IMG/VR virus record: IMGVR_UViG_3300047157_000197
Span: 124,001 to 188,000 of that record
Length of the DNA stretch: 64,000 nucleotides
Direction: 5' to 3' (one strand)
The notes under the pieces were generated by a model, which saw only the letters and a list, made by a program, of their open reading frames with translations, had not been told where the DNA came from and ran no database searches. How positions within the stretch are numbered: the stretch's first letter is position 1; the number at the start of each line of letters is the position of its first letter. This document shows, piece after piece, positions 1 to 64,000 of the stretch. The translations under genes and the position numbers were made by a program.

Positions 1-3000
1 ACAATCACATCTGGTAGTAATATCATTACTATAACTTCAACTGCAAGTGGTGGAGGTGGTTCAAACGAATCTTTAAACTCATTTACTGCATCATACTATA
101 CAGATTCTTCATCATTTGATTCAAGAATTGTAGGTATTTCTGCAAGTGGTAGTGGTGCTGATTGGAATACTAATTTACAAAATATTCCAAATGGAATTAT
201 TAGTGGTTCTATTCAAATTCTTGGTGGAACTGATATTATTAGTAGTTCTGCTCAAATATCATCTTTAGGATTTTTAACATCATCACATACAGATATATCA
301 TCTTTAAATGATTATACTGCATCAAATGATTTAAGATTAACTAATTTAGAATCAACAACTTCTTCATTAGATACACGAATAACTCAATTATCAGATACGA
401 CTGGTTCTTATGAAACAATAGGTAGAGGGATAATAAGTTCATCAGAACAATTCCCAAGTGGTATTGTTTCAAGTTCGGTTCAAATATTAGGTGGGACAGG
501 AATCCTTAGTGGTTCACATAGTGATTTATCATCATTAAATACATACACATCATCTACTGATGAAAGATTATCAAATATAGAAGCTGCAACTGGTTCTTAC
601 TTAACAAGTGATAGTGATTCTCAAACACTTTCTATAAGTGGAGACCAATTAACAATATCAAGTGGTAATGTTGTAACTATACCAACTGGTTCAAGTGCAG
701 TAGAAGGAACTATTAGTGGTTCACAACAAATAACTGATTTAGGATTCATTTCTTCATCACATACAGATGTAACTCATTTAAATACGTTTACTTCATCAAT
801 ACAAACCGAAGTAGATGCATTATCTGCAGCAACATCATCGTATTTAACAAGTGAAACTGATTCTCAAACACTTTCTATAAGTGGAGACCAACTTACAATA
901 TCAAGTGGTAATACAATAACAATACCAAGTGGTAGTAGTGGTACAACAGATTATACTCAACTTACAAATGTTCCAAGTGGATTAGTAAGTGGTTCATCTC
1001 AAGTAGATTATGATGTTCTAACTGGTGGTAAAGGATTACTTAGTGGTTCTCATACAGATATAAGTTCATTAAATGATTATACATCATCAACCGATACACG
1101 ATTAAGTGGTATAGATTCAATAACTTCTTCTTTAGAACAAAGAGTTAGTGAAATTGAATCAAATACAGGTTCATATGATGATTTAACAAATATAACACAC
1201 TTAAATACATTTACATCTTCTTATTATACTGATTCTGCATCATTTGATACTCAGATATCAACTGAAAAGGGTAGAATAGATAATATACTAAGTGGTGCTA
1301 ATGCAGATTACGACCAATTCGTAGAAATTGTTAATTTAGTTAACTCAACTGATACAGAAAACGATACGGCATTTGCAAACCATTATACTTCAAGTAGACA
1401 AAGGTTAACTGCTCTTGAAACATTCACATCATCAATAGATACAAGTATAAAATCTAAATTAGATTCTGATGGTGTATTTAGTGGTTCATTAGTTGCAGGT
1501 GAAAATATAACAATAAATGTAGATGGTAGTAACTATATTATATCATCTTCTGCAAGTGGTGGTAGTTCAAGTGTAACTGTTTCAGATTCTGCACCAAGTT
1601 CTCCATCACAAGGAGATTTATGGTGGAAATCAGATGATGGTAATCTTTATGTTTACTATGATGGGTATTGGGTAATTTCACTTGATACTACATCTACTTT
1701 ACCAAGTGGTGTAATTAGTGGTTCATCTCAATTAACTTCTTCTTATGATACAAGATATTCTTTAAGTGGTTCAAGTGGTGTATCTGATTATACTGATTTA
1801 ACAAATATACCTACTAATATTATTAGTGGTTCACAACAAATTACTGATTTAGGATTTATATCCTCATCACATACTGTAATTGACTCGTTAAATACATTTA
1901 CTTCATCAATACAAACAGAAGTAAATGCTATATCTGCTCAAACATCATCTTACCTAACAGAACTTCCTGATGGATTAGTTTCTGGTTCTGTTCTTAGAAC
2001 TTTAGGTGGAACAGGTGTTTTAAGTGGTTCTAAAACTGATATAAGTTCATTAAACGTATTCACTTCTTCAATTCAAACAGAAGTAGATGGTTTGAGTTCG
2101 TTTACATCATCTTATTTAACTGAAATACCAGCTGGTACAATAAGTGGTTCATCACAATTAACATCTTCTTATGATACAAGGTATGCGTTAAGTGGTTCTG
2201 GTGGTGGTGGAGATACTGATTTTGATGGAAATAGAATTGTATCACAAGAAAAACTACCAACGATGTTTTCATCATCGTTTAATCCAGGTACAAGTGGTTC
2301 AGTAGTAGATTTCTTAAACGCAGTATTTTATCCAAACTCAGACCCTGCTATATCAAGTGGTAATCAAACTATATCTGAATATAGTTCAAGTGGTTCACCA
2401 ATATTTACTTTAGAAGCAACAGACCCTGAAGGACAGGCATTAACATTTGGTACAGGTTCAACATATACTGATGATTTAGTTAGAGTTGCATCCAATGGTG
2501 TTGTAACCTTAAATGCAGTACCAACATCTGCATCATTTAATACTGATTTAGTAGGTGGTTCACATGGACATACGTTTATTGCAAAAACAACTGATACATT
2601 TAACTCATCAATTGAAAAAGATATTACAATATTTGTAACACCAAACTCAACACCTGTATTTAGAGAAACTTCTACTAGTGGAAATGTAATTACATCGGTA
2701 ACTTCAAACTTAAACGAAAGTTCAGCTGATAATACTTTATTAAAAAGAGTATTCTTTACAGATGCAAATGGAGATTCAATAACAATACACTCATCTTCAA
2801 TAGATGGTAATCATTTTGAAGTAATAAAATCATCAACGTATGTTGATATCTTACAAAATACTGGTTCTTTAAATTATGAAGAACAAACAACATATAATTT
2901 CAGTATATCTGCATCGGATGAACACTATGAGTTAGGACAAGATTCTGATTCAATAGCTGTTTTACCAATTACTGTAAATGTAACTGATAACTTAGTACCA

Positions 3001-6000
3001 ACTATTTCAAATCAATCACTATCATCTATAAATGAGAATTCATCAGATGGAACAACTGTTGGAACAATATCTGCAGCAGATAATGAAGGAGATACTATAA
3101 CATTTGCTAATTTTACTTTATATAAGTTAGAATTAGATAATGTAAATGTATCAAGTGGTTCGTATGGTGGTACTTCTCAATTAACAGACCCACATGAGAA
3201 CCCATTCCAAATGAGTTCAAGTGGAGTAGTGACAAGAAAAGTAGGAATTTTCTTAAATTCCGATTTAATAAACGAATACCAATATACAGTTCAAGTTAAA
3301 GATTCATATAACGAATCTTCTAACCCTGCAATCATCACAATACCAATTACTGATGATACACCAGCAATTATTTCTGATAACTGGTCAGCAGGACCGTATA
3401 TTAAAGAATCTGAAGAAAATGGTACAACTATAAAAACAACAAACTATGGTTCTAGTACTGCAGATTATAATTCAAATCAAAGTGGAACATTTACATCATC
3501 AAATCCAGCAATTGTAATAAATGGTAGTGGTAATTTATCATTAGGAGTTGATTTAAGTGGTTCTGTAACACAAAGTGATGATTCATTGGATTCTGTAATT
3601 ACATTTACTAATACTTTCGGTACAATAACGACTGATAACTTAAATGTAGATATAGTACACAACCATCACCCAAGTGCATCGTTCACATTACAAAATTCTA
3701 ATCTAAATACAAATTTAGCAACAACAAATACAAACTTGGTTCTTGTTTCGATAACTGACACTGAAGGTGATACTCCTTATTCTGCTTCTTTATCTGGTAC
3801 TGATGCGGGGAAACTCAATCTCAATTATACAAACTCAAATTCATCTTCTTTATACATTAGAGCAAATGAGAATTTATCTGCAGGGACCATAACTTATAAC
3901 CTAAGAGTATCTGATTCTTATAGTGAAGTTTCAGATTACATAGGTAACACGATTTCAATCAATCAAACCGATACTGGTACACTTGGTGGAGATACAACCT
4001 CTCATATTATAGAATCAGCAAGAAATAATGATTCATTGAGAGATGCAACTGGCTTTGAAGGTGGTAATACCTCTCAATTAACTGTTTCATACTCTGGTTC
4101 TGATGGAACTCCGAGTGTTCAATCATTTACTTCATCAAATCCATCGATAGATATTGATTCAAGTGGTAATCTTACCCTTGCAGTTGATATAAGTGGTTCA
4201 CTTACAAGTTCAGGTGATACAATTTCATCTGATATTACATTCCAAGATAACTATGGTAATGTTGGTAGTGGTAGTTTAACAGTAAATGTATTTGGAAACT
4301 CACATCCAAGTGCTTCGTTCACTAATAATAGTGGAGTTTACAATACAAACCAAGCAACATCAAGTGCATTAATGGTTTCACTAACAATTACAGATGAAGA
4401 ATCAGATACTCCATTCAGTATGAGTTTAAGTGGTACAGATGCTAACAAATTTAACATCGAATCACAAAATTCTAACACATCATCTATTCAATTAACTGCG
4501 GTTTCTGATTTAGATAGTGGAACTTACTCATATACTGCTTCAGTATTTGACCAATTTAGTGAAGTATCACAATATGAAAGAGAAATAACAATCGCAGAGG
4601 CTGATTTGGGTACTCTTTCAACAAATGGTACGTTCTATGTTATAGAATCTGCTGTAAATGGTAACAATATCGTAACAAACTCAAATGGTAGAACAGGAAC
4701 ACAAGGAGATTTAGGAGTTTCTTACTCACCTAACTATGGTTCACAAGTTGTACAAGAGTTTACTTCATCAAATGCATTTGTTTCTGTAAATTCAAGTGGT
4801 AATTTATCAGTTGGAACAAACATAAGTGGAAGTAGTGAAACAAGTGGAGATAGTATTACCTCTAATATAACTTGGGCAGACCAACATGGTAATGTAGGTA
4901 GTGGTTCTATATCAGTTAATGTAACAACTAACAATGCACCAACTACAAGTTCAGTATCAACTCAATTTGAAAACACAAATCAAGCAACTGGTTCCGTTGA
5001 AGTATTAGAATTAACAATATCTGATACTGAAAGTGATTCAATGCCAAATTCTGGCTTAACTTGGTCAAGTTATAACTCAACTTATTTCACACCATCGGTT
5101 TCAACACCTAATATGCGTTTAAATGCAAACAATATATCAGTTCCAAGTGGAACTTACCCTTGGGAAGTAACATTAAAAGATGAACATGGATTTAATACAC
5201 GAGTTGTAAGTGGTTCATTAGTAATAACACAAGCCGATACAGGTACTTTAGGAGGAGATACAACATCATATATTATTGAATCTGCATTAAGTGGTGATGT
5301 ATTAAGAGATGCAACTGGTTTTAACAATGGAAACCCATCTGATTTAGATGTTTCATATTCTCCATCATATGGTTCACCATCAGTTCAATCATTTACTTCA
5401 TCTAATCCTGCTATATTAGTTAATAGTAGTGGGGCTTTAACTTTAGGTGTAAATTTAAGTGGTTCAGTAACACAAAGTGGAGATACTATAAATTCAGATA
5501 TAACATTCCAAGATGAATATGGTAATATTGGTAGTGGTTCTGTAACTTTAACAGTATTTGGTAATCAATCACCAGCAGCATCATTCGTTTCATCTTCAAA
5601 TTATGAAGCTGATAACGCAACCAATGGTTCAACTGCAGGTTTAGTAACAGTATCCGATACTGAATCAAATTCACCATTTACTTTAACAATCGGTGGTACA
5701 CATGGTTCAAGTTTCCAAGTAAGTGGTAGTTCATCTCCATTTACAATACAACCGAATACAAGTTTATCGGCAGGAACATATACAATTGACATAACAGTAG
5801 CAGATAGTTATTCAGAATCAGTAACATTATCAAATGAAACAATAACAGTTGATGCATCAGCAAATAATGGTGAAATTTATATTTACTATTCTAATTTTGG
5901 TTCAAATGCAGGATTTAGTGCAAACTATAATGGTGTAATGGGTGCAAGTACTGTAAATAGTGATTCTCCACCTCAAGTAACTGCATATACTGCAAATACT

Positions 6001-6444
6001 GCATCACCATACTATAAATTTAAAGCAGGTGATATAGGAAGTACAAGTATTTCATTAGCAGGTGGAAAAACTGCAACATTAGCAGCAACAGTAAGTGGTT
6101 CTGATTTAAATACAGCAATATCTGCATCAGCTGGAGCTATGAGTTGGGCAGGTGGAGTACAAACAATTATAGTTTTCCCAAGTGGTTCATCAATGTTAGG
6201 TGTACCTACATCTATGACAGATGGATTTGGTGGAAGTACGACTGGAGAGTATGTTTTAGTAGAATATGCAGATGGAACGAGTGCACCTTTAGGAGCTTCA
6301 CCAACAGTAATACAATCTATTGTGTTAGATTCAACAAAAGATGGGTTTGATGAGTGGAATGTAATAGGAACAGTAGGACAGAACTCAGCAACAACAATGA
6401 GATTAAAAGTAATTGCAAGTAGTGGTTCACTTGGAGATTTTTAA
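1..6444 (+). CDS. Giant Ser/Thr-rich virion structural/adhesin protein with tandem cadherin-like (Ig) domains; 5'-truncated by the window (>2100 aa)
   Basis: Frame 1 appears open from base 1 (TITSGSNIIT...) into ORF 2092..6444, so the TTG at 2092 is not the true start. Cadherin-like motifs (ATDPEGQAL, DNEGDTI, DTESD), a GDLWW fibre motif near 1610 and many ISGSSQ repeats. Confidence 0.7.
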   Translation, partial: TITSGSNIITITSTASGGGGSNESLNSFTASYYTDSSSFDSRIVGISASGSGADWNTNLQNIPNGIISGSIQILGGTDIISSSAQISSLGFLTSSHTDISSLNDYTASNDLRLTNLESTTSSLDTRITQLSDTTGSYETIGRGIISSSEQFPSGIVSSSVQILGGTGILSGSHSDLSSLNTYTSSTDERLSNIEAATGSYLTSDSDSQTLSISGDQLTISSGNVVTIPTGSSAVEGTISGSQQITDLGFISSSHTDVTHLNTFTSSIQTEVDALSAATSSYLTSETDSQTLSISGDQLTISSGNTITIPSGSSGTTDYTQLTNVPSGLVSGSSQVDYDVLTGGKGLLSGSHTDISSLNDYTSSTDTRLSGIDSITSSLEQRVSEIESNTGSYDDLTNITHLNTFTSSYYTDSASFDTQISTEKGRIDNILSGANADYDQFVEIVNLVNSTDTENDTAFANHYTSSRQRLTALETFTSSIDTSIKSKLDSDGVFSGSLVAGENITINVDGSNYIISSSASGGSSSVTVSDSAPSSPSQGDLWWKSDDGNLYVYYDGYWVISLDTTSTLPSGVISGSSQLTSSYDTRYSLSGSSGVSDYTDLTNIPTNIISGSQQITDLGFISSSHTVIDSLNTFTSSIQTEVNAISAQTSSYLTELPDGLVSGSVLRTLGGTGVLSGSKTDISSLNVFTSSIQTEVDGLSSFTSSYLTEIPAGTISGSSQLTSSYDTRYALSGSGGGGDTDFDGNRIVSQEKLPTMFSSSFNPGTSGSVVDFLNAVFYPNSDPAISSGNQTISEYSSSGSPIFTLEATDPEGQALTFGTGSTYTDDLVRVASNGVVTLNAVPTSASFNTDLVGGSHGHTFIAKTTDTFNSSIEKDITIFVTPNSTPVFRETSTSGNVITSVTSNLNESSADNTLLKRVFFTDANGDSITIHSSSIDGNHFEVIKSSTYVDILQNTGSLNYEEQTTYNFSISASDEHYELGQDSDSIAVLPITVNVTDNLVPTISNQSLSSINENSSDGTTVGTISAADNEGDTITFANFTLYKLELDNVNVSSGSYGGTSQLTDPHENPFQMSSSGVVTRKVGIFLNSDLINEYQYTVQVKDSYNESSNPAIITIPITDDTPAIISDNWSAGPYIKESEENGTTIKTTNYGSSTADYNSNQSGTFTSSNPAIVINGSGNLSLGVDLSGSVTQSDDSLDSVITFTNTFGTITTDNLNVDIVHNHHPSASFTLQNSNLNTNLATTNTNLVLVSITDTEGDTPYSASLSGTDAGKLNLNYTNSNSSSLYIRANENLSAGTITYNLRVSDSYSEVSDYIGNTISINQTDTGTLGGDTTSHIIESARNNDSLRDATGFEGGNTSQLTVSYSGSDGTPSVQSFTSSNPSIDIDSSGNLTLAVDISGSLTSSGDTISSDITFQDNYGNVGSGSLTVNVFGNSHPSASFTNNSGVYNTNQATSSALMVSLTITDEESDTPFSMSLSGTDANKFNIESQNSNTSSIQLTAVSDLDSGTYSYTASVFDQFSEVSQYEREITIAEADLGTLSTNGTFYVIESAVNGNNIVTNSNGRTGTQGDLGVSYSPNYGSQVVQEFTSSNAFVSVNSSGNLSVGTNISGSSETSGDSITSNITWADQHGNVGSGSISVNVTTNNAPTTSSVSTQFENTNQATGSVEVLELTISDTESDSMPNSGLTWSSYNSTYFTPSVSTPNMRLNANNISVPSGTYPWEVTLKDEHGFNTRVVSGSLVITQADTGTLGGDTTSYIIESALSGDVLRDATGFNNGNPSDLDVSYSPSYGSPSVQSFTSSNPAILVNSSGALTLGVNLSGSVTQSGDTINSDITFQDEYGNIGSGSVTLTVFGNQSPAASFVSSSNYEADNATNGSTAGLVTVSDTESNSPFTLTIGGTHGSSFQVSGSSSPFTIQPNTSLSAGTYTIDITVADSYSESVTLSNETITVDASANNGEIYIYYSNFGSNAGFSANYNGVMGASTVNSDSPPQVTAYTANTASPYYKFKAGDIGSTSISLAGGKTATLAATVSGSDLNTAISASAGAMSWAGGVQTIIVFPSGSSMLGVPTSMTDGFGGSTTGEYVLVEYADGTSAPLGASPTVIQSIVLDSTKDGFDEWNVIGTVGQNSATTMRLKVIASSGSLGDF

Positions 6445-6452
6445 TATTTATA
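6444..6452 (+). promoter_or_regulatory. Putative late-promoter motif ATATTTATA (first of about 15 copies)
   Basis: Same 9-mer upstream of genes at 7091, 10314, 16237, 23015, 24388, 27184, 27800, 28830, 42828, 43473, 44813, 46930 and 52342; variants at 24756, 20284 and 57187. Confidence 0.65.
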
Positions 6453-6482
6453 AAATAAGGATATAAAAGAAAGAAAAATAAA

Positions 6483-7073
6483 ATGCCAATTAGTGTTAGT
6501 TCAAAATTACAGTTAAATTCAGCAGCAATAGCAGCGAATGATGTATTCGCTGATATTCAGAGAATTAAGGGTGCATTTAAGATTTATACCTCTACTGTAA
6601 TGAATTCAACATCTGTAAATCATTTTTCAGATGGACAAATTGTTTATGTAGAAGATAGTGGTTCTTTATATAAAGCTAATGTAACTTTAGCAGATTATGT
6701 AAGTACATTCGAAGATACAGTATCTTTTTCTCAATTTTCTTTCGATAGTGGTTCATTTACTTCAGCATCATTTGATACTGGAACATCGGTTCTTACTTTC
6801 TTCGGACAAAACTTAGTAGGTTCTCCTCAAACATCTATGTCAATAGACCTATCTTCTCTTGAAGGAGGAGGTGGAGGAGGCGGTGGAGATATTACCGCAG
6901 TATTCACATCAGATGAAGGTATTACAGGCGGTGCATCAAGTGGTAATGTTGTATTAGAATTAGACCCAGGTGATGGAATTGTTTTAAATTCAAGTGGTAT
7001 AAACGTAAGTACAGGTTCTGCTCATTTTGTGAGTGGAGTTCAAAAAGTAGAAATAGATGGAGAAACTTTTTAG
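6483..7073 (+). CDS. Virion structural/fibre-associated protein
   Basis: 196-aa ORF with a Gly-run linker, GDITAV motif and C-terminal IDGETF shared with neighbouring fibre genes. Confidence 0.6.
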   Translation: MPISVSSKLQLNSAAIAANDVFADIQRIKGAFKIYTSTVMNSTSVNHFSDGQIVYVEDSGSLYKANVTLADYVSTFEDTVSFSQFSFDSGSFTSASFDTGTSVLTFFGQNLVGSPQTSMSIDLSSLEGGGGGGGGDITAVFTSDEGITGGASSGNVVLELDPGDGIVLNSSGINVSTGSAHFVSGVQKVEIDGETF

Positions 7074-7241
7074 TATTAAAAATTCTCATCATATTTATAA
7101 AAGTAACAAACACTATATAGTGTTTTAATTATGGGAATATTCCCGTTGAACAAATGGTTACATAAATAAAATTCAATAAAGGTTATTTAACAAAAAATTA
7201 TTTTAAATTAACATTTTAACAAAAAAAGGAAAAAATTAAAA

Positions 7242-10200
7242 ATGGCACAAATTATTAAGCACAGAAGAGGTAATCTCGAAGGTCTGAAAGATGCAACAAC
7301 AAGAGCAGGTGAACTGTTAGTTGTTACTGGTTCAAGTGGTCTTGGAACGATTGCCAATGGAGCTGATTTAGTATTTGTTGGTATCGATGGTTCAACGGCG
7401 AGTCCTGTAAACAAAATATTACAAGGAACAACCGTACCGAATTTAAGTGGAGCAGACTACAACACTCATGTTGATGGTATTCCCTTCTTCGATACAGATG
7501 ATGAAAAATTATATATCTTAAACAAAGGTGGAAACGTCGAAGTTAAAGCATCTCCTCAAACAGGTGGAACAGGTATTGTATCTGGTTCCTCACAAGTAGT
7601 ATTACAATCTGCTGATAAAACAGGATTTACAGGAGCAAGTTCAATAACAACATTAGGTACAATTACTGCCGGTGTATGGAATGGTACTGCAATTGCAAAT
7701 GCTAATTTAGCAAACTCAAGTATAACAATAGATGGTTCTGCTATCTCATTAGGAGGTTCAGTAACTACTTTACAATTAGGTACAAGTTCAACAACTGCAC
7801 TTGCTGGAGATACAACAACTATAACTGGTGGACAAGCATCAGCAATTACTGCGAATACTGCTAAAGTATCAAACGTATCAACTGATTTAAGTATTAGTGG
7901 TACATCTGGAGCTAGCTAGAACGATAGAATCTTCAGATGGTACTAATGCAATCATACCAATAGCAACAACATCGGTTTCTGGTTTATTATCACCAGGATT
8001 ATTTGATGAAATAGATGCTAACACTGCTAAAACTGGAATTACTAGTGGTCAAGCATCAGCAATTACTGCGAATACTGCTAAAGTATCTGCTACTTCATCT
8101 AATGTAGTATCAGCACTTTCTAACCAAGCAACCGATTTCGGTACTGGTAGAGTTAGTGGTGATGATTTTGGTGATTCAGCTGGAACATCTACATTTACAG
8201 GTTCATTTGTTGGAGATGGTAGTGGTTTAACTGGATTAGCAACTAACTTAACTGTTGATGGTGATAGTGGAACTCAAAACGTAGATTTAATTGCAGATGA
8301 TTTACAATTCTTAGGAACTGCAAATGAAATCGCAACTGCAGTAACTAAAGTTGGTAATGATGTAAAAGTAACATTAAGTTTACCTGATGATGTAACAATC
8401 GGAAACGATTTAACAGTTGTTGGTAATTTAGAAGTACAAGGAACAACTACATCAGTTGATTCAACTACTGTTGTATTAGGAGATAACATTTTAGCTCTTA
8501 ATGGTAGTGGAGCAGCACTTGGTGGTTTAGAAGTACATGATTCAAATGGTCCTGCAAGTGGTTCATTATTATGGAATGGTACAACTAACCAATGGATTGC
8601 TGGAGCAAGTGGTTCAGAATCTAAAGTATTAGTTGCAAATGGTGATGGAGTATTCTCTGGTTCTGCACAAGTATCAGGAATTACAAATTCACAATTGGCT
8701 GGTTCAATATCAAATGATAAATTAGCTGGTTCTATATCTAACGATAAATTAGCTGGTTCAATTGCAAATAATAAATTAGCAAATTCTTCTATAACAATAG
8801 ATGGTTCTGCTATAGCATTAGGTGGTTCAGTAACTACTTTACAATTAGGTACAAGTTCAACAACTGCTTTAGCGGGTGATACTACAACTATAACTGGTGG
8901 ACAGGCTTCTGCAATTACTGCGAATACTGCTAAGAATACAAACGTAAGTACAGATTTATCTATAACAGGTACAACTGATGCTAGAACAATAGTTTCTTCA
9001 GATGGTACTAATGCAGTTATACCTGTTGCTACAACAAGTGTATCGGGTGTAATGTCAAAAACAATATTTGATGAACATACTGCAAATAACGCTAAGGTAT
9101 CTAACGTATCTACTAACTTATCATCAACAACTGCAACAGGACAAATAACAATTAATTCATCAGATGGTGATAATGTTGTTATTGGTGAAGCAACAGATGC
9201 TATTGCAGGTTTAATGAGTACAACTCATCACGATAAATTAGATGGTATTGAAGCTGGTGCTGATGTAACTGATGCTACTAATGTAACTGCTGCTGGAGCC
9301 TTAATGGATTCAGAAGTAACTAACTTAGCAGATGTAAAAGCATTTGATACTACTGATTATTTAGCAAGTTCAACAACAACTATAAGTGGAGCACAAGCAT
9401 CTGCAATTACTGCGAATACTGCTAAAGTATCTGCTACTTCATCTAATGTAGTATCTGCTTTATCAAATCAGGCAACTGATTTCGGTACTGGTAGAGTTAG
9501 TGGAGATGATTTCGGTAATGTTGCCGGAGATTCTACATTTACTGGTTCTTTCGTAGGAGATGGTAGTGGATTGACAGGATTAGCAACTAACTTAACAGTT
9601 AATACTGCTGATGTTGATTTATTAGCTGATGATTTAGATATCGTTGGTACTGCTAATGAAATCGAAGTTGCAACTGCAAAAGTTGGTAACGATGTAACTG
9701 TAACTATTGGTTTACCAGATGATGTATCAATTGGAAATAACCTTACGGTTGCTGGTAATCTTACAGTTGAAGGTACAACAACTACGGTTGATTCAACTCA
9801 AGTAACAATTGGTGATAGAATTATTGAATTAAACTATGCTAGAAATGCTGGTGATGCTGGTCTTTTAGTTTCTGATGTTGATGGTAGTGGAACTGTAAGT
9901 GGTTCTTTACTATGGGATGCATCTGCTGATAATTGGATGGCTGGTGCACTTGGAAGTGAAAAGGAAATTGCTTTATTAAACGCTTCTCCTACTTCTAATA
10001 CAGTACTTAAAGCTGATTCTAATGGATTATTAGTTGATTCATTGATTACTGATGATGGTACAAATGTAACAATAAGTGGAACTGCAGAATTAAGAATTAA
10101 TGCTGCAACTGCTAACTCATTTGTTTACTTTGATTCAAACAAATCTCTTGAATCGGTATCAGCTGCAACTGCAGGTGATGTAATTCAATGGAATGGTTCA

Positions 10201-10242
10201 TCATTCGTTGCTTCAAACGAGATAGATGGTGGTACATTCTAA
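7242..10242 (+). CDS. Tail-fibre-like protein (about 998 aa), split in this sequence by a 4-bp duplication at 7911-7918
   Basis: ORFs 7242..7919 and 7897..10242 fuse if one GCTA is removed, restoring ...ISGTSGARTIESSDG..., which matches the internal repeat ...ITGTTDARTIVSSDG.... N-terminus MAQIIKHRRG (Mtd_N-like), C-terminus IDGGTF. Confidence 0.7.
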
Positions 10243-10264
10243 TAGGAATATACCTTAATAAATC

Positions 10265-10296
10265 AATCCCCCTTGGTAACTTGGGGGATTTTTTTT
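10265..10296 (+). terminator. Intrinsic terminator
   Basis: AATCCCCC-N10-GGGGGATT stem followed by a T run, directly after the stop at 10242. Confidence 0.8.
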
Positions 10297-10403
10297 ATAC
10301 TTTTTATTTTTTTATATTTATATAGGTGGATGATAGTATAATAAATACCCAAAATCCTAATGCATTATATTTATTAGTAATATAAAAAAGATAACATAAT
10401 TAA

Positions 10404-13400
10404 ATGGCAGTTTATACATTAAAATTTAGAAGAGGTACGACAATACCTTCATTAGTAGAATCAGAACCGTTCTTTAAAACAGATAGTGATACCTTACATA
10501 TAGGAGATGGGTCATCAAGTATTACTTTAGTAAAACTTGGTTCGAATACTGGTGACATTAATTTTACTGGCGATATCACTGCATCAAATATATCAGTTAC
10601 CAATGACTTAACAATTGGTGGTAATATTATTTTAGGAAACGAAATTCAAGATAATATAACAGTATCAGGACAATTTGATTCTGATTTAATCCCATCTGCA
10701 TCAGCACTTTACGATATAGGTTCTAGCACAAAAAAATGGAAAAAGATTTTTGCGGTTTCTGCATCATTTGATAATTTATCATTAGATGGAACAGGAGTTT
10801 TATCAGGTTCAGACCAATTAACAGGTTCTTTTTTAGAAATAGGTGGTGATAATGTATTTAGTGGGTCATCACAAGTAAATGCAGATTCAATTACAAACTT
10901 TGATTCAAATGTAAAAGCAAAATTAGATACTGAAACAGTAATTAGTGGTTCATCACAAGTTTCTTATGTAGGACTTTCAAACATACCAAGTAATATTGTA
11001 TCAGGTTCATCACAAGTTTCTTATGTAGGACTTTCAAACATACCAAGTGGCATCGTTAGTGGTTCATCACAAATAACAATTACCGAATCTCAAATTTCGG
11101 ATTTATCACATACAGATATAAGTTCACTAAACACTTATACTGGTTCAAACAATACAACCCAATCAATACAAAATTCTAGATTAGACCAACTTTCAACTGA
11201 AACTGGTTCTATTACTACTGAACAAGGAATACAAGATTCAAGATTAGACCAACTTTCAACTGAAACAGGTTCTATCACATCAGAACAATCAGTTCAAGAC
11301 CAACGATTAGGTGCTATTGAAGCAGATAGTGGTTCTTATTTAAAAACTGTTGATATTTCAACTGATACAAATTTAGCTGTAAGTGATACTTCACAAGTTG
11401 ATATGATTTTAACTGGTGATACTCTATCAGCAAACTTAAAGGGTGGTGTTGTATCTGGTTCAATCCAAATATTAGGTGGAAGTACAATTCTTTCATCATC
11501 AAATGAAAACTTTAATGGATTCTCATCTTCAATAGATAGTAGATTAGATACAATTGAAGGACCTCTTTCTACATCAATAGATAGTAGATTAGATTCATTA
11601 GAATCTGATACACATACACATTCAAACAAATCCACACTTGATGGAATTAATCAAGGATTATCAACATCGGATAATGTAACTTTTGCAGATGGAGATTTTA
11701 CAGGTGATGTTCAAGTAACTGGTAATTTAACAGTATTAGGTTCTGCAGTTGAAATTTCTTCAACAGAATTAAGTATTGAAGATAAATTAATTACAGTTGC
11801 AAGTGGTTCTGCAGATTCTGCAGCATCAGATGGTGCTGGTATTGAAATAGCAGGAGCAAATAAATCATTAAAATGGGACCATAACACAACTTCTTTCGTA
11901 TTAGATGCAAAAGTAAGTTCATCAGTAGGATTTAAAGGAGATGGTTCAGAATTAACTGGAGTAACTGCAGCATCTGTTGGTTATTCAAACATTACATCAA
12001 TACCAAGTGGTATTGTAAGTGGTTCATCTCAAATAGTATATAATAGTGTTTCATCAATACCAAGTGGTATTGTAAGTGGTTCATCGCAAGTAAATGCTGA
12101 TTCAATTACAAACTTTGATGAAAATGTAAAACAGAAAATGACTGATGAGGTTGCTCATAGTGGTTCATTCTTAGGAACTGCAACAACTACTCATTTAGAT
12201 GAGGGTGGTAATCTTTATTGGACAGAAACAAGATTTAGTGAATCACTTGATGATAGAGGAGTAATTAGTGGTTCCTCTCAAACATTAGAAATATTAAATT
12301 CTTTAAATTCATATACATCTTCAAACGATACAATAAATACAACTCAGAATACAAGATTAGACCAACTTTCAACTGAAACTGGTTCTATTACTACTGAACA
12401 ATCAGTTCAAGACCAAAGATTATCAGCAATTGAAGCAGATAGTGGTTCTTATTTAAAAACTGTTGATATATCGAGTGATACAAACTTAGCAGTATCAGAT
12501 AGTGCGAATATAGATATGATTTTAACCGATGATACTCTATCAGCAAACTTAAAAGGTGGTGTTGTATCTGGTTCTGAACAACTAAGTAGTACTTTCCTAT
12601 CAAAACTTGGAGATAATGTGTTAAGTAGTTCTGCATTTAGTTCTCCATCACAAGGAACGATTCGAGCAACAATTAATGGAGTAAATTCTGATGTAGATAG
12701 TGGATTACAAATAACAGATTCACCATCGTTCAATGCATTATCATTAAGTTCACTTTCAGAAATAGCTGGTAGTCAATTTAGTGCTTTATTTGTAAGTTCA
12801 TCAAACCTAATAGGTAAACGAGATTTAGGTACAAGTGCTTTTTTACATTATTCAAATTCTATTGATGATGGTAACTCACAAGTAATTGGTACTGCACAGG
12901 CAGTTAAAAATTATGTAGATGCTCAATTTATAGAAGCCGGTGCAGGTGATATTACAGAAGTAGTTGCAGGTAATGGTTTAAGTGGAGGAGCACAGACTGG
13001 TTCTGCAACTCTTACAATAGATACAGGTTCAGCTCACTTCTTAGGTGGAGTTTCAGCAGCTGGAGCACCTACAGGAACAGTTTCAGGTTCTCAACAAGTA
13101 ATTGACCATTTACCAACTGGTACTGTTAGTGGTTCATCGCAAATAACAATAACAGAATCACAAATAAGTGATTTAGACCATTATACTGATTCAGATGTAA
13201 AACTTAAATTAGATGCAGATGGAGTAATTAGTGGTTCATCTCAACTTTATAGTGATTTAGATTTACGATATAATAACGAACTTGGAGAAGGTATAATTAG
13301 TGGTTCATCACAAGTTGATGTAACTGCAACAACTAATTATTCTTCAATAAATCAATATTCTGATTCAAAGGTAAAACTTAAATTAGATGCAGATGGTGTA

Positions 13401-15566
13401 ATTAGTGGTTCATCTCAAATAACAATAACAGAATCTCAGATTTCTGATTTATCTCACTATACTGATGCTAATGTAAAAACTAAATTAGATTCAGAAGGTG
13501 TAATTAGTGGTTCATCACAAATAGACCACGATTCAACTACAAACTTTGTAGCAAACGAACATATTGACCACTCAAGTATTACAATTGGTAGTGGTAAGGG
13601 TTTAACTGGTGGTGGTACTATTGATACAAATAGAAGTTTATCATTAGATACTGGTTCAGTACACTTTAACGAGGGTGTAGTAACTAATCTAATATCTTTA
13701 AACTCATATACTTCATCAAACGATATAGATATAACAGAATTATTTGCATCTTCTTCGGACCATGAAGGAAGAATCGATACTTTAGAGGGAGAGGCTCATG
13801 AAAATCCACTTACTTTTAATGATACTACTCAAGTTGATTTAATTAGAGCAGGTAATGTAATTACTGCAAATCTTAAAGGTGGAGTAATAAGTGGTTCATC
13901 TCAAGTAGATGTTGCTTCAACTACAAACTACTCTAGTATTAATCAATATAGTGATGCAAAAGTAAAAACAAAATTAGATGCAGAAACAGTAATAAGTGGG
14001 TCATCTCAAGTAATTGATTTTGTTACCAATGGTGATTTAGATATGGGTGGTAATAAAGTTCTCTTTGGGAATGTTTATTCAAGTGAAGGAGATTTACCAA
14101 CCGCAAGTACATATCATGGTATGTTTGCTCATGTTCATGGAACTGGCAAAGGATATTATGCACATGGTGGTAATTGGATAAAACTTATAGATGAAAGTTC
14201 ATCAGATACCAATGATTTATCAGAAGGTTCTTCAAATCTTTATTATACAGATGCAAGAGTAAAAACAAAATTAACTGCAGAAGAAGTTGTTAGTGGTTCA
14301 GCTTCAGATGTAAAATCGTTCTTATCCATATCCTCATCGGATATTTCTGATGTTGAAGCGTTCTCACAAAGTGGAACATATGCAAGTTTAAGAGCACAAG
14401 CAACAACTGCAACTGATGTTGGATTAGGAAATGTAACAAACGAATCTAAAGCAACTATGTTTACATCAGCTGCTCTAACATCCAATCCAACCGCACCAAC
14501 TCAAGCTGGTAGTGATGATTCTACTAAAATTGCAACAACTGCGTTTGTTCAAGATAGAATAGAAACAGTTATTGGTAGTGCAGGTTCTACATTAGATACT
14601 TTGGGTGAACTTTCTGCTTCTTTAGCAGATGATTCTGGTTCACTTGCAAGTTTAGTAACAGAAGTAGGAACAAAATTAGCAAAGGCATCTAACTTATCAG
14701 ATTTAGCAGATGCATCAACTTCAAGAACAAACTTAGGAGTTGAAATTGGAACAGATGTACAAGCTTATAACGCAACACTAGCTGCTGTTGCCGATAGTAC
14801 TTATACTGGTGATAATGCAATTACAACATTAGGAACAATCGGAACAGGTGTATGGGAAGGTACTGCAATTAATCAAACTTACTTAAATGGACAAAGTGGA
14901 ACCAACACAGGTGATGAATCAGATGCAAGTGTAACAGTCAAAGGTATTGTAGAATTAGCAACTACTGCTGAAACAACTACTGGTACTGATGCAACAAGAG
15001 CAGTAACACCTGATGGATTGAAGGATGGTTACCAAGGTTCAACTAATGTAGATACTCTTGGTACAATTACGAGTGGTACATGGAATGGTAGTGTAATCGC
15101 ATCGGCTTATTTAGATTCTGATACTGCACACCTAAGTGGAACACAAACATTTAGTGGAGCTAAAACATTCTCTAACACAACTGCATCAACAAGTAAAACT
15201 GAAGGAGCAGTTATAGTGACTGGTGGTGTAGGTATTGGTGGAACATTGAATGTAGGTGGTGATGTTGTAGCATACGCATCATCAGATGAAAGATTAAAAA
15301 ATAATATTCAACCGATTAAAAACCCAATAGAAAAAATAAATTCAATTTCTGGTAACAGTTTTAGTTGGAATGAGGAAAAACAAGATATTTATAAAGGTAA
15401 CGATTACGGTGTAATTGCTCAGGAAATTGAAAAAATATTACCAGAACTTGTAGATACTCGTGATGATGGTTATAAAGCCGTAAAATATGATAAATTAATA
15501 TCACTATTAATTGAAGGTATCAAAGAGTTATCAAGTGAAGTAACTAAATTAAAAGAAAAAAACTAG
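10404..15566 (+). CDS. Long tail fibre protein with C-terminal intramolecular chaperone (peptidase S74)
   Basis: C-terminal SSDERLKNNI...YGVIAQEIE...VKYDKLISLLIEGIKEL; N-terminal LKFRRG; 14 SGSSQ repeats by my count; PTAPT/KIATTAFV fibre motifs. Confidence 0.8.
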   Translation: MAVYTLKFRRGTTIPSLVESEPFFKTDSDTLHIGDGSSSITLVKLGSNTGDINFTGDITASNISVTNDLTIGGNIILGNEIQDNITVSGQFDSDLIPSASALYDIGSSTKKWKKIFAVSASFDNLSLDGTGVLSGSDQLTGSFLEIGGDNVFSGSSQVNADSITNFDSNVKAKLDTETVISGSSQVSYVGLSNIPSNIVSGSSQVSYVGLSNIPSGIVSGSSQITITESQISDLSHTDISSLNTYTGSNNTTQSIQNSRLDQLSTETGSITTEQGIQDSRLDQLSTETGSITSEQSVQDQRLGAIEADSGSYLKTVDISTDTNLAVSDTSQVDMILTGDTLSANLKGGVVSGSIQILGGSTILSSSNENFNGFSSSIDSRLDTIEGPLSTSIDSRLDSLESDTHTHSNKSTLDGINQGLSTSDNVTFADGDFTGDVQVTGNLTVLGSAVEISSTELSIEDKLITVASGSADSAASDGAGIEIAGANKSLKWDHNTTSFVLDAKVSSSVGFKGDGSELTGVTAASVGYSNITSIPSGIVSGSSQIVYNSVSSIPSGIVSGSSQVNADSITNFDENVKQKMTDEVAHSGSFLGTATTTHLDEGGNLYWTETRFSESLDDRGVISGSSQTLEILNSLNSYTSSNDTINTTQNTRLDQLSTETGSITTEQSVQDQRLSAIEADSGSYLKTVDISSDTNLAVSDSANIDMILTDDTLSANLKGGVVSGSEQLSSTFLSKLGDNVLSSSAFSSPSQGTIRATINGVNSDVDSGLQITDSPSFNALSLSSLSEIAGSQFSALFVSSSNLIGKRDLGTSAFLHYSNSIDDGNSQVIGTAQAVKNYVDAQFIEAGAGDITEVVAGNGLSGGAQTGSATLTIDTGSAHFLGGVSAAGAPTGTVSGSQQVIDHLPTGTVSGSSQITITESQISDLDHYTDSDVKLKLDADGVISGSSQLYSDLDLRYNNELGEGIISGSSQVDVTATTNYSSINQYSDSKVKLKLDADGVISGSSQITITESQISDLSHYTDANVKTKLDSEGVISGSSQIDHDSTTNFVANEHIDHSSITIGSGKGLTGGGTIDTNRSLSLDTGSVHFNEGVVTNLISLNSYTSSNDIDITELFASSSDHEGRIDTLEGEAHENPLTFNDTTQVDLIRAGNVITANLKGGVISGSSQVDVASTTNYSSINQYSDAKVKTKLDAETVISGSSQVIDFVTNGDLDMGGNKVLFGNVYSSEGDLPTASTYHGMFAHVHGTGKGYYAHGGNWIKLIDESSSDTNDLSEGSSNLYYTDARVKTKLTAEEVVSGSASDVKSFLSISSSDISDVEAFSQSGTYASLRAQATTATDVGLGNVTNESKATMFTSAALTSNPTAPTQAGSDDSTKIATTAFVQDRIETVIGSAGSTLDTLGELSASLADDSGSLASLVTEVGTKLAKASNLSDLADASTSRTNLGVEIGTDVQAYNATLAAVADSTYTGDNAITTLGTIGTGVWEGTAINQTYLNGQSGTNTGDESDASVTVKGIVELATTAETTTGTDATRAVTPDGLKDGYQGSTNVDTLGTITSGTWNGSVIASAYLDSDTAHLSGTQTFSGAKTFSNTTASTSKTEGAVIVTGGVGIGGTLNVGGDVVAYASSDERLKNNIQPIKNPIEKINSISGNSFSWNEEKQDIYKGNDYGVIAQEIEKILPELVDTRDDGYKAVKYDKLISLLIEGIKELSSEVTKLKEKN
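10947..11048 (+). repeat. In-frame 57-bp-period tandem duplication (SGSSQVSYVGLSNIPS x2)
   Basis: 45 identical nt starting at 10947 and again at 11004. Confidence 0.8.
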
Positions 15567-15578
15567 GAAAGCAAACGA

Positions 15579-16226
15579 ATGGCACAAATAATTAAACTTA
15601 AAAGAAGTATTGCAGCTGGTAGTAAGCCAACAACATCTGATTTAGCAATTGGTGAATTGGCAATGAATGTAACGGATGGAAAAGTGTTTCTTCGTAAAAG
15701 TGGTTCTGCTGGTGATAATGTAAAAGAATTAGTAACACTTGACCATGATGGAACTTTAAGTGGTTCACTAAACATCACAGGTTCTATTACTGCATCTGCA
15801 TTCGTAGGAGATGGTTCACGATTAACAAATATAACAGTATCTCAAAACGCAACTGTAAAAAAGCAATTTACCAATTCAGTATCTTGGAGTGTAGACCATA
15901 ATTTATCTACACCAAATGCAATAATTCAAGCATACGATTCTACAAATTATCAAATAATTCCAGAAAGTGTGTTAATAATTGATGATGATAATATATTAAT
16001 TACATTTCCTGCACCTGAAAGTGGTTATGTAGTAGTTGCTAAAGGTGGTCACATTGTTAGTGGTTCAATCGAAGTAGAAAATATTAGTGGATTTGATGCA
16101 AGAGTATTAGATGAAATAAACGAAGCTGGTGTATTTAGTGGTTCAGCACAAATAACTCTAACAGGTGATGTTACAGGAACAGGTAATGCAACTGTTATAT
16201 CAACCGTTGATGGAGAAACATTTTAA
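15579..16226 (+). CDS. Fibre adaptor/structural protein (Mtd_N-like N-terminus, HNL domain, DGETF end)
   Basis: MAQIIKLKRS...GELAMNVTDGKVF; VDHNLSTPNAIIQAYD; ends VDGETF. Confidence 0.65.
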   Translation: MAQIIKLKRSIAAGSKPTTSDLAIGELAMNVTDGKVFLRKSGSAGDNVKELVTLDHDGTLSGSLNITGSITASAFVGDGSRLTNITVSQNATVKKQFTNSVSWSVDHNLSTPNAIIQAYDSTNYQIIPESVLIIDDDNILITFPAPESGYVVVAKGGHIVSGSIEVENISGFDARVLDEINEAGVFSGSAQITLTGDVTGTGNATVISTVDGETF

Positions 16227-16273
16227 TTAAAATACAATATTTATAATAAGAAAATTAATAAGGAAAAAATAAC

Positions 16274-19200
16274 ATGATTATACATAATCCCAAGATATCA
16301 GGTTCATTACAATTCCCATCAGATGAGAATGGCAATTTAATAACCTTTCAAGTACAGAATGGTACTCTTGAAACCATAACCTTAAACTCAAGTGGAGTTG
16401 ACCAAGGAATACAACCAGCTGTTAATTATTCTGGTTCATTCACAGGTTCATTTGTTGGAGATGGTTCAAGTTTAACTGGTGTAGCCGCAAGTGGTTTTAA
16501 CATTGATATTTTAGATGCCGTTGGTGGTGCTTCAGTCGAACAATCTGATACATTTCTTATTAGTGATGCTGGAACTGAAAAGAAAATAACATTCTCAAAC
16601 ATAGAAGATTCAATATTTGCAAATGTAAGTGGAGATGTTAGTGTTGCTGCCGGTGGTGTTGCAACTCTTAATAGAGCTGGAGTAATATCTGGTTCTGCTC
16701 AAATTACAGCATTAGGATTTTCTACTACTGATAATGAATTAACTACTGAAGAAGTTCAAGATATAGTAGGTGGAATGGTAAGTGGTAATACCGAAAGTGG
16801 TATTAGTGTTACTTATGATGATACTGGTAATTCATTAGATTTCTCAGTTACATCACAAACAGAAAATGATTTTACAACTGTATTAAAAGATAAACTAGAT
16901 GGAATTGCTGCATCGGCAAACAATTATGCATTACCAACTAACTTAGCTGGTGATGATATAGATATTGATACAACTGCATTAAGTGGAGCAACTGTAATAT
17001 CAGATTTAGACCTTAACATAACAACAAATACAAGTGGATTAGTAACAGATGCAAATGGTAGTATTTCAACAAGAGATTTAACACCAAGTGATTTAGGATT
17101 AGGAAATGTAGATAATACTTCTGATGCTAACAAACCAGTATCAACTGCTCAACAAACAGAAATTGATACCAAAGCTGATATTGCTTCACCAGCATTAACT
17201 GGTAATCCAACTGCACCAACACAAGCTGATAACGATAACTCAACTAAAATCGCAACAACTGCGTATGTACAAAGAGAAGTATCTGATTTATTAGGTGGTG
17301 CACCCGCAGCGTTTGATACATTATTAGAAATTTCTGCAAGTATTGCAAATGGGGATAGTGATGTAGTTGCATTAACAACAACAGTAGGTGGAAAACTACA
17401 AAAAGACCAAAACTTAAGTGATTTAACAAATGCTTCAACTGCAAGAACTAACTTAGGAGTTGCAATTGGTTCAGATGTACAAGCATTTAATTCAACATTG
17501 GCAACTGTTGCTGGTGGAACATATGCTGGTGATAACTCAATAGTAACAATAGGTACTGTAACCACAGGTGATGTACAAACAATATTACCAAGTGGAGTTG
17601 TATCTGGTTCATCTCAAGTACAAGCATTAGGTGGTGTTAATGATAATACAATTACATTTACTGCAGGTGCAGGATTAGATGGTGGTGGTGCAATAACACT
17701 TAACCAAGGTTCAGATGAAACAGTAACATTTACAGTAGGTGATGGAGTTATAAGTGGTTCATCACAAGTAAGTGGTATAACAAATACTCAATTAGCTGGT
17801 TCAATAGCTAATTCAAAATTATCAAATTCAAGTATAACAATAGATGGTTCGGCTATCTCACTAGGTGGTTCAGTAACAACTTTACAATTAGGTTCAACTT
17901 CATCAACTGCACTTGCAGGTGATACTACAACTATTAGTGGTGGACAAGCTTCAGCAATTACTGCTAATACTGCTAAAGTTGGATATACTGATGCACTTGT
18001 AAAATCAAAATTAGATACAGAAGCAGTACTTAGTGGTTCAATTACATCAGCTGATATTTCTGATGTTGCTGCGTTCTCACAAAGTGGTACATATAGTGGA
18101 TTAAGAGCTCAAGCAACTACTGCTGGTGATGTTGGATTAGGAAATGTAACAAATGAAAGTAAAGCAACGATGTTTACATCAGCTGCTTTAACAAGTAACC
18201 CAACTGCACCAACTCAAACTGGTACAGATGATTCTACTAAAATAGCAACAACTGCTTTCGTACAAGATAGAATAGATACAATTATAGGAAACGCTGGTTC
18301 AACTTTAGATACTTTAGGTGAACTTTCAGCTTCTTTATCTGATGATGAAGATGCACTAACTTCTTTAACCACAACTGTTGGTACTAAGTTAGCAAAGGCA
18401 TCTAACTTATCTGATTTAGCAAATGCTGGAACTGCTAGAACAAACTTAGGTGTAGATGCAGCAGGAACTGATAATTCAACAGATGTAACTTTAGCTGGTA
18501 ACGATTACTTAACTATAAGTGGACAAGAAATTACTGCAGGTGCTATAAACAATGATGATTTAACAAATTCATCAATTACAATAGATGGTTCAGCTGTTTC
18601 ATTAGGTGGTTCAATTACAACAAATAACACACAATTATCAACAGAAGCAGTTCAAGATATAGTAGGTGGAATGGTAAGTGGTAATACTGAAAGTGGTATT
18701 ACAGTAACTTATGATGATGCTGGCAATTCATTAGATTTCTCAGTTGCATCTCAAACAGACGAAAACTTTACTACAGCTGACCATTCTAAATTAGATGGTA
18801 TCGAAACAGGTGCTACAGCGGACCAATCTGCATCAGAAATAAGAACTTTAATAGGAACTGGTAATGGGAATTTAGTACCAGCGGAAGGAACAGCCGGTCA
18901 TTTCTTAAAACATGACGGTACATTTGGTTTACCATCTTATACTACAAATACAGATACAAACACACAACTAACACAAGAACAAGTTGAAGATTTCGTAGGT
19001 GGAATGTTAGATGGAACAGAAACAGGAATTACTGTTGGATATGATGATACTAATGGTAACCTTGATTTCGTAGTTGCAACTCAATCTGATAACAACTTTA
19101 CAACTGCTTTAAAAAATAAATTAGATGGTATTGAAGCATCTGCAGATGTAAACGTTGTTACAAGTGTAGCAAGTAAAACAGGAGATGTTTCTTTAGTAAA

Positions 19201-20194
19201 AGGAGATGTAGGTTTAGGAAATGTAGATAATACTGCAGATTCTGCTAAACCAGTTTCAACTGCACAACAAACTGCATTGGATTTGAAAGCTAATTTGGCT
19301 TCTCCTACATTTACAGGAACACCAATATCAACAACACCAAGTGCTAATGATGATTCTACAAAAATAGCAACTACTGCTTATGTACAAGCAGAACTTACAG
19401 AGTTAATTGGTACTGCACCAGCAACATTAGATACATTAGGAGAAATTTCAGCAAGTATTGCAAATGGAGATTCGGATGTAGTTGCTTTAACTACAACAGT
19501 TGGAACAAAGTTAGCTAAAGCAAGTAACTTATCTGATTTAGCAAACGCATCAACTGCAAGAGGTAATCTAGGTGTAGATGCAGCAGGAACTGATAACTCA
19601 ACTAATGTAAGTTTAACTGGTACACCTGATTATATAACAATAAGTGGACAAGTAATTACAAGAAATCAAATTGATTTAGCAAATGATGTAACAGGTGTGT
19701 TACCATCGGCTAATTTAGATTCAGATACGGCACACTTAAGTGGAACACAAACATTTAGTGGTGCTAAATCATTCTCCTCAGCTGTTAACATAGATGCAAC
19801 AACTGCATCAACAAGTAAAACTGAAGGAGCATTAATTGTAGATGGTGGTGTAGGTATCGCAGGAGCATTAAACGTAGGTGGAGATGTTGTAGCATACGCT
19901 TCTTCGGATGAAAGATTAAAAGATAATATAGAACTTATTTCTAATCCAATTGAAAAAGTACAATCACTTAAAGGTGTTACTTGGAATTGGAATGATAATG
20001 CAGATGAGTTACAACAATCATTACCAAATGTTGGTGTAATTGCACAAGATGTTGAGAAAGTTCTACCACAGTTGGTAACTGATAGAGATAATGGATTTAA
20101 GGGTGTAGATTATGCTAAACTTACTGGATTACTTATCGAAGCAGTTAAAGACCAACAAAAACAGATTGATGAATTGAAGAATAAACTATCTTAA
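16274..20194 (+). CDS. Tail fibre protein with C-terminal peptidase S74 chaperone
   Basis: SSDERLKDNI...VGVIAQDVE...VDYAKLTGLLIEAVKD; repeats GLGNVDNT(S/A)D..KPVSTAQQ and PTAPT. Confidence 0.8.
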   Translation: MIIHNPKISGSLQFPSDENGNLITFQVQNGTLETITLNSSGVDQGIQPAVNYSGSFTGSFVGDGSSLTGVAASGFNIDILDAVGGASVEQSDTFLISDAGTEKKITFSNIEDSIFANVSGDVSVAAGGVATLNRAGVISGSAQITALGFSTTDNELTTEEVQDIVGGMVSGNTESGISVTYDDTGNSLDFSVTSQTENDFTTVLKDKLDGIAASANNYALPTNLAGDDIDIDTTALSGATVISDLDLNITTNTSGLVTDANGSISTRDLTPSDLGLGNVDNTSDANKPVSTAQQTEIDTKADIASPALTGNPTAPTQADNDNSTKIATTAYVQREVSDLLGGAPAAFDTLLEISASIANGDSDVVALTTTVGGKLQKDQNLSDLTNASTARTNLGVAIGSDVQAFNSTLATVAGGTYAGDNSIVTIGTVTTGDVQTILPSGVVSGSSQVQALGGVNDNTITFTAGAGLDGGGAITLNQGSDETVTFTVGDGVISGSSQVSGITNTQLAGSIANSKLSNSSITIDGSAISLGGSVTTLQLGSTSSTALAGDTTTISGGQASAITANTAKVGYTDALVKSKLDTEAVLSGSITSADISDVAAFSQSGTYSGLRAQATTAGDVGLGNVTNESKATMFTSAALTSNPTAPTQTGTDDSTKIATTAFVQDRIDTIIGNAGSTLDTLGELSASLSDDEDALTSLTTTVGTKLAKASNLSDLANAGTARTNLGVDAAGTDNSTDVTLAGNDYLTISGQEITAGAINNDDLTNSSITIDGSAVSLGGSITTNNTQLSTEAVQDIVGGMVSGNTESGITVTYDDAGNSLDFSVASQTDENFTTADHSKLDGIETGATADQSASEIRTLIGTGNGNLVPAEGTAGHFLKHDGTFGLPSYTTNTDTNTQLTQEQVEDFVGGMLDGTETGITVGYDDTNGNLDFVVATQSDNNFTTALKNKLDGIEASADVNVVTSVASKTGDVSLVKGDVGLGNVDNTADSAKPVSTAQQTALDLKANLASPTFTGTPISTTPSANDDSTKIATTAYVQAELTELIGTAPATLDTLGEISASIANGDSDVVALTTTVGTKLAKASNLSDLANASTARGNLGVDAAGTDNSTNVSLTGTPDYITISGQVITRNQIDLANDVTGVLPSANLDSDTAHLSGTQTFSGAKSFSSAVNIDATTASTSKTEGALIVDGGVGIAGALNVGGDVVAYASSDERLKDNIELISNPIEKVQSLKGVTWNWNDNADELQQSLPNVGVIAQDVEKVLPQLVTDRDNGFKGVDYAKLTGLLIEAVKDQQKQIDELKNKLS

Positions 20195-20313
20195 ATAAGA
20201 GAGTTCATTTAACGATTCAAATTTTAAAAAGTTAAATAGTATATATATATCTTTATATAAAGGTAATATACTATTTAGGGTAGATAATTATATAAACAAG
20301 GTAAGTCATATAT

Positions 20314-22032
20314 ATGGCACAAGTATTAAAGCTAAAAAGAACATCGGTTGAAGGAAGAAAACCTACTACATCTAATTTAGAGTTAGGTGAGTTGGCAATA
20401 AACACATACGATGGAAAGATTTACTTTGAAAAAGATAATGGAACTCCTTCCATTAGAGAAATAGCCACAGAAGATACTTACCACTTTTACACAACTTCAC
20501 TAGATTCAAGATATGTTAACCTCACAGGTAATGAAACCATAGCAGGTAACAAAACATTTTCAAACAACATAACGATTGTAGGAAACCTCTCAGTAGAGGG
20601 AACTACAACTACAATTGATTCAACTACTGTTAACATAGGAGATAATACCTTAGAACTCAACTATGGTGGTTCTCAAACAACAGGAGGTATCTTAGTAAAG
20701 GATGCAACTGGTAGTTCAACTGTAAGTGGTTCTTTATTATGGGATTCTTCAAATGATTTTTGGAAATTAGGAAAATTAGGTTCTGAATCAGAAGTAATTA
20801 CCGTTTCTAATATTGTAACTAACTTACCGACTGGAACTGTTAGTGGTTCTTCACAAATATCACTTAGTGGATTCAATACTTCACAATTATCTGAAAATAC
20901 AAACCTTTATTATACAGATGCAAGAGTAAAAACTAAATTAGATGCCGATAGTGTTATAAGTGGTAGTAATTTAGATGGAATGACCGTAAGTGGTTCATTT
21001 AGTGGTTCTTTTCAAGGTGATGGTTCTAATTTAACAGGAATTACAGTAGAACAAGCAGCAACAGTAACCGATACTTTTACAAATGTATCTTCTAAAGTAG
21101 TAACTCACAACTTTGGTACTAAAAATGTAATTGTAACTGTATATGATGAAAATGATGGGTATTTTATACCAAATTCAATTGTAACAACAAATGATAATCA
21201 AGTAACTGTAACATTTGCATCAACTGAAAGTGGTAGAGTAGTAGTTGCAAAAGGTGGACACGTTGTACAAGGTGTTGCATCAGATGCAAACTTATTAGAT
21301 GGAGAAGATGGAACTTATTACTTAGATTATGGTAATTTTACAAATATTCCAAGTGGAATCGTTAGTGGTTCATCTCAGACAGTAGCTCATTTAGTAAATC
21401 AAGATGTAAATTTAGGTACAGGTGATTTAACAGCAACAACAGGTTCTTTTGATGTAATCGATTTAGATAGATTATCACTAACTTCAACACAAACAACAGT
21501 ACCACCATTACAGCTTACTGCTAATTCACTTCAAGATGGAGTAGGTGCATTACGAATAGATGGTTCTCAAGCAGATATATTCCTTAACCCTTCCACCGCT
21601 ACCCATACTACTGTAACTTTTGCAGTAAATAATGACCAAAGGTTAGCATTTGGTATGGATAATAATAGTGATTTTTATATCACTCGAAGAACTGGTGGAA
21701 CTTGGTATGATGATACATTAGTTTTAGATAGAGATACCGGTGAAGTTACTTTAGGATATGATTTAACTGTAAATGGAAACATAAATGCTACAAATGGTAT
21801 CGTTAGTGGTTCAGCACAAATAACAAATTTAACAACTCACAAAGAAACAGTTAGTGGAGCATCTTCTTATGATGTAGACCATAACTTAGGTGAACAATAT
21901 CCAATTGTTCAAGCATGGAATACTGCAACTTCAAAACAAGAATTACCTAATTCTATAACAACAAATTCAGTAAATCAAGTAACTGTTGATTTTTCTACAA
22001 CTTTTGCAGGAATTATAATCGTAAAAAAATAA
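20314..22032 (+). CDS. Tail fibre/structural protein (Mtd_N-like N-terminus, two HNL/HNF domains)
   Basis: MAQVLKLKRTS...LGELAINTYDGKIYF; VTHNFGTKNV and VDHNLGEQYP; shares segments with the 7242 and 15579 products. Confidence 0.7.
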   Translation: MAQVLKLKRTSVEGRKPTTSNLELGELAINTYDGKIYFEKDNGTPSIREIATEDTYHFYTTSLDSRYVNLTGNETIAGNKTFSNNITIVGNLSVEGTTTTIDSTTVNIGDNTLELNYGGSQTTGGILVKDATGSSTVSGSLLWDSSNDFWKLGKLGSESEVITVSNIVTNLPTGTVSGSSQISLSGFNTSQLSENTNLYYTDARVKTKLDADSVISGSNLDGMTVSGSFSGSFQGDGSNLTGITVEQAATVTDTFTNVSSKVVTHNFGTKNVIVTVYDENDGYFIPNSIVTTNDNQVTVTFASTESGRVVVAKGGHVVQGVASDANLLDGEDGTYYLDYGNFTNIPSGIVSGSSQTVAHLVNQDVNLGTGDLTATTGSFDVIDLDRLSLTSTQTTVPPLQLTANSLQDGVGALRIDGSQADIFLNPSTATHTTVTFAVNNDQRLAFGMDNNSDFYITRRTGGTWYDDTLVLDRDTGEVTLGYDLTVNGNINATNGIVSGSAQITNLTTHKETVSGASSYDVDHNLGEQYPIVQAWNTATSKQELPNSITTNSVNQVTVDFSTTFAGIIIVKK

Positions 22033-22035
22033 AAT

Positions 22036-23031
22036 ATGTATGATGTGTATTATACTACTGGTGGTGGCCCTTGGGTAAATGCTGGTACTGATACTTGGGT
22101 TAATTTATGGATGGAATTGATTGCTCCTAAATTAGATGTAAAACCTATTCTTCTTTTACACAGAAACAAACCAAAAGGACATAAAGATTATGAATTTCCT
22201 ATTGAAGCACATTGGCATGGAGATAATATAGAAAAGTTTGAGGAACTATGTAAAGGAGCAAGGAGAATCAATATATTACATGGTCATTATACTCCAATGA
22301 AAGTGATAGAAGAAAATAAACATAAAATTCATTCGAATATTTTACATAATTCAGTAGACCATATAATAAAAACACAATTTGGAACAGATGCTTCATTTAT
22401 ACAACATCCTTATATGGATTCGGTGTGGGAAATTGATATTAACAAAATTGCAACACATTCTATTTGGGTTGGTGTATATGATATTTTAATAAAAAACAAA
22501 AATATACCTAATTTTTACGAATTTAAACATAATTTAAAATTATCCGAATCAAATAAAATTGGATTTACTGCTAGAAGTGAGGGTAGAAAGAATCCACGAT
22601 ATTTAGATGGATTACCATCGTTGTTATTTACAGATTCAAAAGCTTTTAATGTATTATGGAAAGGTGGTATGAAAATGGATACTTCTAAAATAAAAGTGTA
22701 TCACTACAAACCTAATTTCAAAAATGTTTTTTATAATATGAATTGGGGAATATCACATTCATGTTTTACACACGAACCATTTGGTTATTCTATATTTGAA
22801 GCAGTAGATTATGGTAAATTACCAATATTACATACATCTTGGTGTAAAGATTTAAATTATCCATATAGAGCTTCATCTAAAAAAGAATTTAATCATATTT
22901 ATATGAGGTTAAGTAAAACTACATATTCAGAAAAAAATAAATGGTTTGACTTATTAAAAAAGTATATGATTGAAAATTATACTAATAAAGATAGGTGGAT
23001 TAATCAATTACTTAATATTTATAATATATAG
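22036..23031 (+). CDS. Glycosyltransferase (GT-B, GT4-like)
   Basis: FTARSEGRKNP and EPFGYSIFEAVDYGKLPI (EX7E motif of GT4 enzymes); N-terminal GGG..NAGTDTW. Confidence 0.7.
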   Translation: MYDVYYTTGGGPWVNAGTDTWVNLWMELIAPKLDVKPILLLHRNKPKGHKDYEFPIEAHWHGDNIEKFEELCKGARRINILHGHYTPMKVIEENKHKIHSNILHNSVDHIIKTQFGTDASFIQHPYMDSVWEIDINKIATHSIWVGVYDILIKNKNIPNFYEFKHNLKLSESNKIGFTARSEGRKNPRYLDGLPSLLFTDSKAFNVLWKGGMKMDTSKIKVYHYKPNFKNVFYNMNWGISHSCFTHEPFGYSIFEAVDYGKLPILHTSWCKDLNYPYRASSKKEFNHIYMRLSKTTYSEKNKWFDLLKKYMIENYTNKDRWINQLLNIYNI

Positions 23032-23043
23032 GGAAAAGTATAT

Positions 23044-24363
23044 ATGGCAATTTCAGCAGGAGAAACACTCAGTTTAAATAATTTAGCAGGAGCAACTGGT
23101 AATACACAAGGTGCAAATGTATCATTAGGTACAATTAAAGGTTCACCTGTAGCGGGTGATAATATTACATTATCTTCATATGGTGTAGATGCAATAGGTT
23201 CTTTGACGGGATATACTTATGCTGTTGAATCTACAAACGAAACTTACACATTAGGATTTACAGGCGAGGGTGCCAAGTTTAGTTCACAGATAAAAACAAA
23301 TTCAGATAATTTTACATGGGCAGTAACCCCAGCATATAATATGAATACAGATTCTGCAGGATATTTAAGTATTGCTTCAAATTCAGATTATACTGGTGTA
23401 ATTACAGTTGGTTCTATGAATCCACAAGGTGTTGGTTCACAAACAACTTTAGCTGGAAATGTATCACATACATTATCGGTAACATTTGCTGATGGATTCA
23501 ATACCCATGCTACAAATTATAATAGTGCAAGAACTAAAACTGTTTATTCAGTAGATTCTTATGATGGAAATTCAACCGCATTATGTTTAGTTATTGATTC
23601 ACCCGTAACACTTGCAGATGGTTCAATTGTAGAAGTTGGTGATTTAGAAGAAGGAGATGAACTAAGAGGATTTTCTATTGGTGGTTTAGGAACTGATGAA
23701 GCTGGTTTTTTAGATTGGGATACTGATTCATTATCAACAACAGCACAAAATGTAACTGTTGAAAATTTAGTATATTCGTTTTCTAATAGACATTATGATA
23801 TAAATGATGGTGAAATAAAAGCAACATCAGAACACCCTATGTTAGTTAAAGATGCATCAGATGGTAATTATAGATTTAAAGAAATGTTCAATATATCAAC
23901 TGATGATAAATTAATAAAAGAAATTGATAGTGTTATTACTGAAGTAGATATTACTTCAATTGAAATAGTTAGTCAAACTAATGAAATTGTTTCAATTGAT
24001 GTTGAAACAAATGATACATATTTAGTTAATGGATATATAACACACAACAAAGGTGGAAATTCACATACCGATGAAACAGCAGGTAGTGCACCAACTTCAT
24101 TAGCATGGACAAATGGTACATTAACTCTTTCATGGAGTGGTGATGGTACAAATGATGTATTTGATGTACAAATAGATAATAATTCAGATTTTAGTTCACC
24201 TCTTATAGATGAAACACAATGGTCTGAAACAACAGTAGTAACAACTACTGATGGTGGAGATTTCGATATTGGAACTGGTACAAGATATGCAAGAGTAAGA
24301 CAATATGGAACAAATGGATTATTAAGTGATTATAGTTCAACGTTAACATTTACTGTATCATAA
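23044..24363 (+). CDS. Virion protein with internal Hint (intein-like) domain and C-terminal FN3/Ig-like domain
   Basis: Hint from CLVIDSPVTLADG (23584) through ATSEHPM to YLVNGYITHN (24048); C-terminal APTSLAW...LSWSG...YARVRQY. Confidence 0.75.
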   Translation: MAISAGETLSLNNLAGATGNTQGANVSLGTIKGSPVAGDNITLSSYGVDAIGSLTGYTYAVESTNETYTLGFTGEGAKFSSQIKTNSDNFTWAVTPAYNMNTDSAGYLSIASNSDYTGVITVGSMNPQGVGSQTTLAGNVSHTLSVTFADGFNTHATNYNSARTKTVYSVDSYDGNSTALCLVIDSPVTLADGSIVEVGDLEEGDELRGFSIGGLGTDEAGFLDWDTDSLSTTAQNVTVENLVYSFSNRHYDINDGEIKATSEHPMLVKDASDGNYRFKEMFNISTDDKLIKEIDSVITEVDITSIEIVSQTNEIVSIDVETNDTYLVNGYITHNKGGNSHTDETAGSAPTSLAWTNGTLTLSWSGDGTNDVFDVQIDNNSDFSSPLIDETQWSETTVVTTTDGGDFDIGTGTRYARVRQYGTNGLLSDYSSTLTFTVS

Positions 24364-24430
24364 AAATATCGTTTTGAAAAAAACTATATATTTATATATA
24401 TAAACAAAAAGTTAACTAAAATATATCAAA

Positions 24431-24736
24431 ATGGCGGAAGCAATTAAGTTTACAGAAGAAGAAGTTTCACAATTAAATCAATTAAGACAAGATGTAGCTG
24501 AAACTTTTACAAAACTTGGACAACTTCAAATCGAAAAGAAGAGAAGAATCGAAGAAGTTACTAAAGTTGAAGATGAATTATTACAAAAACATTCAAATTT
24601 GGTTCAACAAGAACAAGAGATTTTCAAAGGTTTAAATGATAAATATGGTGATGGAAATTACGACCCTACATCAAATACATTTATACCAAGCGAAACTAAA
24701 GAAGAAAAATCTATATCTAAAGAAAGTAAAAAATAA
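24431..24736 (+). CDS. Hypothetical coiled-coil protein
   Basis: 101-aa Glu/Lys/Gln-rich ORF after a late motif; KYGDGNYDP end. Confidence 0.6.
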   Translation: MAEAIKFTEEEVSQLNQLRQDVAETFTKLGQLQIEKKRRIEEVTKVEDELLQKHSNLVQQEQEIFKGLNDKYGDGNYDPTSNTFIPSETKEEKSISKESKK

Positions 24737-24808
24737 TCTTTAGGAAAAGATGTTAATACTTATATAAGAGTATTATTATACAAAAAACATAACAAGGAGT
24801 AATAAAAA

Positions 24809-27160
24809 ATGGCAGAAAAAATTGTATCACCTGGGGTATTTACGAGAGAAAACGACCTTTCTTTCTTATCACAAGGGATTGGTGAAATAGGAGCAGCAAT
24901 AATTGGACCTTTCCATAAAGGACCTGCTTTTGTACCAACCGTTGTTAATACACAATCGGAATTTGAAGAAATATTCGGTACACCTGATGGTTCTTACTAT
25001 ACAGGATATACCGTACAAAACTACCTTAGAGAAGCAGGAACAGTAACTATTGTTCGTGTTGGTCATCAAGGTGGATATTCACAAGCTAAACCAATAGGAA
25101 TTGAAATAAGTGGTTCATCATCAGAAGGTGGAAGAAAATTAATCGGTGTTTTAAACGCAACACACAAGGGTTCTTTAACCGTTGGATTTCCTTCATGTTC
25201 TATTGATTCTACTGCAGGAGAATCCGTATTCAGTATTAGTGGTTCTAATATAGCAGCAGTATCAGCATCTGTACTACCAAGTGCAGGAAATGATATATCA
25301 GACGTATTTGGAAGTAACCCAAGAGGTTCTAAAAAAGCGTATGGAGCTCATTATTTTGAAAAAGCTGCAACTGATTTTACTGATTGGTTTCAAAGTGGTT
25401 CTCAAGTATTACACAGAGAATTAGCTACACAAGATTTTACACAAGATATTCAACATGCTTCTACTCCTTATATACAATCACAATTGATTTCAGGAGAAAG
25501 ACATGATTTATTTAGATTCCATACTTTAGGTGATGGTTCTAATTATAATAAAGAATACAAAATTGGTATCTTTAATGTAAAAGCTGCTGGTGCATCAAAT
25601 GCAACTGATTATGCAACTTTTTCAATTTCAATTAGAAAATATAGTGATACTAATAAAAGAACTAATGTACTTGAAACGTTTAGTAATGTAAACTTAGACC
25701 CTGCATCACCAAATTATATCAAGAAAAGAATTGGTGATAGAAATGTAACTATTGATGCTAATGGAAAACAATCTGAAAATGGTGATTATCCAAACTACTC
25801 GAAATTTGTTAGAGTAGAGTGTTCAGAAGAAGGTTCATTCCCAATTACTGCAGCACCATTTGGACATGGAGCATATACAAATCCAATATATCATGGAACG
25901 GATGAATCATTAATTCCATCGGTAATATTTTCAACAGGTTCGGAAAATAACAATTCTTCCAAATCAGCTGAGTATAGTGGTATTGATTTAGAATCTGCAG
26001 TTGTTAAAATTGACAACAGTAATTACTTATCTCCAATACCTGCTTCGGCAACAGTTGGTGGAAATACTGCTTTCTCATTCGATGCAGCATTTACTGCAAT
26101 CGTAACTGGTTCTGTTGGAACTAAAAACTTTGCATATACATTATCAACATCTGATACTCCTGCAATTATTAACAAAAGACAGTTTATCGTAGGATTCCAA
26201 AGTGGATTCGATGGTATATCACCAACAATCAAATCAGCTAAATATGGTGATTCTGATTGGGGTGCTGGAAACTCACAAGGATTTGATTTATCAACTTCAA
26301 CCGCTAATGGTTCAGTTGCGTATGTAAAAGCAATAAACTCAGTATCTAATCCAGATGATTTCGATATTAACTTAGTATCTGCACCAGGTGTAGTTAGAAG
26401 ATTACATTCTTATGTATTTGATAAAGTAGTTGATATGGTAGAAGCAAGAGAAGATGCATTCTTTATTGGTGATGCTAATGACGGTGGAGATACTATCGCT
26501 GAAGCAATTACACAAGGTGAAGCGGTTGATTCTAACTATGTAGGTACATACTACCCATGGGTTAAAACAATCGACAGAAACACTAATAAATTAACTGCAG
26601 TTCCACCATCAGTATTGATGCCAGGAATATATGCAGCAAATGATGCTATCGCAGCAGAATGGTTTGCACCTGCAGGTTTAAACAGAGGTGGTATCGTAGG
26701 AGCTGTTTCTGTATTAAATAGATTGACACATGCTGAAAGAGATTCTTTATATGAAGGTAAAATTAATCCAATCGCTCAATTCCCAGGAGAGGGTATTGTT
26801 GCTTTCGGACAAAAAACTTTACAAGATAAAGCATCAGCACTTGATAGAATTAACGTAAGAAGATTAATGATTAAAGTTAAGAAGTATATCGCTTCAACTT
26901 CAAGATACTTAGTATTCGAACAAAATACTTCACAAACAAGAAGTAGATTCTTAAATACTGTGAATCCTTATTTAGAAGGAATACAACAAAGACAAGGATT
27001 GTATGCTTTTAGAGTAGTGATGGACGAAAGTAATAACACACCAGATGTTATCGACAGAAATATATTGGCTGGACAGATTTTCTTACAACCAACAAAAACT
27101 GCTGAATTTATCGTGTTAGACTTTAACATATTACCGACTGGAGCATCATTCTCGGCATAA
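24809..27160 (+). CDS. Contractile tail sheath protein
   Basis: N-terminal SPGVFTREND; C-terminal WFAPAGLNRG, INPI, GQKTLQ, DRINVRRL, QPTKTAEFIVLDF. Confidence 0.95.
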   Translation: MAEKIVSPGVFTRENDLSFLSQGIGEIGAAIIGPFHKGPAFVPTVVNTQSEFEEIFGTPDGSYYTGYTVQNYLREAGTVTIVRVGHQGGYSQAKPIGIEISGSSSEGGRKLIGVLNATHKGSLTVGFPSCSIDSTAGESVFSISGSNIAAVSASVLPSAGNDISDVFGSNPRGSKKAYGAHYFEKAATDFTDWFQSGSQVLHRELATQDFTQDIQHASTPYIQSQLISGERHDLFRFHTLGDGSNYNKEYKIGIFNVKAAGASNATDYATFSISIRKYSDTNKRTNVLETFSNVNLDPASPNYIKKRIGDRNVTIDANGKQSENGDYPNYSKFVRVECSEEGSFPITAAPFGHGAYTNPIYHGTDESLIPSVIFSTGSENNNSSKSAEYSGIDLESAVVKIDNSNYLSPIPASATVGGNTAFSFDAAFTAIVTGSVGTKNFAYTLSTSDTPAIINKRQFIVGFQSGFDGISPTIKSAKYGDSDWGAGNSQGFDLSTSTANGSVAYVKAINSVSNPDDFDINLVSAPGVVRRLHSYVFDKVVDMVEAREDAFFIGDANDGGDTIAEAITQGEAVDSNYVGTYYPWVKTIDRNTNKLTAVPPSVLMPGIYAANDAIAAEWFAPAGLNRGGIVGAVSVLNRLTHAERDSLYEGKINPIAQFPGEGIVAFGQKTLQDKASALDRINVRRLMIKVKKYIASTSRYLVFEQNTSQTRSRFLNTVNPYLEGIQQRQGLYAFRVVMDESNNTPDVIDRNILAGQIFLQPTKTAEFIVLDFNILPTGASFSA

Positions 27161-27218
27161 TTAATTAAAAATAAAAAAGAACTATATTTATAGTAGAATA
27201 TAATTAGGAGAAAACAAA

Positions 27219-27710
27219 ATGGCAGAAGTATTAGAATTTAACGATATGTTTTATACCAACTTCGAACCGAAGATGAAGAATAGATTCATCATGGAAATCG
27301 ATGGTATCCCTTCATATCTTATAAAAACAGCAAATAGACCTTCAATTCAGTTTGAAACTATTACCTTAGACCACATTAACGTTAAAAGAAAACTTAAAGG
27401 AAAAGGTGAATGGCAAGATATAGAGATTACTCTATATGACCCAATCGTTCCTTCAGGTGCTCAAGCAGTAATGGAATGGGTGAGAACATCTCACGAATCT
27501 ATTACAGGTAGAGATGGATATGCAGATTTCTATAAGAAAGATATCCAATGTTACCTATTAGGACCAGTTGGTGATAAAATTGAACAATGGACTATGAAAG
27601 GTGCATTTATCAATAATGCAGTGTTTAATGATTTAGATTGGTCAAACGCGACTGATCCTGTTGAAATTACTTTAACACTATCTTATGATTATGCAATATT
27701 AGAATATTAA
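27219..27710 (+). CDS. Tail tube protein (T4 gp19-like)
   Basis: Follows the sheath gene; 163 aa; EPKMKNRF...W.DIEITLYDPI...ITLTLSYDYA. Confidence 0.85.
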   Translation: MAEVLEFNDMFYTNFEPKMKNRFIMEIDGIPSYLIKTANRPSIQFETITLDHINVKRKLKGKGEWQDIEITLYDPIVPSGAQAVMEWVRTSHESITGRDGYADFYKKDIQCYLLGPVGDKIEQWTMKGAFINNAVFNDLDWSNATDPVEITLTLSYDYAILEY

Positions 27711-27737
27711 TACTCCCAAAATATATTTTTATAAAGA

Positions 27738-27766
27738 AAAAAGTTCTCTTAGTGAGAACTTTTTTT
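27738..27766 (+). terminator. Intrinsic (possibly bidirectional) terminator
   Basis: AAAAAGTTCTC-TTAGT-GAGAACTTTTTTT. Confidence 0.8.
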
Positions 27767-27831
27767 GTGTCTTTATTTTTCTAATTTTTTAAAAGTTATA
27801 TATTTATATACAAACAAATAAATTAAATGTT

Positions 27832-28599
27832 ATGGCAAATTATGAATTTCCAACTGAAATTATAGACCTTCCATCAAAAGGTAAGGTTTACTCACCAGAA
27901 AACCCATTATCAAAGGGTACGGTGGAGATTAAGTATATGACTGCTCGTGAAGAGGATATACTTGCTTCCCAAAATTTGATAAGGAAGGGGGTGGTGCTCG
28001 ATAAACTCTTTGAATCTGTTGTAGTAGAAGAAGGTGTAAATATTGACGATATTTTAATCGGTGATAAAAACGCAATTCTCTTAGCAACCCGTATTTTAGG
28101 ATATGGTAAAGATTATCAAGTAGATATAACCGACCCATTCTCAGGCGAACAACAAAAAACAAATATTGATTTAGCTAAAATACAAATCAAAGAAATAGAT
28201 AGTACTCTTTTAAATTCAAATAACAAATATGAATTTGAATTACCAATTGCAAAGAAAAAGATAGTCTTTAAACTATTATCACATAAAGATGAAAAAGATA
28301 TTAATGCTGAAATACAAGCACTTAATAGATTAAGTAAAGATAAAGATGGCGTAAGTAGTGAAATAAGTACTCGTTTAAGATATATGATAGAAGAGATTGA
28401 GGGTAACAATGATAGAGGATTCATTAATAACTTTGTTAAGAATAATTTATTAGCAAGAGATTCAAGAGTATTAAGAAACTATATACAACAAATTAGTCCA
28501 GATTTAGAATTAAAATTTGATTTTACTTCAGATTTAACAGGAGAGAAGGAGGCTCTTGATATACCATTAGGTGCCGGGTTTTTTTACCCTTCCGAATGA
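27832..28599 (+). CDS. Tail assembly chaperone / baseplate hub assembly protein (T4 gp26-like)
   Basis: IDLPSKG..Y, MTAREEDIL, GDKNAILLATRILGYG; lies between tube and tape measure; ends GFFYPSE over a GGG-T7 run. Confidence 0.7.
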   Translation: MANYEFPTEIIDLPSKGKVYSPENPLSKGTVEIKYMTAREEDILASQNLIRKGVVLDKLFESVVVEEGVNIDDILIGDKNAILLATRILGYGKDYQVDITDPFSGEQQKTNIDLAKIQIKEIDSTLLNSNNKYEFELPIAKKKIVFKLLSHKDEKDINAEIQALNRLSKDKDGVSSEISTRLRYMIEEIEGNNDRGFINNFVKNNLLARDSRVLRNYIQQISPDLELKFDFTSDLTGEKEALDIPLGAGFFYPSE

Positions 28600-28807
28600 T
28601 TATAGTCTCCAACTACATAATCAAATTTGGGAAATGGTTAACTTCGGTAATGGATTTACTTGGGCAGAGGTTTATACAATGCCTATTCATTGGAGAAGAT
28701 TCTATTTCAAAAAACTAGTAGATAGTAAAGCAAAAGAAAAAGCAGAATACGATAAAAGTAGTAAAAAGAGTGGTTCTAAAGGACCAAATGTAAGAGTGAG
28801 GAAATAA
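28571..28807 (+). CDS. Second tail-chaperone segment (gp51/GT-like), probably reached by frameshifting from the upstream gene
   Basis: Overlaps the end of 27832..28599 in the +1 frame at the T7 run; FTWAEVYTMPIHWRRFY motif; no convincing start codon of its own. Confidence 0.55.
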   Translation: MPGFFTLPNDYSLQLHNQIWEMVNFGNGFTWAEVYTMPIHWRRFYFKKLVDSKAKEKAEYDKSSKKSGSKGPNVRVRK

Positions 28808-28824
28808 TTCCTCACTTTTTTTTT
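28796..28824 (+). terminator. Intrinsic terminator
   Basis: GTGAGGAA-ATAA-TTCCTCAC followed by T8. Confidence 0.75.
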
Positions 28825-28865
28825 ACCCTATATTTATATAAGAACAATTATATAGGAAAAGCACT

Positions 28866-29099
28866 ATGTCTAAAAATAAAATAAATGAAAATATGCTATC
28901 TCGTTTCTTTGGAGATGTATTCGATAATTTAAGAGATGGAACTGCTGATAGGTTTATCAGTAAGGTAAGAAAAAGAAAATTCCCAAAAGAAATTGTTGAC
29001 TCTTTAGAAAAATTAAAAAAAGATAGAGAAGATTTAGCAAAATCTATTGAAAAATACAATAAGCAAGCACAGAAGTTAGGTAAAGATAAAATAAAATAA
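28866..29099 (+). CDS. Hypothetical protein
   Basis: 77-aa ORF after a late motif at 28830. Confidence 0.55.
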   Translation: MSKNKINENMLSRFFGDVFDNLRDGTADRFISKVRKRKFPKEIVDSLEKLKKDREDLAKSIEKYNKQAQKLGKDKIK

Positions 29100-29112
29100 C
29101 TTAAGGTAAACA

Positions 29113-31719
29113 ATGGCTGGAGAAAAAAGCAGATTACAATTATTAAAAGAGATTAAAGCTAAGGAACAGGAAATAGCTAAATTCGCTCTTGATAATGACC
29201 TGCGCTTTAAAAAAAATAAAGTAGAAGCACTTAAGTTAGAAGCGGATTCAATTGCATTAAAAAAAGAATCTGCAAAAATACTTGAAGATAATTTAAAAAC
29301 ATTTGCATCATCAGAAAAAAGTATAAGTCGTATAAGTAATAGTTACCGAGATTTTAAAAATCAACAAAAAGAAACAAATGATTTAGCCAAATCATTGGGA
29401 GACGATATAACTCCTCAACAAGCCAAAGGAATAGCTGAAGTACTCTCACTTTCACGAGATTTATCAGAACTTAATATTGAAGATACAATACAAATAGAAG
29501 CAGCAACAAACGAAATAGATAATAAAATAGCTAATCTTCAAAAAGTATTAAAACTAAACGATAAAGTACTTGACTCTCTTAAAAAACAAAATATAGCAAG
29601 TGGTAATATTGCTAAATCAACTAAAGAAGAAAAAGAGTCATTAAAAGCAAGTGATAAAGCATCCGAACAACTGAAAGAAAAGTTTCAAGGTATATCAGAA
29701 ACTTTAGAATCTGCAGCAAGACAAGTCTTTAACATTTTTGGTTTTCTAGGATTAGCTTTTGCAGCTGCAGGAAAATTTGCAGGAAAAATTGCAGAAACTA
29801 ATAGAGAAATAGGTAATGTTGGTGGAGGATTGGGTAATCTTTCCTATGAAGTTGGATTACTGAGTTTGTATTTTGATAATACAAATGAAGGCCTTAAAGC
29901 ATTTTCACAAGAGTTTGGAAATATACCATCAGAAAGAGTTCTTGAAGATACACTCTTAATATCAAAAAATATGGGAGTATCGGCAACCGATGCTGCTAGA
30001 TTACAACAAAACTTTGCTGGAGTAAATGGTGGTTCAAAGGATATTGCTAATAATATGCTTAAAACCACTCAAGAATTTGCTAATCAGAATAATCTTATAC
30101 CATCACAGTTGATGGCTGATTTAGCAGCAAATACTGAACAGTTTGCATTGTTTGGAAAAGATGGTGGAAAAAATATATTAGCTGCAGCAGGATATGCAGC
30201 AAAACTTGGTGTATCAATGTCCCAAATTGCAGGAATAACAGATAATCTGTTAGATTTTGAATCATCAATAACTAAAGAATTAGAACTTTCTGCTATGTTA
30301 GGTAAAAATATTAACCTAAGTAAAGCTAGAGAACTTGCGTATGCGGGTGATTTAAAGGGAGCAACTCAAGAAACATTAAGACAACTCGGTGGAATATCTG
30401 CATTCAATCAAATGGATTACTACCAAAAGAAACAAACTGCAGACTTGTTAGGAGTTACTGTTGAACAGTTTAAAAAAATGGCAACCAATCAAGGTCAAGC
30501 CAATGATATGACTTCAATAGGAGTTTCTCAATTCGATAGTATGGGTGAAATGATAGCTAATATTGGTAATAGTTATATACCTACAATATTAACAGGAATA
30601 GCTGGATTCCTTACTTTAATGGCATTAGCAAATAAAAAAACTGGCATATTAGGAAAAATGTTTGGTGGTATTGGTAATGCAGTAGGTGGAGCAAAAGATA
30701 AACTTCTTGCAATGGTATCGGGAGGAAAAGGACCAACTGGACCACTTACAAAAGGTGGTGGACCTGATATGAGATTTAAAACAAATAAACAAAGTTCAGG
30801 TGGATTAAAATCTCTAGCAGAGGGATTAAAAGCAATGGGTAATCCTAAAGTTCTCTTCGGAGCACTTAACCTAATACCAACCGCATTAGGTATGGTTGCA
30901 ATGATAGCAGCGATACCAGGTATGTTAGGAGTAGGATTAGTCGGTGGAATGGCAGGAACTGGTTTACTTTCATTAGCACCTGGTTTAAACGCTATGTCCA
31001 CCACATTTAGTGGTATTGGTGCTTTAGCCTTATTAGGACTTGCTGGAATAACAATGATTGCTGGTTCCGTAGGTTTAGGATTACTTGGACCAGCTGGAAT
31101 AGCAGCTGCAGCAGGTCTAGCAGCATTAACACCGGCATTAGAAGCACTAGGAGCAGCAATGGCTACTGGATTAGGTGCTCTTGGTTTAGCAGCTTTAATT
31201 GCAATGGGTGTTGGTATGGGTGCAAGTTTTGCATTAATCGGAGTTGGAGCAATGGCGATGGGTAAAGGAATACAATACGCAGCACAAGGATTCTCAACTT
31301 TATTACCTACAATATCCGCATTCATGGAGGGTATAAATTTAGAAAAAGTAGGAGAACTTTATCTATTTTCAATAGCTATTGCTGGATTAGCAGGTTCAAT
31401 GCTTTTATTAGGAGCATCACTAGCATTTTTAGGAGCTGCAGGTTTACCAGGATTAGCAATGTTAGCTGGAATTGCTGCATTATCTGTACCAATTATAAAA
31501 TTGGCATCTATGTTAGGAATCGGTGGTGAAAGTTCTGAGGAAACATCAGCAATAGAACAAGGTGGAGAATCATTAGAACAACAAATGTTAAATCAGTTAA
31601 AATTAATGACCTCTGCTCTTGAAAAAGGACATATAATAAAAATGAACGGTCAGACGGTTGGTAAAACAATTTTTAGTAATGAAGATAATAATCAAATGCA
31701 ATCTACTGCAATAAACTAG
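29113..31719 (+). CDS. Tape measure protein
   Basis: 868 aa; helical N-half and Ala/Gly/Leu-rich hydrophobic C-half; LLDFESSITKELE motif; follows the chaperone genes. Confidence 0.8.
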   Translation: MAGEKSRLQLLKEIKAKEQEIAKFALDNDLRFKKNKVEALKLEADSIALKKESAKILEDNLKTFASSEKSISRISNSYRDFKNQQKETNDLAKSLGDDITPQQAKGIAEVLSLSRDLSELNIEDTIQIEAATNEIDNKIANLQKVLKLNDKVLDSLKKQNIASGNIAKSTKEEKESLKASDKASEQLKEKFQGISETLESAARQVFNIFGFLGLAFAAAGKFAGKIAETNREIGNVGGGLGNLSYEVGLLSLYFDNTNEGLKAFSQEFGNIPSERVLEDTLLISKNMGVSATDAARLQQNFAGVNGGSKDIANNMLKTTQEFANQNNLIPSQLMADLAANTEQFALFGKDGGKNILAAAGYAAKLGVSMSQIAGITDNLLDFESSITKELELSAMLGKNINLSKARELAYAGDLKGATQETLRQLGGISAFNQMDYYQKKQTADLLGVTVEQFKKMATNQGQANDMTSIGVSQFDSMGEMIANIGNSYIPTILTGIAGFLTLMALANKKTGILGKMFGGIGNAVGGAKDKLLAMVSGGKGPTGPLTKGGGPDMRFKTNKQSSGGLKSLAEGLKAMGNPKVLFGALNLIPTALGMVAMIAAIPGMLGVGLVGGMAGTGLLSLAPGLNAMSTTFSGIGALALLGLAGITMIAGSVGLGLLGPAGIAAAAGLAALTPALEALGAAMATGLGALGLAALIAMGVGMGASFALIGVGAMAMGKGIQYAAQGFSTLLPTISAFMEGINLEKVGELYLFSIAIAGLAGSMLLLGASLAFLGAAGLPGLAMLAGIAALSVPIIKLASMLGIGGESSEETSAIEQGGESLEQQMLNQLKLMTSALEKGHIIKMNGQTVGKTIFSNEDNNQMQSTAIN

Positions 31720-31728
31720 GAGTAAATT

Positions 31729-33927
31729 ATGTCAAGAACAATAATGGAATTATTTCATAGTAGTGGTTTAAAGGAATCAGTTAAGGCTGATAAAGAAACT
31801 TTTGTAGAACAAGAAACAAGTGGTATTAGAATTAAATCATTAGTTGATGTAAATAATCCTTTAATATATGGTAATGAGGCAACTCGTATTGCTCTTCGTT
31901 CTACTCCTGATTTGGAGAAGATGAAACAAGGTACGGGTGGTACTGAAGGTGGCGGTGGATTAATCGGTGGTAAAATCACAGAAGCTCGTAATTTTGTAAA
32001 TGATAAATTAGGAATTCCAAAGGGATTAATTCCAAGTGAAGTTGTAAATAAAATAATTGATAGTAAACCAAATGTTAAGGGAGAGGGTTCTGTTAATAAT
32101 TCTCAAACTCCAATTACAAAAGATTTATATGGACCAAATGGTAAAGATGTTGGTAAGTTTTTAAAACAATCGGGTGGTGGTAACCCAACAACTATTGGTA
32201 AACAAGCATTAGGAAAGGGAATTGGTCTTTTAAAAGATAAAGCAAGAGAAGGGTTATTTGGTGGACCACAATCAATAGGTGAAGCTGCTGGTGATGATAA
32301 TGCAGAAAAAATTAAAGAATACTCAGATAAAAACCCATATACTAAAATAGTAAAAGATGTAAGAGATTATAAAAACGAGGGTGGGTATCAAGATTTTGAG
32401 GGTTATTATGATAAATCTCCAATTAAGTTTGCAAATGCAAGTGATAGTCAAATAGATTTAAGAGATGTATCTCCAGCATATGCAATTCCAAGAGGTACAA
32501 TAGGAAGATTTGGAAATACTGAATATGCATTTCAAGCAAAAGATAAAGAAGAGGCTAAAAAGATACGATATCAATATAGTTCTGAAGAACCATATGCTAA
32601 TGTTTATAAGAACGGTGAAAGGGGAGGTGTCGTAAAAGGAAGTATTGCAGAAGCAAATAGTTTAGAAAACTTATATGGTTTAACTAATTCTGATAATATC
32701 AATACCGTAAGTGTAGGAGATGACTTTGATTTGGATGAAACTGATTCATTCATAAAAACGGATGATAAAACATATGCTGATTTAATTCCATTGTGGTTCA
32801 GAAGAAAGGGTGGAACAAAACCTATTGTATTTAGAGCAATCATTTCAGGTATTACAGAAACCACTTCACCATCATGGTCTGGACAAAAATTTTTAGGAAA
32901 CCCTTATCAATTTTATTTATATGAGGGAATTGAAAGAAGTTTATCGTTCAATGTAAAAGTTGCTGCAGCATCTCCAGTTGAACTTGCTACTATTTGGGAA
33001 AGATTAAAAGTACTAACTTCATATACTTATCCAACAATTAAAAATGGATTATCAAACCCACCTATTATAGAATTTAGATTAGGTTCAATGTATAGTAATA
33101 GAACTTCATTTATTGATTCATTAAGTTATACAATACCAGATGAAGGAGTTTGGGAAACAGAGGGTTCTATTGGATATTTACCAAAATTTATTGATATAGC
33201 AATATCACTTAAATTTATTGAACAAGAGGGTGATGAACAACAACTTTATGATTTCAATTTAAGTAAAGCAGCAGTTAAAAAAATTAATGAACAAAGAGAA
33301 GCAACAAACTTTTCAACAAATGAACGAGTTAATTCTAATGGTACCGGAACAGCAAAACCAATAAAAATACCGAAATTAACAATAAGAAAACAATCCGTTG
33401 CTAAATTGGAACTTGGGAGTATGATAAAGACTCATGTACCAAGTATAAATCCTAATGTACCACCAACAATACCTCCTTCTTCAGATACAGCAACAGAAGA
33501 TATAAAAACTGAAGGTGCACAATCTTCGGTAGCAGATTCATTGAAAGGAAAAACACCAATACAAGCTAAAAAGGAATTAGAAAAGAAAGCAGGTATATCA
33601 TTAGCTCAAGCAGAATATATCACAAATAGGAAAGCACAATATATGGGTAAAGGAATAAAAGTTGAACAAATAAAATATAATCAATTACCTCCTATGGCCA
33701 AAGATGAAGCAACTACAAACCCTGGTAATATATTTGTAAAAACAGAAGGACCTCATACTGTATCTAAAATAAATACATATCAATTTCATGAAGTATCTCA
33801 ATGGGGAAGCCCTTGGGAGTTAATGCATGGAACTGGTGAAATAATAGAAAAAACTCCAAGACAAATTGAATTATCACGAGCAATGGATGAGGCTATAGGT
33901 GTGTCAAGAAAAAAGAAAAAAATATAA
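31729..33927 (+). CDS. Baseplate/tail-tube-initiator-like protein
   Basis: Follows the tape measure; core IVFRAIISGITET.SPSW...Y.YEGIERSLSFNVKV...PPIIEFRLGSMY resembles tube-fold baseplate proteins. Confidence 0.55.
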   Translation: MSRTIMELFHSSGLKESVKADKETFVEQETSGIRIKSLVDVNNPLIYGNEATRIALRSTPDLEKMKQGTGGTEGGGGLIGGKITEARNFVNDKLGIPKGLIPSEVVNKIIDSKPNVKGEGSVNNSQTPITKDLYGPNGKDVGKFLKQSGGGNPTTIGKQALGKGIGLLKDKAREGLFGGPQSIGEAAGDDNAEKIKEYSDKNPYTKIVKDVRDYKNEGGYQDFEGYYDKSPIKFANASDSQIDLRDVSPAYAIPRGTIGRFGNTEYAFQAKDKEEAKKIRYQYSSEEPYANVYKNGERGGVVKGSIAEANSLENLYGLTNSDNINTVSVGDDFDLDETDSFIKTDDKTYADLIPLWFRRKGGTKPIVFRAIISGITETTSPSWSGQKFLGNPYQFYLYEGIERSLSFNVKVAAASPVELATIWERLKVLTSYTYPTIKNGLSNPPIIEFRLGSMYSNRTSFIDSLSYTIPDEGVWETEGSIGYLPKFIDIAISLKFIEQEGDEQQLYDFNLSKAAVKKINEQREATNFSTNERVNSNGTGTAKPIKIPKLTIRKQSVAKLELGSMIKTHVPSINPNVPPTIPPSSDTATEDIKTEGAQSSVADSLKGKTPIQAKKELEKKAGISLAQAEYITNRKAQYMGKGIKVEQIKYNQLPPMAKDEATTNPGNIFVKTEGPHTVSKINTYQFHEVSQWGSPWELMHGTGEIIEKTPRQIELSRAMDEAIGVSRKKKKI

Positions 33928-33930
33928 AGT

Positions 33931-34221
33931 ATGTCAAGTAGATATCAAAATAATAGAAGTAAAAAACTCAAAAATGGTAAAACCGTATTTCGTTCAAAAC
34001 GTTATCCTAAGATACCAAAAAGAGATAGTGATATTTATGTCGTAACTCAAGGTGGTGATAGGTTAGATACCTTAGCTAATCAATTTTATAGTGATTCATC
34101 ATTATGGTGGATAATTGCAGCTTCAAATAATATCCACGATGCACCCTTTGCATTAAAAGAAGGAACGATAATAAGAATACCAATAGATAAAAATACAATT
34201 TTAAATAATTTTTACGAATAG
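33931..34221 (+). CDS. LysM-like baseplate wedge/tail-X protein
   Basis: VTQGGDRLDTLANQFYSDSSLWWIIAASNNI...GTIIRIP. Confidence 0.8.
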   Translation: MSSRYQNNRSKKLKNGKTVFRSKRYPKIPKRDSDIYVVTQGGDRLDTLANQFYSDSSLWWIIAASNNIHDAPFALKEGTIIRIPIDKNTILNNFYE

Positions 34222-34223
34222 TT

Positions 34224-37190
34224 ATGGGGTTTCCACAATTTGCAAACATAGATAGTCGTATTTATAAAACCATGGTTAACAGAGCCGGTAACAATAAAGG
34301 TATGTCTGAACTTCAACCTTGGATACGAGTAACCTCAACTTTACATGAATTTTTAACATTAGAATCTATTAAAAATATAGAATCTTTTTCAGAAAAATAT
34401 GGTGATACTCAAAAAAGTGGTAGAGTTGGTACAAATAAAAATGGTACATCAATATATGCAGGTAATGAAAGAGCATTTAGACCATCTCCTACAATTAGTG
34501 CACTAGATATATCACAAGGAAATGAAGGTTTAAGTAAAAAGGCATCTTTTACAATTACCGCATACACTAAAGGTCAAGCAGAACTTATTATTAATTACTT
34601 CATGGAACCAGGAGTACATTGTTTAATAGAATTTGGATTCAATCAAAATCAGAGTGTATCACAAAAATGTCAATTTGGTGGAAATGTTGAAACTAAAAGT
34701 GGAGGTTTATCATATAATGGATTACCAGGACAATCAACGTATGCAAGTAAAGATTCAAGTGATACTTCTGCCACTTGTGAAGTTATTAGATATAAAAATA
34801 TAGCATACGTTCAAGAAAAAAGAAAAAAATCGAATGGAAGTTATGATGCAATGCTAGCAATTATAACAGGTGGAAATACTAATTTTGGAGATAATGAATC
34901 TTACAACATTAATGTAGAATGTACATCCATTGGAGAACTTCCAGCATATTTACAACATCATAAAAATATACAAACAACTGATGTTGGTTCGCCTAATCAA
35001 TTTAGTAAAAGATACAACCCAGCAGAGTTTTCTGATTATGGTAAAGATGAGAAAGGGAGTACAGAAGAAATAGGAAAGTCATTATTTAAACAAATGTTTA
35101 ATGAATTACCTGCTCATAAGAGAATGAAAAAGGTAAAAGACCTTGATGCATTACCTTGGGCAATACATCCATCTAATTTTGTTAATATGGATAAGGAGAT
35201 TAGAACCACCTTAACAGAAGACGTTAAGAATGGAATGCTTGCATTAACGAGTAATGAAAAGCTTGAACAAACAGCAGAAGAAATCTCATCAAATGGTATT
35301 GCAGAAAAAGCCCAAGCTCAAAATAATAAAGAAGAAATCAAAGAAAGCCTTCAAGTAAGTGCCGATAATGTTAATACAAAAGCTGGAATAGGTGATAATG
35401 TTGTAGGTAAAATTCCAGGTGACCAACCTTTATTTTCAGATAGAAGATATATTAAAGTTGCACTTGCTTTTACAATTTTAGAAATGCAACCAAATACAAG
35501 TGATGAAATACCAATTATATGTCAAGATGGTACAACAGTATCACCCTTATTTATAAATTGGCAAGATACTATTTGTAAAGCACATAAGCATATATACTCT
35601 GTTGACCCAAACACTTTATATATTCCAAATAAAAATCATCCAAGATTTAGAATTGAAGGTGCGTTTATGGATCCAGTTGAGGAAATAAAAGATGGTAAAG
35701 AAACTATTACTGCATTTACAAATCCTATACCAAATTTACTTGTAGCAGATGATAAAGGTGTCGTTACATTTAATGATATTCCAGGTAATACTATTACAGA
35801 TATGCATCCAAATCCACATGGAGCAGAAAAGTATTCATATTTTCCAAGTGATATCCCATTAAAATGTGGTAGTCAAAGAGATAGTGATGTTAGTTATAAT
35901 GTTGTTGAAGCAAATGCTTTTGATTGGGGTTATTTAAGAAATCTTTATATAGATTTTGATTTTTTTATTCAAACAATACAACAAACTAGTTATTTATCAA
36001 AAGATATAATGTACACCCTTCTAAATGGGTTATCCAGTGGTGTAAATATGATGTGGGATTTTCAAATAGTTGAACAATGTTCAATTGATTATAATAAATC
36101 AAGAACTGAAAATGGAAATGAAAAAGATGATTTTTATAAATGGTATTCAAGTAATATAAGACAGTGCACTGAAGAGAGTGGTCCAACGCCAGGTCAAGAA
36201 GAACTTGCAGTAGTAGATTTAAACTTTTTTGGTAAACAAACTCAGCAACCATCATTGGGTATTGCTGGATTCCAATCTCGTGGATTAAAATCTCCATTTC
36301 TATCAGCAACTTTAAAATTTGATATTCCTTCTGCTATGAAAGGACAAATAGTTGCACAAAGAAGAAAAGGTGGAAATACTCATAATCCAAATTTAGAACA
36401 AAAAGATAAAAACTTTAAACAAAGTGATAATACAAAAGAATCTCTTTTTTCTCATTTAACAGATTCAGTAGGAGAAATGGTTTATCATTTTAACAACCAT
36501 GGAGCAGGTAAGATACGTCAACTAAAATTAGAGGCTAACGAAGAAGCTAGACAAGAACTAGATAGTGATAAGAAGTATCAAGAGGCAGTTGAGGCAGAAA
36601 AACCTTGGTATAAGAGAGCTGGAAAAGTAATTGGAGAAGCATATGACGGTGTAAAAACGAGTATTGGGTTTGATACTGAGAAACAAAGTGAGGTAAGAAA
36701 TGCAAACTATGAAATGGTTTTAGGTAATGCTAATGTTGTTCCATTTACACAAGATAGAAAAGCTGATTTAGACCTTATACAAGGATTCTTTGATGGGTAC
36801 ACTGGCAACAACACAACTCTTGATGTAGTTGCACGAGTTAGTGCATGGAAAGATACTCAAATTTTAAAAATTATTAGTGACTGGGATGCACAAGAATCTC
36901 ATAAAAGTAAACAACATTCTATTATTTTACCAATAGAATTTGAATTTGAAATACCTGGTATAAGTGGTTTTAAAATGGGAGATACTTTTACAATAATCGA
37001 TTTACCTAAAAAACAATATTGCGAACGATATTTTCAAGTTGTAGAAGTTAGTCATCAAATTGAACAAAGTATATGGAAAACTAAAATAAGAGGTCAAATG
37101 CGAAATGAAAAAAGTGGTTATAAACCTGATGTTTCTCCAAAAACATATGATGATGTAATATTAGCAAAGACAACCTCTGTAAAATCTTAA
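34224..37190 (+). CDS. Baseplate hub-like protein
   Basis: 988 aa after the LysM gene; C-terminal IPGISGFKMGDTF...FQVVEVSHQI...WKTKIRG as in hub proteins. Confidence 0.55.
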   Translation: MGFPQFANIDSRIYKTMVNRAGNNKGMSELQPWIRVTSTLHEFLTLESIKNIESFSEKYGDTQKSGRVGTNKNGTSIYAGNERAFRPSPTISALDISQGNEGLSKKASFTITAYTKGQAELIINYFMEPGVHCLIEFGFNQNQSVSQKCQFGGNVETKSGGLSYNGLPGQSTYASKDSSDTSATCEVIRYKNIAYVQEKRKKSNGSYDAMLAIITGGNTNFGDNESYNINVECTSIGELPAYLQHHKNIQTTDVGSPNQFSKRYNPAEFSDYGKDEKGSTEEIGKSLFKQMFNELPAHKRMKKVKDLDALPWAIHPSNFVNMDKEIRTTLTEDVKNGMLALTSNEKLEQTAEEISSNGIAEKAQAQNNKEEIKESLQVSADNVNTKAGIGDNVVGKIPGDQPLFSDRRYIKVALAFTILEMQPNTSDEIPIICQDGTTVSPLFINWQDTICKAHKHIYSVDPNTLYIPNKNHPRFRIEGAFMDPVEEIKDGKETITAFTNPIPNLLVADDKGVVTFNDIPGNTITDMHPNPHGAEKYSYFPSDIPLKCGSQRDSDVSYNVVEANAFDWGYLRNLYIDFDFFIQTIQQTSYLSKDIMYTLLNGLSSGVNMMWDFQIVEQCSIDYNKSRTENGNEKDDFYKWYSSNIRQCTEESGPTPGQEELAVVDLNFFGKQTQQPSLGIAGFQSRGLKSPFLSATLKFDIPSAMKGQIVAQRRKGGNTHNPNLEQKDKNFKQSDNTKESLFSHLTDSVGEMVYHFNNHGAGKIRQLKLEANEEARQELDSDKKYQEAVEAEKPWYKRAGKVIGEAYDGVKTSIGFDTEKQSEVRNANYEMVLGNANVVPFTQDRKADLDLIQGFFDGYTGNNTTLDVVARVSAWKDTQILKIISDWDAQESHKSKQHSIILPIEFEFEIPGISGFKMGDTFTIIDLPKKQYCERYFQVVEVSHQIEQSIWKTKIRGQMRNEKSGYKPDVSPKTYDDVILAKTTSVKS

Positions 37191-37196
37191 AAAAGA

Positions 37197-37583
37197 ATGA
37201 GTGTAAATAGATACAATAGAATAAAAACGATAGTAATTCGTTCTAATACTAAATTTAAAACACATATACCAAAACCTATAAGTAGTGATTATAATGTTGG
37301 GTATATAGTTCGTTATTTTATTCAAAAAGCTAACGATAAAGGTTCTCCGATATACGAAGTTAATCATCTTACTTTTAGAAAAATGCAGAGTAATGTAGAC
37401 TATCAAGCAATTAGATTACGATGGAGAATTTTCGGTTCAAAGACAGAAAAATATGATGTAGAGGGAAATCAGATAGATAAAGGAGTATCAGTATCAAATA
37501 GTATAGCAATCAAAAATAAATCTCATCTTATTCCTAATTTAAAATTATATTTACCAAATTTACTACAATTTTATAAAAGTTAA
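37197..37583 (+). CDS. Conserved phage hypothetical protein (baseplate region)
   Basis: 128-aa ORF; PKP...DY..GYIVRYFIQKAND...IYEV. Confidence 0.55.
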   Translation: MSVNRYNRIKTIVIRSNTKFKTHIPKPISSDYNVGYIVRYFIQKANDKGSPIYEVNHLTFRKMQSNVDYQAIRLRWRIFGSKTEKYDVEGNQIDKGVSVSNSIAIKNKSHLIPNLKLYLPNLLQFYKS

Positions 37584-37615
37584 TATATATACATATACAA
37601 ACTAAATTAGGTTAT

Positions 37616-38368
37616 ATGAGTTATTTATCAGCTGCAGAAAAACAACAATTACAATTCGATTGGAGATATAGAGGAGTATCTATTTTAAATTTACTAACAG
37701 AATCCGAAACTGATGCTATTTCAAGTGAGTTAGAAAGAATTCGAGTTAAACGGCAGGAAAACGATGTAAATGGAGAGTGGGGAGATTACGACCCTTATAT
37801 GTACCCACATAAAGAATCCAAAGTTCTTGATGGATTAATGAAACACCCTAAAATAATAGAAGCTTGTGAATTTTTAATGGATTCTAAAATATTAGGTGTT
37901 CAAACTTGGGCATACTTTAAACCACCTGGTCAATTAGGTAGAGATATGCACCAAAACATATTTTACACACAATGTAAAACTAATGAAATAATAAACGTTT
38001 CAGTTGCTCTTGATAATGCAGACCCTCAGAATGGTTCTGTTTGGTATTTAGAAGGTTCTCATCGTTTAGGTAAGTTACCTATTGCAATAGATGAAGAAAG
38101 AGTAGGTTCAAACCCCAAAAATTGGAGAAGTGAAAGAGGTAAAGCATGTGTATTACCAACTGACCATAATTTTCCACATATAGATGGGTATCTTAGAAAA
38201 GGACAAGTTGCTTTATTACATTCAAATGTAATACATGGTTCAGAAAAAAATACATCTGATAGATTCCGAAAAGCATTCTTAACTGGTTACATAAAAGAGG
38301 GAGCTAAGTTTGCAGCTGGTGCACAAATGAATAGAAAACCAATTGATGTTGGTTCTGCAAAACTTTAA
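37616..38368 (+). CDS. Phytanoyl-CoA dioxygenase (PhyH)-family 2OG-Fe(II) oxygenase with HQN variant motif
   Basis: FKPPG...HQN, VALDNADPQNGSVWYLEGSH, HSNVIHGS..N.SDRFR. Confidence 0.8.
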   Translation: MSYLSAAEKQQLQFDWRYRGVSILNLLTESETDAISSELERIRVKRQENDVNGEWGDYDPYMYPHKESKVLDGLMKHPKIIEACEFLMDSKILGVQTWAYFKPPGQLGRDMHQNIFYTQCKTNEIINVSVALDNADPQNGSVWYLEGSHRLGKLPIAIDEERVGSNPKNWRSERGKACVLPTDHNFPHIDGYLRKGQVALLHSNVIHGSEKNTSDRFRKAFLTGYIKEGAKFAAGAQMNRKPIDVGSAKL

Positions 38369-38440
38369 TGACCCTTATTTAGAATTAATATAAATTAAAA
38401 AATAATTGACTTTTTATTAGGTTTTCTCATACTTTTTTCG

Positions 38441-38467
38441 TATATTTACTATGTAAATAATTAATAA
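38441..38467 (+). promoter_or_regulatory. Conserved 27-bp early-type promoter element, copy 1
   Basis: TATATTTACTATGTAAATAATTAATAA, identical at 47448 and 48197. Confidence 0.7.
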
Positions 38468-38483
38468 CACTAAAAGATAAAAC

Positions 38484-39086
38484 ATGAGTAAATTAAAAAA
38501 GTTAAAATTTTCAATCAACAAAAACGAATTCACATTACCTCTTGACTCTTATAGAGAACAAACTTGGGGTGGTTCTCTTGAGAAGTATATCCATATGAGT
38601 GCAAAGAACTGTGCTTCTATAATCAAACAATTTGTTAAAAAGAATTATCCTGAACTAAAAGTATGGGCTGGTTCAGATACATATAGTGGTGGTTCTTCTA
38701 CCAGAGTAAGTGTTTGTAACAAAGATGGTTCGGAAGTAGATTATGAAACTTTCAAAGAAATATCTAAATGGAAACATATCTTACAAGGTGGTAACTTCAA
38801 TGGTATGGAAGACATCTACGAATATAGAGAAGATAAATTATGTACTGATAATGGTATGGAATTGAAATACTTCCCTTCTTATATCTTTATTGATAACAAA
38901 CCACAATGGGGTTCTGTTGAATATTGGTTAAATCAGTATCAAGAATACAAAGATAATATCAACAATCCTAATTACTCTAAACAAAGAGAAATTATGAATG
39001 AAAAATACAATGGTTCGTTCTTAGAAATGAATAAAACTTATATGACTAAAAAAGAATATGAAAGATGTTCTTTAGTATTATCTTAA
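38484..39086 (+). CDS. LPD29-like (large polyvalent protein-associated domain) early protein
   Basis: A.IIKQFVKKNYP...YSGGSS.RV...GGNFNGMEDIYEY pattern. Confidence 0.55.
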   Translation: MSKLKKLKFSINKNEFTLPLDSYREQTWGGSLEKYIHMSAKNCASIIKQFVKKNYPELKVWAGSDTYSGGSSTRVSVCNKDGSEVDYETFKEISKWKHILQGGNFNGMEDIYEYREDKLCTDNGMELKYFPSYIFIDNKPQWGSVEYWLNQYQEYKDNINNPNYSKQREIMNEKYNGSFLEMNKTYMTKKEYERCSLVLS

Positions 39087-39104
39087 AACTTAAAACTATA
39101 AATT

Positions 39105-39404
39105 ATGATGAATTGTACAGTAAAAGTAATGGCTCAGTATTTCGAAAATTATTCAGATACTAATACACCTTATTGGAAACCAAAAGGTGGACAGGAATTT
39201 CAAATTGTAATTGATTCAGATACTATATTGTATTCTGATGAGTTAAAGAGTCATCTTACAACCTTAGTAGCTGCTCAATCTAATGAACATCATAAGTATG
39301 AGTACATCGAACATGATGTTGAGTTTATTAAACCAATAGTATTGGAAAGTAAGGAGTTGGAGAGTTTAATTCAAACTGAATATGAAAAATGGAATCTGCC
39401 TTAA
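39105..39404 (+). CDS. Hypothetical protein
   Basis: 99-aa ORF; QYFENY...PYWKPKGGQEF, a motif seen in small phage proteins. Confidence 0.55.
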   Translation: MMNCTVKVMAQYFENYSDTNTPYWKPKGGQEFQIVIDSDTILYSDELKSHLTTLVAAQSNEHHKYEYIEHDVEFIKPIVLESKELESLIQTEYEKWNLP

Positions 39405-41398
39405 GAGTATTTGAAGAAATCCAAAAACTTTCAAATCCCTCTAACAAAAAATTAACAGATGTTGATATAATAAAGTTAGATAGGGATTCTGATGTTATAT
39501 TTGTATTGTTACCTGAGTGGGCTCCAAATCTACCTCCTTATAATATAGCAAGATTATCATCGATAATAAATCAAGCTGGTTATAAATCATCATGTCTTGA
39601 TTTAAACATTGAAACTTATCAAGAATCAAAGAAATGGAAAAAAGAATTGGGAATTGACCCATATAATCCAAATAATCTAAATAAGTGGGCAATAAGTGAA
39701 TATGAAAAATATCTGGCACCAACTATAAATCCATTTTTAGATAAATGGATTGAAAAAATAGTAGAAATAAACCCAAAAGTACTAGGGTTTACTCTGTATT
39801 TTTGTAACTCAGGTCCTGTAGATTATGTAGTAAAAAAATTAAGAAAAAGATTACCAAACTCAACTTTTTTTGCTGGTGGACCTGATTTATCACAAATTAA
39901 AGATAAAATCAAAAATGGTGAAATGTACTGTGATGATAACGATACTCCTTATTTTGATTATGGTATTCTTGGAGAATCTGAAATTATATTATTAGATGTA
40001 CTTGAAGAAATAGAACAAGGTGTTGAGCATAAAGGAATGAAAATTCTTACTCAACCTATTAAACAAAGAATTAATCTAAATAACTTTCCATTACCAAATT
40101 ATGAAAACTTTGATTTTTCTAAATATAAAATATCAGATGGAGCATTAACAGAACTAAGTAGAGGTTGTACTGCAAAATGTACATTTTGTTCAGAAACACA
40201 TTTTTGGGAATATAGACAAAGAAATCATACTTCGGTTTTAGATGAAATACAATATCTTTATGATAAAGGAGTACGAATAATATGGTTTGTTGATTCATTA
40301 GTAAATGGAAATCTAAAAGAATTAAAAGAATTTGCACAAGGAGTTATTGATAGAGAATTGGATATAAAATGGCAAGGATATGCAAGATGTGATGGTAGAA
40401 TGGATTATGAGTATTTAAAATTACTTAAAGATTCTGGTTGTCATTCATTATCCTTTGGTGCTGAATCTGCTAGTGATAAAGTTTTAAAAGATATAAACAA
40501 AAGAGTTACTAACTCTGAAATGGAACAAAACTTTAAAGATTGTAATAAATTAGGAATTCATATATTTTCAACATGGATTACATCATTTCCAACAGAAGAT
40601 ACTGAAGATTTTATAGATACTCTTGTTTTTTTAAATAGAAACACAGTAGATTCTATTTTTTTAACACCAGGATTTCAACTTACAGATGATTCAATAGTTG
40701 GCCAAAACTTTGAAAAATTTGGATTAGCACCTTTTAGTTATAATGGTGGTTGGATTAAAGATGATTATTCCTACACAAAACCACATATATTAACAAGAGC
40801 AAAACTATTTGATATATTTGCTAAAGAATGTACAGATATAATTACATGGGATAGACCATTACTTTCAAAAATGTATAATATCTCTTTTAATAATAAATTA
40901 AATAAAAAAATAGATTATTATAGAACTGATATTAATGTATTTAAAAAAGATAATAATAACTTTAAAAATAATTTGTTACTTGAGCCTTTTTATGTATTTC
41001 ACTTAATGTGGAAAATAAAAGGAGGTTTTGAAATAAATTTAAAATTTGATAAAGATATAGATTACCAAGAATATGGAAATGTATTAGAAACAAATTACTG
41101 GTCAGATTTTTATTTTAAAATAGATGATAGTGGTAATTGGGAAACAAAAATAAAATCTAAATTTGAACAAGTACCAAATGCATTTAACTTTATTGATTAT
41201 TCTCAGAGAAAATCTCCCACAATAGAAAGAGCCAGAGTTCACGCAAAACCAAAATGGAAAGATGGCAGTAGAACTGTTGCTGAAATTAAAGAAGGTTTAA
41301 AAACTGAAAATTACTTAAATAAAACAAAAGATTTTACATTTAAGTTTGATTGGGAAGGTAGTGGATATTGGGGAGAAAAAAAGAAAAACTTATTTTAA
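39389..41398 (+). CDS. B12-binding-domain radical SAM protein
   Basis: SRGCTAKCTFC (CxxxCxxC), N-terminal cobalamin-binding-like region (FAGGPD, GESE), FGAESAS. Confidence 0.85.
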   Translation: MESALRVFEEIQKLSNPSNKKLTDVDIIKLDRDSDVIFVLLPEWAPNLPPYNIARLSSIINQAGYKSSCLDLNIETYQESKKWKKELGIDPYNPNNLNKWAISEYEKYLAPTINPFLDKWIEKIVEINPKVLGFTLYFCNSGPVDYVVKKLRKRLPNSTFFAGGPDLSQIKDKIKNGEMYCDDNDTPYFDYGILGESEIILLDVLEEIEQGVEHKGMKILTQPIKQRINLNNFPLPNYENFDFSKYKISDGALTELSRGCTAKCTFCSETHFWEYRQRNHTSVLDEIQYLYDKGVRIIWFVDSLVNGNLKELKEFAQGVIDRELDIKWQGYARCDGRMDYEYLKLLKDSGCHSLSFGAESASDKVLKDINKRVTNSEMEQNFKDCNKLGIHIFSTWITSFPTEDTEDFIDTLVFLNRNTVDSIFLTPGFQLTDDSIVGQNFEKFGLAPFSYNGGWIKDDYSYTKPHILTRAKLFDIFAKECTDIITWDRPLLSKMYNISFNNKLNKKIDYYRTDINVFKKDNNNFKNNLLLEPFYVFHLMWKIKGGFEINLKFDKDIDYQEYGNVLETNYWSDFYFKIDDSGNWETKIKSKFEQVPNAFNFIDYSQRKSPTIERARVHAKPKWKDGSRTVAEIKEGLKTENYLNKTKDFTFKFDWEGSGYWGEKKKNLF

Positions 41399-41430
41399 TT
41401 AGGATATTAAAAATAAATTTCGTATATTTG
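41399..41430 (+). promoter_or_regulatory. Bacteroidetes-type housekeeping promoter (-33/-7)
   Basis: TTAG-N20-TATATTTG; nearly identical to the copy at 55659. Confidence 0.7.
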
Positions 41431-41437
41431 ATTTATT

Positions 41438-41575
41438 ATGAATAAAACAGATTTAACACAACAAGATGGAATGTATTATGTAGGACACTTAATCGATATC
41501 GATGGAAGTGGTTATGTAGATGCAGAAACTGCAGAACTTATCCTATTAGAACATAATGCAGGAGTTACTGAATGA
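41438..41575 (+). CDS. Small hypothetical protein (45 aa), not in the ORF track
   Basis: MNKTDLTQQDGMYYVGHLIDIDGSGYVDAETAELILLEHNAGVTE; its TGA overlaps the ATG of the polymerase gene. Confidence 0.5.
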   Translation: MNKTDLTQQDGMYYVGHLIDIDGSGYVDAETAELILLEHNAGVTE

Positions 41576-42828
41576 TTATAGTAGAAACTAATAAAGAGAA
41601 AGAACAATTTCTCGAATATTGGAATAACGAAGAATCTAAGATTATTCCGATTTGGGAAGATTTGGATAGACATCCTATGACTAATGGGTTGTCATTTTTG
41701 TATGTCCGATTCTCAAACTTAGATTTTATACTACCATTTAATCACAATGATTGTGAAAAGTTAGAAATAGATTTATCAACCTCGAATCAAACAAAGTGGA
41801 TTTGGAACAAAAAAGGATTTCTCCAAACCGATATTAAGATAAATAACCTAAAAGATGTGCAAACTTCTTTATTCTTTGAGAAATTCCAATTATATGATAT
41901 ACAATCGAAATTAGAGGGTTTAACGAGTTTTTACTATCGTTTGGGTATAAGAGATGGTTTGGGTAAGAGTATCTCTATAATGAAGTGGAGTGAAGTACTA
42001 CGAGGTATATGTGATGAATGGGATATAAAACATACAAATCTTTGGGTGGATGAAACGATGATTCCTCTTTTATCAGATATCGAGAGAAAAGGCATTCAAG
42101 TCGATAGGGAAAAATTTTTTGATAGATGGCCAGATAATAAGAAATCTTTATGGTTCTCACATACATTCACCGAGTACAATCCATACACGATTACATCAAG
42201 ACCTTCCAATAGACATTTAGGTATCAATTATGGTGCATTAAACAAATCCGATGGTAGTAGGGGAGTATTCGTTCCAAAGAAAGGAAAGTTGTTCTTACAA
42301 TTCGATTACGATGCATATCATGTTAGGATTATTGGTAAGTTGATTAAATACAAACTACCCGATACTTCGGTTCACCAATGGTTAGCAGACCAATATGGTT
42401 GTGATTATGGGGAATCCAAAGGAAGAACGTTCCGTATCTTATATGGGGGAGTATCCGATGAAGATAGAAAAATACCATTCTTTGATAAAGTAGATAAGTT
42501 TATTTACAAGATGCAAGAAGAGAGTATTCGAAATGGGTATCTACAAACTCCAAAAGGAAGAAAGATTCCTTTAGAGTGGATTGAAAACCCCAACTCTCAA
42601 AAGTTCTTCAACTATATTCTTCAAGCGACTGAAACTGAATTCAATATTGAGGTAATGAATAAGTTGAAAACGTTGCAACTTCCTCTACCTATTCTTTATA
42701 CTTATGATTCATTCTTATTTGAGTTTGATGAAACCGAGGTAGAAACTATTAAATTAGTTAAATCCGTTCTCGAAAGTTATGGATTTCCTGTCAAAGCCGA
42801 TTGGGGGAGTGATTACTCAAAAGTTTAA
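41572..42828 (+). CDS. Short family-A DNA polymerase
   Basis: T.TSRPS, motif A LQFDYDAYHVR, motif B SKGRTFRILYGG, NYILQATET, motif C LYTYDSFLFE. Confidence 0.8.
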   Translation: MIIVETNKEKEQFLEYWNNEESKIIPIWEDLDRHPMTNGLSFLYVRFSNLDFILPFNHNDCEKLEIDLSTSNQTKWIWNKKGFLQTDIKINNLKDVQTSLFFEKFQLYDIQSKLEGLTSFYYRLGIRDGLGKSISIMKWSEVLRGICDEWDIKHTNLWVDETMIPLLSDIERKGIQVDREKFFDRWPDNKKSLWFSHTFTEYNPYTITSRPSNRHLGINYGALNKSDGSRGVFVPKKGKLFLQFDYDAYHVRIIGKLIKYKLPDTSVHQWLADQYGCDYGESKGRTFRILYGGVSDEDRKIPFFDKVDKFIYKMQEESIRNGYLQTPKGRKIPLEWIENPNSQKFFNYILQATETEFNIEVMNKLKTLQLPLPILYTYDSFLFEFDETEVETIKLVKSVLESYGFPVKADWGSDYSKV

Positions 42829-42861
42829 TATTTATATATACATTAAAAAATAAGGAAAATT

Positions 42862-43473
42862 ATGAAATTATTTAAAATATTACTGCTATCATTCATCTTG
42901 TGGGGATGTGAAGCAGAATCAATTGTTGCACAAGAATTAAGACAAGAAGTTATTGTTGAAAATGCAGTATTCAAAGTTTGGTACAATGAAGTAAAAGAAC
43001 AACCAGTAAAATTAGTTTATACATCTACTAATAGACCAAAGAATGTAGATAGAGGTTCAATGAACTTTTATAATGAATCTGATTATCATACATCTGATAA
43101 TGCTGATTATTATGCAAATGTTTGGGATAAAGGACATCTTGCTCCAGCAGCAACTTATTCTGATTCTAAAGAAAATCTACGACAAACATTTTCGTTTTTA
43201 AATTGTGCTTTACAAGACCAGTACCTTAATAGAGGTGAGTGGAGATTATTAGAAGAACAAGAAAGAAAATGGGATGATGAACAAAATTTAAGAATTGTAG
43301 TTGAACTAGTATGGGAAGATGGATATGAAATACTACCAACAGGTGGACATATTCCAACTACAATGATAAAAACAATTTACTTTGAAAACGACGGTACTTG
43401 TAGAAAATTTGTATTTCCAAATCAAAAACCAACTCAAGGTTGGGAAGAATACGAGGTAACTTGTACAGACTAA
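42862..43473 (+). CDS. DNA/RNA non-specific endonuclease (NucA/EndoG family), predicted lipoprotein
   Basis: WDKGHLAPAA, TFSFLNCALQ..LNRGEWRLLE; signal peptide ending in lipobox LWGC. Confidence 0.85.
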   Translation: MKLFKILLLSFILWGCEAESIVAQELRQEVIVENAVFKVWYNEVKEQPVKLVYTSTNRPKNVDRGSMNFYNESDYHTSDNADYYANVWDKGHLAPAATYSDSKENLRQTFSFLNCALQDQYLNRGEWRLLEEQERKWDDEQNLRIVVELVWEDGYEILPTGGHIPTTMIKTIYFENDGTCRKFVFPNQKPTQGWEEYEVTCTD

Positions 43474-43500
43474 TATTTATAATAAATAGGAGATTAAATT

Positions 43501-43905
43501 ATGGCTTTCAACTTTCCTGATGGAGCATCAAACGGAGATACACATACAGCAAGTAATGGTACAGTTTATATTTACAATGGAACAACATGGTTAGTTGATT
43601 CAGTAACCACTACAACAAACTTCGATACAAAATATCTAAATACAAATGGTGATGGAATTTTAAGTGGTTCTGTGACTGACCAACTTCCAAGTGGAGTAAT
43701 TAGTGGAAGTTCTCAAATTACAATTACTGAATCACAAATTTCAGATTTATCACATACAACTTTACCAAGTGGATTAGTTAGTGGTTCATCTCAGTTAGAT
43801 GGATTTGTAAGTTCATCTTCAACAAATATTATAGAAGTAATGACATCTGCATCTTATGATGCAATTACACCAGTTAGTGGTACTTTATATATTATACAAG
43901 GATAA
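43501..43905 (+). CDS. Small virion fibre/decoration protein
   Basis: MAFNFP...YIYNGTTW; SGSSQ repeats; ends YDAITPVSGTLYII. Confidence 0.65.
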   Translation: MAFNFPDGASNGDTHTASNGTVYIYNGTTWLVDSVTTTTNFDTKYLNTNGDGILSGSVTDQLPSGVISGSSQITITESQISDLSHTTLPSGLVSGSSQLDGFVSSSSTNIIEVMTSASYDAITPVSGTLYIIQG

Positions 43906-43907
43906 AA

Positions 43908-44813
43908 ATGGACAGAAGGATTAATACTGCACAAGGCATTACTTTCAATAATGTTTCGGTAGATGATGTTTATTATAATAACGAACACATCTGGCCAACA
44001 GGTAGTGCTTCAACTCCTTGGTCACCAAGTACTGATATTACAACAGTTGCTTGGATTGATGCATCCGATTCTTCAAATTATTCAACAAGTGGAACAACCC
44101 TAACTTCGGTAACTGATAAAGCAGGAACTTATACAATGACAGTTGGTGGAACTCCAACTACTGGTAATACTCAAAATGGATTAAATGTATTTGATTTTAA
44201 TGGTAGTAATGAGTATTTACAAAGTACAACGTATTCTATCCAAGCATCATCTGGTAATCATTGGGCAATAGGTGTATTTAGATTTGAAGGAACAAATAGT
44301 ACTCAAGATTCTATTTGGAGTTATGAAACCAATCAAATTGGTTTTGGTGGGGAAAAAAGAGATTATGCATTGAGTAGTGGTAATTCCTCAAACTCATGGC
44401 CAGGTGAATTAGATTTAGATGGTTTGGCTTTTAATAGAATTAGTTCTACAATTGGTAATTTAGAATCTTGGAATTCAAAAAGTTTAACAAGAAACCAATA
44501 TCATATCGTTTCGTGTTGGTTTAATAAAACAGGAAACCAAATTGGTGTTAGAGTAGATGGTTCAAATGCATTTACACCAGTTAATGATTACGATAACGAA
44601 ATACAAACAAGACAACAATTAAGATTAATGAGAAACAGGTCATCACAAGAATTAGATGGTAAATTAGCAGAGTTCTTTGCAGTAGCAAATATACCTGGTA
44701 CAAGTGGTACTGATTTAACTCATTTAACAAAAGCAGAAGGATATCTTGCACACAAATGGGGATTAGAAAGTTCTCTACCAAGTTCACATCCTTACAAAAC
44801 ATCAGCACCTTAA
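43908..44813 (+). CDS. Virion protein with ConA/LamG-like lectin domain
   Basis: WIDASDSS...DKAG, NGLNVFDFNG, EGYLAHKWGL..LP..HPYK. Confidence 0.6.
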   Translation: MDRRINTAQGITFNNVSVDDVYYNNEHIWPTGSASTPWSPSTDITTVAWIDASDSSNYSTSGTTLTSVTDKAGTYTMTVGGTPTTGNTQNGLNVFDFNGSNEYLQSTTYSIQASSGNHWAIGVFRFEGTNSTQDSIWSYETNQIGFGGEKRDYALSSGNSSNSWPGELDLDGLAFNRISSTIGNLESWNSKSLTRNQYHIVSCWFNKTGNQIGVRVDGSNAFTPVNDYDNEIQTRQQLRLMRNRSSQELDGKLAEFFAVANIPGTSGTDLTHLTKAEGYLAHKWGLESSLPSSHPYKTSAP

Positions 44814-44828
44814 TATTTATAGTATAGT

Positions 44829-46865
44829 ATGGATTATAAAAAAGTAATAGATAAGTTAGTAAGAGAACTCTCATATAGGGTAGGAATTCCCAATATAGAA
44901 AATAAGGACCATCAATCAATCATGTCTGAAATTCTTTCAGAGTGGGGTGAGTATGATGTAAAAGAAAAAATCTTTGAATTTCTTACTGAAAAAGATGAAA
45001 AATTTAATGCAACAAGTAAAAAGAGTGGTGAAACTGTAACATTCCAATCAAAAAAAGCAAGAGAGGATGCAATAGAAGCAGGAACCCACAAACTTATTGA
45101 TAAAAAAGATGATGATACTCAAACTACACAAGGTAGTGCTTTAAAAAGTAAATCTTATCAAAAAGTAGTTGATAAAGAAGAAGAAACTCGGAAAAAAATT
45201 GATGGTGAAGATGATAATAACCAACAACCTGAAAACGATGAAGAAAGAAAAGAAGAACTGAGAAGTAAAGATGAAGAATTAGTAAATACTCAACTTTTCT
45301 TATATGAAGGTGATGACCAAGATGCGGGAGGTCTTGGAACTCCTGAATCAAGAACTGGTGAAACAGTAACAGTTTATGCTGGTACAAGAATAAAACAACT
45401 CATGGCAGATGGAAAAATGGATTATAAAACTGCCAGAGAACAAGTAAGACAAGAATTACTTGAACACACAAAATCCAAAAAAGGTGGTAAAAAGGCACTC
45501 TTAACAAAAGAATGGGTAGAGTCAGGCCTAAGATGTTTAGATTGGATTAATGAAAATTATGATATAGATGAGGTTGAAAATTTGGCATGGGATACACCTG
45601 AAGGAAATGAATTAGTAGGTTCAACTGGTCATGGAACTTCTGCTGATATGTTTATAAAAACAAAAGATGGAAGAACAATTGGTATTTCTCTTAAAAAAGA
45701 TTTTAAAGTTTTTGTTTTCAATGGTGGATATGATAAAAATATTGAAAAATTTGCAGAAAGTTTGGGATTATCGTTGGATGAATTACCAGATGAACTTCAA
45801 TATAAAGGAAACCCTAAATCATATAAATCAAAAAGAGAAAAAATATTTGAAGAAAGATTTGAGTTATTCAATAATGATGATGTAAAGAAAAAAGTTTGTG
45901 AAAATATAGAAAAGGCAAAATCAAGTGATGAAGGATATATAGAAGTATTTGCTAAAAGAACTTTAAAAAATAAAAAGAGATTAAATTTAATTGCAAAAAA
46001 TGCAGGTAAAGATATTTCTGATATAACTTGTGATGATTTTTATAACTTTGTTTTAAATAAACCAAATAAAACCAATGACGATAAAGCAGTTATTTATGCT
46101 TTTGCACAATATGATTCTGAAATTGAAAAGGGAACTAATGGATTATATTCAGAAACAAGAAAATTAGATAAACAACAGAGAGATGCTTTTTATAGTTTTG
46201 TAACAACACAACCTTACGAGGACAAATTTAAAGAAGTAGTTGCAGAACATACTCATATTGATGATGTTTTGTTTGGAACAAAGGGAGACCAATTAGATAA
46301 ACTTGAAGTTGTATATGGAGAACCACCAGCGGGTGAATCCATGAAAAAAGAAGCTTTAGTTGCTATGTTTGATTTGGGAGATTTATATGAAGAATATGAA
46401 AATGAAAAAGACCCACAGAAAAAACAAGAACTTCAAGATGAAATAAAAAGAAAGTATAAGGAAAAAATGATAATTGATAAAGAATCAAATCCACCGAGAA
46501 TTGGTGTATTGATTGCTAATCCTGTTCCTCCACCAGATACTTCAATTCAACCTCTATTCACTTTAGGAGTTAGAGCTAAGGGTATTACCGCGGCACCTGC
46601 ATTAGAAATGGGACAAACTGCTTTTGGTGGATTGTGTTTTAAAAATGGAACTGTTGATATAAACAAATGGCCTGATGAAGATAGAAAGAAATTTGTTGAT
46701 AGCGAAGTTAAGAGAATACAAGAAGATTTTGATGATGATTTCATAGATTATACAAACAAAAGTGAAGTTGAAGAATTAATATCTTATTTAGAAAGATTAG
46801 ATAAATTAAAATCTGTACCGAAAACTAAAAGGTTAATGGATTTAATAAAATCAAAACAACAATAA
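44829..46865 (+). CDS. Late protein with restriction-endonuclease-like (PD-(D/E)XK) core
   Basis: TSADMFIKTKDGRTIGISLKK; acidic linker; late motif at 44813. Confidence 0.45.
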   Translation: MDYKKVIDKLVRELSYRVGIPNIENKDHQSIMSEILSEWGEYDVKEKIFEFLTEKDEKFNATSKKSGETVTFQSKKAREDAIEAGTHKLIDKKDDDTQTTQGSALKSKSYQKVVDKEEETRKKIDGEDDNNQQPENDEERKEELRSKDEELVNTQLFLYEGDDQDAGGLGTPESRTGETVTVYAGTRIKQLMADGKMDYKTAREQVRQELLEHTKSKKGGKKALLTKEWVESGLRCLDWINENYDIDEVENLAWDTPEGNELVGSTGHGTSADMFIKTKDGRTIGISLKKDFKVFVFNGGYDKNIEKFAESLGLSLDELPDELQYKGNPKSYKSKREKIFEERFELFNNDDVKKKVCENIEKAKSSDEGYIEVFAKRTLKNKKRLNLIAKNAGKDISDITCDDFYNFVLNKPNKTNDDKAVIYAFAQYDSEIEKGTNGLYSETRKLDKQQRDAFYSFVTTQPYEDKFKEVVAEHTHIDDVLFGTKGDQLDKLEVVYGEPPAGESMKKEALVAMFDLGDLYEEYENEKDPQKKQELQDEIKRKYKEKMIIDKESNPPRIGVLIANPVPPPDTSIQPLFTLGVRAKGITAAPALEMGQTAFGGLCFKNGTVDINKWPDEDRKKFVDSEVKRIQEDFDDDFIDYTNKSEVEELISYLERLDKLKSVPKTKRLMDLIKSKQQ

Positions 46866-46967
46866 GCCCCCTTATTTAAAGGTACATTACAATATATTTA
46901 TTAATAGTAGTTTTTCCATAAAAGAAATCATATTTATAGTAGAATAAATAAAGAGGATGGAAAATCT

Positions 46968-47369
46968 ATGCAAACCCAGTTACTTTGTACTTTTACTACA
47001 AAAGAAGAACTTAAAACTACCTTACAGCTTATAAGAGAAACCTATCATATAGTGTACAACTATATTTATGTTCTTCAAAATAAGGGTAATTTAGAGGAGT
47101 TGTTCGTTACCTATAATATAGATACTTCTATTAAACCAGAAACACCATTAAAGGATACTATCTTAGTACACCGAAAAAAACAATCTAATACTCTTTATAC
47201 AATCAATGCACTTAACGAATTAGTTAAAGAAGAAAATGGTGGTGTATTAGATAAAAAATTCACAATTGATTGGAATAAATTCAAAAACTCAATTATCGTT
47301 ACCAATGTAGAAGGTACAAAGAAAATTTCTACACGAATCTTCGAGGTAATAGAATTCAACAAAAAATAA
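46968..47369 (+). CDS. Conserved phage hypothetical protein
   Basis: MQTQLLCTF...VHRKKQSNTLYTINALN. Confidence 0.6.
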   Translation: MQTQLLCTFTTKEELKTTLQLIRETYHIVYNYIYVLQNKGNLEELFVTYNIDTSIKPETPLKDTILVHRKKQSNTLYTINALNELVKEENGGVLDKKFTIDWNKFKNSIIVTNVEGTKKISTRIFEVIEFNKK

Positions 47370-47447
47370 AATTATTCTTATTTAGAATCAATATAAACTG
47401 GTAAAATAAATCACATTTTACTTGACTCGTATTGCTTTTTTTTCACT

Positions 47448-47474
47448 ATATTTACTATGTAAATAATTAATAAT
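47448..47474 (+). promoter_or_regulatory. Conserved 27-bp early-type promoter element, copy 2
   Basis: Identical to 38441-38467. Confidence 0.7.
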
Positions 47475-47492
47475 ATAAAACGTTAAAAAATT

Positions 47493-47681
47493 ATGACCGT
47501 AAGTAAAATAAAAGAAATCGTAAAAGAAGTATTAAGTATCAATTTAGTAGATTGGTTATCTAAATCTCAAATTGAACTGATAGAAATAGAAGTAGAAGTT
47601 CATGAAATTGCTGAAAAAGATGTTTGTGAATTTATCTTTGATAAATCAGTAATATTCCAATGTTCATTAATGGATGATTAA
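47493..47681 (+). CDS. Hypothetical protein
   Basis: 62-aa ORF directly after the promoter element, A-rich leader. Confidence 0.5.
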   Translation: MTVSKIKEIVKEVLSINLVDWLSKSQIELIEIEVEVHEIAEKDVCEFIFDKSVIFQCSLMDD

Positions 47682-47705
47682 TATAAACCTATAAAACATT
47701 AAATT

Positions 47706-47918
47706 ATGACAATAGTAAATTTAGTAAAAAAAATAAATGATTTAGAATACTTAACCAAGAAACAATATTCTTGGTTAGCTAGTAACGATTCTAACTTTGA
47801 TAGTTTGGATTTTAGTTACATAGGTGATTTCAGCAAGTATGGTGATTACTTAAATTTACAAGTTTATTCTGAACACGAACATCATGATTTTCAATATCGA
47901 ATGGAATGTGGAATTTAA
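47706..47918 (+). CDS. Hypothetical protein
   Basis: 70-aa ORF, A-rich leader. Confidence 0.5.
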   Translation: MTIVNLVKKINDLEYLTKKQYSWLASNDSNFDSLDFSYIGDFSKYGDYLNLQVYSEHEHHDFQYRMECGI

Positions 47919-47943
47919 AATATAAATCTTAAAATATAAAAAT

Positions 47944-48144
47944 ATGTCTAAATTAAAACTAAAACAATATATGTTCACCTTTGAAGGTGGAGGTTGGAAT
48001 ACCGTATGGGCCAAGACCCTACGAGGTGCTAAGAAATTGGCAGTTAAGGAATATGAATATTCCGATACGTTGAATGTGAGATTAGATTCAGTTCACTTGG
48101 CAACTGAAAGTGGTTTGAAAACAGCAATGAGTTTATTTTATTAA
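47944..48144 (+). CDS. Hypothetical protein
   Basis: 66-aa ORF; FEGGGWNTVWA. Confidence 0.55.
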   Translation: MSKLKLKQYMFTFEGGGWNTVWAKTLRGAKKLAVKEYEYSDTLNVRLDSVHLATESGLKTAMSLFY

Positions 48145-48196
48145 AATTTTAACATAAATTTAACACTTTTTATTAGGAATTGTGGTTTATTTTTCG

Positions 48197-48223
48197 TATA
48201 TTTACTATGTAAATAATTAATAA
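48197..48223 (+). promoter_or_regulatory. Conserved 27-bp early-type promoter element, copy 3
   Basis: Identical to 38441-38467. Confidence 0.7.
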
Positions 48224-48239
48224 CATAAACTTTAAAACT

Positions 48240-48548
48240 ATGAGTAAATTTGAAATCTGGCTTGATGAGGTCAACACTAAGAGAAAAAAGTATTGGGATG
48301 ATAAATATACCTACAAACCCTACACACCCCTAACAATCAAAAAAGGACAAAAGTATGTAAAGATTATGGATGAAACCTCAGTATGGGCGTTTGTTTCCAT
48401 GTGGGAAGGTGTGTTCCAAGGAACGTTAGTTTGTAAAGGAGATTTACTAAAACCAGCTTCTTGGAAAACTCCGGCTAAACATGCAAGAGGAAACATCTTT
48501 GATGGAACTGATAAGTGGGAATTCTTTGGACCAAAATACTTAAAATAA
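48240..48548 (+). CDS. Conserved phage early protein
   Basis: GDLLKPASWKTPAKHARGNI motif, widespread in large myoviruses. Confidence 0.65.
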   Translation: MSKFEIWLDEVNTKRKKYWDDKYTYKPYTPLTIKKGQKYVKIMDETSVWAFVSMWEGVFQGTLVCKGDLLKPASWKTPAKHARGNIFDGTDKWEFFGPKYLK

Positions 48549-48553
48549 AAAAT

Positions 48554-48877
48554 ATGAAGATACCTAAAATAACAAAACCATGGAGTAAAGAGATGTATGA
48601 ATACAACGATTACGTTGCAGAATTCATGAAGATGGAAATTGAAACTAAGATTAACGAAGCTGAAAACAATGATGATTTCAATACCCTAAACGAACTAATG
48701 GTTCTTTGTGGTGGTATTAAATATGGAGATAGTTACACACTTGGTGAACTATGGGAAGATTGTTTGAACGAATTACAGAATGTTCAAAACTATTGGTTAC
48801 ATGAAGAATTCCCATATGCTGTATCAAAAGGATGGGTTGATGATGTTGAATTAAAATTCGTTGGATATGACAAATAG
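48554..48877 (+). CDS. Hypothetical protein
   Basis: ATG at 48554 is in frame with ORF 48515..48877. Confidence 0.55.
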   Translation: MKIPKITKPWSKEMYEYNDYVAEFMKMEIETKINEAENNDDFNTLNELMVLCGGIKYGDSYTLGELWEDCLNELQNVQNYWLHEEFPYAVSKGWVDDVELKFVGYDK

Positions 48878-49058
48878 TTGGTATTATACAGAGATGGGTT
48901 CTCGTAATAAAAAGACTGGTAAGTTATCTTACTACCAAGTAAAAGTAACTGATTACAAGATTGATGATTGTAATTGTAAGGCAAGAGAATTTCGTTCTTA
49001 TTCACCTTGTAAACACATGAAAAGATTACACGAAAAATTAACACACTTAAGTATATAA
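48867..49058 (+). CDS. SWIM-type zinc-finger protein
   Basis: CNCKAREFRSYSPCKHM (CxC...CxH). Confidence 0.7.
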   Translation: MTNSWYYTEMGSRNKKTGKLSYYQVKVTDYKIDDCNCKAREFRSYSPCKHMKRLHEKLTHLSI

Positions 49059-49059
49059 A

Positions 49060-49854
49060 ATGCCAGAAATATCCGAAGTACGACTTACATCTGAGTGGAT
49101 TACTCAAAAAAATAAAAGGAGAACAATTACAGAAGTAGAATATCTTTCCTCTAATAAACTAAAAATGGTAGAGGAAATTGATGTAATAGGAAAAACTTTA
49201 TCCGCAACTAGTAGAGGAAAAGAATTAAGACTTGAATTCGATTTTGAACCAGTTGTTATTACATTAGGTATGAGTGGTGGATTTAAAAACTACAAAGAAC
49301 GAAGTGATGATTCAGATAAACATTGGAAACATTCTCATATCAGATTTAAGATGTCAGATGGTGATTGGTTTACTTGGTCTGATATTCGTAGATTTGGTAA
49401 ATCACTTGGTGATACTTGGGGAACGAAACGAGGACCAGATATTTTTGATGAAGAAGAAGAATTTAGAAAGAACATTGTAAATAATATAGAACATAGAGAT
49501 TTTAATAAACCTGCACATGAAGTTTTAATGAACCAACAATGGTTTAATGGAATTGGAAACTATCTTAGAGCAGAGATTCTTGGTAAGTGGGATGTAAATC
49601 CTTTTCAACCAATGAGAAATATTATAAATACACCATTTTTAGACCATTTAATAGAACAAGTACATTGGTCATATCGATTAGGTGGTGGACAATTATATAC
49701 TTGGATGAATGAAAATGAATCTGCAATTGATTCCAATTTAACTTGGAATGATTGGATGCAATTTTATGGTAAACAAGAATCAATGAAAGATAAACAAAAA
49801 AGAACCTTTTGGTTTAATAAAAAATATTCAAAAAATTTGGATATAACAAAATAA
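49060..49854 (+). CDS. Fpg/Nei-family DNA glycosylase/AP lyase, NEIL1-like (zinc-less finger)
   Basis: N-terminal MPE, RGKEL, LGMSG, DIRRFG, H2TH FNGIGNYLRAEIL; Cys-free C-terminal DKQKRTFWF. Confidence 0.9.
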   Translation: MPEISEVRLTSEWITQKNKRRTITEVEYLSSNKLKMVEEIDVIGKTLSATSRGKELRLEFDFEPVVITLGMSGGFKNYKERSDDSDKHWKHSHIRFKMSDGDWFTWSDIRRFGKSLGDTWGTKRGPDIFDEEEEFRKNIVNNIEHRDFNKPAHEVLMNQQWFNGIGNYLRAEILGKWDVNPFQPMRNIINTPFLDHLIEQVHWSYRLGGGQLYTWMNENESAIDSNLTWNDWMQFYGKQESMKDKQKRTFWFNKKYSKNLDITK

Positions 49855-49869
49855 TTTTGTATATTAGTA
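49835..49869 (+). repeat. 35-bp direct repeat, left (promoter-like)
   Basis: ATTTGGATATAACAAAATAATTTTGTATATTAGTA; 33/35 identical to 51813-51847. Confidence 0.75.
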
Positions 49870-49928
49870 GCTTCAAATGTGAAAGTTTTACATTAATTAC
49901 TCCAAATTTAAAAAAAAATACAAATAAA

Positions 49929-49960
49929 TTTGGAATTGTAAAAATAATTTCGTATATTTG
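49929..49960 (+). promoter_or_regulatory. Bacteroidetes-type promoter
   Basis: TTTG(49929)-N20-TATATTTG(49953). Confidence 0.75.
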
Positions 49961-49979
49961 TATAAATAAATTAAGAAAA

Positions 49980-51707
49980 TTGAGATTTAACAATCTAAAC
50001 GCCCTAGCAGAAGCAAAGTACGCAACGGCCGTAGGAAAGTTGGACAACCCTACACAACAGAAGGTCCAGTCATTTATTAACGAACAAATCGAAATCGAAA
50101 TGAAGTCGATGAGTGACGTGTTATCTGCAACACAACAACAAAATCAGAAACTACAATTCAATCCATTAAAGTTATGGTTTGAAGGTATAACCAACATTCC
50201 ACTAGGAGTGACCGATATCTACTTCGATATTGAGAAGGTTAAGAACAAGGGATATGAAATCCACATCAGACAAGTTGGACCAGGAACAACACTTGAGACA
50301 ATTAACGGTAATTTACTTGACTCCAAAACGGTTGAATCACAAGTATTCATTCGTAAGGATAACAAATCAGGCTCAATCTATGGGTCTGGTATTGGTACAC
50401 AGTCCCAATACACAAGTAAACTTATCTACAAAGTTAAAACCAAAGGAATGGATTCATTCCATTGTTGGGATGTATTAACCGGTAAAACTTGGTTTGATGA
50501 TAAATTATCTCACGAGAGTGGGGTAATTATCGAGATGTTTGTACCATACTCTCAAAAAATGGTTAGTTATGAAAGATTTATCGATGATTTAAGATGGATG
50601 ATTTCTTTCTACGATAACAAAAACCTTGTTGGGAACAATAGTAGAACCTATCATATTGAAGCTCAAGGTTTCGATACTGGTGGTAATGATAGATTATCCT
50701 TACCAATTCACCCAACTGCAACCAATTGGGTACAACCAGATGGTAAGATTACAAAGATTCCATCATACACACACCTTACTTTAAATAAGAAAGTTTTTAA
50801 GGAACTTCCTATAATTGTTCCACATGATGATGGTGACAAGACAGTTTTACTTACAAACTTTAAGTTTGGTAAAAGAGCTGATAATTACAGAAAATCAGCT
50901 GGAGGTGAACAATGGAAAATCCCATCAAAGATAACTGGTGATATTCCTCAACTAATTGTTTACTATAAAGATTCTAAACAAATAGCGTTTACATTACCAC
51001 TTAGAGGAAACTCTGGTTTAACATCCCTTAACAATGTTACTTTAGAATGTGAAATAGCAAAGGATGATTTAAGACCCTTCTTTACTTCAACTGATAAGTT
51101 CGGTGATATTCAAGGAGTACTTAAAGCAACTTTATTCAATGAGTTAAGACAGTATCTGTTAGATAGATATCCAGATAATGATTTACTAGAAAGAGCAGTT
51201 CAACTATGGTTGTATGCTGTAATCGTTAATGATTTTGGTGGTAAGAATAACGCTAACAATCTTAGAAATTATTATGGTTGGGGATTCTTAAATAATATGA
51301 CTCCACTCAAAAGAACCAAATTCGTAATAATGGAATATGATTCAGATGAAGGTAGACAGGATTTTAGAATCTTTCTCGTTGGTGATACCAATAATAAGAT
51401 TACTAAGTTTACTAAGAGTTGTATTATTGAAGTAAAGAGAAGTGATTTCAATAGAAGAGATACTAATCAATCAATGGGTTACATTACAACGACAGTTAAC
51501 GCAACACAAATTGTTGGAGTTTCATTAAACATCAAAACAAAGAATGATAAATTATTTAAAGAATTCTTTGCTAAAGCGAATGGAACAGGTCAGTTAACAA
51601 GTGATATCAAGTATGATTTGATGGAAGTTGCTGATTGGGGATTCGAGGACGATGTTAAAGATTCGTTTACTTCTGAGGCTTTGGTTGAAAAAAACAGTAA
51701 GAAATAA
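49980..51707 (+). CDS. Divergent GHKL (MORC/Hsp90-like) ATPase fused to a C-terminal PD-(D/E)XK nuclease domain
   Basis: LWFEGITN (N box), IRQVGPG (G1), SGSIYGSGIG (G2), SGVIIEM (G3); C-terminal RQDFRIF...IIEVKR....DTNQSMGY. Start probably TTG 49980 (after the promoter) or ATG 50100. Confidence 0.55.
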   Translation: MRFNNLNALAEAKYATAVGKLDNPTQQKVQSFINEQIEIEMKSMSDVLSATQQQNQKLQFNPLKLWFEGITNIPLGVTDIYFDIEKVKNKGYEIHIRQVGPGTTLETINGNLLDSKTVESQVFIRKDNKSGSIYGSGIGTQSQYTSKLIYKVKTKGMDSFHCWDVLTGKTWFDDKLSHESGVIIEMFVPYSQKMVSYERFIDDLRWMISFYDNKNLVGNNSRTYHIEAQGFDTGGNDRLSLPIHPTATNWVQPDGKITKIPSYTHLTLNKKVFKELPIIVPHDDGDKTVLLTNFKFGKRADNYRKSAGGEQWKIPSKITGDIPQLIVYYKDSKQIAFTLPLRGNSGLTSLNNVTLECEIAKDDLRPFFTSTDKFGDIQGVLKATLFNELRQYLLDRYPDNDLLERAVQLWLYAVIVNDFGGKNNANNLRNYYGWGFLNNMTPLKRTKFVIMEYDSDEGRQDFRIFLVGDTNNKITKFTKSCIIEVKRSDFNRRDTNQSMGYITTTVNATQIVGVSLNIKTKNDKLFKEFFAKANGTGQLTSDIKYDLMEVADWGFEDDVKDSFTSEALVEKNSKK

Positions 51708-51721
51708 CATAAGTTATAAAA

Positions 51722-51771
51722 GAGATAGAAACGCATTCCGAAAAAAAGTAAGAATGCGTAATCTCAATTTT
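51722..51771 (+). terminator. Hairpin/terminator after the GHKL-nuclease gene
   Basis: GAGAT..ACGCATTC-loop-GAATGCGT.ATCTC followed by AATTTT. Confidence 0.55.
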
Positions 51772-51812
51772 AAAAGAAAATTAAAAACAACTAAATAAAT
51801 AAATTATAAAAT

Positions 51813-51847
51813 ATTTGGATATAATAAAATAATTTTGTATATTTGTA
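51813..51847 (+). promoter_or_regulatory. Bacteroidetes-type promoter; also the right 35-bp direct repeat
   Basis: TTTG(51814)-N20-TATATTTG(51838). Confidence 0.75.
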
Positions 51848-51864
51848 TAAATAAAATTTAAATA

Positions 51865-52293
51865 ATGAATAAGATAATAAAAAAAGAAAGTAAAAACCAC
51901 AAATTTAACCCAATTAAAGTAGAACCCCAATATGATGAGGTTATTGCATATGATAATCCAAAAGTGGTTGAGGAAATGGAAAAACAATGGCCTGAAATGA
52001 CGGCAGAGTTTAAAAGAATTATGTTTACACAATATGAATTATTTTGTTTAAAACAATCTAACTATGGACCAGATAATATTTCGGTTGGTAGTAATTTAGA
52101 AACAGAACAAGAAAAGAAAGTATCTCTTACAGGTCTTTGGTTTAGAATGAATGATAAAATTCAAAGATTAAAACAATTAGTTGTATTAGGTAAACAAGAT
52201 AATATAGGTGAATCATGTGAAGATACCTTCCAAGATTTATCAGTATATGGAATCATTGCTCAACTCGTTTCAAGTGGAAAATGGGCTAAGTAA
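51865..52293 (+). CDS. Nucleotide-modification-associated domain 1 (DUF1599/Nmad1-like) protein
   Basis: KQSNYGPDNI...RMNDKIQRLKQL...ESCEDTFQDLSVYGII. Confidence 0.7.
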   Translation: MNKIIKKESKNHKFNPIKVEPQYDEVIAYDNPKVVEEMEKQWPEMTAEFKRIMFTQYELFCLKQSNYGPDNISVGSNLETEQEKKVSLTGLWFRMNDKIQRLKQLVVLGKQDNIGESCEDTFQDLSVYGIIAQLVSSGKWAK

Positions 52294-52429
52294 AATGTTA
52301 ATAAGTAATCATAAAAATTCGGTGGTTTTTGTGATTTCTTTATATTTATATATACACCGAGTGTTACTAGTTTAGCACTCAAAACTTTAAACTTAAACAA
52401 TTAATAATTAACACTAAAAGGTAAAAATC

Positions 52430-53233
52430 ATGGCTTTAGACATTAACGCAATCAGAAGTAGACTGAACAAACTACAAAACACACAAAGAAAATCAGATTC
52501 ACTATGGAAACCAACTCCAGGTAAACATCAAGTAAGGGTAGTTCCTTACAAATTCGATAAGGATAATCCATTTATCGAATTGTATTTTCACTACAACATT
52601 AACAACAAAACTTATTTATCACCACAATCATTTGGTAGACCAGACCCTATTGTAGAGTTTGCGGATAAACTAAAAAGAATGGGAGATAAAGAAGATTGGA
52701 AAGCAGCAAAGGCTATGGAGCCTAAGTTGAGAACTTTCGTACCTGTTGTTGTAAGAGGTGAAGAAGGCGAAGGAGTTCGTTTTTGGGGATTTGGTAAAAC
52801 AGTATATCAAGAAATTCTTGGGTATATTGCTGATCCAGATTATGGAGACATTACAGACCCAACAAGTGGTAGAGATTTAACAATCGAGTATAAATCAGCA
52901 GAAGAAGCTGGAACTACTTATCCAACTACTACTATTAGAGTTAAACCAAATGAAACACCAGTGAGTGAAGATGCTACAAAAGCAACTGCATTTATTGAAA
53001 ATCAAACTGAAATTACAGATTTATATTCTGAATTATCTTATGATGAATTAAAATCAGTATTAGAGGGATGGTTAAATCCAAGTGGTGAAGGAAAGGAAGA
53101 AACTGTATCTCAGTCTACTTTATCTCAAAGTAAACCAGTACAATCTACACCAACTACACCAAAAGCAGAAGTCAACGCTCCTCAGAAAACTGATGATGTT
53201 GCAGCTGCATTTGATGACTTATTTAACAACTAA
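52430..53233 (+). CDS. Single-stranded DNA-binding protein (T4 gp32-like)
   Basis: WKPTPGKHQVRVVP, FWGFGKTVYQEI, DITDPTSGRDL, acidic tail AFDDLFNN; precedes the recombinase. Confidence 0.8.
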   Translation: MALDINAIRSRLNKLQNTQRKSDSLWKPTPGKHQVRVVPYKFDKDNPFIELYFHYNINNKTYLSPQSFGRPDPIVEFADKLKRMGDKEDWKAAKAMEPKLRTFVPVVVRGEEGEGVRFWGFGKTVYQEILGYIADPDYGDITDPTSGRDLTIEYKSAEEAGTTYPTTTIRVKPNETPVSEDATKATAFIENQTEITDLYSELSYDELKSVLEGWLNPSGEGKEETVSQSTLSQSKPVQSTPTTPKAEVNAPQKTDDVAAAFDDLFNN

Positions 53234-53243
53234 ATCAAACTAA

Positions 53244-54371
53244 ATGGCGAAAAAGAAAGCAGTAAAAGAACTGGACCTAGCAGATATTCTGGCAGGTGAG
53301 TTAAACAAACAATCCAAAGAACAGAAAGTAGCATTTTTCTTAGATTCCGATGAAGCACCTACTAATGTAGAAGGCTGGGTATCGACTGGATGTGCTATGT
53401 TGGATGTTGCTATTTCTAATCGTCCTTTTGGTGGTTTACCCGTTGGAAGAATTACAGAAATAACAGGTTTAGAACAAAGTGGAAAATCATTAGTATCGGC
53501 ACACCTCCTTGCGGAAACACAAAAGTTAGGTGGTGTTGCTGTTCTTATTGATACAGAAACTGCAGTAAGTAGAGAATTTTTAGAAGCAATCGGTGTTGAC
53601 GTTTCTAAACTTCTATATGTAACCGCAGATTCGGTTGAACAGATTTTTGACTTTACTGAAACTATTATTGAAAAAGTTCGTGAAACATCTAAAGATAAAA
53701 TTGTAACTATCGTAGTAGATTCAGTTGCAGCAGCATCAACCAAAACAGAACTAGCAGCTGATTATGGTAAAGATGGATATGCTACTGATAAAGCAATTAT
53801 TATCTCCAAAGCAATGAGAAAGATTACCAATATGATTGGTAGACAAAAAATCTCATTAGTGTTCACAAACCAACTTAGACAGAAGATGAATGCCATGCCA
53901 TTCGGTGACCCATGGACTACAAGTGGTGGAAAAGCTCTTGCTTTTCATGCATCTGTAAGATTGAGGTTGAAAGGTATGGGACAAATCAAACAAAAGGTAA
54001 ACGGTAACGATAGGACAGTTGGAATGAAAGTAAGATGTCAAGTAGTAAAAAACAGAATGGGTCCTCCATTGAGAGCAACTGATTTTGAGATTTACTTTGA
54101 CAGAGGTATCGATAACTACGGTTCGTGGTTAAAGGTAATGAAAGAAAACAAATTGGTAAAACAAGCAGGAGCTTGGTACACATATGTAGATACCGAAACT
54201 GGTGAAGAAATTAAATTTCAATCTAAAGATTTCATAGATATTATGGAAGATAGAGATTCAGTTAGAGAACAAATTTACAAGAAAATATGTGAAGAATCAA
54301 TATTACAATATAAAACAGATACTAAAGATATTGATTCACTAGTACACGACCCTAATTTAATACCAGAATAA
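53244..54371 (+). CDS. recA: RecA/UvsX recombinase
   Basis: GRITEITGLEQSGKS, IDTE, VVDSVAA, FTNQLR, TSGGKALAFHASVRL, VKNRMGPP. Confidence 0.95.
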   Translation: MAKKKAVKELDLADILAGELNKQSKEQKVAFFLDSDEAPTNVEGWVSTGCAMLDVAISNRPFGGLPVGRITEITGLEQSGKSLVSAHLLAETQKLGGVAVLIDTETAVSREFLEAIGVDVSKLLYVTADSVEQIFDFTETIIEKVRETSKDKIVTIVVDSVAAASTKTELAADYGKDGYATDKAIIISKAMRKITNMIGRQKISLVFTNQLRQKMNAMPFGDPWTTSGGKALAFHASVRLRLKGMGQIKQKVNGNDRTVGMKVRCQVVKNRMGPPLRATDFEIYFDRGIDNYGSWLKVMKENKLVKQAGAWYTYVDTETGEEIKFQSKDFIDIMEDRDSVREQIYKKICEESILQYKTDTKDIDSLVHDPNLIPE

Positions 54372-54377
54372 ATAATT

Positions 54378-54605
54378 ATGAATAAAAAGTTATATACAAT
54401 GTTAAAAAGTAGTGCTGAGGCTGATAAAGCCAAAGCTCTACTTTCTTTAGACCTTCTTGGAAACAAATCAGTTGGTATCGGCGACCATTCTACTGAAGAT
54501 TTCTACAAAAATGCAGAGGAAGCTCTGATTAAATTAGTAGATGCAGATGATAGATTAAATGCATTAGAAGATTATTTTGAAGAAGATTTAAAAGAAGTTT
54601 TATGA
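54378..54605 (+). CDS. Conserved hypothetical protein
   Basis: 75 aa; VGIGDHST motif. Confidence 0.6.
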   Translation: MNKKLYTMLKSSAEADKAKALLSLDLLGNKSVGIGDHSTEDFYKNAEEALIKLVDADDRLNALEDYFEEDLKEVL

Positions 54606-55658
54606 AAGAACTATACAAGAACATATTAGAGTCAGTTGAAACTGATAGAACTCAAAATATCGATAAACACAAGAATTCTCGTGTATTAATTATTGATGGG
54701 TTAAATACATTTATTAGATGTTGGACATCTATACCAACTATGAATGATGATGGAGACCATGTTGCAGGAGTAACTGGTAGTCCTACGTTCTATTGGATAT
54801 GCAATCAGACAAACTCAACCGACTCGAGTTGTTGTTGTTTTTGATGGAAAAAATGGTTCACAGAGTAGAAAAAAAATATATCCTGAATATAAGGCTGGAA
54901 GAGATAAAAACAAACTTAGAGTAAATCGTCAGTACGCTGATATGATGAACGATGAGGATGAAAGAGAATCTATGAAACGTCAGTATGTTTGGTTAATGGA
55001 AATGATGCATGAACTTCCACTTACTACTATGATATACGATGGTGTAGAAGCAGATGATATTATGGCATATATTCCAACTAAAATTTTAAAAGAAGGAGAA
55101 CAAGCTGTAGTTATGTCAACTGATAAAGATTTTTTACAATTAGTTGATGAAGATACAATTGTTTGGTCACCTACTAAAAAGAAAATTTATAATACAAATC
55201 GAATCAAAGAAGAATTTGGTTTAGACCCAAAAAATTTATTACTTTATAGAGTACTTGATGGTGATAAATCAGATAATATACCAGGTGTATATGGATGTGG
55301 TATTAAAACACTTCTAAAGAGGTTTCCAGAACTTACAGATGATAATGAACTATCCGTTGATAATTTACTTGAACTGGCAGAACAAAAAAAGGAAGAAACT
55401 AAAGGTAAGATTAAATTATACAATGATATCTTAGAATCTAAAAAACAGATTATCATGAATGAGAAATTAATGCAATTAAAAGATGTTGATATCTCAGGTC
55501 AAATAAAAATGAATGTTTTAGATAGATTTAATGAAGATATCAAACCATTAAATAAAATAGATTTCCTGAAAGTTTGTTTGAAATATAAAGTTACAGATAA
55601 ATTTGGAGACCTGAATTCTTGGTTGAAAGATACTTTTGGTAATTTAATAACTGATTAA
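54602..55658 (+). CDS. 5'-3' exonuclease/RNase H (FEN/PolI N-terminal family), about 351 aa, split by one extra base near 54779
   Basis: LIIDGLNTFIR in the first ORF; removing one base gives VTGVLRSIGYAI...VVFDGK...YKAGR, joining EADD, STDKDFLQL and GDKSDNIPGV. Confidence 0.85.
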
Positions 55659-55690
55659 TTTGGATATTAAAAATAAATTTCGTATATTTG
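55659..55690 (+). promoter_or_regulatory. Bacteroidetes-type promoter
   Basis: TTTG-N20-TATATTTG. Confidence 0.75.
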
Positions 55691-55713
55691 TATAAGTTTT
55701 AAAAACCCAATCA

Positions 55714-57078
55714 ATGCAAGAACAAAAAGTAGATACATTATCGAAATACGGGCAATCATTTCAATCAAAGGTTGTATCTGCACTTCTTACTGATACTAAG
55801 TTCCTCGATACAATAGGGGAAATAACCACTCCTAAGTTCTTTGAGAACGATGCTAACAAGTGGATTATATCCGAGATACTTGATTATCACAATGAGTACA
55901 AAAAAGCTCCTACATTAGATGTATTTAAGGTACAGTTATCAAAAGTAGATAATGATATTCTTAAAAAAACTGTAATAGACCAGTTAAAGCATGTTCATAC
56001 ACAAATTGGTAATGTAGATTTAGATTATATTAAAAATGAATTTAAAGATTTTTGTATAAATCAAAATCTTAAGGGAGTAATTCTACGTTCAGTTGATTTA
56101 TTACAAGCTGGTTCTTATGATAGAATCAAAGATTTAGTAGATGCTGCAATGAAAGTTGGTAATGAAACGGATTTAGGATTAGATTATAAAAACGATTTCG
56201 ATGAACGAATGGAAGATTTAAATCGTTCAACCGTTGCAACTAATTGGAAACCTATAAATGATTTAATGGATGGTGGATTAGGACCTGGAGAACTTGGTGT
56301 AATCGTTGCTCCATCTGGTGTAGGTAAAACATGGATACTTACTGCACTTGGTGCAGATGCAGTTAGAAATGGTTTAAGTGTGGTTCATTACTCAATGGAA
56401 TTATCAGAACATTATGTTGGTGCTAGATATGATACTGTATTTACTCAAATACCATCAACAGATTTGAAAGATAAAAAAGAAGAAGTTAAATCAAAGATAC
56501 AATCATTACAAGGAAAGTTACTTATTAAGTATTTCCCTCCAAAGGGTGTTTCTGTTAAGAAATTAAATCAACATATTGAAAAGATGATTGCTTCTGGTAA
56601 CAAACCAGATTTAATCATTGTAGATTATGCAGATTTACTATTATCAGATTCAAACAAAACTGATTCAACTTATGCAGAACAAGGTGGTGTTTATATTGAC
56701 CTTCGTGGTATGGGCGGACATTTAGAAATCCCAATATGGACAGCATCTCAAACCAATCGTTCAGCAATTGATTCAGAAGTAATTGAAGCAGATAAGATTG
56801 CAGATTCTTATGCTAAAGTAATGAATGCAGATTTCATTATGAGTTGGAGTAGAAAATCAAAAGATAAATTGAATGATACTGCAAGAGCTCACATTATGAA
56901 AAACAGATTTGGACCTGATGGAATTACGTTTCCATGTAAGATGAATACGAATACAGGTTACATTGAAGTATATGATGGTAATTCACCAGATGGTGTAATT
57001 GCAACAAAACAATCTGCAAGTGGACAATTAGAAACTAAAAAACTCCTACATAAGAAATATGTGGAAAATATGGGGTAA
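55714..57078 (+). CDS. Replicative DnaB-like helicase (T4 gp41-like)
   Basis: APSGVGKT, SMEL, IIVDYADLL, TASQTNR, KNRFGPDG. Confidence 0.92.
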   Translation: MQEQKVDTLSKYGQSFQSKVVSALLTDTKFLDTIGEITTPKFFENDANKWIISEILDYHNEYKKAPTLDVFKVQLSKVDNDILKKTVIDQLKHVHTQIGNVDLDYIKNEFKDFCINQNLKGVILRSVDLLQAGSYDRIKDLVDAAMKVGNETDLGLDYKNDFDERMEDLNRSTVATNWKPINDLMDGGLGPGELGVIVAPSGVGKTWILTALGADAVRNGLSVVHYSMELSEHYVGARYDTVFTQIPSTDLKDKKEEVKSKIQSLQGKLLIKYFPPKGVSVKKLNQHIEKMIASGNKPDLIIVDYADLLLSDSNKTDSTYAEQGGVYIDLRGMGGHLEIPIWTASQTNRSAIDSEVIEADKIADSYAKVMNADFIMSWSRKSKDKLNDTARAHIMKNRFGPDGITFPCKMNTNTGYIEVYDGNSPDGVIATKQSASGQLETKKLLHKKYVENMG

Positions 57079-57248
57079 CCCTATCAAAAAAATTATAACA
57101 TAGTTATGATAAAAGTAGTATATGTGTAAAAATGAATAAACACAAAAAAAAATTATAAAAATTAATATCGTTTTTCAATATATACTATAATTATAAACAC
57201 GACCAAACAATTGGTCACTTCAAACACAAATTAAAAAAAATAAAATTT

Positions 57249-57419
57249 ATGGCAAATTCACAAGAATTATTTGAACAGATTAAAGATTTATTCGTTCAAT
57301 TCGAAACAGAACACAATGGTGGTTCTAAAGCAGCTAAATCAAGAGCAAGAAAAGCAATTGGTGAAGTTAAAAAATTAGTAACAGATTATAGAAAAGCTTC
57401 AGTAGAAGAATCAAAATAA
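57249..57419 (+). CDS. Histone H1-like protein (Hc1 family, Bacteroidetes type), 56 aa, not in the ORF track
   Basis: MANSQELFEQIKDLFVQFETEHNGGSKAAKSRARKAIGEVKKLVTDYRKASVEESK, containing the G.KAA..RARK...L....RK.S signature. Confidence 0.75.
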   Translation: MANSQELFEQIKDLFVQFETEHNGGSKAAKSRARKAIGEVKKLVTDYRKASVEESK

Positions 57420-57429
57420 TTAAATTACT

Positions 57430-58425
57430 ATGAGCAAAATTTTCCAAGAAAGAATTCCATTTAAACCATTTGAATATCCAATCTACTATACAGAAGGTTG
57501 GTTAAAACAGGCACAGGCATTTTGGTTACATACTGAAATACCGATGCAGGGTGATGTAAAAGATTGGAATGAACGTTTAACCCCAGCTGAGAAAAACTTA
57601 GTGGGGAATATTCTACTTGGTTTTGCTCAAACTGAATGTGCAGTTTCTGATTATTGGACTAATATGGTTACCGATTGGTTTCCTAAACACGAGATAAGAC
57701 AGATGGCGATGATGTTTGGTTCACAAGAAACAATTCATGCTACTGCATATTCATACTTAAATGAAACATTAGGATTAGATGACTTCTCAGCGTTTTTGCA
57801 CGAACCTGCAGTTGCTGAGAAGTTTGAACTCCTTACTGCTACTACTAACAATTGGACACATGAAGATTTGGCAACAAATCCAAAAGCAAGACAAGAAGTT
57901 GGTAGAAGTTTAGCAATCTTCTCTGCATTTAGTGAGGGAGTATCCCTATACTCTTCATTTGCAGTACTCTACTCATTCCAAATGAGAAATCTACTAAAAG
58001 GTATCGGACAACAAATGAAATGGTCTGTAAGAGATGAATCTCTACATTCTAAGATGGGTTGTCAATTGTTCAGACATATGTGTGAAGAATATCCTACATT
58101 ATTAGATGAGTGTAAAGAATCAATAGAAGAGGCTTCAAGATTAATCGTTCAGTTAGAAACAAACTTTATTGATATGATATTTGAACAAGGTGATTTAGAA
58201 AACCTTGAGAAAGAAGATTTAAAAGAGTTTATTAAAGCAAGAACAAATACAAAATTACAAGAATTGGGCTATAACCCTATTCACGAATTCGATAAACCGA
58301 AGGCTGAAAAGCTAGAATGGTTTTATCATCTTACAGGTGGACTCACTCATACTGATTTTTTTGCTGTTAGACCTACTGATTATAGTAAGGCTAATGAAGG
58401 TGAAGATTGGGGTGATTTATTTTAA
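57430..58425 (+). CDS. nrdB: Ribonucleotide reductase class I beta subunit
   Basis: PFEYP, AQTE, ETIHATAY, EGVSLYSSF, RDESLH, TDFF. Confidence 0.95.
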   Translation: MSKIFQERIPFKPFEYPIYYTEGWLKQAQAFWLHTEIPMQGDVKDWNERLTPAEKNLVGNILLGFAQTECAVSDYWTNMVTDWFPKHEIRQMAMMFGSQETIHATAYSYLNETLGLDDFSAFLHEPAVAEKFELLTATTNNWTHEDLATNPKARQEVGRSLAIFSAFSEGVSLYSSFAVLYSFQMRNLLKGIGQQMKWSVRDESLHSKMGCQLFRHMCEEYPTLLDECKESIEEASRLIVQLETNFIDMIFEQGDLENLEKEDLKEFIKARTNTKLQELGYNPIHEFDKPKAEKLEWFYHLTGGLTHTDFFAVRPTDYSKANEGEDWGDLF

Positions 58426-58429
58426 ATAA

Positions 58430-59020
58430 ATGAAAAACAAAAAGGTTACAATAACAGATACGAGAATATCGTATCAAGAAGATGATTCCAAAATTGTAAT
58501 GGATGTAATATCCAAAGAACTGATGGAATTTTATTCTAATATAGTTACACAAAATGGTGGAAAGGTATTAGATGTTGGATTTGGTTTAGGGTATAGTGCT
58601 AATGCAATCTATAATAAGGTTGGTAATTATCATTGTATTGAATCAAACCCACAAATCTTTAAGGAGGCTCAGAAGTGGGCTGAAGATAAAGAGGATGTTC
58701 ATTTATATTTTGGTAATTGGGTAGATGTAATCCCAACTTTAGATGTTAAGTTTGATGGTATCTTTATGGATACTTACGATGACCCTAACTATTCTAAGTT
58801 TGAAGATTATTCAAAACTAATTTCAAATGAAAATTGTGTATTATCAGTTTTTAGTTATTTTGCATTAAGAGATACTAAAGATTTACATTCACATTATTTT
58901 GAAATTAAATCAAAATATAGAGAAAGCTATCCAAAAATAATTGAAAAGGGACACACTTGTAATTGGAGTTATTTTATAGATAGTAAATTCCAAAAAAAGA
59001 AATTAAATGAAACCATTTGA
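58430..59020 (+). CDS. Class I SAM-dependent methyltransferase, GAMT/RMT2-like
   Basis: GGKVLDVGFGLGYSA, IESNPQ, GNWVDV, FDGIFMDTY. Confidence 0.8.
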   Translation: MKNKKVTITDTRISYQEDDSKIVMDVISKELMEFYSNIVTQNGGKVLDVGFGLGYSANAIYNKVGNYHCIESNPQIFKEAQKWAEDKEDVHLYFGNWVDVIPTLDVKFDGIFMDTYDDPNYSKFEDYSKLISNENCVLSVFSYFALRDTKDLHSHYFEIKSKYRESYPKIIEKGHTCNWSYFIDSKFQKKKLNETI

Positions 59021-59429
59021 TTATTTAAACACAAGTGTTAAATCATATATAAGAGTAAGTAAAATACATGGAATTGGTTTATTTACTTTGGTTGATATAA
59101 AAAAAGGAGAACATATTTTTCCACTATGGAAAGGAAAAACTGATTGGTATAAAATAAAGTTTAGTAAAGCTAAGTTATTACCAAAAGAAGTATTATCATA
59201 CATACTTCGTTCTTATGGTTCAAAAATAGAAAATGATAATTCAGACATCAATTTTAGATTGGTAAAGGATACTAACTTTTTATTTTCAAACCCATTGTGT
59301 TTACTTAATACCGAATATGAAAATGGTAATGTAGATACTAACGGTATAGCAATAAAGGATATAAAAATAAATAAAGAGATAACAGCAACCTATACAGGCG
59401 AAGGTTACTCACAAGTAAAATTAATATAA
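59007..59429 (+). CDS. SET-domain protein (degenerate NHS motif)
   Basis: SKIHGIGLFTLVDIKKGEHI ... LLNTEYENGNV ... IAIKDIKINKEITATY. Confidence 0.7.
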   Translation: MKPFDYLNTSVKSYIRVSKIHGIGLFTLVDIKKGEHIFPLWKGKTDWYKIKFSKAKLLPKEVLSYILRSYGSKIENDNSDINFRLVKDTNFLFSNPLCLLNTEYENGNVDTNGIAIKDIKINKEITATYTGEGYSQVKLI

Positions 59430-59430
59430 A

Positions 59431-61215
59431 ATGGCAGTAAAAAATTACGGTGACGAATTAGGTTGGGAACTTGATGTAGATTTCCCATCATGGGCAAATA
59501 CAGAGATATACGTTAAAACAATATCAAATGGATATTTGTTACCAGGTGAAAAACCAAAGGATGCCTATTGGAGAGTTGCATCAAGAGTTGCAATGAGATT
59601 AGAAAAACCTCAGTTAGCAACCAAATTCTTTGATTACATTTGGAAAGGTTGGTTAAACTTAGCAACACCAGTTCTTTCAAATACTGGTACTGATAGAGGA
59701 TTACCTATATCTTGTTTTGGTATTGATGTTGCCGATTCTATATATGATATTGGTTCAAAGAACTTAGAACTAATGTTACTTGCAAAACATGGTGGTGGTG
59801 TTGGAATTGGTGTAAATCAAATTAGACCAGCAGGAGCTACTATTACAGGTAATGGAACATCAGATGGTGTTGTACCATTTTGTAAAATATACGATTCTAC
59901 AATACTTGCAACAAACCAAGGTTCGGTAAGAAGAGGAGCAGCATCTGTTAACCTTAATATTGAACACGAAGATTTCGAAGAATGGTTAGAAATCAGAGAA
60001 CCTAAAGGAGATGTAAATAGACAATCACTTAATCTACACCAATGTGCAGTTGTAGGTGATAAGTTTATGAGAAAACTTGAACAAGGAGAACCTGATGCGA
60101 GAAGAAAGTGGGGAAAATTACTACAAAAAAGAAAAGCAACTGGTGAACCATACATCATGTACAAAGGGAATATCAATAAAGCTAATCCTGAAATGTACAA
60201 AAAAAATGGATTAAAAGTTCATATGACAAACATATGTTCTGAAATTACTTTACATACAGATGAGAACCATTCATTTGTTTGTTGTTTATCATCAGTAAAT
60301 CTTGCTAAGTACAACGAGTGGAGAGATACTGATTTAGTTTATACAGCAACTTGGTTCTTAGATGGAGTACTTTCTGAATTTATTCAAAAGGCTAAAAACA
60401 TGAAAGGGTTTGAACATTCTGTTGCATCTGCTGAAAAAGGTAGAGCATTAGGATTGGGAGTTTTAGGATGGCACACTTACCTACAACAAAATGGTATTCC
60501 ATTTGAAGGTATGGAGGCTCAATTTGAAACTCGTAAGATTTTTTCTCAGTTAAAGATAGAATCAGAAAGAGCATCAAGAGATTTAGCATCAGAATATGGT
60601 GAACCTCTATGGTGTAGAGAAAGTGGATTTAGAAATACTCACTTAAGAGCAGTTGCTCCAACAGTTAGTAACTCTAAATTAGCTGGAAATGTATCTGCTG
60701 GTATTGAACCATGGGCGGCGAATGTATTCACCGAACAAACTGCAAAAGGAACTTTCATTAGAAAGAACAATGAGTTAGTAAAGGTTTTAAGAAAAGCAGG
60801 TATCAATAACAAAGAAACTTGGGATAAGATAATGGAAGATGGTGGTTCTGTTCAAGGTATTAAAGAACTTGATAAGTGGTGTTACTTAGCTGGTAAAATG
60901 GTACTTTGTAATGATGTAGAAAATGGAGATAGAGATAAGATTTATCCTGTTAAAGATGTTTTCAGAACTTTCAAAGAAATAAATCAAATGGATTTGGTTA
61001 AACAAGCTGGTGTAAGACAACAGTATATTGACCAAGGAGTTTCATTAAACTTAGCATTCCCTTCCATTGCATCACCGAAATGGATTAATCAAGTAACTAT
61101 GGAAGCTTGGAAACAAGGAATTAAAACGTTGTATTATATGAGAACTGAATCAGTTCTTAGAGGTGATATAGCAACACGAGCAGTTGATCCCGATTGTGTG
61201 GCATGTGATGGTTAG
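59431..61215 (+). CDS. nrdA: Ribonucleotide reductase class I alpha subunit (no ATP cone)
   Basis: ATPVLSN, ISCF, NQGSVRRGA, TNICSEI, APTVSNS, KTLYY, C-terminal CVAC. Confidence 0.95.
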   Translation: MAVKNYGDELGWELDVDFPSWANTEIYVKTISNGYLLPGEKPKDAYWRVASRVAMRLEKPQLATKFFDYIWKGWLNLATPVLSNTGTDRGLPISCFGIDVADSIYDIGSKNLELMLLAKHGGGVGIGVNQIRPAGATITGNGTSDGVVPFCKIYDSTILATNQGSVRRGAASVNLNIEHEDFEEWLEIREPKGDVNRQSLNLHQCAVVGDKFMRKLEQGEPDARRKWGKLLQKRKATGEPYIMYKGNINKANPEMYKKNGLKVHMTNICSEITLHTDENHSFVCCLSSVNLAKYNEWRDTDLVYTATWFLDGVLSEFIQKAKNMKGFEHSVASAEKGRALGLGVLGWHTYLQQNGIPFEGMEAQFETRKIFSQLKIESERASRDLASEYGEPLWCRESGFRNTHLRAVAPTVSNSKLAGNVSAGIEPWAANVFTEQTAKGTFIRKNNELVKVLRKAGINNKETWDKIMEDGGSVQGIKELDKWCYLAGKMVLCNDVENGDRDKIYPVKDVFRTFKEINQMDLVKQAGVRQQYIDQGVSLNLAFPSIASPKWINQVTMEAWKQGIKTLYYMRTESVLRGDIATRAVDPDCVACDG

Positions 61216-61786
61216 TATTTTATGTACATCACGAAGTGGGTCAACTAATTTATCACTATACCTAAAGAAAGTTTTAGATTTAGGTTTAGTAAACACTCCC
61301 TTTATAAATAATGAGGGGTTAATTGGTTCTTTGAAAAAAAATAATTTGTATAAACTTATGATTCATAGGTTACCTAGTGGTTATAGTGATTTATACAAAT
61401 TTGGTAAAGATGTTATAAGTTTATCTGATGCTGTTGTTTTATATGATAGAAAAGATAAATTACAACAATCTGAATCATTGGCATTTAGAAAACTAAAATA
61501 CGAAAATGATTTTAGTAAATATCATATAAGAGAACCATATGATAATATCGATGAGAATGTGGTAAATAAATGTTTGTTACAATACAATAAACAAACAGAT
61601 GTTATAACAAAATTATCAAAAGATTTCAACATTCCAATTTTTTGGTATGAAGAAATATATTACGAAGATGGTTTACAAAAATTATCTGATTATTTAAAAA
61701 TAAAAATAAATAAAAAAACAAGAGAGCAGTTTTTATCAACTAACAAAAAACAAAGAATAAATAATTTAAAAGGAGAATTGATATGA
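61208..61786 (+). CDS. Sulfotransferase-like protein (Stf0/P-loop type)
   Basis: ILCTSRSGSTNL (5'-PSB loop), YDRKDKLQQSES (3'-PB), IFWYEEI; ATG at 61208 overlaps the end of nrdA. Confidence 0.65.
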   Translation: MVSILCTSRSGSTNLSLYLKKVLDLGLVNTPFINNEGLIGSLKKNNLYKLMIHRLPSGYSDLYKFGKDVISLSDAVVLYDRKDKLQQSESLAFRKLKYENDFSKYHIREPYDNIDENVVNKCLLQYNKQTDVITKLSKDFNIPIFWYEEIYYEDGLQKLSDYLKIKINKKTREQFLSTNKKQRINNLKGELI

Positions 61787-62046
61787 TACAAGTAAAGAAA
61801 TTTTATGCAGAATGGTGTGGACCGTGTAAGGTTCTAACACCCCTAATGGAAAATGTAAAAACAAAGTTTTCAAATGTTAAATTTGAAAATGTGGATATTG
61901 ATTCACAATTTGAAATAGCTCAAAAATACTTTGTTCGTTCAGTCCCAACGGTAATTATAGAAAAAAATGGTAAAGAAGTTGAAAGATTTGTAGGAGTTCA
62001 ATCAGAATTGGCTTATATAAATGCTTTAAATGAAAATTTATCATAA
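61783..62046 (+). CDS. trxA: Thioredoxin
   Basis: FYAEWCGPCK, VRSVPT. Confidence 0.92.
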   Translation: MIQVKKFYAEWCGPCKVLTPLMENVKTKFSNVKFENVDIDSQFEIAQKYFVRSVPTVIIEKNGKEVERFVGVQSELAYINALNENLS

Positions 62047-62050
62047 ATAA

Positions 62051-62082
62051 TTTGGAAATACCAAATAAATTTCGTATATTTG
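62051..62082 (+). promoter_or_regulatory. Bacteroidetes-type promoter
   Basis: TTTG-N20-TATATTTG. Confidence 0.75.
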
Positions 62083-62103
62083 TATAACAAATAAATAAAC
62101 TAT

Positions 62104-62346
62104 ATGGCAAACATTAAATTTGTACATCAAGAAGAAAAACAAATTAAAATAAAGGGAACTCCTAAAGTTCCATTTACTAAGAGCAAAAAATTAACTAGTA
62201 TGACTGGTGGTAACCCGTTATATTATATTGATATTGAAGAAGCATTTAAATTAAAATTAGATTCTGTCTGTAATTTCACTCAAAAACATCCTCAAGACGA
62301 GAATTATGCTCTTATCACTATTCCAATAAATCGAGAAGAAAATTAA
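62104..62346 (+). CDS. Hypothetical protein
   Basis: 80-aa ORF after the promoter. Confidence 0.55.
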   Translation: MANIKFVHQEEKQIKIKGTPKVPFTKSKKLTSMTGGNPLYYIDIEEAFKLKLDSVCNFTQKHPQDENYALITIPINREEN

Positions 62347-62357
62347 AATATAAATTT

Positions 62358-62558
62358 ATGTCAAAAACCGCATGGTTTTTTAGTAATAGGTTACGAGGGG
62401 AATCTCATCCCAGGTCAAAATTAACATCTGAACAAGTAATCCAAATAAGAGAACTTTATTCTAAAGGATTTTCTACTAATGTAATTGCCCGAAACTTCAA
62501 AGTATCGGCTTGGAATGTAGAAGAAATTTGTAAAAGAAGAACCTGGACTCATTTATAA
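62358..62558 (+). CDS. Stand-alone helix-turn-helix DNA-binding protein (resembles the C-terminal domain of HNH endonucleases)
   Basis: RGESHPRSKLTSEQVIQIRELY...IARNFKVS...I..RRTW.HL. Confidence 0.65.
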   Translation: MSKTAWFFSNRLRGESHPRSKLTSEQVIQIRELYSKGFSTNVIARNFKVSAWNVEEICKRRTWTHL

Positions 62559-62571
62559 ACAAAATTAAAAT

Positions 62572-63270
62572 ATGACAGTTATAGAAGCAACTTCACCTGG
62601 TGATGCTTGGGTAAAAGTATCAAAACATTTATTAGAACATGGTGTAAGAGTAGGTAATCTTACAGAAGAACTTAATGTGATTACCGAAATCACAGAATTT
62701 AAATCAGATGATTGGTTTGATGGACACTTCAGAGAAATTATGGGAGATGATAGAATTGATTTCGCTAAAACAGTAACCTTTCTTAAACCAGAACAAAAGA
62801 AATCAGATAACCCATTCTTTGATGAGGGAGAGGGATTAGATTATAAATTTATTAAAGACCATTACCATCAATCCTATTGGGGTAGAATGGTATCTTGGAG
62901 AGGTGAATTTAATCAAATAGAAAATGTAATCAAAATTCTATCAACTGGTAAAGCAGTAAAACGATGTGAACTTATTATTTTTGACCCTAAGAAAGATGCA
63001 AGGAATCCATATTCACAACCTTGTATGGTTATGATTGATTTAAAACCAAGAAATGGTAAATTATATCTAACATCAGTACTTCGTTCAAATAGAGTATCTA
63101 AAAGTGGTTATGCAGATTACACAGCATTAACCGAAATGGGACATTTCCTTGCTGAACAAAGTGGATTAGAATTAGGAAAAGTAACTACCCTCGCTTGTTC
63201 GTGTCATATTGGTGATATGGATAATGAAAAAAAGAAAACAAACAAGTTATTAGAAGTATTAAATAGATAG
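62572..63270 (+). CDS. Thymidylate synthase / dCMP hydroxymethylase-like protein (atypical)
   Basis: QSYWGR, QPCM (catalytic Cys), LRSNRVSKSGYADY, SCHIG. Confidence 0.7.
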   Translation: MTVIEATSPGDAWVKVSKHLLEHGVRVGNLTEELNVITEITEFKSDDWFDGHFREIMGDDRIDFAKTVTFLKPEQKKSDNPFFDEGEGLDYKFIKDHYHQSYWGRMVSWRGEFNQIENVIKILSTGKAVKRCELIIFDPKKDARNPYSQPCMVMIDLKPRNGKLYLTSVLRSNRVSKSGYADYTALTEMGHFLAEQSGLELGKVTTLACSCHIGDMDNEKKKTNKLLEVLNR

Positions 63271-63271
63271 T

Positions 63272-64000
63272 ATGTGTGGAATCGTGGCAACAATTGGATA
63301 TTCTCGTAATGAGGTAGACGATATGTTAGAAGTTATTTCTCATCGAGGTAAAGATAATAGAGGAATAGAAGAATTTGATTATAATGGTAAAAAAGTATGC
63401 TTAGGACATAATCGTTTATCTATTAATGATATATCTCCTTTAGGCAACCAACCAATGAGTTTTGAAAATACTCACTTAATTGTAAATGGTGAGATTTGGA
63501 ACTACCCACAACTTAGAAAAGAATATGAAGAACGAGGATATATTTTTAAATCATCATCAGATTCGGAAATTATATTATACCTTTATAAAGAAAATGAATT
63601 ACAGAGATTAGATGGAATGTTTTCCTTTGTTATATATGATGATAACAAATTAATATTATCTCGTGATTGGGTTGGTAAAATACCTCTTTACATCTATAAT
63701 ACAAACAAATATATTGTTGCTAGTGAATTAAAATCTATACTTGGATATAATGAAACATCAGATATTAGATTCGTTCCAAAAAACTCATTAGTAGAGATTG
63801 ATTTAGATACTGATGAATTTAAAGTAACTAGCGATTTTTATTTTAAATGGTCATCGGATGTAACAAAACCAAAATCAAGTAAAGAAGTTGGTGAAACCAC
63901 ATTTAAATTATTAGAAAGAGCAGTAGATAAACGATTATTATCAGATGTTCCAATTGCAACATCATTAAGTGGAGGTATTGATTCTGCTATTATAACTTAC
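63272..64000 (+). CDS. Asparagine synthetase (glutamine-hydrolysing)-like amidotransferase; 3'-truncated by the window
   Basis: MCGI, HRGKD, LGHNRLSINDIS..GNQPM, VNGEIWNY, SRDWVGKIPLY, SLSGGIDSA. Confidence 0.9.
   Translation, partial: MCGIVATIGYSRNEVDDMLEVISHRGKDNRGIEEFDYNGKKVCLGHNRLSINDISPLGNQPMSFENTHLIVNGEIWNYPQLRKEYEERGYIFKSSSDSEIILYLYKENELQRLDGMFSFVIYDDNKLILSRDWVGKIPLYIYNTNKYIVASELKSILGYNETSDIRFVPKNSLVEIDLDTDEFKVTSDFYFKWSSDVTKPKSSKEVGETTFKLLERAVDKRLLSDVPIATSLSGGIDSAIITY

Follow-up and report, generated by a model that had tools for sequence, protein, structure and literature searches.

The Hint fold is familiar from inteins, from the processing domains of hedgehog proteins and from bacterial BILs; what it does in phage virion proteins has received little attention. 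Type-A BILs keep the terminal His-Asn and have no +1 nucleophile; they can splice via a freed amino group and mostly cleave (PMC4031507; PMC7664689). The BIL2 domain of Tetrahymena is reported to form an isopeptide bond between the epsilon-amine of a lysine and a C terminus, K(epsilon-NH2)-C-terminus (PMC8616854). Here we describe a Hint domain in a tail-module protein of a marine jumbo myophage, in which the residue after the terminal Asn is an invariant lysine, and compare it with these systems.

Results

The Hint domain is carried by a 439-aa protein encoded in the window, the whole 64,000-nucleotide stretch that was analysed, which derives from a 276-kb marine phage (Table 1). The source is a marine jumbo myophage, and the protein is a conserved member of its tail module. 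Its gene belongs to a fixed block comprising a GT-B glycosyltransferase, the Hint protein, a protein of roughly 99 aa, the tail sheath and the tail tube, and it occupies the same slot at loci L006, L008, L009 and L013. Tail fibres bearing Peptidase_S74 lie upstream (two in the window, at 10404-15566 and 16274-20194), and sheath, tube and baseplate genes follow downstream, a gene order that suggests a virion protein.

The original prediction placed a 155-aa Hint at 23584-24051, a range that proved exact as the Hint plus the +1 Lys, and its Cys1, TxxH and His-Asn motifs were all located. Just before Cys1, the N-domain closes with a highly conserved D-S-Y-D-G-N-S-x-x-L, which in the window protein ends N-S-T-A-L; the N-domain is also found with other C termini (P0156, P0157). 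The homing endonuclease is absent, as predicted, the 155 aa aligning end to end with mini-inteins of 138-156 aa. The predicted C-terminal FN3 domain is borne out by a titin FN3 match in a family profile search (E 4.7e-6), by PF00041 in 15 of 43 homologues and by seven beta strands in the AF2 model.

Table 1. Features of the Hint-bearing gene and its neighbours in the window.
Feature	Position	Strand	Evidence
331-aa GT-B-fold glycosyltransferase-like gene, directly upstream of the Hint gene	22036..23031	+	Foldseek, adjacency
Hint-bearing tail-module protein gene: N-domain, Hint, Lys linker, FN3	23044..24363	+	ORF list
N-extein, 180-aa N-domain: N-terminal motif M-A-x-S-x-G-E-T-L-S-L-N, then beta-sandwich	23044..23583	+	AF2 secondary structure
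155-aa Hint domain of mini-intein size (Cys181 to Asn335), endonuclease-free	23584..24048	+	Foldseek, profile match to 2lwy, Pfam matches in homologues
Cys181 codon TGT, block A nucleophile, predicted N-S acyl shift site (Leu180-Cys181 bond)	23584..23586	+	Sequence, conservation
Block B T-S-E-H (Thr261, His264)	23824..23835	+	Aligns with T-F-D-H of BIL 2lwy
His334-Asn335 (codons CAC AAC) of block G, where Asn cyclisation is predicted	24043..24048	+	Sequence, conservation
+1 Lys336 (AAA, 24049-24051) and conserved linker K-G-G-N-S-H-T-D	24049..24072	+	Sequence, conservation
FN3 domain at the C terminus (about residues 346-439), dispensable in orthologues	24079..24360	+	Titin FN3 match, PF00041 in homologues, model strands
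101-aa coiled-coil-like protein, conserved, separating the Hint gene from the tail sheath gene	24431..24736	+	93-99-aa genes in the same slot at L006, L008, L009, L013
Tail sheath gene, context marker	24809..27160	+	PF04984, PF17482, phrog_23

The predicted Hint fold stood on structural grounds; the evidence from profile HMMs was thinner. Scans of the full-length protein against Pfam, PHROGs and PDB sequences returned no match. The Hint domain alone reached E=0.003 against PF14890, below the cut-off of that family, and 24.7 bits against TIGR01445 (intein_Nterm; cut-off 24.5), and HMM support from the window protein by itself is weak. Among the 43 homologues, however, PF14890 was found in 18 and PF07591 in 11 (E under 0.01). 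An AF2 model built from these homologues has a mean pLDDT of 81.7, with low-confidence junctions (pLDDT under 50 at residues 176-178 and 337-345). Foldseek with residues 181-335 of this model returned Tetrahymena BIL2 (6y75) as the best match (TMt 0.80, E 3e-9), together with the Ssp DnaB mini-intein (1mi8, TMt 0.81), the C. thermocellum BIL (2lwy, 0.80) and hedgehog (1at0, 0.74). A predicted Hint beta-fold with pseudo-twofold symmetry is thus well supported in the window protein. Searching the family profile against solved structures gave 2lwy as the best match (E 0.004), a remote relative at about 20% identity, and BIL2 at E 0.027. In fold and profile alike, the closest relatives among solved structures are BIL domains, and BIL-type chemistry, which had been proposed from the sequence, is probably the right frame.

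At least 645 full-length homologues were found in marine metagenomes, on contigs of up to 524 kb. The domain had been called a non-canonical intein for its +1 lysine, and this holds throughout the family: His-Asn is followed by Lys in 120 of 120 listed homologues, and by Lys-Gly in all but one of them. Across the 43 aligned homologues, Cys181, Thr261, His264, Asp324, His334, Asn335, Lys336, Gly337 and H341 are invariant, with conservation of at least 90% at the linker positions G338, N339 and D343. Autoprocessing is a reasonable expectation, given that the catalytic residues are invariant in the 120 listed homologues. Mean pairwise identity is 59% for the Hint, 61% for the N-domain and 51% for the other flank, and the most conserved stretches are the junction flanks (84% for residues 165-180 on one side and 75% on the other). 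The Hint and its flanks evolve at the same rate.

No Hint-less allele was present among the 120 listed full-length matches or 35 N-domain matches, a search covering word-sharing relatives of 99-768 aa. Two 315-aa matches were considered as such alleles and rejected, since they have lost N-terminal sequence but retain the Hint. Searching with the N-domain only gave fragments at contig ends and two proteins whose C terminus differs, and no N-domain fused to FN3. With tblastn against isolated phages, only the Hint part was matched, in jumbo-phage proteins with C-terminal Hints, and no isolate contained an orthologue of the whole protein. By these comparisons the Hint is a fixed, domesticated domain and not a mobile intein.

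We then compared the residue after the terminal Asn across related phage Hints, in a census of 143 domains from the 146 nearest clusters at 50% identity (the top 150 of 456 matches). Position 1 is Cys in 121 of 122 related domains, and the +1 residue is Cys, Ser or Thr in 4 of the 143 and Lys in 64. In most relatives the Hint lies strictly at the C terminus of a fibre- or adhesin-like protein with Collagen, Laminin_G_3, BACON or Calx-beta domains. Tails of 1-24 aa follow the Hint in 103 cases, and 102 of these 103 tails contain Lys; in 13 of them a lone Lys is the entire tail. The first Lys lies at +1 in 34 tails and at +4 to +6 in 46. A paralogue with a C-terminal Hint (G000, 78285-80801) has the tail A-K-G-G-A-P-P-G, and gp107 of Erwinia Alexandravirus, a cultivable relative, has T-D-I-V-A-K-A-E-K-K. 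Under nulls ranging from K=2.5% (elsewhere in these proteins) to K=13.4% (the last 10 aa of the ORFs of this phage), 17-60% of tails would be expected to contain Lys, and the excess reaches P of at most about 1e-26 when clusters are taken as independent, an overstated value since the clusters are related. Among the long ORFs of this phage, Lys is the last residue in 16%.

Lysine after the terminal Asn is therefore a near-universal mark of a large group of phage Hints, and apparently an undescribed one. In the searchable literature we found no description of a Lys-tailed phage Hint clade, nor of the Lys feature in BILs. Phage Hints appear under labels in databases, such as "Hint domain containing protein" and "large intein domain protein", and no study of them was found in that literature.

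The C-terminal modules of the relatives vary, from FN3 to none to longer forms of up to 609 aa. The orthologue P0209 of locus L013, in the identical slot, lacks FN3 and ends HN-KGTF-stop. Because only K-G-T-F follows its Asn, the conserved unit is the N-domain, the Hint and the Lys. Release of FN3, originally put forward as a purpose of the reaction, is for this reason unlikely. Nor does the earlier view of the lysine as simply a missing nucleophile survive its invariance in the family and its presence in all but one of the short tails of the clade, which together point to the Lys itself as an acceptor or catalytic residue.

Discussion

We tentatively favour a reading in which the window protein carries a domesticated, catalytically intact type-A BIL-like Hint whose thioester would be resolved by a lysine amine. 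After folding, Cys181 would attack the carbonyl of Leu180 (N-S acyl shift) to give a thioester at Leu180-Cys181, cyclisation of Asn335 would break the Asn335-Lys336 bond, and the amine of the invariant Lys336 would resolve the thioester. Attack by the epsilon-amine would give an isopeptide, which in the window protein would link the N-domain to FN3 via a branched bond at Lys336; attack by the alpha-amine that Asn cyclisation releases would yield an ordinary peptide bond, the route put forward for type-A BILs. The net result would be self-excision of the Hint, leaving the N-domain joined to whatever comes after the Lys, namely FN3 in the window protein and a single Lys or a Lys-containing tail of 2-24 aa in relatives. 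Simple cleavage products would be expected as by-products. We infer that these reactions occur, their order and the attacking amine from the observed fold, motifs, invariance, fixation, context and lysine signature. Variable C-terminal modules would be readily understood if the reaction left them joined to the N-domain.

In a broader form, the phage Hint clade (at least about 100 50%-identity clusters) would carry out Lys-dependent splicing, in which an epsilon-amine at +1 or at +4 to +6 attacks the Cys1 thioester and the Hint departs, so that the structural protein would end in a domain, a peptide or a single Lys attached through an isopeptide bond. We regard this generalisation as doubtful, though worth stating.

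Several observations count against the lysine as acceptor. The Lys could instead act in catalysis or through its charge, or simply be favoured close to stop codons; known type-A BILs chiefly cleave; and excising a C-terminal Hint while keeping a single Lys has no obvious purpose.

The strongest alternative, which we nevertheless consider rather unlikely, is a self-removing Hint that only cleaves. Thioester hydrolysis would free the 180-aa N-domain and/or Asn cyclisation would free FN3, with the domain serving as a folding or assembly aid that is later shed, much as the S74 intramolecular chaperones on the long fibres of this phage do, and the Lys only tuning catalysis. Such an outcome would agree with the predominantly cleaved products of type-A BILs (PMC7664689, PMC4031507), and the C-terminal position of the Hint on the fibres of relatives is that of S74 on the fibres of the window. 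Hydrolysis has no need of a lysine, however, yet nearly all short tails contain one and some consist of nothing else. The persistence of FN3 and other variable C-terminal modules is also hard to see if they are cut loose, and N-terminal cleavage by itself poorly accounts for a His-Asn kept before a one-residue tail.

Transfer in trans, resembling the hedgehog reaction and also raised in the original prediction, is improbable in our estimate. Here the Leu180 thioester would be attacked by a Lys of another virion protein, giving covalent anchoring, or by a small molecule or sugar that the adjacent GT-B enzyme provides. Both Hedgehog and Tetrahymena BIL2 pass the N-extein to other nucleophiles (PMC7664689; for BIL2, PMC8616854). 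The genomic association fits: the GT-B-like gene lies directly upstream of the Hint gene in 7 of 7 loci examined (including L006-L009, L012 and L013), a second Hint protein of the same genome is adjoined by a GT-B paralogue to form a paralogous pair, and the Hint gene of one relative is located within a glycosylation cluster. The GT-B model, with a pLDDT of only 67.6, resembles BshA, an alpha-1,2-glucosyltransferase and T4 AGT in Foldseek (E 1.6e-5, TM 0.5-0.57). Complex prediction for the Hint protein and the glycosyltransferase scored 0.38 against 0.00 for the best control (run contact agreement at least 26%, partner pLDDT at least 79), a weak pass of a kind more often wrong than right, as scores of 0.60 or below were seen for 7 of 80 solved complexes and for 2 of 2 passing mismatches. 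Binding between the two proteins thus has weak support and is not claimed. A trans acceptor would leave the conserved cis Lys and the conserved terminal Asn unexplained, and the region after the Hint has no adaptor resembling the sterol-recognition region. The glycosyltransferase may also simply glycosylate the structural protein; phage glycosyltransferases adjoining structural genes commonly do so.

An inactive Hint, retained in the mature protein as an unreactive beta-rich spacer, is very unlikely. It would be in keeping with the absence of a canonical +1 nucleophile and with a window sequence below Pfam thresholds, but Cys1, the block B Thr and His, the block F Asp, His-Asn and the Lys are invariant in homologues 54-95% identical to the window protein, and the same residues are conserved across the clade at under 50% identity. 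A selfish mini-intein in decay after recent loss of the +1 nucleophile, a reading suggested by the intein-like size and motifs and by the further Hint domains elsewhere in this phage genome, is scarcely credible and, in its canonical form, was rejected, given a fixed Hint without presence/absence polymorphism among the matches listed, a Lys that is invariant and not drifting, divergence at the rate of the flanks, a host protein that is not a conserved housekeeping enzyme and orthologues almost devoid of a C-extein.

The comparisons reveal a clade of phage Hints that are widespread, fixed and intact in their catalytic residues, in which a canonical +1 nucleophile is almost absent and a Lys following the terminal Asn is close to obligatory. 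If this Lys is the acceptor, the clade would represent natural Lys-directed protein ligation, with a bearing on intein mechanism, on fibre and tail maturation alongside S74 chaperones, and on ligation tools that do without a Cys, Ser or Thr scar. Splicing through the epsilon-amine would bring the nucleophile classes of intein-type splicing to four, and would be a novel mode of maturation for phage tail and fibre proteins. If the domains do no more than cleave, phage fibres would have, besides S74, another family of self-removing C-terminal modules, unrelated to the first.

Comparison with known systems

Peptidase_S74 offers a functional analogy only. It is likewise a C-terminal self-cleaving module of phage fibres, two of which are encoded in the same window, but its fold and chemistry are unrelated, and it cleaves with a Ser-Lys dyad and no thioester.

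Pretoxin HINT domains (PF07591) of polymorphic toxins, matched by 11 of the 43 homologues, also sit just before a variable C-terminal module. In the phage proteins, however, FN3 or a few residues follow in place of a toxin domain, and the context is a phage tail module. The window protein itself drew no PF07591 match at any E up to 10, and scanning this genome and control genomes yielded too few matches for a PT-HINT control of the +1 residue.

The Hedgehog Hog domain (1at0) shares the Hint fold, a C-terminal location on an extracellular or structural protein and a thioester from which the N-terminal part is transferred. Hog has no terminal Asn and carries a sterol-recognition region, whereas the window Hint ends in His-Asn followed by a Lys-Gly-Gly linker and FN3.

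Class 1 mini-inteins such as Ssp DnaB (1mi8) resemble the window Hint in fold, size and blocks A, B, F and G. Unlike them, the phage Hint has no +1 Cys, Ser or Thr, is not sporadic or mobile and does not reside in a conserved enzyme active site, and the C-extein of its relatives is as short as one residue.

With type-A BILs (2lwy), the window Hint shares the Cys1, terminal His-Asn and non-nucleophilic +1 residue that define them (PMC4031507), together with the TxxH motif, no endonuclease and a place in variable surface or structural proteins. Type-B BILs have no terminal His-Asn, which in the window Hint is present and invariant. The phage Hints depart from type-A BILs in their tail and fibre genes, their mostly extreme C-terminal position and their near-universal Lys after the Asn.

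BIL2 of Tetrahymena thermophila BUBL1 (6y75 / 6tmm) is the best structural match, and its reported Lys epsilon-amine chemistry is that proposed for Lys336. BIL2 is eukaryotic, with ubiquitin-like exteins and Zn-linked activation, whereas the window protein has no ubiquitin-like domain and its putative acceptor Lys stands directly after the Asn, at +1.

A Hint domain recognised at the family level

The full 439-aa protein has no match in Pfam and PHROGs scans or among PDB sequences, and the domain alone reaches just E=0.003 against PF14890 in a profile scan and 24.7 bits against TIGR01445 (intein N-terminal region), right at the cut-off of 24.5. A word search of marine metagenomes finds at least 645 full-length homologues; scanned singly, 43 homologues show PF14890 in 18, PF07591 (pretoxin HINT) in 11 and fn3 in 15. 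The family profile matches the C. thermocellum bacterial intein-like domain (BIL) 2lwy (E 0.004), lining up T-S-E-H with T-F-D-H, and matches titin FN3 domains over residues 347-422. In an AlphaFold2 model built from 43 homologues (mean pLDDT 81.7), residues 181-335 match Tetrahymena BUBL1 BIL2 (6y75; Foldseek E 3e-9, TM 0.80 on target), the Ssp DnaB mini-intein (TM 0.81), 2lwy (0.80) and the hedgehog autoprocessing domain (0.74). The junctions are the lowest-confidence stretches of this model. The Hint domain of the original prediction is thus borne out, with weak single-sequence scans and the family-level profile and Foldseek matches deciding. Its residues and coordinates were exact (23584-24051 spans the 155-aa domain and the +1 Lys, directly after the terminal Asn), and it was right that a homing endonuclease is absent, since 155 aa is too short to hold one.

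Features of the Hint gene, its neighbours and the other Hint proteins of the genome (a slash marks a Hint boundary)
Feature	Position	Strand	Details
Long fibres	10404-15566 and 16274-20194	+	1720 and 1306 aa; C-terminal Peptidase_S74 chaperone domains; upstream of Hint gene
331-aa GT-B-like gene	22036-23031	+	directly upstream of Hint gene in 7/7 loci (window, L006, L007, L008, L009, L012, L013)
Hint protein gene	23044-24363	+	ORF, 439 aa
Cys181	23584-23586	+	TGT, after N-S-T-A-L; translated bases
Block B TxxH	23824-23835	+	T-S-E-H; translated bases
His334-Asn335	24043-24048	+	CAC AAC; translated bases
Lys336 (+1)	24049-24051	+	AAA, then G-G-N-S-H-T-D; translated bases
101-aa protein	24431-24736	+	Lys/Glu-rich, coiled-coil-like; kept between Hint and sheath genes in all related contigs (93-99 aa)
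Second Hint protein	L004:1-1980 = G000:C1:78285-80801 (outside window)		839-aa frame; C-terminal Hint, end T-H-N/A-K-G-G-A-P-P-G-stop
Triple-Hint protein	L005:1-1779 = G000:C1:20724-23018 (outside window)		765-aa frame; three tandem C-terminal Hints

The Hint gene lies among fibre and tail genes

The virus genome is 275,970 bp long and rated complete, and the window covers its bases 124001-188000. Upstream of the Hint gene, a 572-aa fibre-like protein is encoded in addition to the two long fibres; downstream come the 101-aa protein and then genes for the sheath, a tube protein of gp19 type and a baseplate protein of T4 type. The sheath is most similar to those of Microcystis and Flavobacterium myophages. 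The block of 331-aa gene, Hint protein, ~99-aa protein, sheath, tube and baseplate repeats on contigs of 524, 286, 21 and 77 kb, with varying fibres upstream. With fibres, sheath, tube and baseplate around it, the predicted assignment to the virion stands as a sound inference from gene order. The structural proteins of this phage thus bear self-processing modules of two unrelated kinds, S74 and Hint. A reading frame of 2147 aa or more (1-6444) continues beyond the window's 5′ end and presumably encodes a giant structural protein. All long ORFs of the window are on the + strand, and cumulative GC skew climbs steadily. Overall GC is ~31%, and GC3 is extremely low (15-16% in the glycosyltransferase-like and sheath genes, lower still in the Hint gene).

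Two further Hint proteins are encoded outside the window. The second has the N-terminal motif M-A-L-P-A-S-G-E-I-S-M-S, similar to that of the window protein. The triple-Hint protein has junctions V-H-N/A-P/C and A-H-N/R-E-S-L-P-C/C and a final V-H-N/K-stop; its first Hint apparently begins with Ala, not Cys, and its second is above the PF07591 cut-off (30.5 bits).

The Hint is fixed in the protein

Cys1 and His-Asn-Lys are kept in 120/120 homologues listed (54-95% identical), with Gly next in all except one, and C181, T261, H264, D324, H334, N335, K336 and G337 are invariant in a 43-sequence alignment. Mean pairwise identity is 59% for the Hint, 61% for the N-domain and 51% for the C-terminal part; the junction flanks, at 84% and 75%, are the best-conserved segments. 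GC3 is alike extreme (6-11%) in Hint and flanks. With His-Asn-Lys kept throughout, flank-like identity and GC3, and no empty alleles found among the listed homologues or in an N-domain search, we conclude that the Hint is a fixed component of the protein and not a mobile intein.

A search with the N-domain only, reaching proteins of 99-315 aa, returned just fragments and two proteins whose C-terminus differs. Two 315-aa matches considered as empty (Hint-less) alleles are N-terminal truncations. The related proteins P0156 and P0157 (259-260 aa) have the N-domain at 27-30% identity, followed by a Cys/Gly-rich region and no Hint, so the N-domain is a module also found without Hint.

Lysine follows the terminal Asn across related Hints

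Used as query in an exhaustive phmmer search, the domain matched 456 clusters (50% identity) at E <=1e-3, and the best 146 (about 150), phylogenetically not independent, were inspected. In these best 146 of 456 clusters, 143 Hint domains end in His-Asn. Of the 122 that are readable at position 1, 121 have Cys there; +1 is Lys in 64 of the 143 and Ser/Thr/Cys in 4, the remainder being Ala, Val, Ile or Pro. Within the same set, 103 domains sit at the extreme C-terminus of 145-1,583-aa proteins, leaving tails of 1-24 residues. Lys is present in 102 of these 103 tails; 13 are a lone Lys and 30 end with Lys. Given the Lys content of these proteins, 17% of tails would be expected to contain one, and even with the Lys content found in the final ten residues of the phage's own ORFs the expectation is 60% (P ~7e-27 with clusters taken as independent, which is overstated since they are related). 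Tails with another +1 residue, which are independent of the query's own Lys, carry a later Lys in 68 of 69 cases among the inspected clusters; the only tail lacking one belongs to a tandem pair, where it follows the second Hint and the first is followed by Lys. The first Lys of the short tails is bimodal, at +1 (34 tails) or +4 to +6 (46) and rare at +2, +3 and +7 onward, which suggests a geometric constraint on its placement.

Collagen repeats and domains of the ConA-like lectin, BACON, Calx-beta and fn3 types occur in the N-terminal parts of related proteins. Of the best ~150 of 456 clusters, a few were checked for phage origin. One protein is encoded on a 194-kb Tara contig that also carries gp32. 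The isolated jumbo phages NCTB (tail A-P-V-D-Q-K-H) and Erwinia Alexandravirus (gp107, T-D-I-V-A-K-A-E-K-K) conform to the pattern. In a FastTree phylogeny of 128 domains, rooted at the midpoint only, the 21 clusters of the window family group together as a clade (99% support) nested among short-tail C-terminal Hints; 20 of the 21 combine Lys at +1 with a long C-terminal part.

Lys336 as a candidate acceptor

In type-A BILs, His-Asn is retained and no nucleophile stands at +1; the N-terminal thioester forms, Asn cyclises, and the freed amino group can ligate the flanks, although cleavage is dominant (PMC4031507, PMC7664689). Tetrahymena BIL2, the best fold match of the window Hint, is reported to link the N-extein C-terminus to a Lys epsilon-amine by an isopeptide bond (PMC8616854). 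For the window domain we tentatively propose, at somewhat less than even odds, self-excision in which an N-S acyl shift at Leu180/Cys181 and cyclisation of Asn335 would be accompanied by resolution of the thioester by an amine of Lys336, so that the N-domain would remain joined to the Lys-led piece. An alpha-amine is on hand with any +1 residue, and conservation of Lys at +1 or slightly later would therefore favour the side-chain amine.

The first-ranked alternative is cleavage only, in which the Hint would be a self-removing module analogous to S74; the dominance of cleavage in type-A BILs fits it, and the Lys conservation speaks against it. Here the original prediction saw release of FN3 as one purpose, and the evidence runs against it. 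The related protein P0209 (318 aa) shares the N-domain and Hint but stops at His-Asn/K-G-T-F, without FN3. In the orthologous slot that it occupies, it is preceded by a homologue (46% identical) of the 331-aa gene and followed by a 97-aa gene and those for sheath, tube and baseplate. Other close relatives have C-terminal parts of ~240-250 aa or 609 aa, or a different module. By sequence comparison, the conserved unit is N-domain, Hint and Lys, with FN3 dispensable, which argues against FN3 release being the point.

Transfer of the N-domain to an outside nucleophile, the prediction's other proposal, ranks second, and the glycosyltransferase-like neighbour could supply such an acceptor. Homologues of the 331-aa gene are 39% (L012) and 46% (L013) identical, and a 396-aa paralogue (31%) follows the second Hint protein at L004:2053-3243. 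The model of the 331-aa protein, from seven sequences, is of modest confidence (pLDDT 67.6) and resembles GT-B enzymes (BshA, alpha-1,2-glucosyltransferase and T4 alpha-glucosyltransferase; TM 0.5-0.57, E 1.6e-5), with which Atlas feature neighbours concur. In L012 the pair belongs to a glycosylation gene cluster that also encodes a UDP-glucose dehydrogenase, radical SAM enzymes, a methyltransferase and three family-7 glycosyltransferases. A predicted complex of the two proteins scores 0.38 against 0.00 for the best control (at least 26% of contacts shared, partner pLDDT at least 79), a level at which passes are wrong more often than right. The pairing probably reflects glycosylation of the Hint protein by the 331-aa product. 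An inert structural domain, ranked third, has the invariance of Cys181, Asn335 and Lys336 against it, and a decaying selfish intein comes last, the Hint being fixed.

Relation to known Hint systems

By fold and motifs, the window domain belongs to the HINT superfamily. Its location in phage tail/fibre genes, the predominantly C-terminal clade and the Lys signature appear to be new; we found no description of these three features in open-access text, and some proteins of the clade already carry the database label "Hint domain containing protein". Unlike a canonical intein, the domain has no nucleophile at +1 and no empty alleles were found. It differs from hedgehog autoprocessing domains in its terminal Asn and the lack of an adduct-recognition region, from type-B BILs in having His-Asn, and from pretoxin HINT in its setting, with no toxin domain following. 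The domain corresponds to the sequence definition of a type-A BIL.

What the first reader, a model, noticed from the sequence alone, without database searches (positions are those of the whole stretch)
49060..49854. Phage glycosylase closely resembling animal NEIL1
Beyond general Fpg/Nei motifs, colinear blocks match human NEIL1 as I recall it: SATSRGKELRL (SASARGKELRL), HSHIRF (HAHLRF), DIRRFG, RGPDIFDEEEEFRKNIVNNI...FNKPAHEVLMNQQWFNGIGNYLRAEIL (RGPCVLQEYQQFRENVLRNL...FDRPICEALLDQRFFNGIGNYLRAEIL) and zinc-less finger DKQKRTFWF (DRHGRTIWF). NEIL1 has a patchy, mainly metazoan distribution, with zinc-less Nei enzymes also in mimivirus. A phage copy bears on the origin of NEIL1 and may service oxidised or modified pyrimidines in the phage DNA.
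Basis: partly seen in the sequence, partly recalled or inferred. Interest (0 to 1): 0.7.

Follow-up and report, generated by a model that had tools for sequence, protein, structure and literature searches.

The report
NEIL1-type DNA repair glycosylase in phage
A large marine bacteriophage carries an intact DNA-repair enzyme of the same subfamily as human NEIL1, and this subfamily, until now described as animal, turns out to be common in uncultured tailed phages and in one group of marine bacteria.

Summary
It is an Fpg/Nei-superfamily DNA glycosylase/AP lyase of the NEIL1 type. Human NEIL1 is by far its best solved relative (phmmer 3.6e-26, against 6.5e-6 for any Fpg). A profile built only from non-eukaryotic relatives scores NEIL1 at 241 bits and everything else, mimivirus Nei1 included, at 88 bits or less. 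The AF2 model (pLDDT 92.8) overlays NEIL1 at Z 26.7. The catalytic Pro2, Glu3 and Lys54, the Met71/Arg110/Phe112 triad, the H2TH motif and a cysteine-free "zincless finger" carrying Arg248 are all conserved. The host genome is a 276-kb marine myovirus, and the gene sits in its replication/recombination block. At least 455 IMG/VR contigs encode relatives, and many of these are tailed jumbo phages. Marine Poribacteria MAGs carry the gene chromosomally. In ML trees this family plus eukaryotic NEIL1 splits from the Fpg/Nei rows sampled (100/98). The eukaryotic sequences form one clade of their own (100/98), so the phage protein is not sister to metazoan NEIL1. The backbone is unresolved (AU p = 0.37), so the direction of transfer is open. 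The likely role is replication-linked excision of oxidised bases. I found no support for a role on modified bases. It is a new member of a known kind, of moderate interest.

The parts
49060..49854 (+). NEIL1-type Fpg/Nei DNA glycosylase/AP lyase gene (264 aa plus stop)
   Evidence: ORF. Human NEIL1 is the best PDB match by phmmer at 3.6e-26, by family profile at 1.6e-70 over the full length, by Foldseek at E 7e-21 and TM 0.79, and by VIA-align at Z 26.7. dN/dS is 0.18-0.27 against 73-76%-identical homologues.
49060..49401 (+). N-terminal catalytic beta-sandwich domain (aa 1-114). It holds the Pro2 nucleophile, Glu3, Glu6, Lys54, Met71, Arg110 and Phe112.
   Evidence: Pfam PF01149 at 1.4e-16 and 61.6 bits, against a cut-off of 25.5. 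These residues are invariant in 41-44 family members. They align with human NEIL1 P2, E3, K54, M81, R118 and F120 in the HMMER alignment; the NEIL1 residue numbering is from my own knowledge.
49456..49626 (+). Helix-two-turn-helix (H2TH) DNA-binding region (aa 133-189), including the block FNGIGNYLRAEIL that is identical to human NEIL1
   Evidence: Pfam PF06831 is weak (0.002, 18.5 bits, below the 34.7 cut-off). The block is identical to NEIL1 in the PDB alignment. AF2 predicts helices at 132-141, 146-155 and 167-177 with pLDDT of about 98.
49747..49818 (+). Zincless finger (aa 230-253): a cysteine-free beta-hairpin carrying invariant Arg248 (codon 49801-49803)
   Evidence: PF09292 Neil1-DNA_bind is weak (0.019, 15.2 bits, below the cut-off of 25), but the domain is recorded for many relatives. 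The family profile aligns through human NEIL1 residue 282, covering DRHGRTIWF. AF2 predicts strands at 240-243 and 249-252. There is no CxxC pair.
52430..54371 (+). Context: gp32-like ssDNA-binding protein (52430-53233) and UvsX-like recombinase (53244-54371)
   Evidence: PHROG 1192 at 1.9e-21 and PHROG 97 at 2.8e-73.
54942..61215 (+). Context: exonuclease, DnaB-like replicative helicase, and ribonucleotide reductase small and large subunits
   Evidence: PHROGs 107, 19, 86 and 84.
41572..43473 (+). Context: ORF with a DNA-polymerase-like C-terminal part (41572-42828) and a nuclease (42862-43473). The nuclease recurs within 8 kb of the NEIL1-like gene in 13-15 other viral loci.
   Evidence: PHROG 17 and PHROG 14168; co-occurrence counts.

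Best explanation
The ORF encodes a working bifunctional DNA glycosylase/AP lyase of the NEIL1 subfamily of the Fpg/Nei superfamily, carried by a ~276-kb marine T4-like myovirus. Shown: it has the NEIL1 fold. It has an N-terminal Met-Pro-Glu, so Pro2 would be the Schiff-base nucleophile once the initiator Met is removed. It has Lys54, the Met71/Arg110/Phe112 residues that fill the gap left by the flipped base, the H2TH motif, and a zinc-free beta-hairpin with Arg248 that contacts the lesion phosphate in NEIL1. It is under purifying selection and lies in the phage replication/recombination/nucleotide block. Inferred from what is established for NEIL1, Nei and Fpg: the enzyme flips out oxidised pyrimidines, ring-opened purines or hydantoins, cuts the glycosidic bond through a Pro2 imine, and nicks the strand by beta,delta-elimination. 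This leaves a one-nucleotide gap with phosphate ends. Also inferred: it cleans phage DNA of oxidative and UV-linked base damage during replication in sunlit seawater, possibly on single-stranded or fork DNA as human NEIL1 does. Host enzymes or unrecognised phage enzymes would have to remove the 3' phosphate and seal the gap, because no phage PNK-type phosphatase, AP endonuclease or ligase was detected.
For: NEIL1 is the top hit by sequence, by a profile free of eukaryotic sequences (241 bits against at most 88 bits for all other solved Fpg/Nei proteins) and by structure. The AF2 model has pLDDT 92.8. Catalytic and DNA-contact residues are invariant in 41-44 members. There is no Cys4 finger. 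dN/dS is 0.18-0.27. The identical protein is indexed in 92 blocks of the metagenome collection, with the same neighbouring genes in seven of the eight places shown (the eighth differs upstream). Neighbours in the window are a DNA-polymerase-like ORF, a nuclease, SSB, UvsX, an exonuclease, a helicase and RNR. Neighbours in relatives are a 3'-5' exonuclease, a helicase, topoisomerase II, a nuclease and guanylate kinase. In the ML tree the family plus eukaryotic NEIL1 separates from Fpg/Nei at 100/98.
Against: No enzymology exists for any member of this phage/bacterial branch. The flexible lesion-capping loop differs from human NEIL1: the family consensus GGGQLxDWKNP stands where human NEIL1 has GGKGYG, with Gly and Leu aligned to human K/R242 and Y244. 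Substrate range may therefore differ. The eukaryotic C-terminal ~100-aa interaction tail is absent. No downstream BER genes were found in the phage genome (PNK3P, ATP- or NAD-dependent ligase, ExoIII, EndoIV), so a complete phage-encoded pathway is not shown. Gene order around the gene is not conserved outside close relatives.
Confidence: 0.8

Rival explanations
1. The enzyme mainly handles modified bases. It would either police or process 5-hydroxymethyl-pyrimidine-type modifications in the phage's own DNA, or attack host DNA that lacks them.
For: The window holds a second, divergent thymidylate-synthase-family ORF (62572-63270), and its best solved relative is a CMP 5-hydroxymethylase (4e-6; PF00303 at 26.8 bits). 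The genome also has a canonical ThyA. Human NEIL1 has been reported to act on oxidised 5-methylcytosine derivatives (title and abstract of PMC5566547, listed).
Against: The candidate hydroxymethylase occurs in only 2 of 40 other NEIL1-carrying viral records. Both are close relatives of this phage, and it is missing from the one complete 256-kb record. Marine Poribacteria carry the same enzyme as an ordinary chromosomal gene. The modification itself is unproven.
Confidence: 0.07
2. It is a counter-defence or takeover tool. It would act chiefly as an AP lyase or glycosylase that processes abasic sites made by host defence glycosylases, or that helps degrade host DNA.
For: The gene is linked to nucleases and exonucleases in the window and in relatives. 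The Fpg/Nei family has a strong AP-lyase activity (established knowledge).
Against: No defence or anti-defence genes were seen next to it. The gene sits in core replication modules. The same family is a vertically inherited single-copy chromosomal gene in Poribacteria, and it is the only Fpg/Nei-family (PF01149) gene found in those MAGs, which fits housekeeping repair.
Confidence: 0.06
3. It is an ordinary bacterial-type Fpg or Nei that only looks like NEIL1, or a eukaryotic gene mis-assembled into a phage contig.
For: Pfam's H2TH and Neil1-DNA_bind models score below their cut-offs on this one sequence. NCBIfam's best models are Fpg equivalogs, all far below cut-off.
Against: There is a 150-bit gap between NEIL1 and all other solved family members, using a profile that contains no eukaryotic sequence. 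The tree splits it from Fpg/Nei at 100/98. There is no zinc-finger cysteine pattern. The same gene with the same phage neighbours appears on many independent contigs. Gene GC is 0.30, against 0.32 for the window.
Confidence: 0.02

Closest known systems
Human/metazoan NEIL1 (endonuclease VIII-like 1; PDB 1TDH, 5ITQ, 5ITX, 6LW*)
   Same: The fold matches over the whole catalytic core: Z 26.7, rmsd 2.2-2.8 A over 242-248 residues, 30-32% identity. It shares the N-terminal Met-Pro-Glu, Lys54, the Met/Arg/Phe void-filling residues, an identical FNGIGNYLRAEIL block in the H2TH, and a zincless finger with the conserved Arg (window R248; human R277 by my numbering).
   Different: The phage protein is 264 aa and lacks the ~100-aa disordered C-terminal tail of NEIL1. 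It lacks several surface insertions, since NEIL1 residues 1-282 align to 256 profile positions. The lesion-capping loop differs: GGGQL... stands where human NEIL1 has GGKGYG, so the K/R242 and Y244 positions are not conserved. It lies outside the monophyletic eukaryotic clade.
Mimivirus MvNei1 (L315; PDB 3A42/3A45/3A46), published as 'a viral NEIL1 ortholog'
   Same: It is a virus-encoded Fpg/Nei enzyme without a zinc finger, of similar length.
   Different: It is much more distant. It scores 88 bits against the family profile, the same as bacterial and plant Fpg, while human NEIL1 scores 241 bits, and only residues 1-222 align. It was not detected at E<=1 by the single sequence. It comes from a giant virus of amoebae rather than a tailed phage. 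PMC3188539 also places MvNei1 outside the NEIL1 clade.
Bacterial Fpg/MutM and E. coli Nei (endonuclease VIII)
   Same: They share the same superfamily fold (Z 21.5-23.7), the same N-terminal Pro/Glu chemistry, and an H2TH.
   Different: Identity is 20-24%. They have a Cys4 zinc finger where the phage protein has a zincless hairpin. They are separated in the tree at 100/98. NCBIfam Fpg and Nei equivalog models score 40-69 bits against cut-offs of 203-252.
Fpg-like proteins of cultured phages (Bacillus phage G gp292, Bacillus phage Nachito)
   Same: They are phage-encoded Fpg/Nei superfamily members.
   Different: tblastn identity is only 27-29%. They group with bacterial Fpg in the tree. No cultured phage in the 50,697-record collection has a NEIL1-type gene. 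No tailed phage in BFVD has one either: its only significant phage hit is the Fpg-like gp292 of Bacillus phage G.

Membership tests
Fpg/Nei superfamily | Fapy_DNA_glyco N-terminal domain, with the N-terminal Pro (after Met1) as nucleophile and Glu3 as the catalytic acid | tested here: met
   PF01149 at 61.6 bits against a cut-off of 25.5. M1, P2, E3 and E6 are invariant in the family alignments.
Fpg/Nei superfamily | Helix-two-turn-helix DNA-binding motif | tested here: met
   The Pfam H2TH model is below its cut-off (18.5 against 34.7 bits). However, the motif block is identical to NEIL1 in the PDB alignment, the region is modelled as helices at pLDDT of about 98, and it superposes on NEIL1 and MutM.
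NEIL1 subfamily | Zincless finger: a C-terminal beta-hairpin without the four Zn-binding Cys, carrying the conserved DNA-contact Arg | tested here: met
   There is no CxxC pair. PF09292 is weak on this sequence (15.2 bits, below the cut-off of 25) but is recorded for many relatives. The profile alignment runs through human DRHGRTIWF. AF2 predicts a hairpin at 240-243/249-252. R248 is invariant.
NEIL1 subfamily | Closer to NEIL1 than to any other Fpg/Nei subfamily (Fpg1/2, Nei, plant/fungal Fpg, NEIL2, NEIL3, MvNei1/2) | tested here: met
   With a profile built without eukaryotic sequences, NEIL1 scores 241 bits and all other solved members score at most 88 bits. With profile A1, NEIL3 scores 36 bits and NEIL2 27.5 bits.
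NEIL1 subfamily | Phylogenetic placement with NEIL1 against Fpg/Nei | tested here: met
   The careful ML tree puts the ingroup (phage, bacterial and eukaryotic NEIL1) against Fpg/Nei at 100/98. Limits: NEIL2, NEIL3, MvNei, plant/fungal Fpg and actinobacterial Nei were not in the tree and were judged only by profile scores.
Eukaryotic (metazoan) NEIL1 clade proper | Membership of the monophyletic eukaryotic clade, with a long C-terminal tail | tested here: not met
   The eukaryotic sequences form their own clade at 100/98 and the query lies elsewhere. The protein ends at residue 264 with no tail.
NEIL1 subfamily | Glycosylase activity on oxidised pyrimidines, Fapy and hydantoins, with beta,delta-elimination | not testable with these tools
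   This needs enzyme assays.
Bacterial Fpg / Nei | C-terminal Cys4 zinc finger, and a score above the NCBIfam equivalog cut-offs | tested here: not met
   No Cys4 pattern. TIGR00577 scores 68.6 bits against 203.3, and NF007763 (Nei) scores 40.1 against 252.

The most novel reading that the evidence does not exclude
Eukaryotic NEIL1 may not be a eukaryotic or metazoan invention. It may be one offshoot of an older and far more diverse family of tailed-phage and marine-bacterial zincless Nei enzymes, acquired by an early eukaryote through horizontal transfer. In the outgroup-rooted trees the eukaryotic clade is nested among the short phage and bacterial sequences, but the backbone is unsupported.
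Probability: 0.3. Interest if true: 0.65.

Novelty: new member of a known kind. Interest (0 to 1): 0.45.

Why it matters
NEIL1 is a much-studied human base-excision enzyme, linked to replication-associated repair, RNA-editing-dependent specificity and cancer variants. The nine-clade classification of the Fpg/Nei family lists NEIL1 as metazoan, with mimivirus Nei1 as its only viral relative (PMC3188539). Three points follow from this analysis. First, true NEIL1-type enzymes are abundant in uncultured tailed phages: at least 455 IMG/VR contigs encode one, and these enzymes are much closer to human NEIL1 than the mimivirus protein is. Second, they are a stable chromosomal gene in a marine Poribacteria lineage, where no other Fpg/Nei-family (PF01149) gene was found. 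Third, eukaryotic NEIL1 is a single clade within or beside this radiation. This gives small, tail-less, easily expressed NEIL1 homologues for structural and mechanistic work. It turns the origin of NEIL1 into a question that can be tested. It also adds an oxidative-damage glycosylase to the repair genes known from marine jumbo phages. It is not a new mechanism, and annotation pipelines already label these proteins 'endonuclease VIII-like 1'.

Tried and rejected
1. Giant-virus origin of the related 'viral' contigs. The NCLDV capsid family PF04451 was found in 0 of 40 records, though that search had no positive control. A tail-sheath homologue of the window's own was found in 20 of the 40 fragmentary records. 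The nearest ESM Atlas clusters are 89-95% viral and mostly Uroviricota.

2. A complete phage-encoded BER pathway. No PNK3P, ATP- or NAD-dependent ligase, ExoIII-family or EndoIV-family Pfam hit was found in the 276-kb genome.

3. Conserved gene order as a clue to a partner. Outside close relatives, no window neighbour recurs in more than 13 of the 80 loci, and most recur in only 0-3; the most frequent is the PHROG 14168 nuclease (13).

4. A link to DNA modification. The candidate hydroxymethylase is not co-distributed with the glycosylase.

5. MAG hits as evidence of bacterial carriage. The Saprospirales and Flavobacteriaceae MAG contigs (L012, L013) are phage-like. The 4.8-kb Neomarinimicrobiota contig (L003) is ambiguous. 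Only the Poribacteria loci are clearly chromosomal.

6. Resolving whether eukaryotic NEIL1 is nested in or sister to the phage/bacterial branch. The AU test gave p = 0.374, so this is not resolved.

7. Literature. Six full-text searches found no paper on phage or bacterial NEIL1 orthologues. One hit (PMC8323127) only used commercial endonuclease VIII as a reagent.

8. Reference sequences for NEIL2, NEIL3, MvNei1/2, plant/fungal Fpg and actinobacterial Nei could not be fetched as tool-given sequences, so they are missing from the tree.

Full report
**Observation.** Its ATG follows the stop of a small upstream ORF by 2 nt. All the quoted peptide blocks are present in the translation.

**What kind of protein it is.**
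- Pfam gives a clear Fapy_DNA_glyco N-terminal domain (61.6 bits, cut-off 25.5). It also gives weak, sub-threshold hits to H2TH and to Neil1-DNA_bind.
- NCBIfam's bacterial Fpg and Nei equivalogs all score far below their cut-offs.
- PHROGs has only an unannotated family.
- Against all PDB sequences, the top 15 hits are human NEIL1 (3.6e-26). The best Fpg is at 6.5e-6, E. coli Nei at 0.057 and mimivirus Nei2 at 0.84. Mimivirus Nei1 is not listed at all.
- I then built a profile from 41 short, non-eukaryotic relatives (A2). It scores human NEIL1 at 240.8 bits (E 1.6e-70) over the full length, residues 1-282 including the zincless finger. The next best hits are mimivirus Nei1 (87.9 bits), Lactococcus and Arabidopsis Fpg (about 87) and E. 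coli Nei (56). With profile A1, NEIL3 scores about 36 bits and NEIL2 27.5. The NEIL1 affinity therefore does not come from one sequence or from eukaryotic rows in the profile.

**Structure.** An AF2 model built on the family alignment is confident (pLDDT 92.8, pTM 0.90).
- Foldseek's first 50 PDB matches are all human NEIL1 (E down to 7e-21, TM 0.79, about 272 columns, 30% identity).
- VIA-align gives Z 26.7 with rmsd 2.2-2.8 A over 242-248 residues for NEIL1. MutM/Fpg gives Z 21.5-23.7 at 20-24% identity.
- The model has the N-terminal beta-sandwich, the helical H2TH domain and a C-terminal two-stranded hairpin at 240-243/249-252.
- The tail has no CxxC pair.

**Conserved residues.** These residues are invariant across 41-44 members: M1, P2, E3, E6, G53, K54, E55, G70, M71, D108, R110, F112, Q159, G166, Y168, P181, Y236 and R248. 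In the printed alignments they correspond to the NEIL1 catalytic Pro/Glu/Lys, the Met/Arg/Phe void-filling residues, the H2TH Asn-containing block and the finger Arg. The human residue numbers are from my own knowledge. One region differs: where human NEIL1 has GGKGYG, the loop holding the edited K/R242 and Y244, the family has GGGQLxDWKNP.

**The genome.** The window is bases 124001-188000 of a 275,970-bp IMG/VR virus record that CheckV rates complete. It is a tailed myovirus.
- Structural genes: tail sheath (24809-27160), baseplate and tail-fibre proteins (7897-20194) and a tape-measure protein.
- Genes around the glycosylase: a DNA-polymerase-like ORF and a nuclease upstream. Downstream lie a gp32-like SSB, UvsX, an exonuclease, a DnaB-like helicase and both RNR subunits.
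- GC of the gene (0.30) matches the window (0.32).
- The identical protein is indexed in 92 blocks of the metagenome collection. In seven of the eight places shown the neighbouring genes are the same; in the eighth (L130) two upstream genes differ. The DNA differs by at most 2 synonymous bases.
- Against homologues that are 73-76% identical, dN/dS is 0.18-0.27.

It is a real, selected phage gene and not an assembly chimera.

**Distribution.**
- The 5.8-billion-protein search gives 429 hits. Most are 255-295 aa, many are labelled 'endonuclease VIII-like 1' by JGI, and some lie on contigs of up to 525 kb.
- The exhaustive search of 50%-identity representatives gives 798 hits at E<=1e-3. Short proteins come first, and longer proteins of 350-630 aa appear from about 1e-27.
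- At least 455 IMG/VR contigs encode a relative. I searched 40 of the longer ones. None has an NCLDV capsid, though that search had no positive control. Twenty have a tail-sheath homologue. CheckV completeness values imply genomes of roughly 250-330 kb.
- The nearest ESM Atlas clusters are 89-95% viral, mostly Uroviricota, and carry PF01149 together with PF09292.
- No cultured phage among 50,697 records has anything closer than Fpg-like proteins at 23-29% identity.
- BFVD holds only giant-virus Fpg-like proteins and phage G gp292.
- Neighbours in the related phage loci are again replication and nucleotide genes: a 3'-5' exonuclease, a phosphoesterase, guanylate kinase, a sigma factor, a helicase, a nuclease and topoisomerase II. 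Exact gene order is not conserved.

**Bacteria.** A scan of GTDB species genomes found 11 loci.
- The Saprospirales and Flavobacteriaceae MAG contigs are phage-like: the genes run on one strand and almost every neighbour matches IMG/VR loci. The 4.8-kb Neomarinimicrobiota contig is ambiguous.
- The 'Ca. Poribacteria' loci are chromosomal. They have sulfatase, RlmL-type methyltransferase, YkuD and GFO-oxidoreductase neighbours. The same gene order holds in four MAG loci (L008-L011), with divergence parallel to the flanking genes. In those four loci the gene's GC equals that of the flanks; in two other Poribacteria loci (L004, L006) the gene is 2-6 points lower.
- In these MAGs the NEIL1-type gene is the only PF01149 hit, whereas more distant relatives carry a canonical 285-aa Fpg.

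**Phylogeny.** I built a 144-row quick tree and an 88-row careful tree (LG+C20+F+G4 PMSF). Both give the same picture.
- The outgroup was E. coli Fpg and Nei, phage G and Nachito Fpg, and six bacterial Fpg sequences. It separates from the NEIL1-type ingroup at 100/98.
- The long sequences, together with a few short ones, form a single clade at 100/98. They are eukaryotic where a source names them: oyster, the choanoflagellate Salpingoeca, the amoebozoan Planoprotostelium and the euglenid Ploeotia.
- The query groups with P0039 and L003 at 100/100. That trio is sister to the Poribacteria genes at 100/98.
- The rest of the backbone is a near-polytomy. With the outgroup root the eukaryotic clade is nested among the short sequences, but support is only 83/92 and 83/40.
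- The AU test does not reject monophyly of all non-eukaryotic members (delta lnL 5.2, p = 0.374).

The phage protein therefore belongs to the NEIL1 family but is not sister to metazoan NEIL1. Whether eukaryotes received the gene from phages or bacteria, or the reverse, or neither, is open. NEIL2, NEIL3, MvNei, plant/fungal Fpg and actinobacterial Nei were not in the trees.

**Function.** The enzyme class is well supported. The biological role is inferred. The placement in replication modules fits replication-linked removal of oxidised bases, and so does the known preference of human NEIL1 for single-stranded and fork DNA (established knowledge). I found no phage 3'-phosphatase/PNK, AP endonuclease or ligase by Pfam, so later steps probably use host enzymes.

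The window does hold a divergent thymidylate-synthase-family ORF (62572-63270), and its best solved relative is a CMP 5-hydroxymethylase. However, it occurs in only 2 of 40 other NEIL1-carrying records, and both are close relatives of this phage.

**Known or new.** The published family classification lists nine clades, with NEIL1 as 'Metazoans', and puts MvNei1 outside it (PMC3188539). Six full-text searches found nothing on phage or bacterial NEIL1 orthologues. Annotation pipelines already give the KEGG-style name. I therefore rate it a new member of a known kind: a known enzyme type in a previously undescribed, large branch in phages and marine bacteria. The interest is moderate and mostly evolutionary, plus the value of a compact NEIL1 model enzyme.

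Noticed in passing
window 62572-63270 (+): This is a second, divergent thymidylate-synthase-family ORF of 232 aa (PF00303 at 26.8 bits; PHROG 'thymidylate synthase' at about 1e-12). Its best solved relative is a CMP 5-hydroxymethylase (MilA, 4e-6), ahead of true thymidylate synthases. The genome also has a canonical ThyA at G000:37174-38055. It may be a pyrimidine hydroxymethylase, which would hint at modified phage DNA. It was found in only 2 of 40 other NEIL1-carrying records.
   Followed up: partly
L008, L009, L010, L011 (and L004-L007), match at about 8001-8810 of each locus: Marine 'Ca. Poribacteria' MAGs carry the NEIL1-type gene as a syntenic chromosomal gene between an RlmL-type methyltransferase and a YkuD transpeptidase. 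It is the only Fpg/Nei-family gene found in them. More distant relatives have a canonical 285-aa Fpg instead. This looks like displacement of Fpg by a NEIL1-type enzyme.
   Followed up: partly
L012 and L013 (GTDB MAG contigs, Saprospirales and Flavobacteriaceae): These MAG contigs look like phage DNA: the genes run on one strand and nearly all neighbours match IMG/VR loci. They are either mis-binned viral contigs or prophages. They may hint at Bacteroidota hosts for part of this phage radiation.
   Followed up: partly
window 41572-42828 (+): This 418-aa ORF matches a DNA-polymerase PHROG only over its last ~110 residues (profile positions 1106-1232 of 1445). It may be a split or fragmented polymerase gene.
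   Followed up: no
L097 (Bacillus phage G, gp292), locus 367-1233: The deposited CDS starts at 388, seven codons downstream of an in-frame Pro-Glu start context (translation M/V/L-P-E-V...). The annotated protein therefore lacks the catalytic N-terminal Pro, and the real start is probably upstream.
   Followed up: no
window 49855-50099: An AT-rich gap of about 245 bp lies between the glycosylase stop and the first ATG of the next large ORF. Gene callers disagree on that ORF's start (616, 575 or 535 aa). The gap probably holds a promoter. That ORF has no family match.
   Followed up: no
whole genome G000: No Pfam hit was found for PNK 3'-phosphatase, ATP- or NAD-dependent DNA ligase, ExoIII-family or EndoIV-family AP endonuclease in a 276-kb T4-like phage genome. 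T4 itself encodes a ligase and a PNK.
   Followed up: partly

What the first reader, a model, noticed from the sequence alone, without database searches (positions are those of the whole stretch)
49980..51707. Stand-alone divergent GHKL/MORC ATPase - PD-(D/E)XK nuclease: candidate new phage-encoded restriction or conflict system
Seen: Bergerat-fold-like boxes in the right order but degenerate (EGITN; QVGPG in place of DxGxG; GSIYGSGIG; SGVII), a middle region compatible with an S5-like domain, and a C-terminal D...EVK...Q..GY signature of Mrr/NucS-like nucleases. It has its own promoter and hairpin, visibly more C-ending codons than its neighbours, and no cognate methylase beside it. Known: prokaryotic MORC/GHKL-nuclease fusions occur in restriction and anti-phage systems. 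Inference: a single-gene weapon against unmodified host or co-infecting phage DNA (with self protected by the base-modification locus), or a sensor whose ATP pocket has been repurposed for another ligand.
Basis: partly seen in the sequence, partly recalled or inferred. Interest (0 to 1): 0.75.

Follow-up and report, generated by a model that had tools for sequence, protein, structure and literature searches.

The report
Phage-borne ATP-gated clamp nuclease gene
A marine jumbo phage carries a stand-alone, transcribed gene for a MORC-like ATPase fused to a restriction-type nuclease. It has the same build as a bacterial anti-phage protein (GHKL-Shedu, also called paraMORC3) but shows no detectable sequence similarity to it, and it sits in a gene-swapping hotspot, so it is most likely a weapon in DNA-level conflicts rather than a core replication gene.

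Summary
Window 49980-51707 (+, TTG start) encodes a 575-aa protein with no Pfam, PHROG, PADLOC or NCBIfam hit. It belongs to a family of about 29 clusters, found so far only in metagenomes and viral contigs.

An AlphaFold2 model built on a 28-sequence alignment is confident (pLDDT 85.8).

Gln98 replaces the adenine-contacting Asp in 24 of 25 members.

The gene is accessory. It lies in a 0.76-6.5 kb hypervariable island upstream of gp32. Most close relatives lack it there, other relatives carry it at two other genome positions, and a phage with 97%-identical gp32 carries an allele only 26% identical. No partner gene is conserved beside it.

Its codon usage is atypical, and it is flanked by a repeated promoter-like motif and a hairpin. 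Seawater metatranscriptomes hold gene-length contigs of it.

The closest known analogue is paraMORC3 / GHKL-Shedu (VcSduA), a validated one-gene defence nuclease. Verdict: a new phage-borne variant of a known kind. Its target and its means of self-protection are unknown.

The parts
47370..51864 (+). Hypervariable island between two backbone genes: the 133-aa ORF at 46968-47369, and DUF1599 (51865-52293) followed by gp32. In this phage the island holds small ORFs, an Fpg/Nei-like glycosylase (49060-49854) and the GHKL-nuclease gene.
   Evidence: In 46 related viral contigs the same interval measures 0.76-6.5 kb and holds 44 ORF clusters, most of them singletons. The cargo includes DNA methylases, ThyA, a Hint-domain protein and a 2OG-Fe oxygenase.
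49837..49865 (+). Promoter-like motif, first copy (TTGGATATAAcAAAATAATTTTGTATATT). The sigma-70-like reading is TGGATA-16-TATATT. It overlaps the stop codon of the upstream gene.
   Evidence: The same 29-mer, with one mismatch, lies at 51815-51843 before the DUF1599 gene and is listed by the consensus scan. RNA contigs begin at 49885-49910, just downstream of it.
49943..49970 (+). Promoter-like motif, second part (AATAATTTcGTATATTTGTATAAATAAA). It ends 10 nt before the TTG start.
   Evidence: The exact 19-mer core recurs at 51837-51855 and at four other genome sites with up to 2 mismatches. In the window there are 6 matches at up to 3 mismatches against 0.29 expected. Loose ends of RNA contigs show the motif joined to other genes in co-occurring variants.
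49980..51707 (+). Coding sequence of the 575-aa GHKL-S5-nuclease protein (TTG start, TAA stop).
   Evidence: (the same 575-aa product is called elsewhere).
50097..50675 (+). GHKL (Bergerat-fold) ATPase domain, residues about 40-232. Key residues: E68 (50181-50183), N72 (50193-50195), Q98-x-G-x-G (50271-50285) and S-x-x-G135-x-G137 (50373-50390).
50676..51176 (+). S5-type transducer (middle) domain, residues about 233-399. It carries the family-invariant G297-K298, Q334, N351, K373 and Y397, and a low-confidence variable loop at residues 305-318.
   Evidence: The structural alignments to MORC2, MORC3, SMCHD1, MutL and Topo VI-B run through residue 399. pLDDT and secondary structure are; conservation is.
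51177..51704 (+). PD-(D/E)xK nuclease domain, residues about 400-575. Key residues: E452, R459-x-D461 (51354-51362), E484-x-K486 (51429-51437) and Q497-x-x-x-Y501 (51468-51482).
51722..51765 (+). Terminator-like hairpin 15 nt after the stop codon. An 8-bp G+C-containing stem, ACGCATTC/GAATGCGT, sits inside a 5-bp outer stem and is followed by AATTTT.
   Evidence: RNA fold energy is -13.4 kcal/mol against -3.7 +/- 1.8 for shuffles, z -5.3. The inverted repeat is listed. Metatranscriptome contigs end at 51632-51724.
51815..51855 (+). Direct repeat of the promoter-like motif, serving the downstream DUF1599 gene. Together with the upstream copies it brackets the gene.

Best explanation
The gene encodes a single-polypeptide, nucleotide-gated DNA clamp nuclease. 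It is a phage-borne, sequence-orphan counterpart of bacterial paraMORC3 / GHKL-Shedu proteins.

**Shown here**
- A Bergerat-fold ATPase that keeps the catalytic Glu (E68), the Mg-binding Asn (N72) and the Gly-rich lid.
- An S5-type transducer domain.
- A C-terminal RecB/NucS-like PD-(D/E)xK nuclease with an intact E-D-ExK-QxxxY site.
- The gene is transcribed in the sea, is under purifying selection, is dispensable for the phage lineage, and is shuffled between phages as a unit bracketed by a promoter-like motif and a hairpin.

**Inferred mechanism**
As in other GHL ATPases, two protomers would be held together at the C-terminal (nuclease) end. The N-terminal ATPase domains would dimerise on nucleotide binding and close a clamp around DNA bound in the S5-lined lumen. 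Closure or hydrolysis would license the paired nuclease domains to cut.

**Inferred role**
A weapon in genome conflict, directed against co-infecting or resident phages and mobile elements, or against host DNA. It is not a core replication function.

**Unknown**
The target, and how the phage spares its own DNA. The family-wide Gln in place of the adenine-binding Asp may alter nucleotide preference.
For: **Fold and active sites**
- The model has pLDDT 85.8.
- The nearest AFDB and ESM Atlas models are HATPase_c_3 proteins carrying varied effector domains.
- The catalytic residues are invariant.

**Architecture identical to a validated defence protein**
- paraMORC3 is GHKL + S5 + a RecB-like E-D-ExK nuclease and often stands alone (PMC2292703).
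- VcSduA needs both its ATPase Glu and its nuclease Lys for anti-phage activity (PMC12137116).

**Accessory, mobile character**
- In syntenic relatives the neighbouring genes are 72-89% identical, while this gene is 42-67% identical.
- It occupies three different genome positions in related phages.
- It is present next to gp32 in only 3 of 80 close relatives.
- The island cargo is highly diverse and includes DNA methylases.
- L022 has 97%-identical gp32 but an allele only 26% identical.
- No partner gene is conserved across contexts.
- Codon usage is atypical.
- The gene is bracketed by a repeated promoter-like motif and followed by a hairpin.

**Expression and selection**
- Gene-length contigs occur in 4 seawater metatranscriptomes. 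Depth differs strongly between adjacent genes, which unlike DNA contamination argues for RNA.
- dN/dS is 0.21 against 0.06-0.13 for the neighbours, although dS is saturated.
Against: - No biochemical or genetic data exist.
- No sequence-level link to HATPase_c_3, DUF4263/SduA_C, Shedu or Tiamat models was found, so the likeness to GHKL-Shedu may be convergent.
- Most homologs found sit in the replication/recombination module next to gp32 and UvsX. Two contexts place the gene beside DNA-repair enzymes: Fpg/Nei here and UvdE in L097. Both fit a repair role.
- Gln98 replaces the Asp that binds adenine in canonical GHKL ATPases, so ATP binding itself is unproven.
- Dimerisation was not modelled. 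The one complex job was not folded.
- The long related contigs that lack the gene are only 31-59% complete, so loss from whole genomes is not proven.
Confidence: 0.55

Rival explanations
1. It is an accessory DNA-repair or recombination factor: a MutL-like ATPase fused to a NucS-like endonuclease. It would recognise or process mismatches, lesions or branched intermediates in phage DNA, working with gp32, UvsX, FEN and nearby glycosylases or UV endonucleases.
For: - In six related phages the gene lies directly upstream of gp32-UvsX-FEN-DnaB.
- An Fpg/Nei-type glycosylase is its upstream neighbour here. A UvdE gene overlaps the start of a distant homolog by 14 nt.
- dN/dS is well below 1.
Against: - Most close relatives lack the gene at this locus.
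- It sits at unrelated positions in other relatives.
- Very divergent alleles replace one another in near-identical backbones.
- The Fpg and UvdE neighbours are each seen in a single context and are not conserved with the gene.
- No MutS-like partner was seen in the regions examined.
- The best ATPase matches are MORC and SMCHD1, not MutL.
Confidence: 0.2
2. It is a host-takeover nuclease. Early in infection it cuts the host chromosome, shutting the host off and feeding nucleotide salvage in the way T4 EndoII and EndoIV do, while phage DNA is spared through a base modification.
For: - The active-site residues are intact.
- The window encodes ribonucleotide reductase, a divergent thymidylate-synthase-like protein, DUF1599 (a nucleotide-modification-associated domain) and a non-specific endonuclease.
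- The gene is transcribed in situ.
Against: - No modification chemistry has been established for this phage.
- The gene is missing from most close relatives that keep the same nucleotide-metabolism genes.
- There is no conserved linkage to any modification gene outside the shared backbone.
- An ATP-gated clamp is an unusually elaborate tool for bulk degradation.
Confidence: 0.15
3. It is an rIIA-like counter-defence protein: a phage GHKL ATPase with a variable C-terminal domain that protects against host or prophage exclusion systems. The nuclease fold would serve binding rather than cutting.
For: - rIIA proteins are phage GHKL ATPases with variable C-termini (PMC7824862).
- They appear among the viral structural matches at E about 1e-7.
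- The genome has no other detectable GHKL protein.
Against: - There is no PHROG or Pfam hit to rIIA-type families even at E <= 1.
- The structural scores to rIIA are no better than those to any other GHKL protein.
- The nuclease catalytic residues are invariant, which argues for catalysis.
- No rIIB-like partner is conserved beside it.
Confidence: 0.05

Closest known systems
paraMORC3 / GHKL-Shedu (Shedu type I-D; for example Vibrio cholerae VcSduA)
   Same: - Same three-part build in one polypeptide of similar size: N-terminal GHKL ATPase, Hsp90/MORC-type middle domain, C-terminal PD-(D/E)xK nuclease with the E-D-ExK signature.
- Often a stand-alone gene with no conserved neighbours.
- Sporadic, laterally mobile distribution.
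- In VcSduA both the ATPase Glu and the nuclease Lys are required. The equivalent positions here, E68 and K486, are invariant.

Sources: PMC2292703, PMC12137116, 10.1101/2023.08.10.552793.
   Different: - No hit to HATPase_c_3, DUF4263/SduA_C or PADLOC Shedu models.
- No Shedu chain appears among the 50 best structural matches.
- Motif II carries Gln instead of Asp across the family, whereas paraMORCs and VcSduA keep canonical motifs I-IV.
- It was found only on phage or viral contigs and metagenomes, not in cellular genomes.
- It is encoded by a large marine myovirus rather than in a bacterial defence island.
Tiamat (TmtA) / NO VEIN / sacsin-like GHL ATPase-nucleases
   Same: - A single-gene GHL ATPase with a C-terminal PD-(D/E)xK nuclease that is predicted to stand in for the usual C-terminal dimerisation domain.
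- ATPase activity is required for defence.
[quoted passage not shown]

Source: 10.64898/2026.09.30.754977.
   Different: - Tiamat lacks the S5 fold. Its long DUF3684 middle region (TPR-like repeats, Fold B, a metalloprotease-like fold) typically exceeds 1000 residues, and its nuclease is DUF3883.
- The protein here is 575 aa with a classical S5 transducer.
- There is no PADLOC Tiamat hit.
Eukaryotic and prokaryotic MORC / SMCHD1 ATPase modules
   Different: - MORCs carry no fused nuclease.
- They keep Asp in motif II.
- The Pfam HATPase_c_3 and Morc6_S5 profiles do not detect this protein.
NucS/EndoMS and Mrr-type restriction nuclease domains
   Different: - The NucS N-terminal DNA-binding domain is absent and no PCNA/beta-clamp motif was identified.
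- The additional E452 and Q497xxxY501 motifs resemble RecB-family nucleases.
- There is no sequence-profile hit to any solved nuclease.
PeSL cassettes of T4-type phages (composite promoter-terminator motifs flanking variable genes)
   Same: The gene lies in a hyperplastic region. It is followed by a stem-loop and bracketed by repeated promoter-like motifs, and its order relative to DUF1599 differs between relatives. This is what recombination between such motifs would produce (PMC2839356, PMC4122927).
   Different: - The motif sequence is specific to this phage group.
- Only 6 copies were found in the genome.
- Recombination at the motif is inferred, not shown.

Membership tests
GHKL (Bergerat-fold) ATPase superfamily | Bergerat alpha/beta sandwich fold | tested here: met
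GHKL (Bergerat-fold) ATPase superfamily | Motif I, E-x-x-x-N (catalytic Glu and Mg-binding Asn), on the first long helix | tested here: met
   E68 and N72 are invariant in 26 of 26 rows that cover them. They lie on helix 63-71 of the model.
GHKL (Bergerat-fold) ATPase superfamily | Motif II, D-x-G-x-G, with the Asp contacting the adenine N6 | tested here: not met
   The position holds Gln98 in 24 of 25 members and Ser in one. G100 and G102 are largely kept. The motif sits at the end of strand 91-99 and before helix 105-111, which is the canonical place.
GHKL (Bergerat-fold) ATPase superfamily | Motif III, the Gly-rich ATP lid (G-x-x-G-x-G) | tested here: inconclusive
   The motif reads S/G132-x-x-G135-x-G137, with G135 and G137 invariant. 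A sub-threshold profile alignment places it on the GyrB lid motif, E about 1.
GHKL (Bergerat-fold) ATPase superfamily | ATP binding and hydrolysis | not testable with these tools
   The ligand complex job was not folded and gives no evidence either way.
MORC / paraMORC (GHKL + S5) | S5 domain 2-like transducer directly after the GHKL domain | tested here: met
   Alignments to SMCHD1, MORC2, MORC3, MutL LN40 and Topo VI-B extend to residue 399 with 260-290 aligned residues.
MORC / paraMORC (GHKL + S5) | Recognition by the family sequence profiles (Pfam HATPase_c_3, Morc6_S5) | tested here: not met
   The query has no Pfam hit at E <= 10. None of the 28 family members hits these profiles at E <= 1. 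PF13589 finds nothing in the whole phage genome.
paraMORC3 / GHKL-Shedu (Shedu type I-D) | C-terminal RE-fold nuclease with the E-D-ExK signature fused to GHKL + S5 | tested here: met
   E452, D461 and E484-x-K486 are invariant or nearly so. The nuclease fold is confirmed. The definition is taken from PMC2292703.
paraMORC3 / GHKL-Shedu (Shedu type I-D) | The nuclease domain is DUF4263/SduA_C (the Shedu signature domain) | tested here: not met
   - No Pfam PF14082 hit.
- No PADLOC Shedu hit.
- No Shedu chain in the profile search of PDB sequences.
- No Shedu chain among the 50 best structural rows.
- Only weak language-model leads to SduA_C clusters, scores 0.71-0.77.
paraMORC3 / GHKL-Shedu (Shedu type I-D) | Common descent with bacterial paraMORC3 proteins (profile-profile or tree) | not tested
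   No paraMORC3 or VcSduA reference sequence could be obtained. HHpred-type comparison is left as a next step.
Tiamat | Hsp90-like ATPase + DUF3684 middle region + DUF3883 nuclease | tested here: not met
   There is no PADLOC hit and no Pfam hit. The middle region is an S5 transducer and the protein is 575 aa, against the description in 10.64898/2026.09.30.754977.
PD-(D/E)xK nuclease superfamily | Restriction-endonuclease-like alpha-beta-beta-beta-alpha-beta core carrying D...(D/E)xK | tested here: met
Restriction-modification system | Cognate DNA methyltransferase linked to the nuclease | tested here: not met
   No methylase is adjacent, and none is conserved beside homologs in 12 contexts. 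Methylases do occur as alternative cargo of the same island in other phages.
T4 rIIA-type phage GHKL proteins | Match to rIIA family profiles, and an rIIB partner | tested here: not met
   There is no PHROG hit to rIIA families at E <= 1. No partner is conserved. Structural similarity is only at the generic GHKL level.

The most novel reading that the evidence does not exclude
Large marine phages carry their own fast-exchanging family of Shedu-like clamp nucleases as offensive or exclusion weapons against competing phages or mobile elements. The family-wide Gln-for-Asp change in the nucleotide pocket would switch the gate from ATP to another ligand, for example GTP, a modified nucleotide or a signalling nucleotide. 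The nuclease would then fire only in a particular infection state. This would be a phage-side mirror of a bacterial immune protein, with a new input logic.
Probability: 0.15. Interest if true: 0.8.

Novelty: new variant of a known kind. Interest (0 to 1): 0.55.

Why it matters
GHKL-nuclease fusions (paraMORC3 / GHKL-Shedu, Tiamat) have only recently been shown to be one-gene bacterial anti-phage effectors, and how the ATPase controls the nuclease is still open.

This family has the same design and has been found only in abundant marine phages. Profile methods do not see it, and it carries a systematic change at the adenine-contacting residue.

- If it acts in phage-phage or phage-host conflict, the known distribution of this immune architecture extends to the viral side.
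- It would also be a compact (575 aa) and naturally diverse set of about 29 sequence clusters for dissecting the clamp-nuclease mechanism and its nucleotide specificity.
- The locus is a clear example of a hypervariable hotspot inside the replication module of an uncultured but widespread phage group.

Tried and rejected
**Searches that found nothing**
- Sequence-profile searches of the whole protein and of all 28 family members found nothing meaningful. This covers Pfam, PHROGs, PADLOC, NCBIfam, and PDB sequences searched with the whole-family, ATPase-domain and nuclease-domain profiles. The only hits were noise (MtrB, ferritin) and a sub-threshold GyrB lid match.
- tblastn and megablast against 50,697 deposited phage genomes gave no match.
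- A profile search of the 5.8-billion-protein set added no new full-length members.
- A scan of 185,579 prokaryote genomes found no relative, although the search patterns were narrow.
- The search for related loci with the full alignment failed because no block was conserved enough.

**Modelling attempts that gave no evidence**
- Single-sequence AlphaFold2 gave an unusable model, pLDDT 31.6. Only the alignment-based model was used.
- The complex-prediction job (two copies of residues 40-400 with ATP and Mg) was not folded. It is not evidence for or against ATP binding or dimerisation.

**Ideas dropped**
- A Bacteroidota host, inferred from a TAnnTTTG element inside the promoter-like motif, was dropped. 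That element is not enriched upstream of genes (observed/expected 0.86).
- The generic sigma-70 scan gave no more sites than shuffles, so the promoter claim rests on the repeated motif and the RNA contigs instead.
- A functional link with DUF1599 or the Fpg-like gene was rejected. DUF1599 is a universal backbone gene, present whether or not the nuclease gene is there. The Fpg gene is unique to this phage.
- A topoisomerase or MutL identity was rejected. There is no Toprim, 5Y-CAP or MutL C-terminal domain; the C-terminus is a PD-(D/E)xK nuclease.
- Four long related contigs were searched for the family and none had it. They are only 31-59% complete, so absence from whole genomes is not shown.
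Full report
**Setting**

The window is bases 124,001-188,000 of a 275,970-bp viral record that CheckV rates 100% complete. The genome is about 31-32% G+C, and 183 of its 184 ORFs of 150 aa or more lie on one strand. The left part of the window encodes tail fibres and a tail sheath, so this is a myovirus. The right part encodes gp32-type SSB, a UvsX/RecA recombinase, a flap endonuclease, a DnaB-type helicase and ribonucleotide reductase. Near-identical DNA occurs in at least 14 seawater or marine metagenome runs. Among deposited phages, the best match to its RecA/UvsX protein is a Microcystis phage at only 54% identity. The host is unknown.

**Checking the observation**

The ORF runs from TTG at 49980 to TAA at 51705-51707 and encodes 575 aa. 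Gene callers on other public contigs produce the same 575-aa protein. The first 40 residues are conserved in homologs of 67-70% identity, which supports the TTG start. The protein has no hit in Pfam, PHROGs, PADLOC or NCBIfam, even at permissive thresholds, and no tblastn match in 50,697 deposited phage genomes.

An exhaustive phmmer scan of 1.84 billion representative proteins found 29 clusters at E <= 0.001. The full-length members are 510-580 aa, and none carries a name or a meaningful Pfam domain.
- E68, N72, G135, G137, D461, E484, K486, Q497 and Y501 are invariant.
- Q98 is present in 24 of 25 members.
- G297-K298, Q334, N351, K373, Y397, E404, R429, E452 and R459 are also invariant or nearly so.

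This is far beyond chance.

**Structure**

A single-sequence AlphaFold2 model was useless (pLDDT 31.6). With the family alignment the model reached pLDDT 85.8 and pTM 0.77.
- Foldseek against the PDB returned Hsp90, TRAP1, GRP94, SMCHD1, MutL LN40 and MORC3 at E about 1e-9 to 1e-8.
- AFDB and ESM Atlas neighbours are HATPase_c_3 proteins carrying assorted effector domains such as SIR2, HD-CE and a HEPN-like domain. Two unnamed 550-560-aa AFDB models align over the whole length.

The secondary structure places each motif where GHKL proteins have it:
- E68/N72 lie on the first long helix.
- Q98-x-G-x-G lies at the end of a strand, before a helix.
- The Gly-rich S-x-x-G-x-G loop lies before a helix.

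The nuclease signature, E452 ... R-x-D461 ... E484-x-K486 ... Q497-x-x-x-Y501, is the RecB-like E-D-ExK-QxxxY pattern.

**The unusual pocket residue**

In canonical GHKL ATPases the Asp of motif II hydrogen-bonds the adenine N6. That is established knowledge of the family. Here the position holds Gln throughout the family, while the catalytic Glu, the Mg-binding Asn and the lid glycines are kept. I could not test nucleotide binding, because the complex-prediction job was not folded. Whether the pocket binds ATP, another nucleotide or nothing remains open.

**Genomic behaviour**

Three lines of evidence show an accessory, exchangeable gene.

1. *It evolves faster than its neighbours.* In five syntenic relatives the neighbouring genes (the ORF at 46968, DUF1599, gp32, UvsX, FEN, DnaB) are 72-89% identical to the window's, whereas this gene is 42-67% identical. 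Between two such relatives dN/dS is 0.21, against 0.06-0.13 for the neighbours. That is still purifying selection, and dS is saturated.

2. *It occupies different positions in related phages.* One group carries a 70%-identical copy next to homologs of genome positions about 250 and 256-263 kb. Another carries a 47%-identical copy next to homologs of 203-209 kb.

3. *Most close relatives lack it at this locus.* Among 80 viral contigs whose gp32 is at least 81% identical, the conserved order is ORF-46968, a variable gap, DUF1599, gp32, UvsX.
 - The GHKL-nuclease occurs near gp32 in only three of them, and one of those is the same phage.
 - The gap measures 0.76-6.5 kb in 46 contigs and holds 44 ORF clusters, most of them singletons.
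 - The cargo includes an Eco57I-type and an N6/N4 DNA methylase, ThyA, a Hint-domain protein, a 2OG-Fe oxygenase and an FG-GAP protein.
 - Contig L022 has gp32 97% identical to the window's but carries, between DUF1599 and gp32, an allele only 26% identical. L078 carries another at 27%. Divergent alleles have therefore been inserted independently into one hotspot.

No neighbouring ORF of 40 aa or more is conserved with the gene across 12 contexts, apart from the backbone genes of the gp32 locus. The gene is genuinely stand-alone, with no methylase or immunity partner. No relative was found in 185,579 prokaryote genomes, although the search patterns were narrow.

**Regulatory flanks and expression**

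- The gene's third-position C content (0.148) is twice the genome mean, z 2.9.
- A 29-nt motif at 49837-49865 and a 28-nt motif at 49943-49970 together reproduce the single promoter-like block at 51815-51855 in front of the next gene. The 19-mer core is exact at both places and occurs 6 times in the genome at up to 2 mismatches.
- A hairpin at 51722-51765 is much more stable than shuffled sequence, z -5.3.
- This arrangement resembles the composite promoter-terminator cassettes (PeSLs) that flank shuffled genes in T4-type phages (PMC2839356, PMC4122927). It would explain why the order of this gene and DUF1599 differs between relatives.
- In four seawater metatranscriptomes, assembled contigs span 49910-51724, 49885-51632 and 49997-51677, which is the length of the gene itself. 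Word depth is 6-20 over the gene, 0-7 over the upstream glycosylase gene and up to 177 over gp32.
- Such uneven depth argues for RNA rather than contaminating DNA, though these are contigs, not reads, and no strand information is available.

**Mechanism**

The following is shown:
- the three folds;
- the conserved ATPase and nuclease residues;
- purifying selection;
- transcription in the sea;
- accessory and mobile behaviour.

The rest is inferred from established knowledge of GHL ATPases (summarised in 10.64898/2026.09.30.754977). The protein would be a dimer held at its C-terminal nuclease domains. The N-terminal ATPase domains would dimerise on nucleotide binding and trap DNA in the S5-lined lumen, and the paired nuclease sites would then cut.

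The same logic is proposed for VcSduA, where mutating the ATPase Glu or the nuclease Lys abolishes anti-phage defence (PMC12137116). It is also proposed for Tiamat, which hydrolyses ATP, nicks duplex DNA and cuts single-stranded DNA.

I favour a conflict role, meaning exclusion of competing phages or elements or attack on host DNA, at about 0.55 confidence. The reasons are the hotspot location, the allele turnover, the lack of a partner gene, and the match to a validated defence architecture.

**Rivals**

- *Repair or recombination role (about 0.2).* This is suggested by the NucS and MutL resemblances, the gp32/UvsX neighbourhood, and single instances of adjacent Fpg and UvdE genes. The patchy distribution, the shifting positions and the exchange of alleles argue against it.
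It has no direct support: modification genes are only hinted at (DUF1599, a divergent thymidylate-synthase-like protein, a radical-SAM protein), and none tracks the gene.
- *rIIA-like role (about 0.05).* This is unlikely.

**Comparison with what is known**

Iyer, Abhiman and Aravind (PMC2292703) defined paraMORC3 as GHKL + S5 + a C-terminal RecB-like nuclease with E-D-ExK. They noted that many such genes stand alone in Proteobacteria and Bacteroidetes. These proteins were later classed as Shedu type I-D because their nuclease is DUF4263 (10.1101/2023.08.10.552793), and they were validated as a defence in V. cholerae.

The present family works like these proteins on every architectural criterion, but it fails the sequence-defined membership tests:
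- no HATPase_c_3, SduA_C or PADLOC Shedu hit;
- no Shedu chain among the best structural rows;
- only weak language-model leads.

It also differs in motif II. I therefore file it as a new, phage-borne variant of a known kind and not as a member. A profile-profile or domain-wise structural comparison with real paraMORC3 sequences could not be run here and is the first next step.

**Verdict**

The structural interpretation is right, the conflict interpretation is plausible but unproven, and the self-protection and ligand ideas are untested. Interest is moderate (0.55). The design is already known in bacteria, but a sequence-orphan, transcribed, rapidly exchanged phage family with a systematic pocket substitution is a worthwhile target for experiments.

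Noticed in passing
window 54602-55658 (about 54781): The flap-endonuclease gene is split into two ORFs (54602-54844 and 54942-55658). The cause is a 1-nt insertion (an extra A in GGTAGTCC) relative to contig L014, from the same phage in another sample, and to the relative L002, where the gene is one 347-aa ORF. It is either an assembly error or a real frameshift.
   Followed up: partly
L010:6122-7780 versus L008:7881-9569: Across about 15 kb these two phage contigs encode almost identical proteins (15 of 17 shared ORFs are 100% identical). The largest difference lies in the GHKL-nuclease homolog: an in-frame 10-aa deletion (TNLQTINSNL) immediately after the Q-x-G-x-G motif, plus one G-to-V change. 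This looks like a natural variant that probably cripples the ATPase, which fits a dispensable gene.
   Followed up: partly
window 49060-49854: An Fpg/Nei-type DNA glycosylase (Pfam N-terminal domain, E 1.4e-16) lies directly upstream in the same variable island. None of the 46 related islands examined has it. Metatranscriptome depth over it is far lower than over the nuclease gene.
   Followed up: partly
genome C1:250139-251359 (outside the window); L004:2740-3957, L005:1732-2949: An AAA-family ATPase gene has the same atypical codon usage as the target (GC3 0.283, C3 0.143). Its 89%-identical homolog sits directly upstream of the 70%-identical GHKL-nuclease homolog in another phage. In this genome the two genes are 75 kb apart. 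A functional link is possible but untested.
   Followed up: no
window 49952-49970 and 51837-51855; genome C1:190846, 193436, 243337, 261330: A 19-nt promoter-like motif, GTATATTTGTATAAATAAA, recurs just upstream of several genes. RNA-contig loose ends show the same motif joined to different downstream genes in co-occurring variants. This suggests a mobile regulatory cassette.
   Followed up: partly
whole genome (G000): 183 of 184 ORFs of 150 aa or more lie on one strand of the 276-kb genome. No Pfam-detectable GHKL protein (topoisomerase II ATPase, or rIIA-type HATPase_c_3) was found anywhere in it.
   Followed up: partly
window 37616-46865 and 62572-63270: The window holds a run of unusual enzymes: a PhyH-type dioxygenase, a 669-aa radical-SAM protein, a fragment-like family A DNA polymerase ORF (418 aa), a non-specific Endonuclease_NS, and a divergent thymidylate-synthase-like protein (E 1e-6 only). 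DUF1599 lies at 51865-52293.
   Followed up: no
L039:2941-6401: In a relative, the same island carries a 743-aa protein with no Pfam hit, directly followed by an Eco57I-type N6-adenine DNA methylase. This may be a phage-borne restriction-modification pair occupying the same hotspot.
   Followed up: no
window 50995-50997 (residue 340): The window encodes Pro340, which is nearly invariant in the family, in the motif FTLPLRG. The public cluster representative P0001 has Gln there, and three of the four metatranscriptomes show C-to-A at 50998. Minor natural polymorphism exists around this conserved stretch.
   Followed up: no
window 52430-53233: In the four seawater metatranscriptomes examined, gp32 is the most deeply covered gene of the 5-kb stretch laid (word depth up to 177, against 6-20 for the target). 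More than 589 viral contigs encode close gp32 relatives, so this phage group is abundant and active in the sea.
   Followed up: partly

Follow-up and report, generated by a model that had tools for sequence, protein, structure and literature searches.

Why does an uncultured aquatic phage, which already has its own thymidylate synthase, encode an atypical homologue of this enzyme immediately in front of a glutamine amidotransferase? This question was addressed in a window of 64,000 nucleotides (positions 124,001 to 188,000 of the IMG/VR virus record IMGVR_UViG_3300047157_000197; coordinates are those of the window unless the genome is indicated). As detailed below, the two genes are the core of a tightly packed cassette shared by many uncultured aquatic phages, which most likely builds an amino-acid-decorated cytosine for phage DNA; the product has not been identified. 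The features discussed inside the window are:
62572..63270, + strand: TS-like protein of 232 aa, an undescribed clade of the thymidylate synthase (TS) fold.
63272..64000, + strand: first 243 codons of an AsnB-like glutamine amidotransferase/PP-loop synthetase, 501 aa in the genome (genome 187272-188777, ending at window-equivalent 64777).
51865..52293, + strand: ORF of 142 aa with a sub-threshold DUF1599/Nmad1 match, probably not part of the cassette.

The TS-like protein and its active-site residues

The first-pass annotation, made from the sequence alone, had described a TS homologue keeping the catalytic Pro-Cys but lacking the usual RSxD and HxY motifs, followed after 1 nt by an amidotransferase gene, and these observations were confirmed. 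The protein reads SQPCMVMIDL around the catalytic cysteine, LRSNRVSKSGYADYTAL in the RSxD region and ACSCHIGD in the HxY region. It matches the Pfam family Thymidylat_synt at 28.6 bits (cut-off 24.3), but only over residues 100-215, i.e. the C-terminal half, and it also matches PHROG thymidylate synthase families; against the NCBIfam equivalogs the scores were 79.7 bits (cut-off 174.6) and 17.5 bits (cut-off 327). The key positions are: C151 in the Pro-Cys motif, R171-S172, D182 at the position of Asn177 (uracil selection), R174 at the position of the folate-contacting Asp169, H212 conserved, and Tyr209 replaced by Gly. These peculiarities belong to the family and are not noise: in 15 homologues down to 32% identity, P150-C151, R171 and H212 are invariant or nearly so, D182 is at least 90% conserved, position 174 is Arg or Ala, and the Tyr209 position varies. 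The residue three before the Cys (the Leu143 position) is Ser and varies in the family (Ser, Arg, Gly, Lys, Leu). More distant TS-like and archaeal homologues keep, in the same columns, RSxD, mostly Asn, and often HxY. Published work ties N177D to the use of dCMP, and changes at Asp169 to a cofactor switch (PMC13326640). An alternative hhalign alignment of the family against the ThyA of this genome put a 3-residue gap in the RS...D segment, shifting D182 off Asn177; it was rejected in favour of the ungapped alignment, which is supported by HMMER alignments to AfhB and MilA and by the column pattern of 45 sequences.

The nearest solved structures are two cytosine-nucleotide enzymes, the dCMP 5-hydroxylase AfhB (the top structural match, and the only solved relative aligned over the full length) and the CMP hydroxymethylase MilA, and the protein fails the signature residues of every characterised TS subfamily. 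One rival reading is that the first step would be a flavin-dependent 5-hydroxylation of dCMP, as in AfhB and RB69 gp48, with the resulting 5-hydroxycytosine as the hook and an amino-acid-derived group, instead of sugars, attached to the 5-oxygen (for example by the PLP enzyme described below acting as a beta-replacement catalyst) and then amidated by the AsnB-like enzyme. This reading, which differs from our preferred one only in cofactor and linkage, is favoured by the shared size and short N-terminal half, by the loss of Asp169 and Tyr209 and the Asp at position 177 that AfhB-type enzymes also show, and by the fact that with the PLP enzyme as installer a single carboxylate suffices for AsnB. 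However, the published diagnostic residue D169N is Arg in this protein and Arg/Ala in the family, the acidic residue at the Leu143 position, L143E, is absent, identity to AfhB is only 17-19%, and the closest characterised relative of the PLP enzyme is a decarboxylase rather than a beta-replacement enzyme. We regard it as unlikely, flavin binding and O2-dependent hydroxylation being suppositions by analogy.

The TS-like protein is not the thymidylate synthase of the phage: a canonical ThyA (316 bits, all signature motifs, with Asn and Asp in the two diagnostic columns) and a dCMP deaminase lie elsewhere in the genome, and the other five large cassette-bearing genomes examined also encode ThyA or ThyX. 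A blastn search of the region against 50,697 phage records found nothing, and tblastn of the TS-like protein against cultured phages returned only hits below 30% identity, so there is no cultured model.

The neighbouring genes and their conservation

The TAG stop of the TS-like gene (63268-63270) is followed 1 nt later by the ATG of the AsnB-like gene (63272). The encoded protein begins MCGIV, matches GATase_7, GATase_6 and Asn_synthase, and combines an N-terminal Cys2 glutaminase domain with a PP-loop synthetase domain (SGGIDS, residues 233-238). Most of the remaining cassette lies beyond position 64000, where the first-pass annotation could not see it: a PLP enzyme, followed by one or several DNA methyltransferase paralogues (410 aa and 545 aa). 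The gaps and overlaps between the four genes are +1, −10 and −4 nt.

Conservation of the cassette was examined in 52 related viral loci with at least 3 kb downstream: 35 have the AsnB-like gene beside the TS-like gene, 16 a glutaminase-less PP-loop paralogue, and 1 neither; 46 have the PLP enzyme and 6 a radical SAM (rSAM) enzyme. Of the 33 loci with at least 5 kb on both sides, 32 carry N4-cytosine-type methyltransferase paralogues. The core persists where all the flanking genes differ, and it is also present on a contig binned to an Ignavibacteria MAG. Gene fusions were found between the TS-like and rSAM genes, and between the rSAM and N6_N4 methyltransferase genes. The cassette is abundant in seawater and freshwater viromes and is represented in metatranscriptomes; the sequencing runs found are Illumina contigs only, which show presence in RNA libraries but cannot show base modification.

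The PLP enzyme is homologous over 97% of its length to phage M6 gp52 (28% identity, E 2e-18; phrog_7093, E 1e-23), and K37, the equivalent of the Schiff-base Lys36 of gp52, and the Gly-rich GSGVT loop are invariant or nearly so. Gp52 is a proven decarboxylase of amino-acid:base conjugates in DNA (PMC8989533); at this identity, the enzyme analysed here may catalyse another PLP reaction, and its decarboxylase activity is inferred from homology. Single-sequence searches of the PDB with the PLP enzyme and the 410-aa methyltransferase found nothing, and profile searches gave only weak cysteine synthase/ACC deaminase hits and insignificant methylase/CmoB hits. The methyltransferase model (pLDDT 90) matches AlphaFold DB clusters named cytosine-N4 DNA methyltransferase at TM 0.62-0.68, and SAM-binding motif I (D197-x-x-x-G201-W-G) and the SPPY motif (S276-P-P-Y) are among its invariant residues; cytosine N4 as the target is inferred. 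A 52-residue similarity between the methyltransferase N-terminus and the rSAM cluster-binding segment, without the cysteines, is too weak to be read as a degenerate rSAM remnant.

These data also bear on the possibility that the adjacency reflects no shared function: the AsnB-like gene would be an auxiliary metabolic gene making asparagine for the infected cell, the TS-like gene a spare or degenerate pyrimidine enzyme, and the methyltransferases ordinary anti-restriction methylases. The AsnB-like protein scores 284 bits against the asparagine synthase equivalog TIGR01536 (cut-off 267), aligns with E. coli AsnB (1CT9) at E 2e-58, and keeps the equivalents of Cys2, E348, D351, K376 and R387; moreover, phages often carry orphan methylases and metabolic genes in replication modules. 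On the other hand, its score against the AsnB equivalog NF006949 is 251 bits (cut-off 499), and Asp384 of the E. coli and human asparagine synthetases, a residue with a role in aspartate binding, is replaced by an invariant Asn (N372). In close relatives whose TS-like gene is 91-93% identical, the AsnB-like gene is replaced at the same position by a 300-aa PP-loop protein, homologous to its synthetase domain (hhalign 98.4%) but only about 13% identical, which makes little sense for an asparagine supply gene. Together with the adjacency in 51 of 52 loci (down to 39% identity and in unrelated genome contexts), the tightly coupled start and stop codons and the strong conservation of the TS-like active-site residues, this makes the reading very improbable.

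The first-pass annotation had also linked a DUF1599/Nmad1 protein at 51865 to the pathway, a claim that was confirmed only in part. The ORF scores 22.5-23 bits against PF07659, below the cut-off of 25, matches only part of the model, and belongs to phrog_1485, of unknown function. It lies 10 kb away, and its homologues occur only in close relatives, at the syntenic distant position, being absent from divergent cassette-bearing loci; it was consequently rejected as a cassette member.

A putative cytosine hypermodification pathway

The interpretation given in the first-pass annotation, an amidated or aminated cytosine derivative protecting the genome from host restriction and from the phage's own nucleases, is partly supported. 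The cytosine type of the TS-fold enzyme, its altered cofactor site and its functional link to the adjacent AsnB-like gene are supported, and a role in DNA hypermodification gains independent support from the gp52 homologue; the proposed product is plausible but unproven, and nothing found bears on protection from the phage's own nucleases.

In our best reading (probability of roughly 0.55), the TS-like gene is the signature enzyme of a translationally coupled cassette, in the order TS-like gene, AsnB-like amidotransferase (or PP-loop paralogue), gp52-like PLP enzyme (or class-B-like rSAM enzyme) and SPPY methyltransferases, constituting an undescribed pathway for a hypermodified cytosine in phage DNA. 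The TS-like enzyme would add Cys151 to C6 of a cytosine nucleotide, with Asp182 reading and protonating the cytosine face, and R171, S172 and K130 holding the phosphate. The activated C5 would then acquire a substituent without the usual folate contact, because Asp169 is gone and that position is unconstrained, and this substituent would be, or become, an amino-acid-type side chain. The PLP enzyme would trim this side chain, by homology as a decarboxylase leaving a primary amine; the AsnB-like or PP-loop enzyme would adenylate a carboxylate on it and convert it to a carboxamide or amide; and the methyltransferases would methylate exocyclic amino groups, probably cytosine N4, on the DNA. The fold, the residue pattern, the conservation of the cassette, the gene fusions, the homologies and the presence of a separate true thymidylate synthase were established by this analysis, while the substrate, the cofactor, the enzymatic activities, the order of the steps, the level at which the first step acts (mononucleotide or DNA) and the final structure are only inferred.

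This reading rests on no chemical data of any kind. If the PLP enzyme is a decarboxylase and the AsnB-like enzyme an amidase, one amino-acid carboxylate cannot serve both, so that the side chain would need two carboxylates, or one of the two assignments is wrong. The methyltransferases could be ordinary orphan methylases that merely travel with the cassette. Searches of the genome for the MazG and dUTPase families detected no dCTPase-type gene, and no nucleotide kinase lies inside the cassette; full replacement of C through the nucleotide pool is therefore unsupported. The phage has a thymidylate-kinase-like gene (L001:12827-13369). A complex prediction of the TS-like dimer plus the AsnB-like protein gave no answer, counting neither for nor against.

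The failure to find a dCTPase or a cassette kinase, the presence of MilA (an enzyme of antibiotic biosynthesis) among the top structural matches, and the loss of Tyr209, which contacts the sugar 3'-OH and whose absence makes a ribo-substrate possible, would also fit a cassette that does not modify phage DNA, but makes a free modified cytosine nucleotide or nucleoside (as in the MilA and BcmA pathways) or modifies RNA, the product being used against the host or against nucleotide-based host defences. We consider this improbable: the characterised relatives of the PLP enzyme act on DNA, DNA amino-methyltransferase paralogues are part of the cassette (in one case fused to the rSAM partner), and in many phages the cassette sits in the replication and nucleotide-metabolism module next to the DNA polymerase.

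A more speculative and rather unlikely possibility is that the TS fold has been recruited a third time, after folate and flavin, to a new co-substrate, forming a bond between cytosine C5 and an amino-acid-derived unit that would come from SAM, from a PLP-bound aminoacrylate, or from the rSAM partner to which the enzyme is sometimes fused. The result would be DNA carrying a diphthamide-like amino/carboxamide side chain on cytosine, possibly also N4-methylated, and the TS-like–rSAM–methyltransferase fusion chain could even mean that the TS-fold enzyme works on DNA rather than on a mononucleotide.

Comparison with known systems

Phage DNA hypermodifications determine sensitivity to restriction enzymes and CRISPR, and supply enzymes for DNA chemistry and sequencing technology; a new base encoded by this cassette would be ecologically widespread. 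All known pathways initiated by TS homologues use folate (methyl, hydroxymethyl) or, since 2025-26, flavin (hydroxyl), and this clade, coupled to an amide-forming enzyme with no assigned role in any DNA modification pathway, fits neither signature. Literature searches for this cassette or for candidate product names found no description.

In the 5-hydroxy-dCMP synthases (phage HY126 AfhB, PDB 9IQU/9IQC; RB69 gp48; DLP3 gp80), beyond the residue differences at positions 169 and 143 described above, the downstream genes are arabinose/UDP-sugar enzymes and glycosyltransferases, instead of an amidotransferase, a PLP or rSAM enzyme and methyltransferases. T4 dCMP hydroxymethylase (gp42) and MilA share the Asp at the Asn177 position, but both keep the folate-binding Asp (RSND, RAND), an acidic residue at the Leu143 position and His-x-Tyr, none of which is kept in the window protein. 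The archaeal-type short thymidylate synthases (TIGR03283; Swiss-Prot 'putative thymidylate synthase' of methanogens) are the best sequence-family match (the 79.7 bits indicated above, far below the equivalog cut-off of 174.6) and the best AlphaFold/Swiss-Prot match (TM 0.71-0.77), and share the short architecture, but keep RSxD and mostly Asn at position 177.

The thymidine hypermodification clusters of phages M6 and ViI (5-HMUDK, aGPT-Pplase2, rSAM isomerase gp53, PLP decarboxylase gp52) share a homologous PLP enzyme, a TS homologue nearby and the combinatorial use of rSAM and PLP tailoring enzymes, and Lee et al. 2021 explicitly listed amidoligase and glutamine-amidotransferase genes in metagenomic clusters as unexplained. 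However, tblastn with M6 gp51, gp53 and gp54 found nothing in the genome or in the cassette loci (no 5-hmdU DNA kinase, aGPT-Pplase or gp53-type rSAM), which rejects membership in the known thymidine pathway; the TS homologue is of cytosine type and not a dUMP hydroxymethylase, and the rSAM partner is class-B/AprD4-like, so the means of installing the side chain must differ. Finally, and by analogy only, without any claim of homology, diphthamide biosynthesis (Dph2 rSAM, Dph5 methyltransferase, Dph6 ATP-dependent amidase) also combines a radical SAM enzyme, methyltransferase(s) and an ATP-pyrophosphatase-type amidating enzyme to build an amino-acid-derived carboxamide side chain on a ring carbon, although the target there is a protein histidine and no TS-fold enzyme is involved.

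A TS-like gene and an amidotransferase gene in a marine phage genome

The window corresponds to bases 124001-188000 of a single 275,970-bp viral contig (30.5% G+C) from a JGI metagenome, and near-identical sequence occurs in many seawater metagenomes. As the genes of interest lie at the very end of the window, the analysis was extended into the genome beyond it (bases 186001-206000, here L001). About 8 kb beyond the window end (L001:10051-12759, genome 196051-198759), the phage encodes a 902-aa SusC-like TonB-dependent outer-membrane receptor (CarboxypepD_reg, Plug and beta-barrel), unusual cargo for a phage which is conserved in close relatives and hints at a Bacteroidota host. The main features examined were the following:

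62572-63270: TS-like protein, 232 aa.
From 1 nt after the stop of the TS-like gene: AsnB-like protein, 501 aa, a class-II glutamine amidotransferase fused to an Asn-synthase-type PP-loop domain.
From 51865: ORF of 142 aa matching DUF1599 only below threshold.

The observation made in the first-pass annotation held for the first two genes: the TS-like ORF carries the motifs described there, and the amidotransferase follows it directly; the third gene, proposed as a DUF1599 protein, remained below the family threshold. Just upstream of this ORF (window 49060-51707) there is an Fpg/Nei-family DNA glycosylase (264 aa) followed by a 616-aa protein with no family match; a base-excision enzyme in a phage suspected of carrying modified bases may be relevant.

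The TS-like protein passes the Pfam thymidylate synthase threshold only narrowly (28.6 against 24.3 bits), and only over its C-terminal half; the best NCBIfam model is the archaeal short TS, at 79.7 bits, far below its cut-off of 174.6. An AlphaFold model built on 45 homologues is confident (pLDDT 93, pTM 0.90). The nearest solved structures are those of AfhB and MilA (a dCMP 5-hydroxylase and a CMP hydroxymethylase). In sequence searches, a family profile found the same two first (E 9e-11 and 7e-9), AfhB aligning over the full length; predicted structures of archaeal "putative thymidylate synthases" also match well (TM 0.71-0.77). In the family alignment P150-C151, R171 and H212 are invariant or nearly so, and S172, K177, G179, Y180 and D182 are at least 90% conserved. 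More distant TS-like homologues keep RSxD, mostly Asn, and often His-x-Tyr in the same columns, whereas this family has Arg or Ala at the Asp169 column, Asp at the Asn177 column and no conserved residue at the Tyr209 column. The RR pair that binds the phosphate from the partner subunit is reduced to a conserved Lys (K130) followed by Arg or Thr.

The roles of these positions were summarised by Lee et al. (PMC13326640): N177D selects dCMP; an acidic residue at Leu143 goes with hydroxymethyl or hydroxyl products; and D169N is diagnostic for flavin-dependent 5-hydroxy-dCMP synthases. The window protein has only the first of these features, and therefore belongs to none of the characterised subfamilies (ThyA, dCMP/CMP hydroxymethylase, 5hodCMP synthase). 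The free variation between Arg and Ala at position 169 suggests that no pterin or flavin is anchored there. An AfhB-like flavin hydroxylase acting as the first step of the pathway is the strongest alternative to the reading given below, but the diagnostic residues are lacking.

The TS-like protein is not the thymidylate synthase of the phage. The genome encodes a canonical ThyA (L003:1483-2388, L003 being another stretch of the same genome; 316 bits) with every signature motif (DRTGTGT, PCH, RSVD...PFN, HLY), and a dCMP deaminase. Of five other large viral genomes bearing the cassette, two have ThyA and three have ThyX in addition to the TS-like gene. Next to the canonical ThyA, a 321-aa ORF (L003:2496-3461, genome about 38169-39134) appears by eye to carry the S-adenosylmethionine synthetase signature (GGGAFSGKD); a phage-encoded MetK-like enzyme would fit the heavy SAM demand of the five radical SAM ORFs of the genome and several methyltransferases. 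The region upstream of the TS-like gene includes ribonucleotide reductase and several small genes:

57249-57419: ORF of 56 aa with a precomputed Pfam hit to Hc1, the chlamydial histone H1-like protein, just upstream of the ribonucleotide reductase beta gene.
57430-58425: ribonucleotide reductase beta.
58430-59429: two small genes wedged between the beta and alpha genes, one a guanidinoacetate-N-methyltransferase-like class I methyltransferase (196 aa), the other a SET-domain protein (140 aa; 22.9 bits against a cut-off of 22.4).
59431-61215: ribonucleotide reductase alpha.
62358-62558: helix-turn-helix protein of 66 aa resembling the C-terminal DNA-binding part of HNH/homing endonucleases.

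The helix-turn-helix gene lies upstream of the TS-like gene, usually immediately upstream. It was found by tblastn in 38 loci, all but two of them close relatives with 70% or more TS-like identity, and is absent from the divergent loci (L060-L073, L008, L009 and L084).

Conservation and composition of the cassette

About 196 clusters of close homologues of the TS-like protein exist in public metagenomes, with roughly a dozen deeper lineages. We retrieved 61 IMG/VR loci, two metagenome contigs and one contig binned to an Ignavibacteria MAG, and mapped their neighbouring genes by tblastn and clustering. Among the 52 loci with at least 3 kb downstream, 35 have the AsnB-like gene, 16 have a roughly 300-aa PP-loop protein without a glutaminase domain, and one has neither; 46 have a 280-aa PLP-fold gene and 6 have a roughly 450-aa radical SAM gene instead (one shorter locus, L042, has both). 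Of the 33 loci with at least 5 kb on both sides, 32 have one to six paralogues of a 400-550-aa methyltransferase-like protein. In the divergent loci L067-L073 every flanking gene differs from those in the window, yet the core order methyltransferase, TS-like, PP-loop, PLP, methyltransferase persists. In the genome of the window the four genes are separated by +1, -10 and -4 nt.

Phages whose TS-like and PLP genes are about 90% identical to those of the window carry the PP-loop protein exactly where AsnB sits here, and the PP-loop family is homologous to the AsnB synthetase domain (hhalign 98.4% probability, 181 columns). Two natural fusions link the components: TS-like with radical SAM (protein P0125), and radical SAM with N6_N4 DNA methylase (locus L061). 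In the contig with the TS-like–radical SAM fusion (L008), the cassette also holds an endonuclease IV/xylose-isomerase-like TIM-barrel protein and an ATP-grasp-like protein (L008:2411-3274 and L008:5908-7092), the latter of which may be an alternative ligase for the side chain. GIY-YIG/NUMOD3 homing-endonuclease genes are inserted inside or beside the cassette in some phages (L062:12190-12813; L064:9233-10000 and 13052-13375), and may help the cassette or its parts to move between genomes.

The AsnB-like protein is a fairly close relative of real asparagine synthetases (E. coli AsnB, E 2e-58) and passes TIGR01536, but not the AsnB equivalog. It keeps the equivalents of E348, D351, K376 and R387, and has an invariant Asn where the E. 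coli and human enzymes have Asp384. The possibility of a plain asparagine-synthetase auxiliary gene lying next to an unrelated TS relic is hard to reconcile with the neighbourhood statistics and the AsnB/PP-loop swap.

The PLP-fold protein has no significant PDB relative by sequence. It matches phrog_7093 (E 1e-23) and, over 97% of its length, gp52 of Pseudomonas phage M6 and its relatives (E 2e-18). gp52 is the experimentally shown PLP-dependent decarboxylase that converts C-alpha-glycinylthymidine in DNA to 5-aminoethyl-dU, with Lys36 as the Schiff-base residue (PMC8989533); the equivalent Lys37 and the phosphate-binding Gly loop are invariant here. The other M6 pathway proteins (5-hmdU DNA kinase, aGPT-Pplase2 and the gp53 rSAM) have no homologue in this genome or in the cassette loci.

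The two methyltransferase-like proteins of this genome (410 and 545 aa) flank the DNA polymerase gene, and carry an intact motif I and an invariant SPPY. The predicted structure (pLDDT 90) matches AlphaFold clusters annotated as cytosine-N4 DNA methyltransferases over almost its whole length. A free-nucleotide or RNA product of the cassette cannot be excluded, but it fits poorly with the gp52 homology and these DNA methyltransferases. Residues 86-135 of the 410-aa protein (L001:3865-4014) belong to a segment 38% identical over 52 residues to the CxxxCxxC cluster-binding segment of the cassette radical SAM enzyme of locus L009, but without the cysteines; this could be a remnant of a fusion like that in L061, or chance. 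The radical SAM partner resembles B12-domain/class-B enzymes and AprD4 only in its core. In the genome of the window, the strongest of the five radical SAM matches (window 40151-40630, genome 164151-164630, inside a 670-aa ORF; 70.9 bits) is only distantly similar (22%) to the cassette-type enzyme of other phages.

Contigs assembled from four seawater RNA libraries match the region exactly, some of them spanning the TS-like/AsnB junction, with a depth that is very uneven along the 6 kb (from about 1 to 78). This fits transcription, although DNA carry-over is not excluded, and Illumina contigs cannot reveal base modification.

Inferred pathway and relation to known systems

What the sequences show is a conserved and tightly coupled cassette whose signature is a cytosine-type TS-fold enzyme that has lost the folate anchor, accompanied in all but one of the 52 loci by a PP-loop enzyme of the amide-forming type, together with a tailoring enzyme homologous to one that works on amino-acid-decorated bases in DNA, amino-group DNA methyltransferases, and a separate normal route to dTMP. 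The chemistry is inferred: Cys151 would add to C6 of a cytosine nucleotide, and the activated C5 would acquire a substituent from a non-folate donor; the substituent would be, or become, an alpha-amino-acid-type chain; the PLP enzyme would remove CO2, and the AsnB-like or PP-loop enzyme would convert a carboxylate to an amide; and N4 would be methylated on DNA. The proposal of the first-pass annotation, that the TS-like protein and the amidotransferase make an amidated or aminated cytosine derivative, was only partly supported, its product remaining an inference.

This scheme contains an internal tension, as a decarboxylase and an amidase cannot both use a single carboxylate. Three resolutions are possible: the side chain has two carboxylates (aspartate- or glutamate-like, or a ring carboxylate plus an amino acid); the PLP enzyme here is the installer, acting by beta-replacement as is typical of its fold; or the two enzymes act on different fractions of sites. 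The first step may act on the mononucleotide, as in every characterised TS homologue, or on DNA, as the fusion chain hints. No dCTPase-type gene was found in searches of the genome for the MazG and dUTPase families, so complete replacement of C is not supported.

No cultured phage has a close homologue of the TS-like protein. PHROG has no family of its own for it, the protein matching only generic thymidylate synthase families, and lists the AsnB-like and PP-loop families as unknown; full-text literature searches found no description of the cassette. Unexplained amidoligase and glutamine-amidotransferase genes were mentioned by Lee et al. 2021 in metagenomic thymidine clusters. We consider the cassette most likely to represent a pyrimidine hypermodification initiated by a TS homologue, a type of pathway already known, but with an initiating enzyme which belongs to none of the characterised TS subfamilies; there is a real chance that its chemistry is new.
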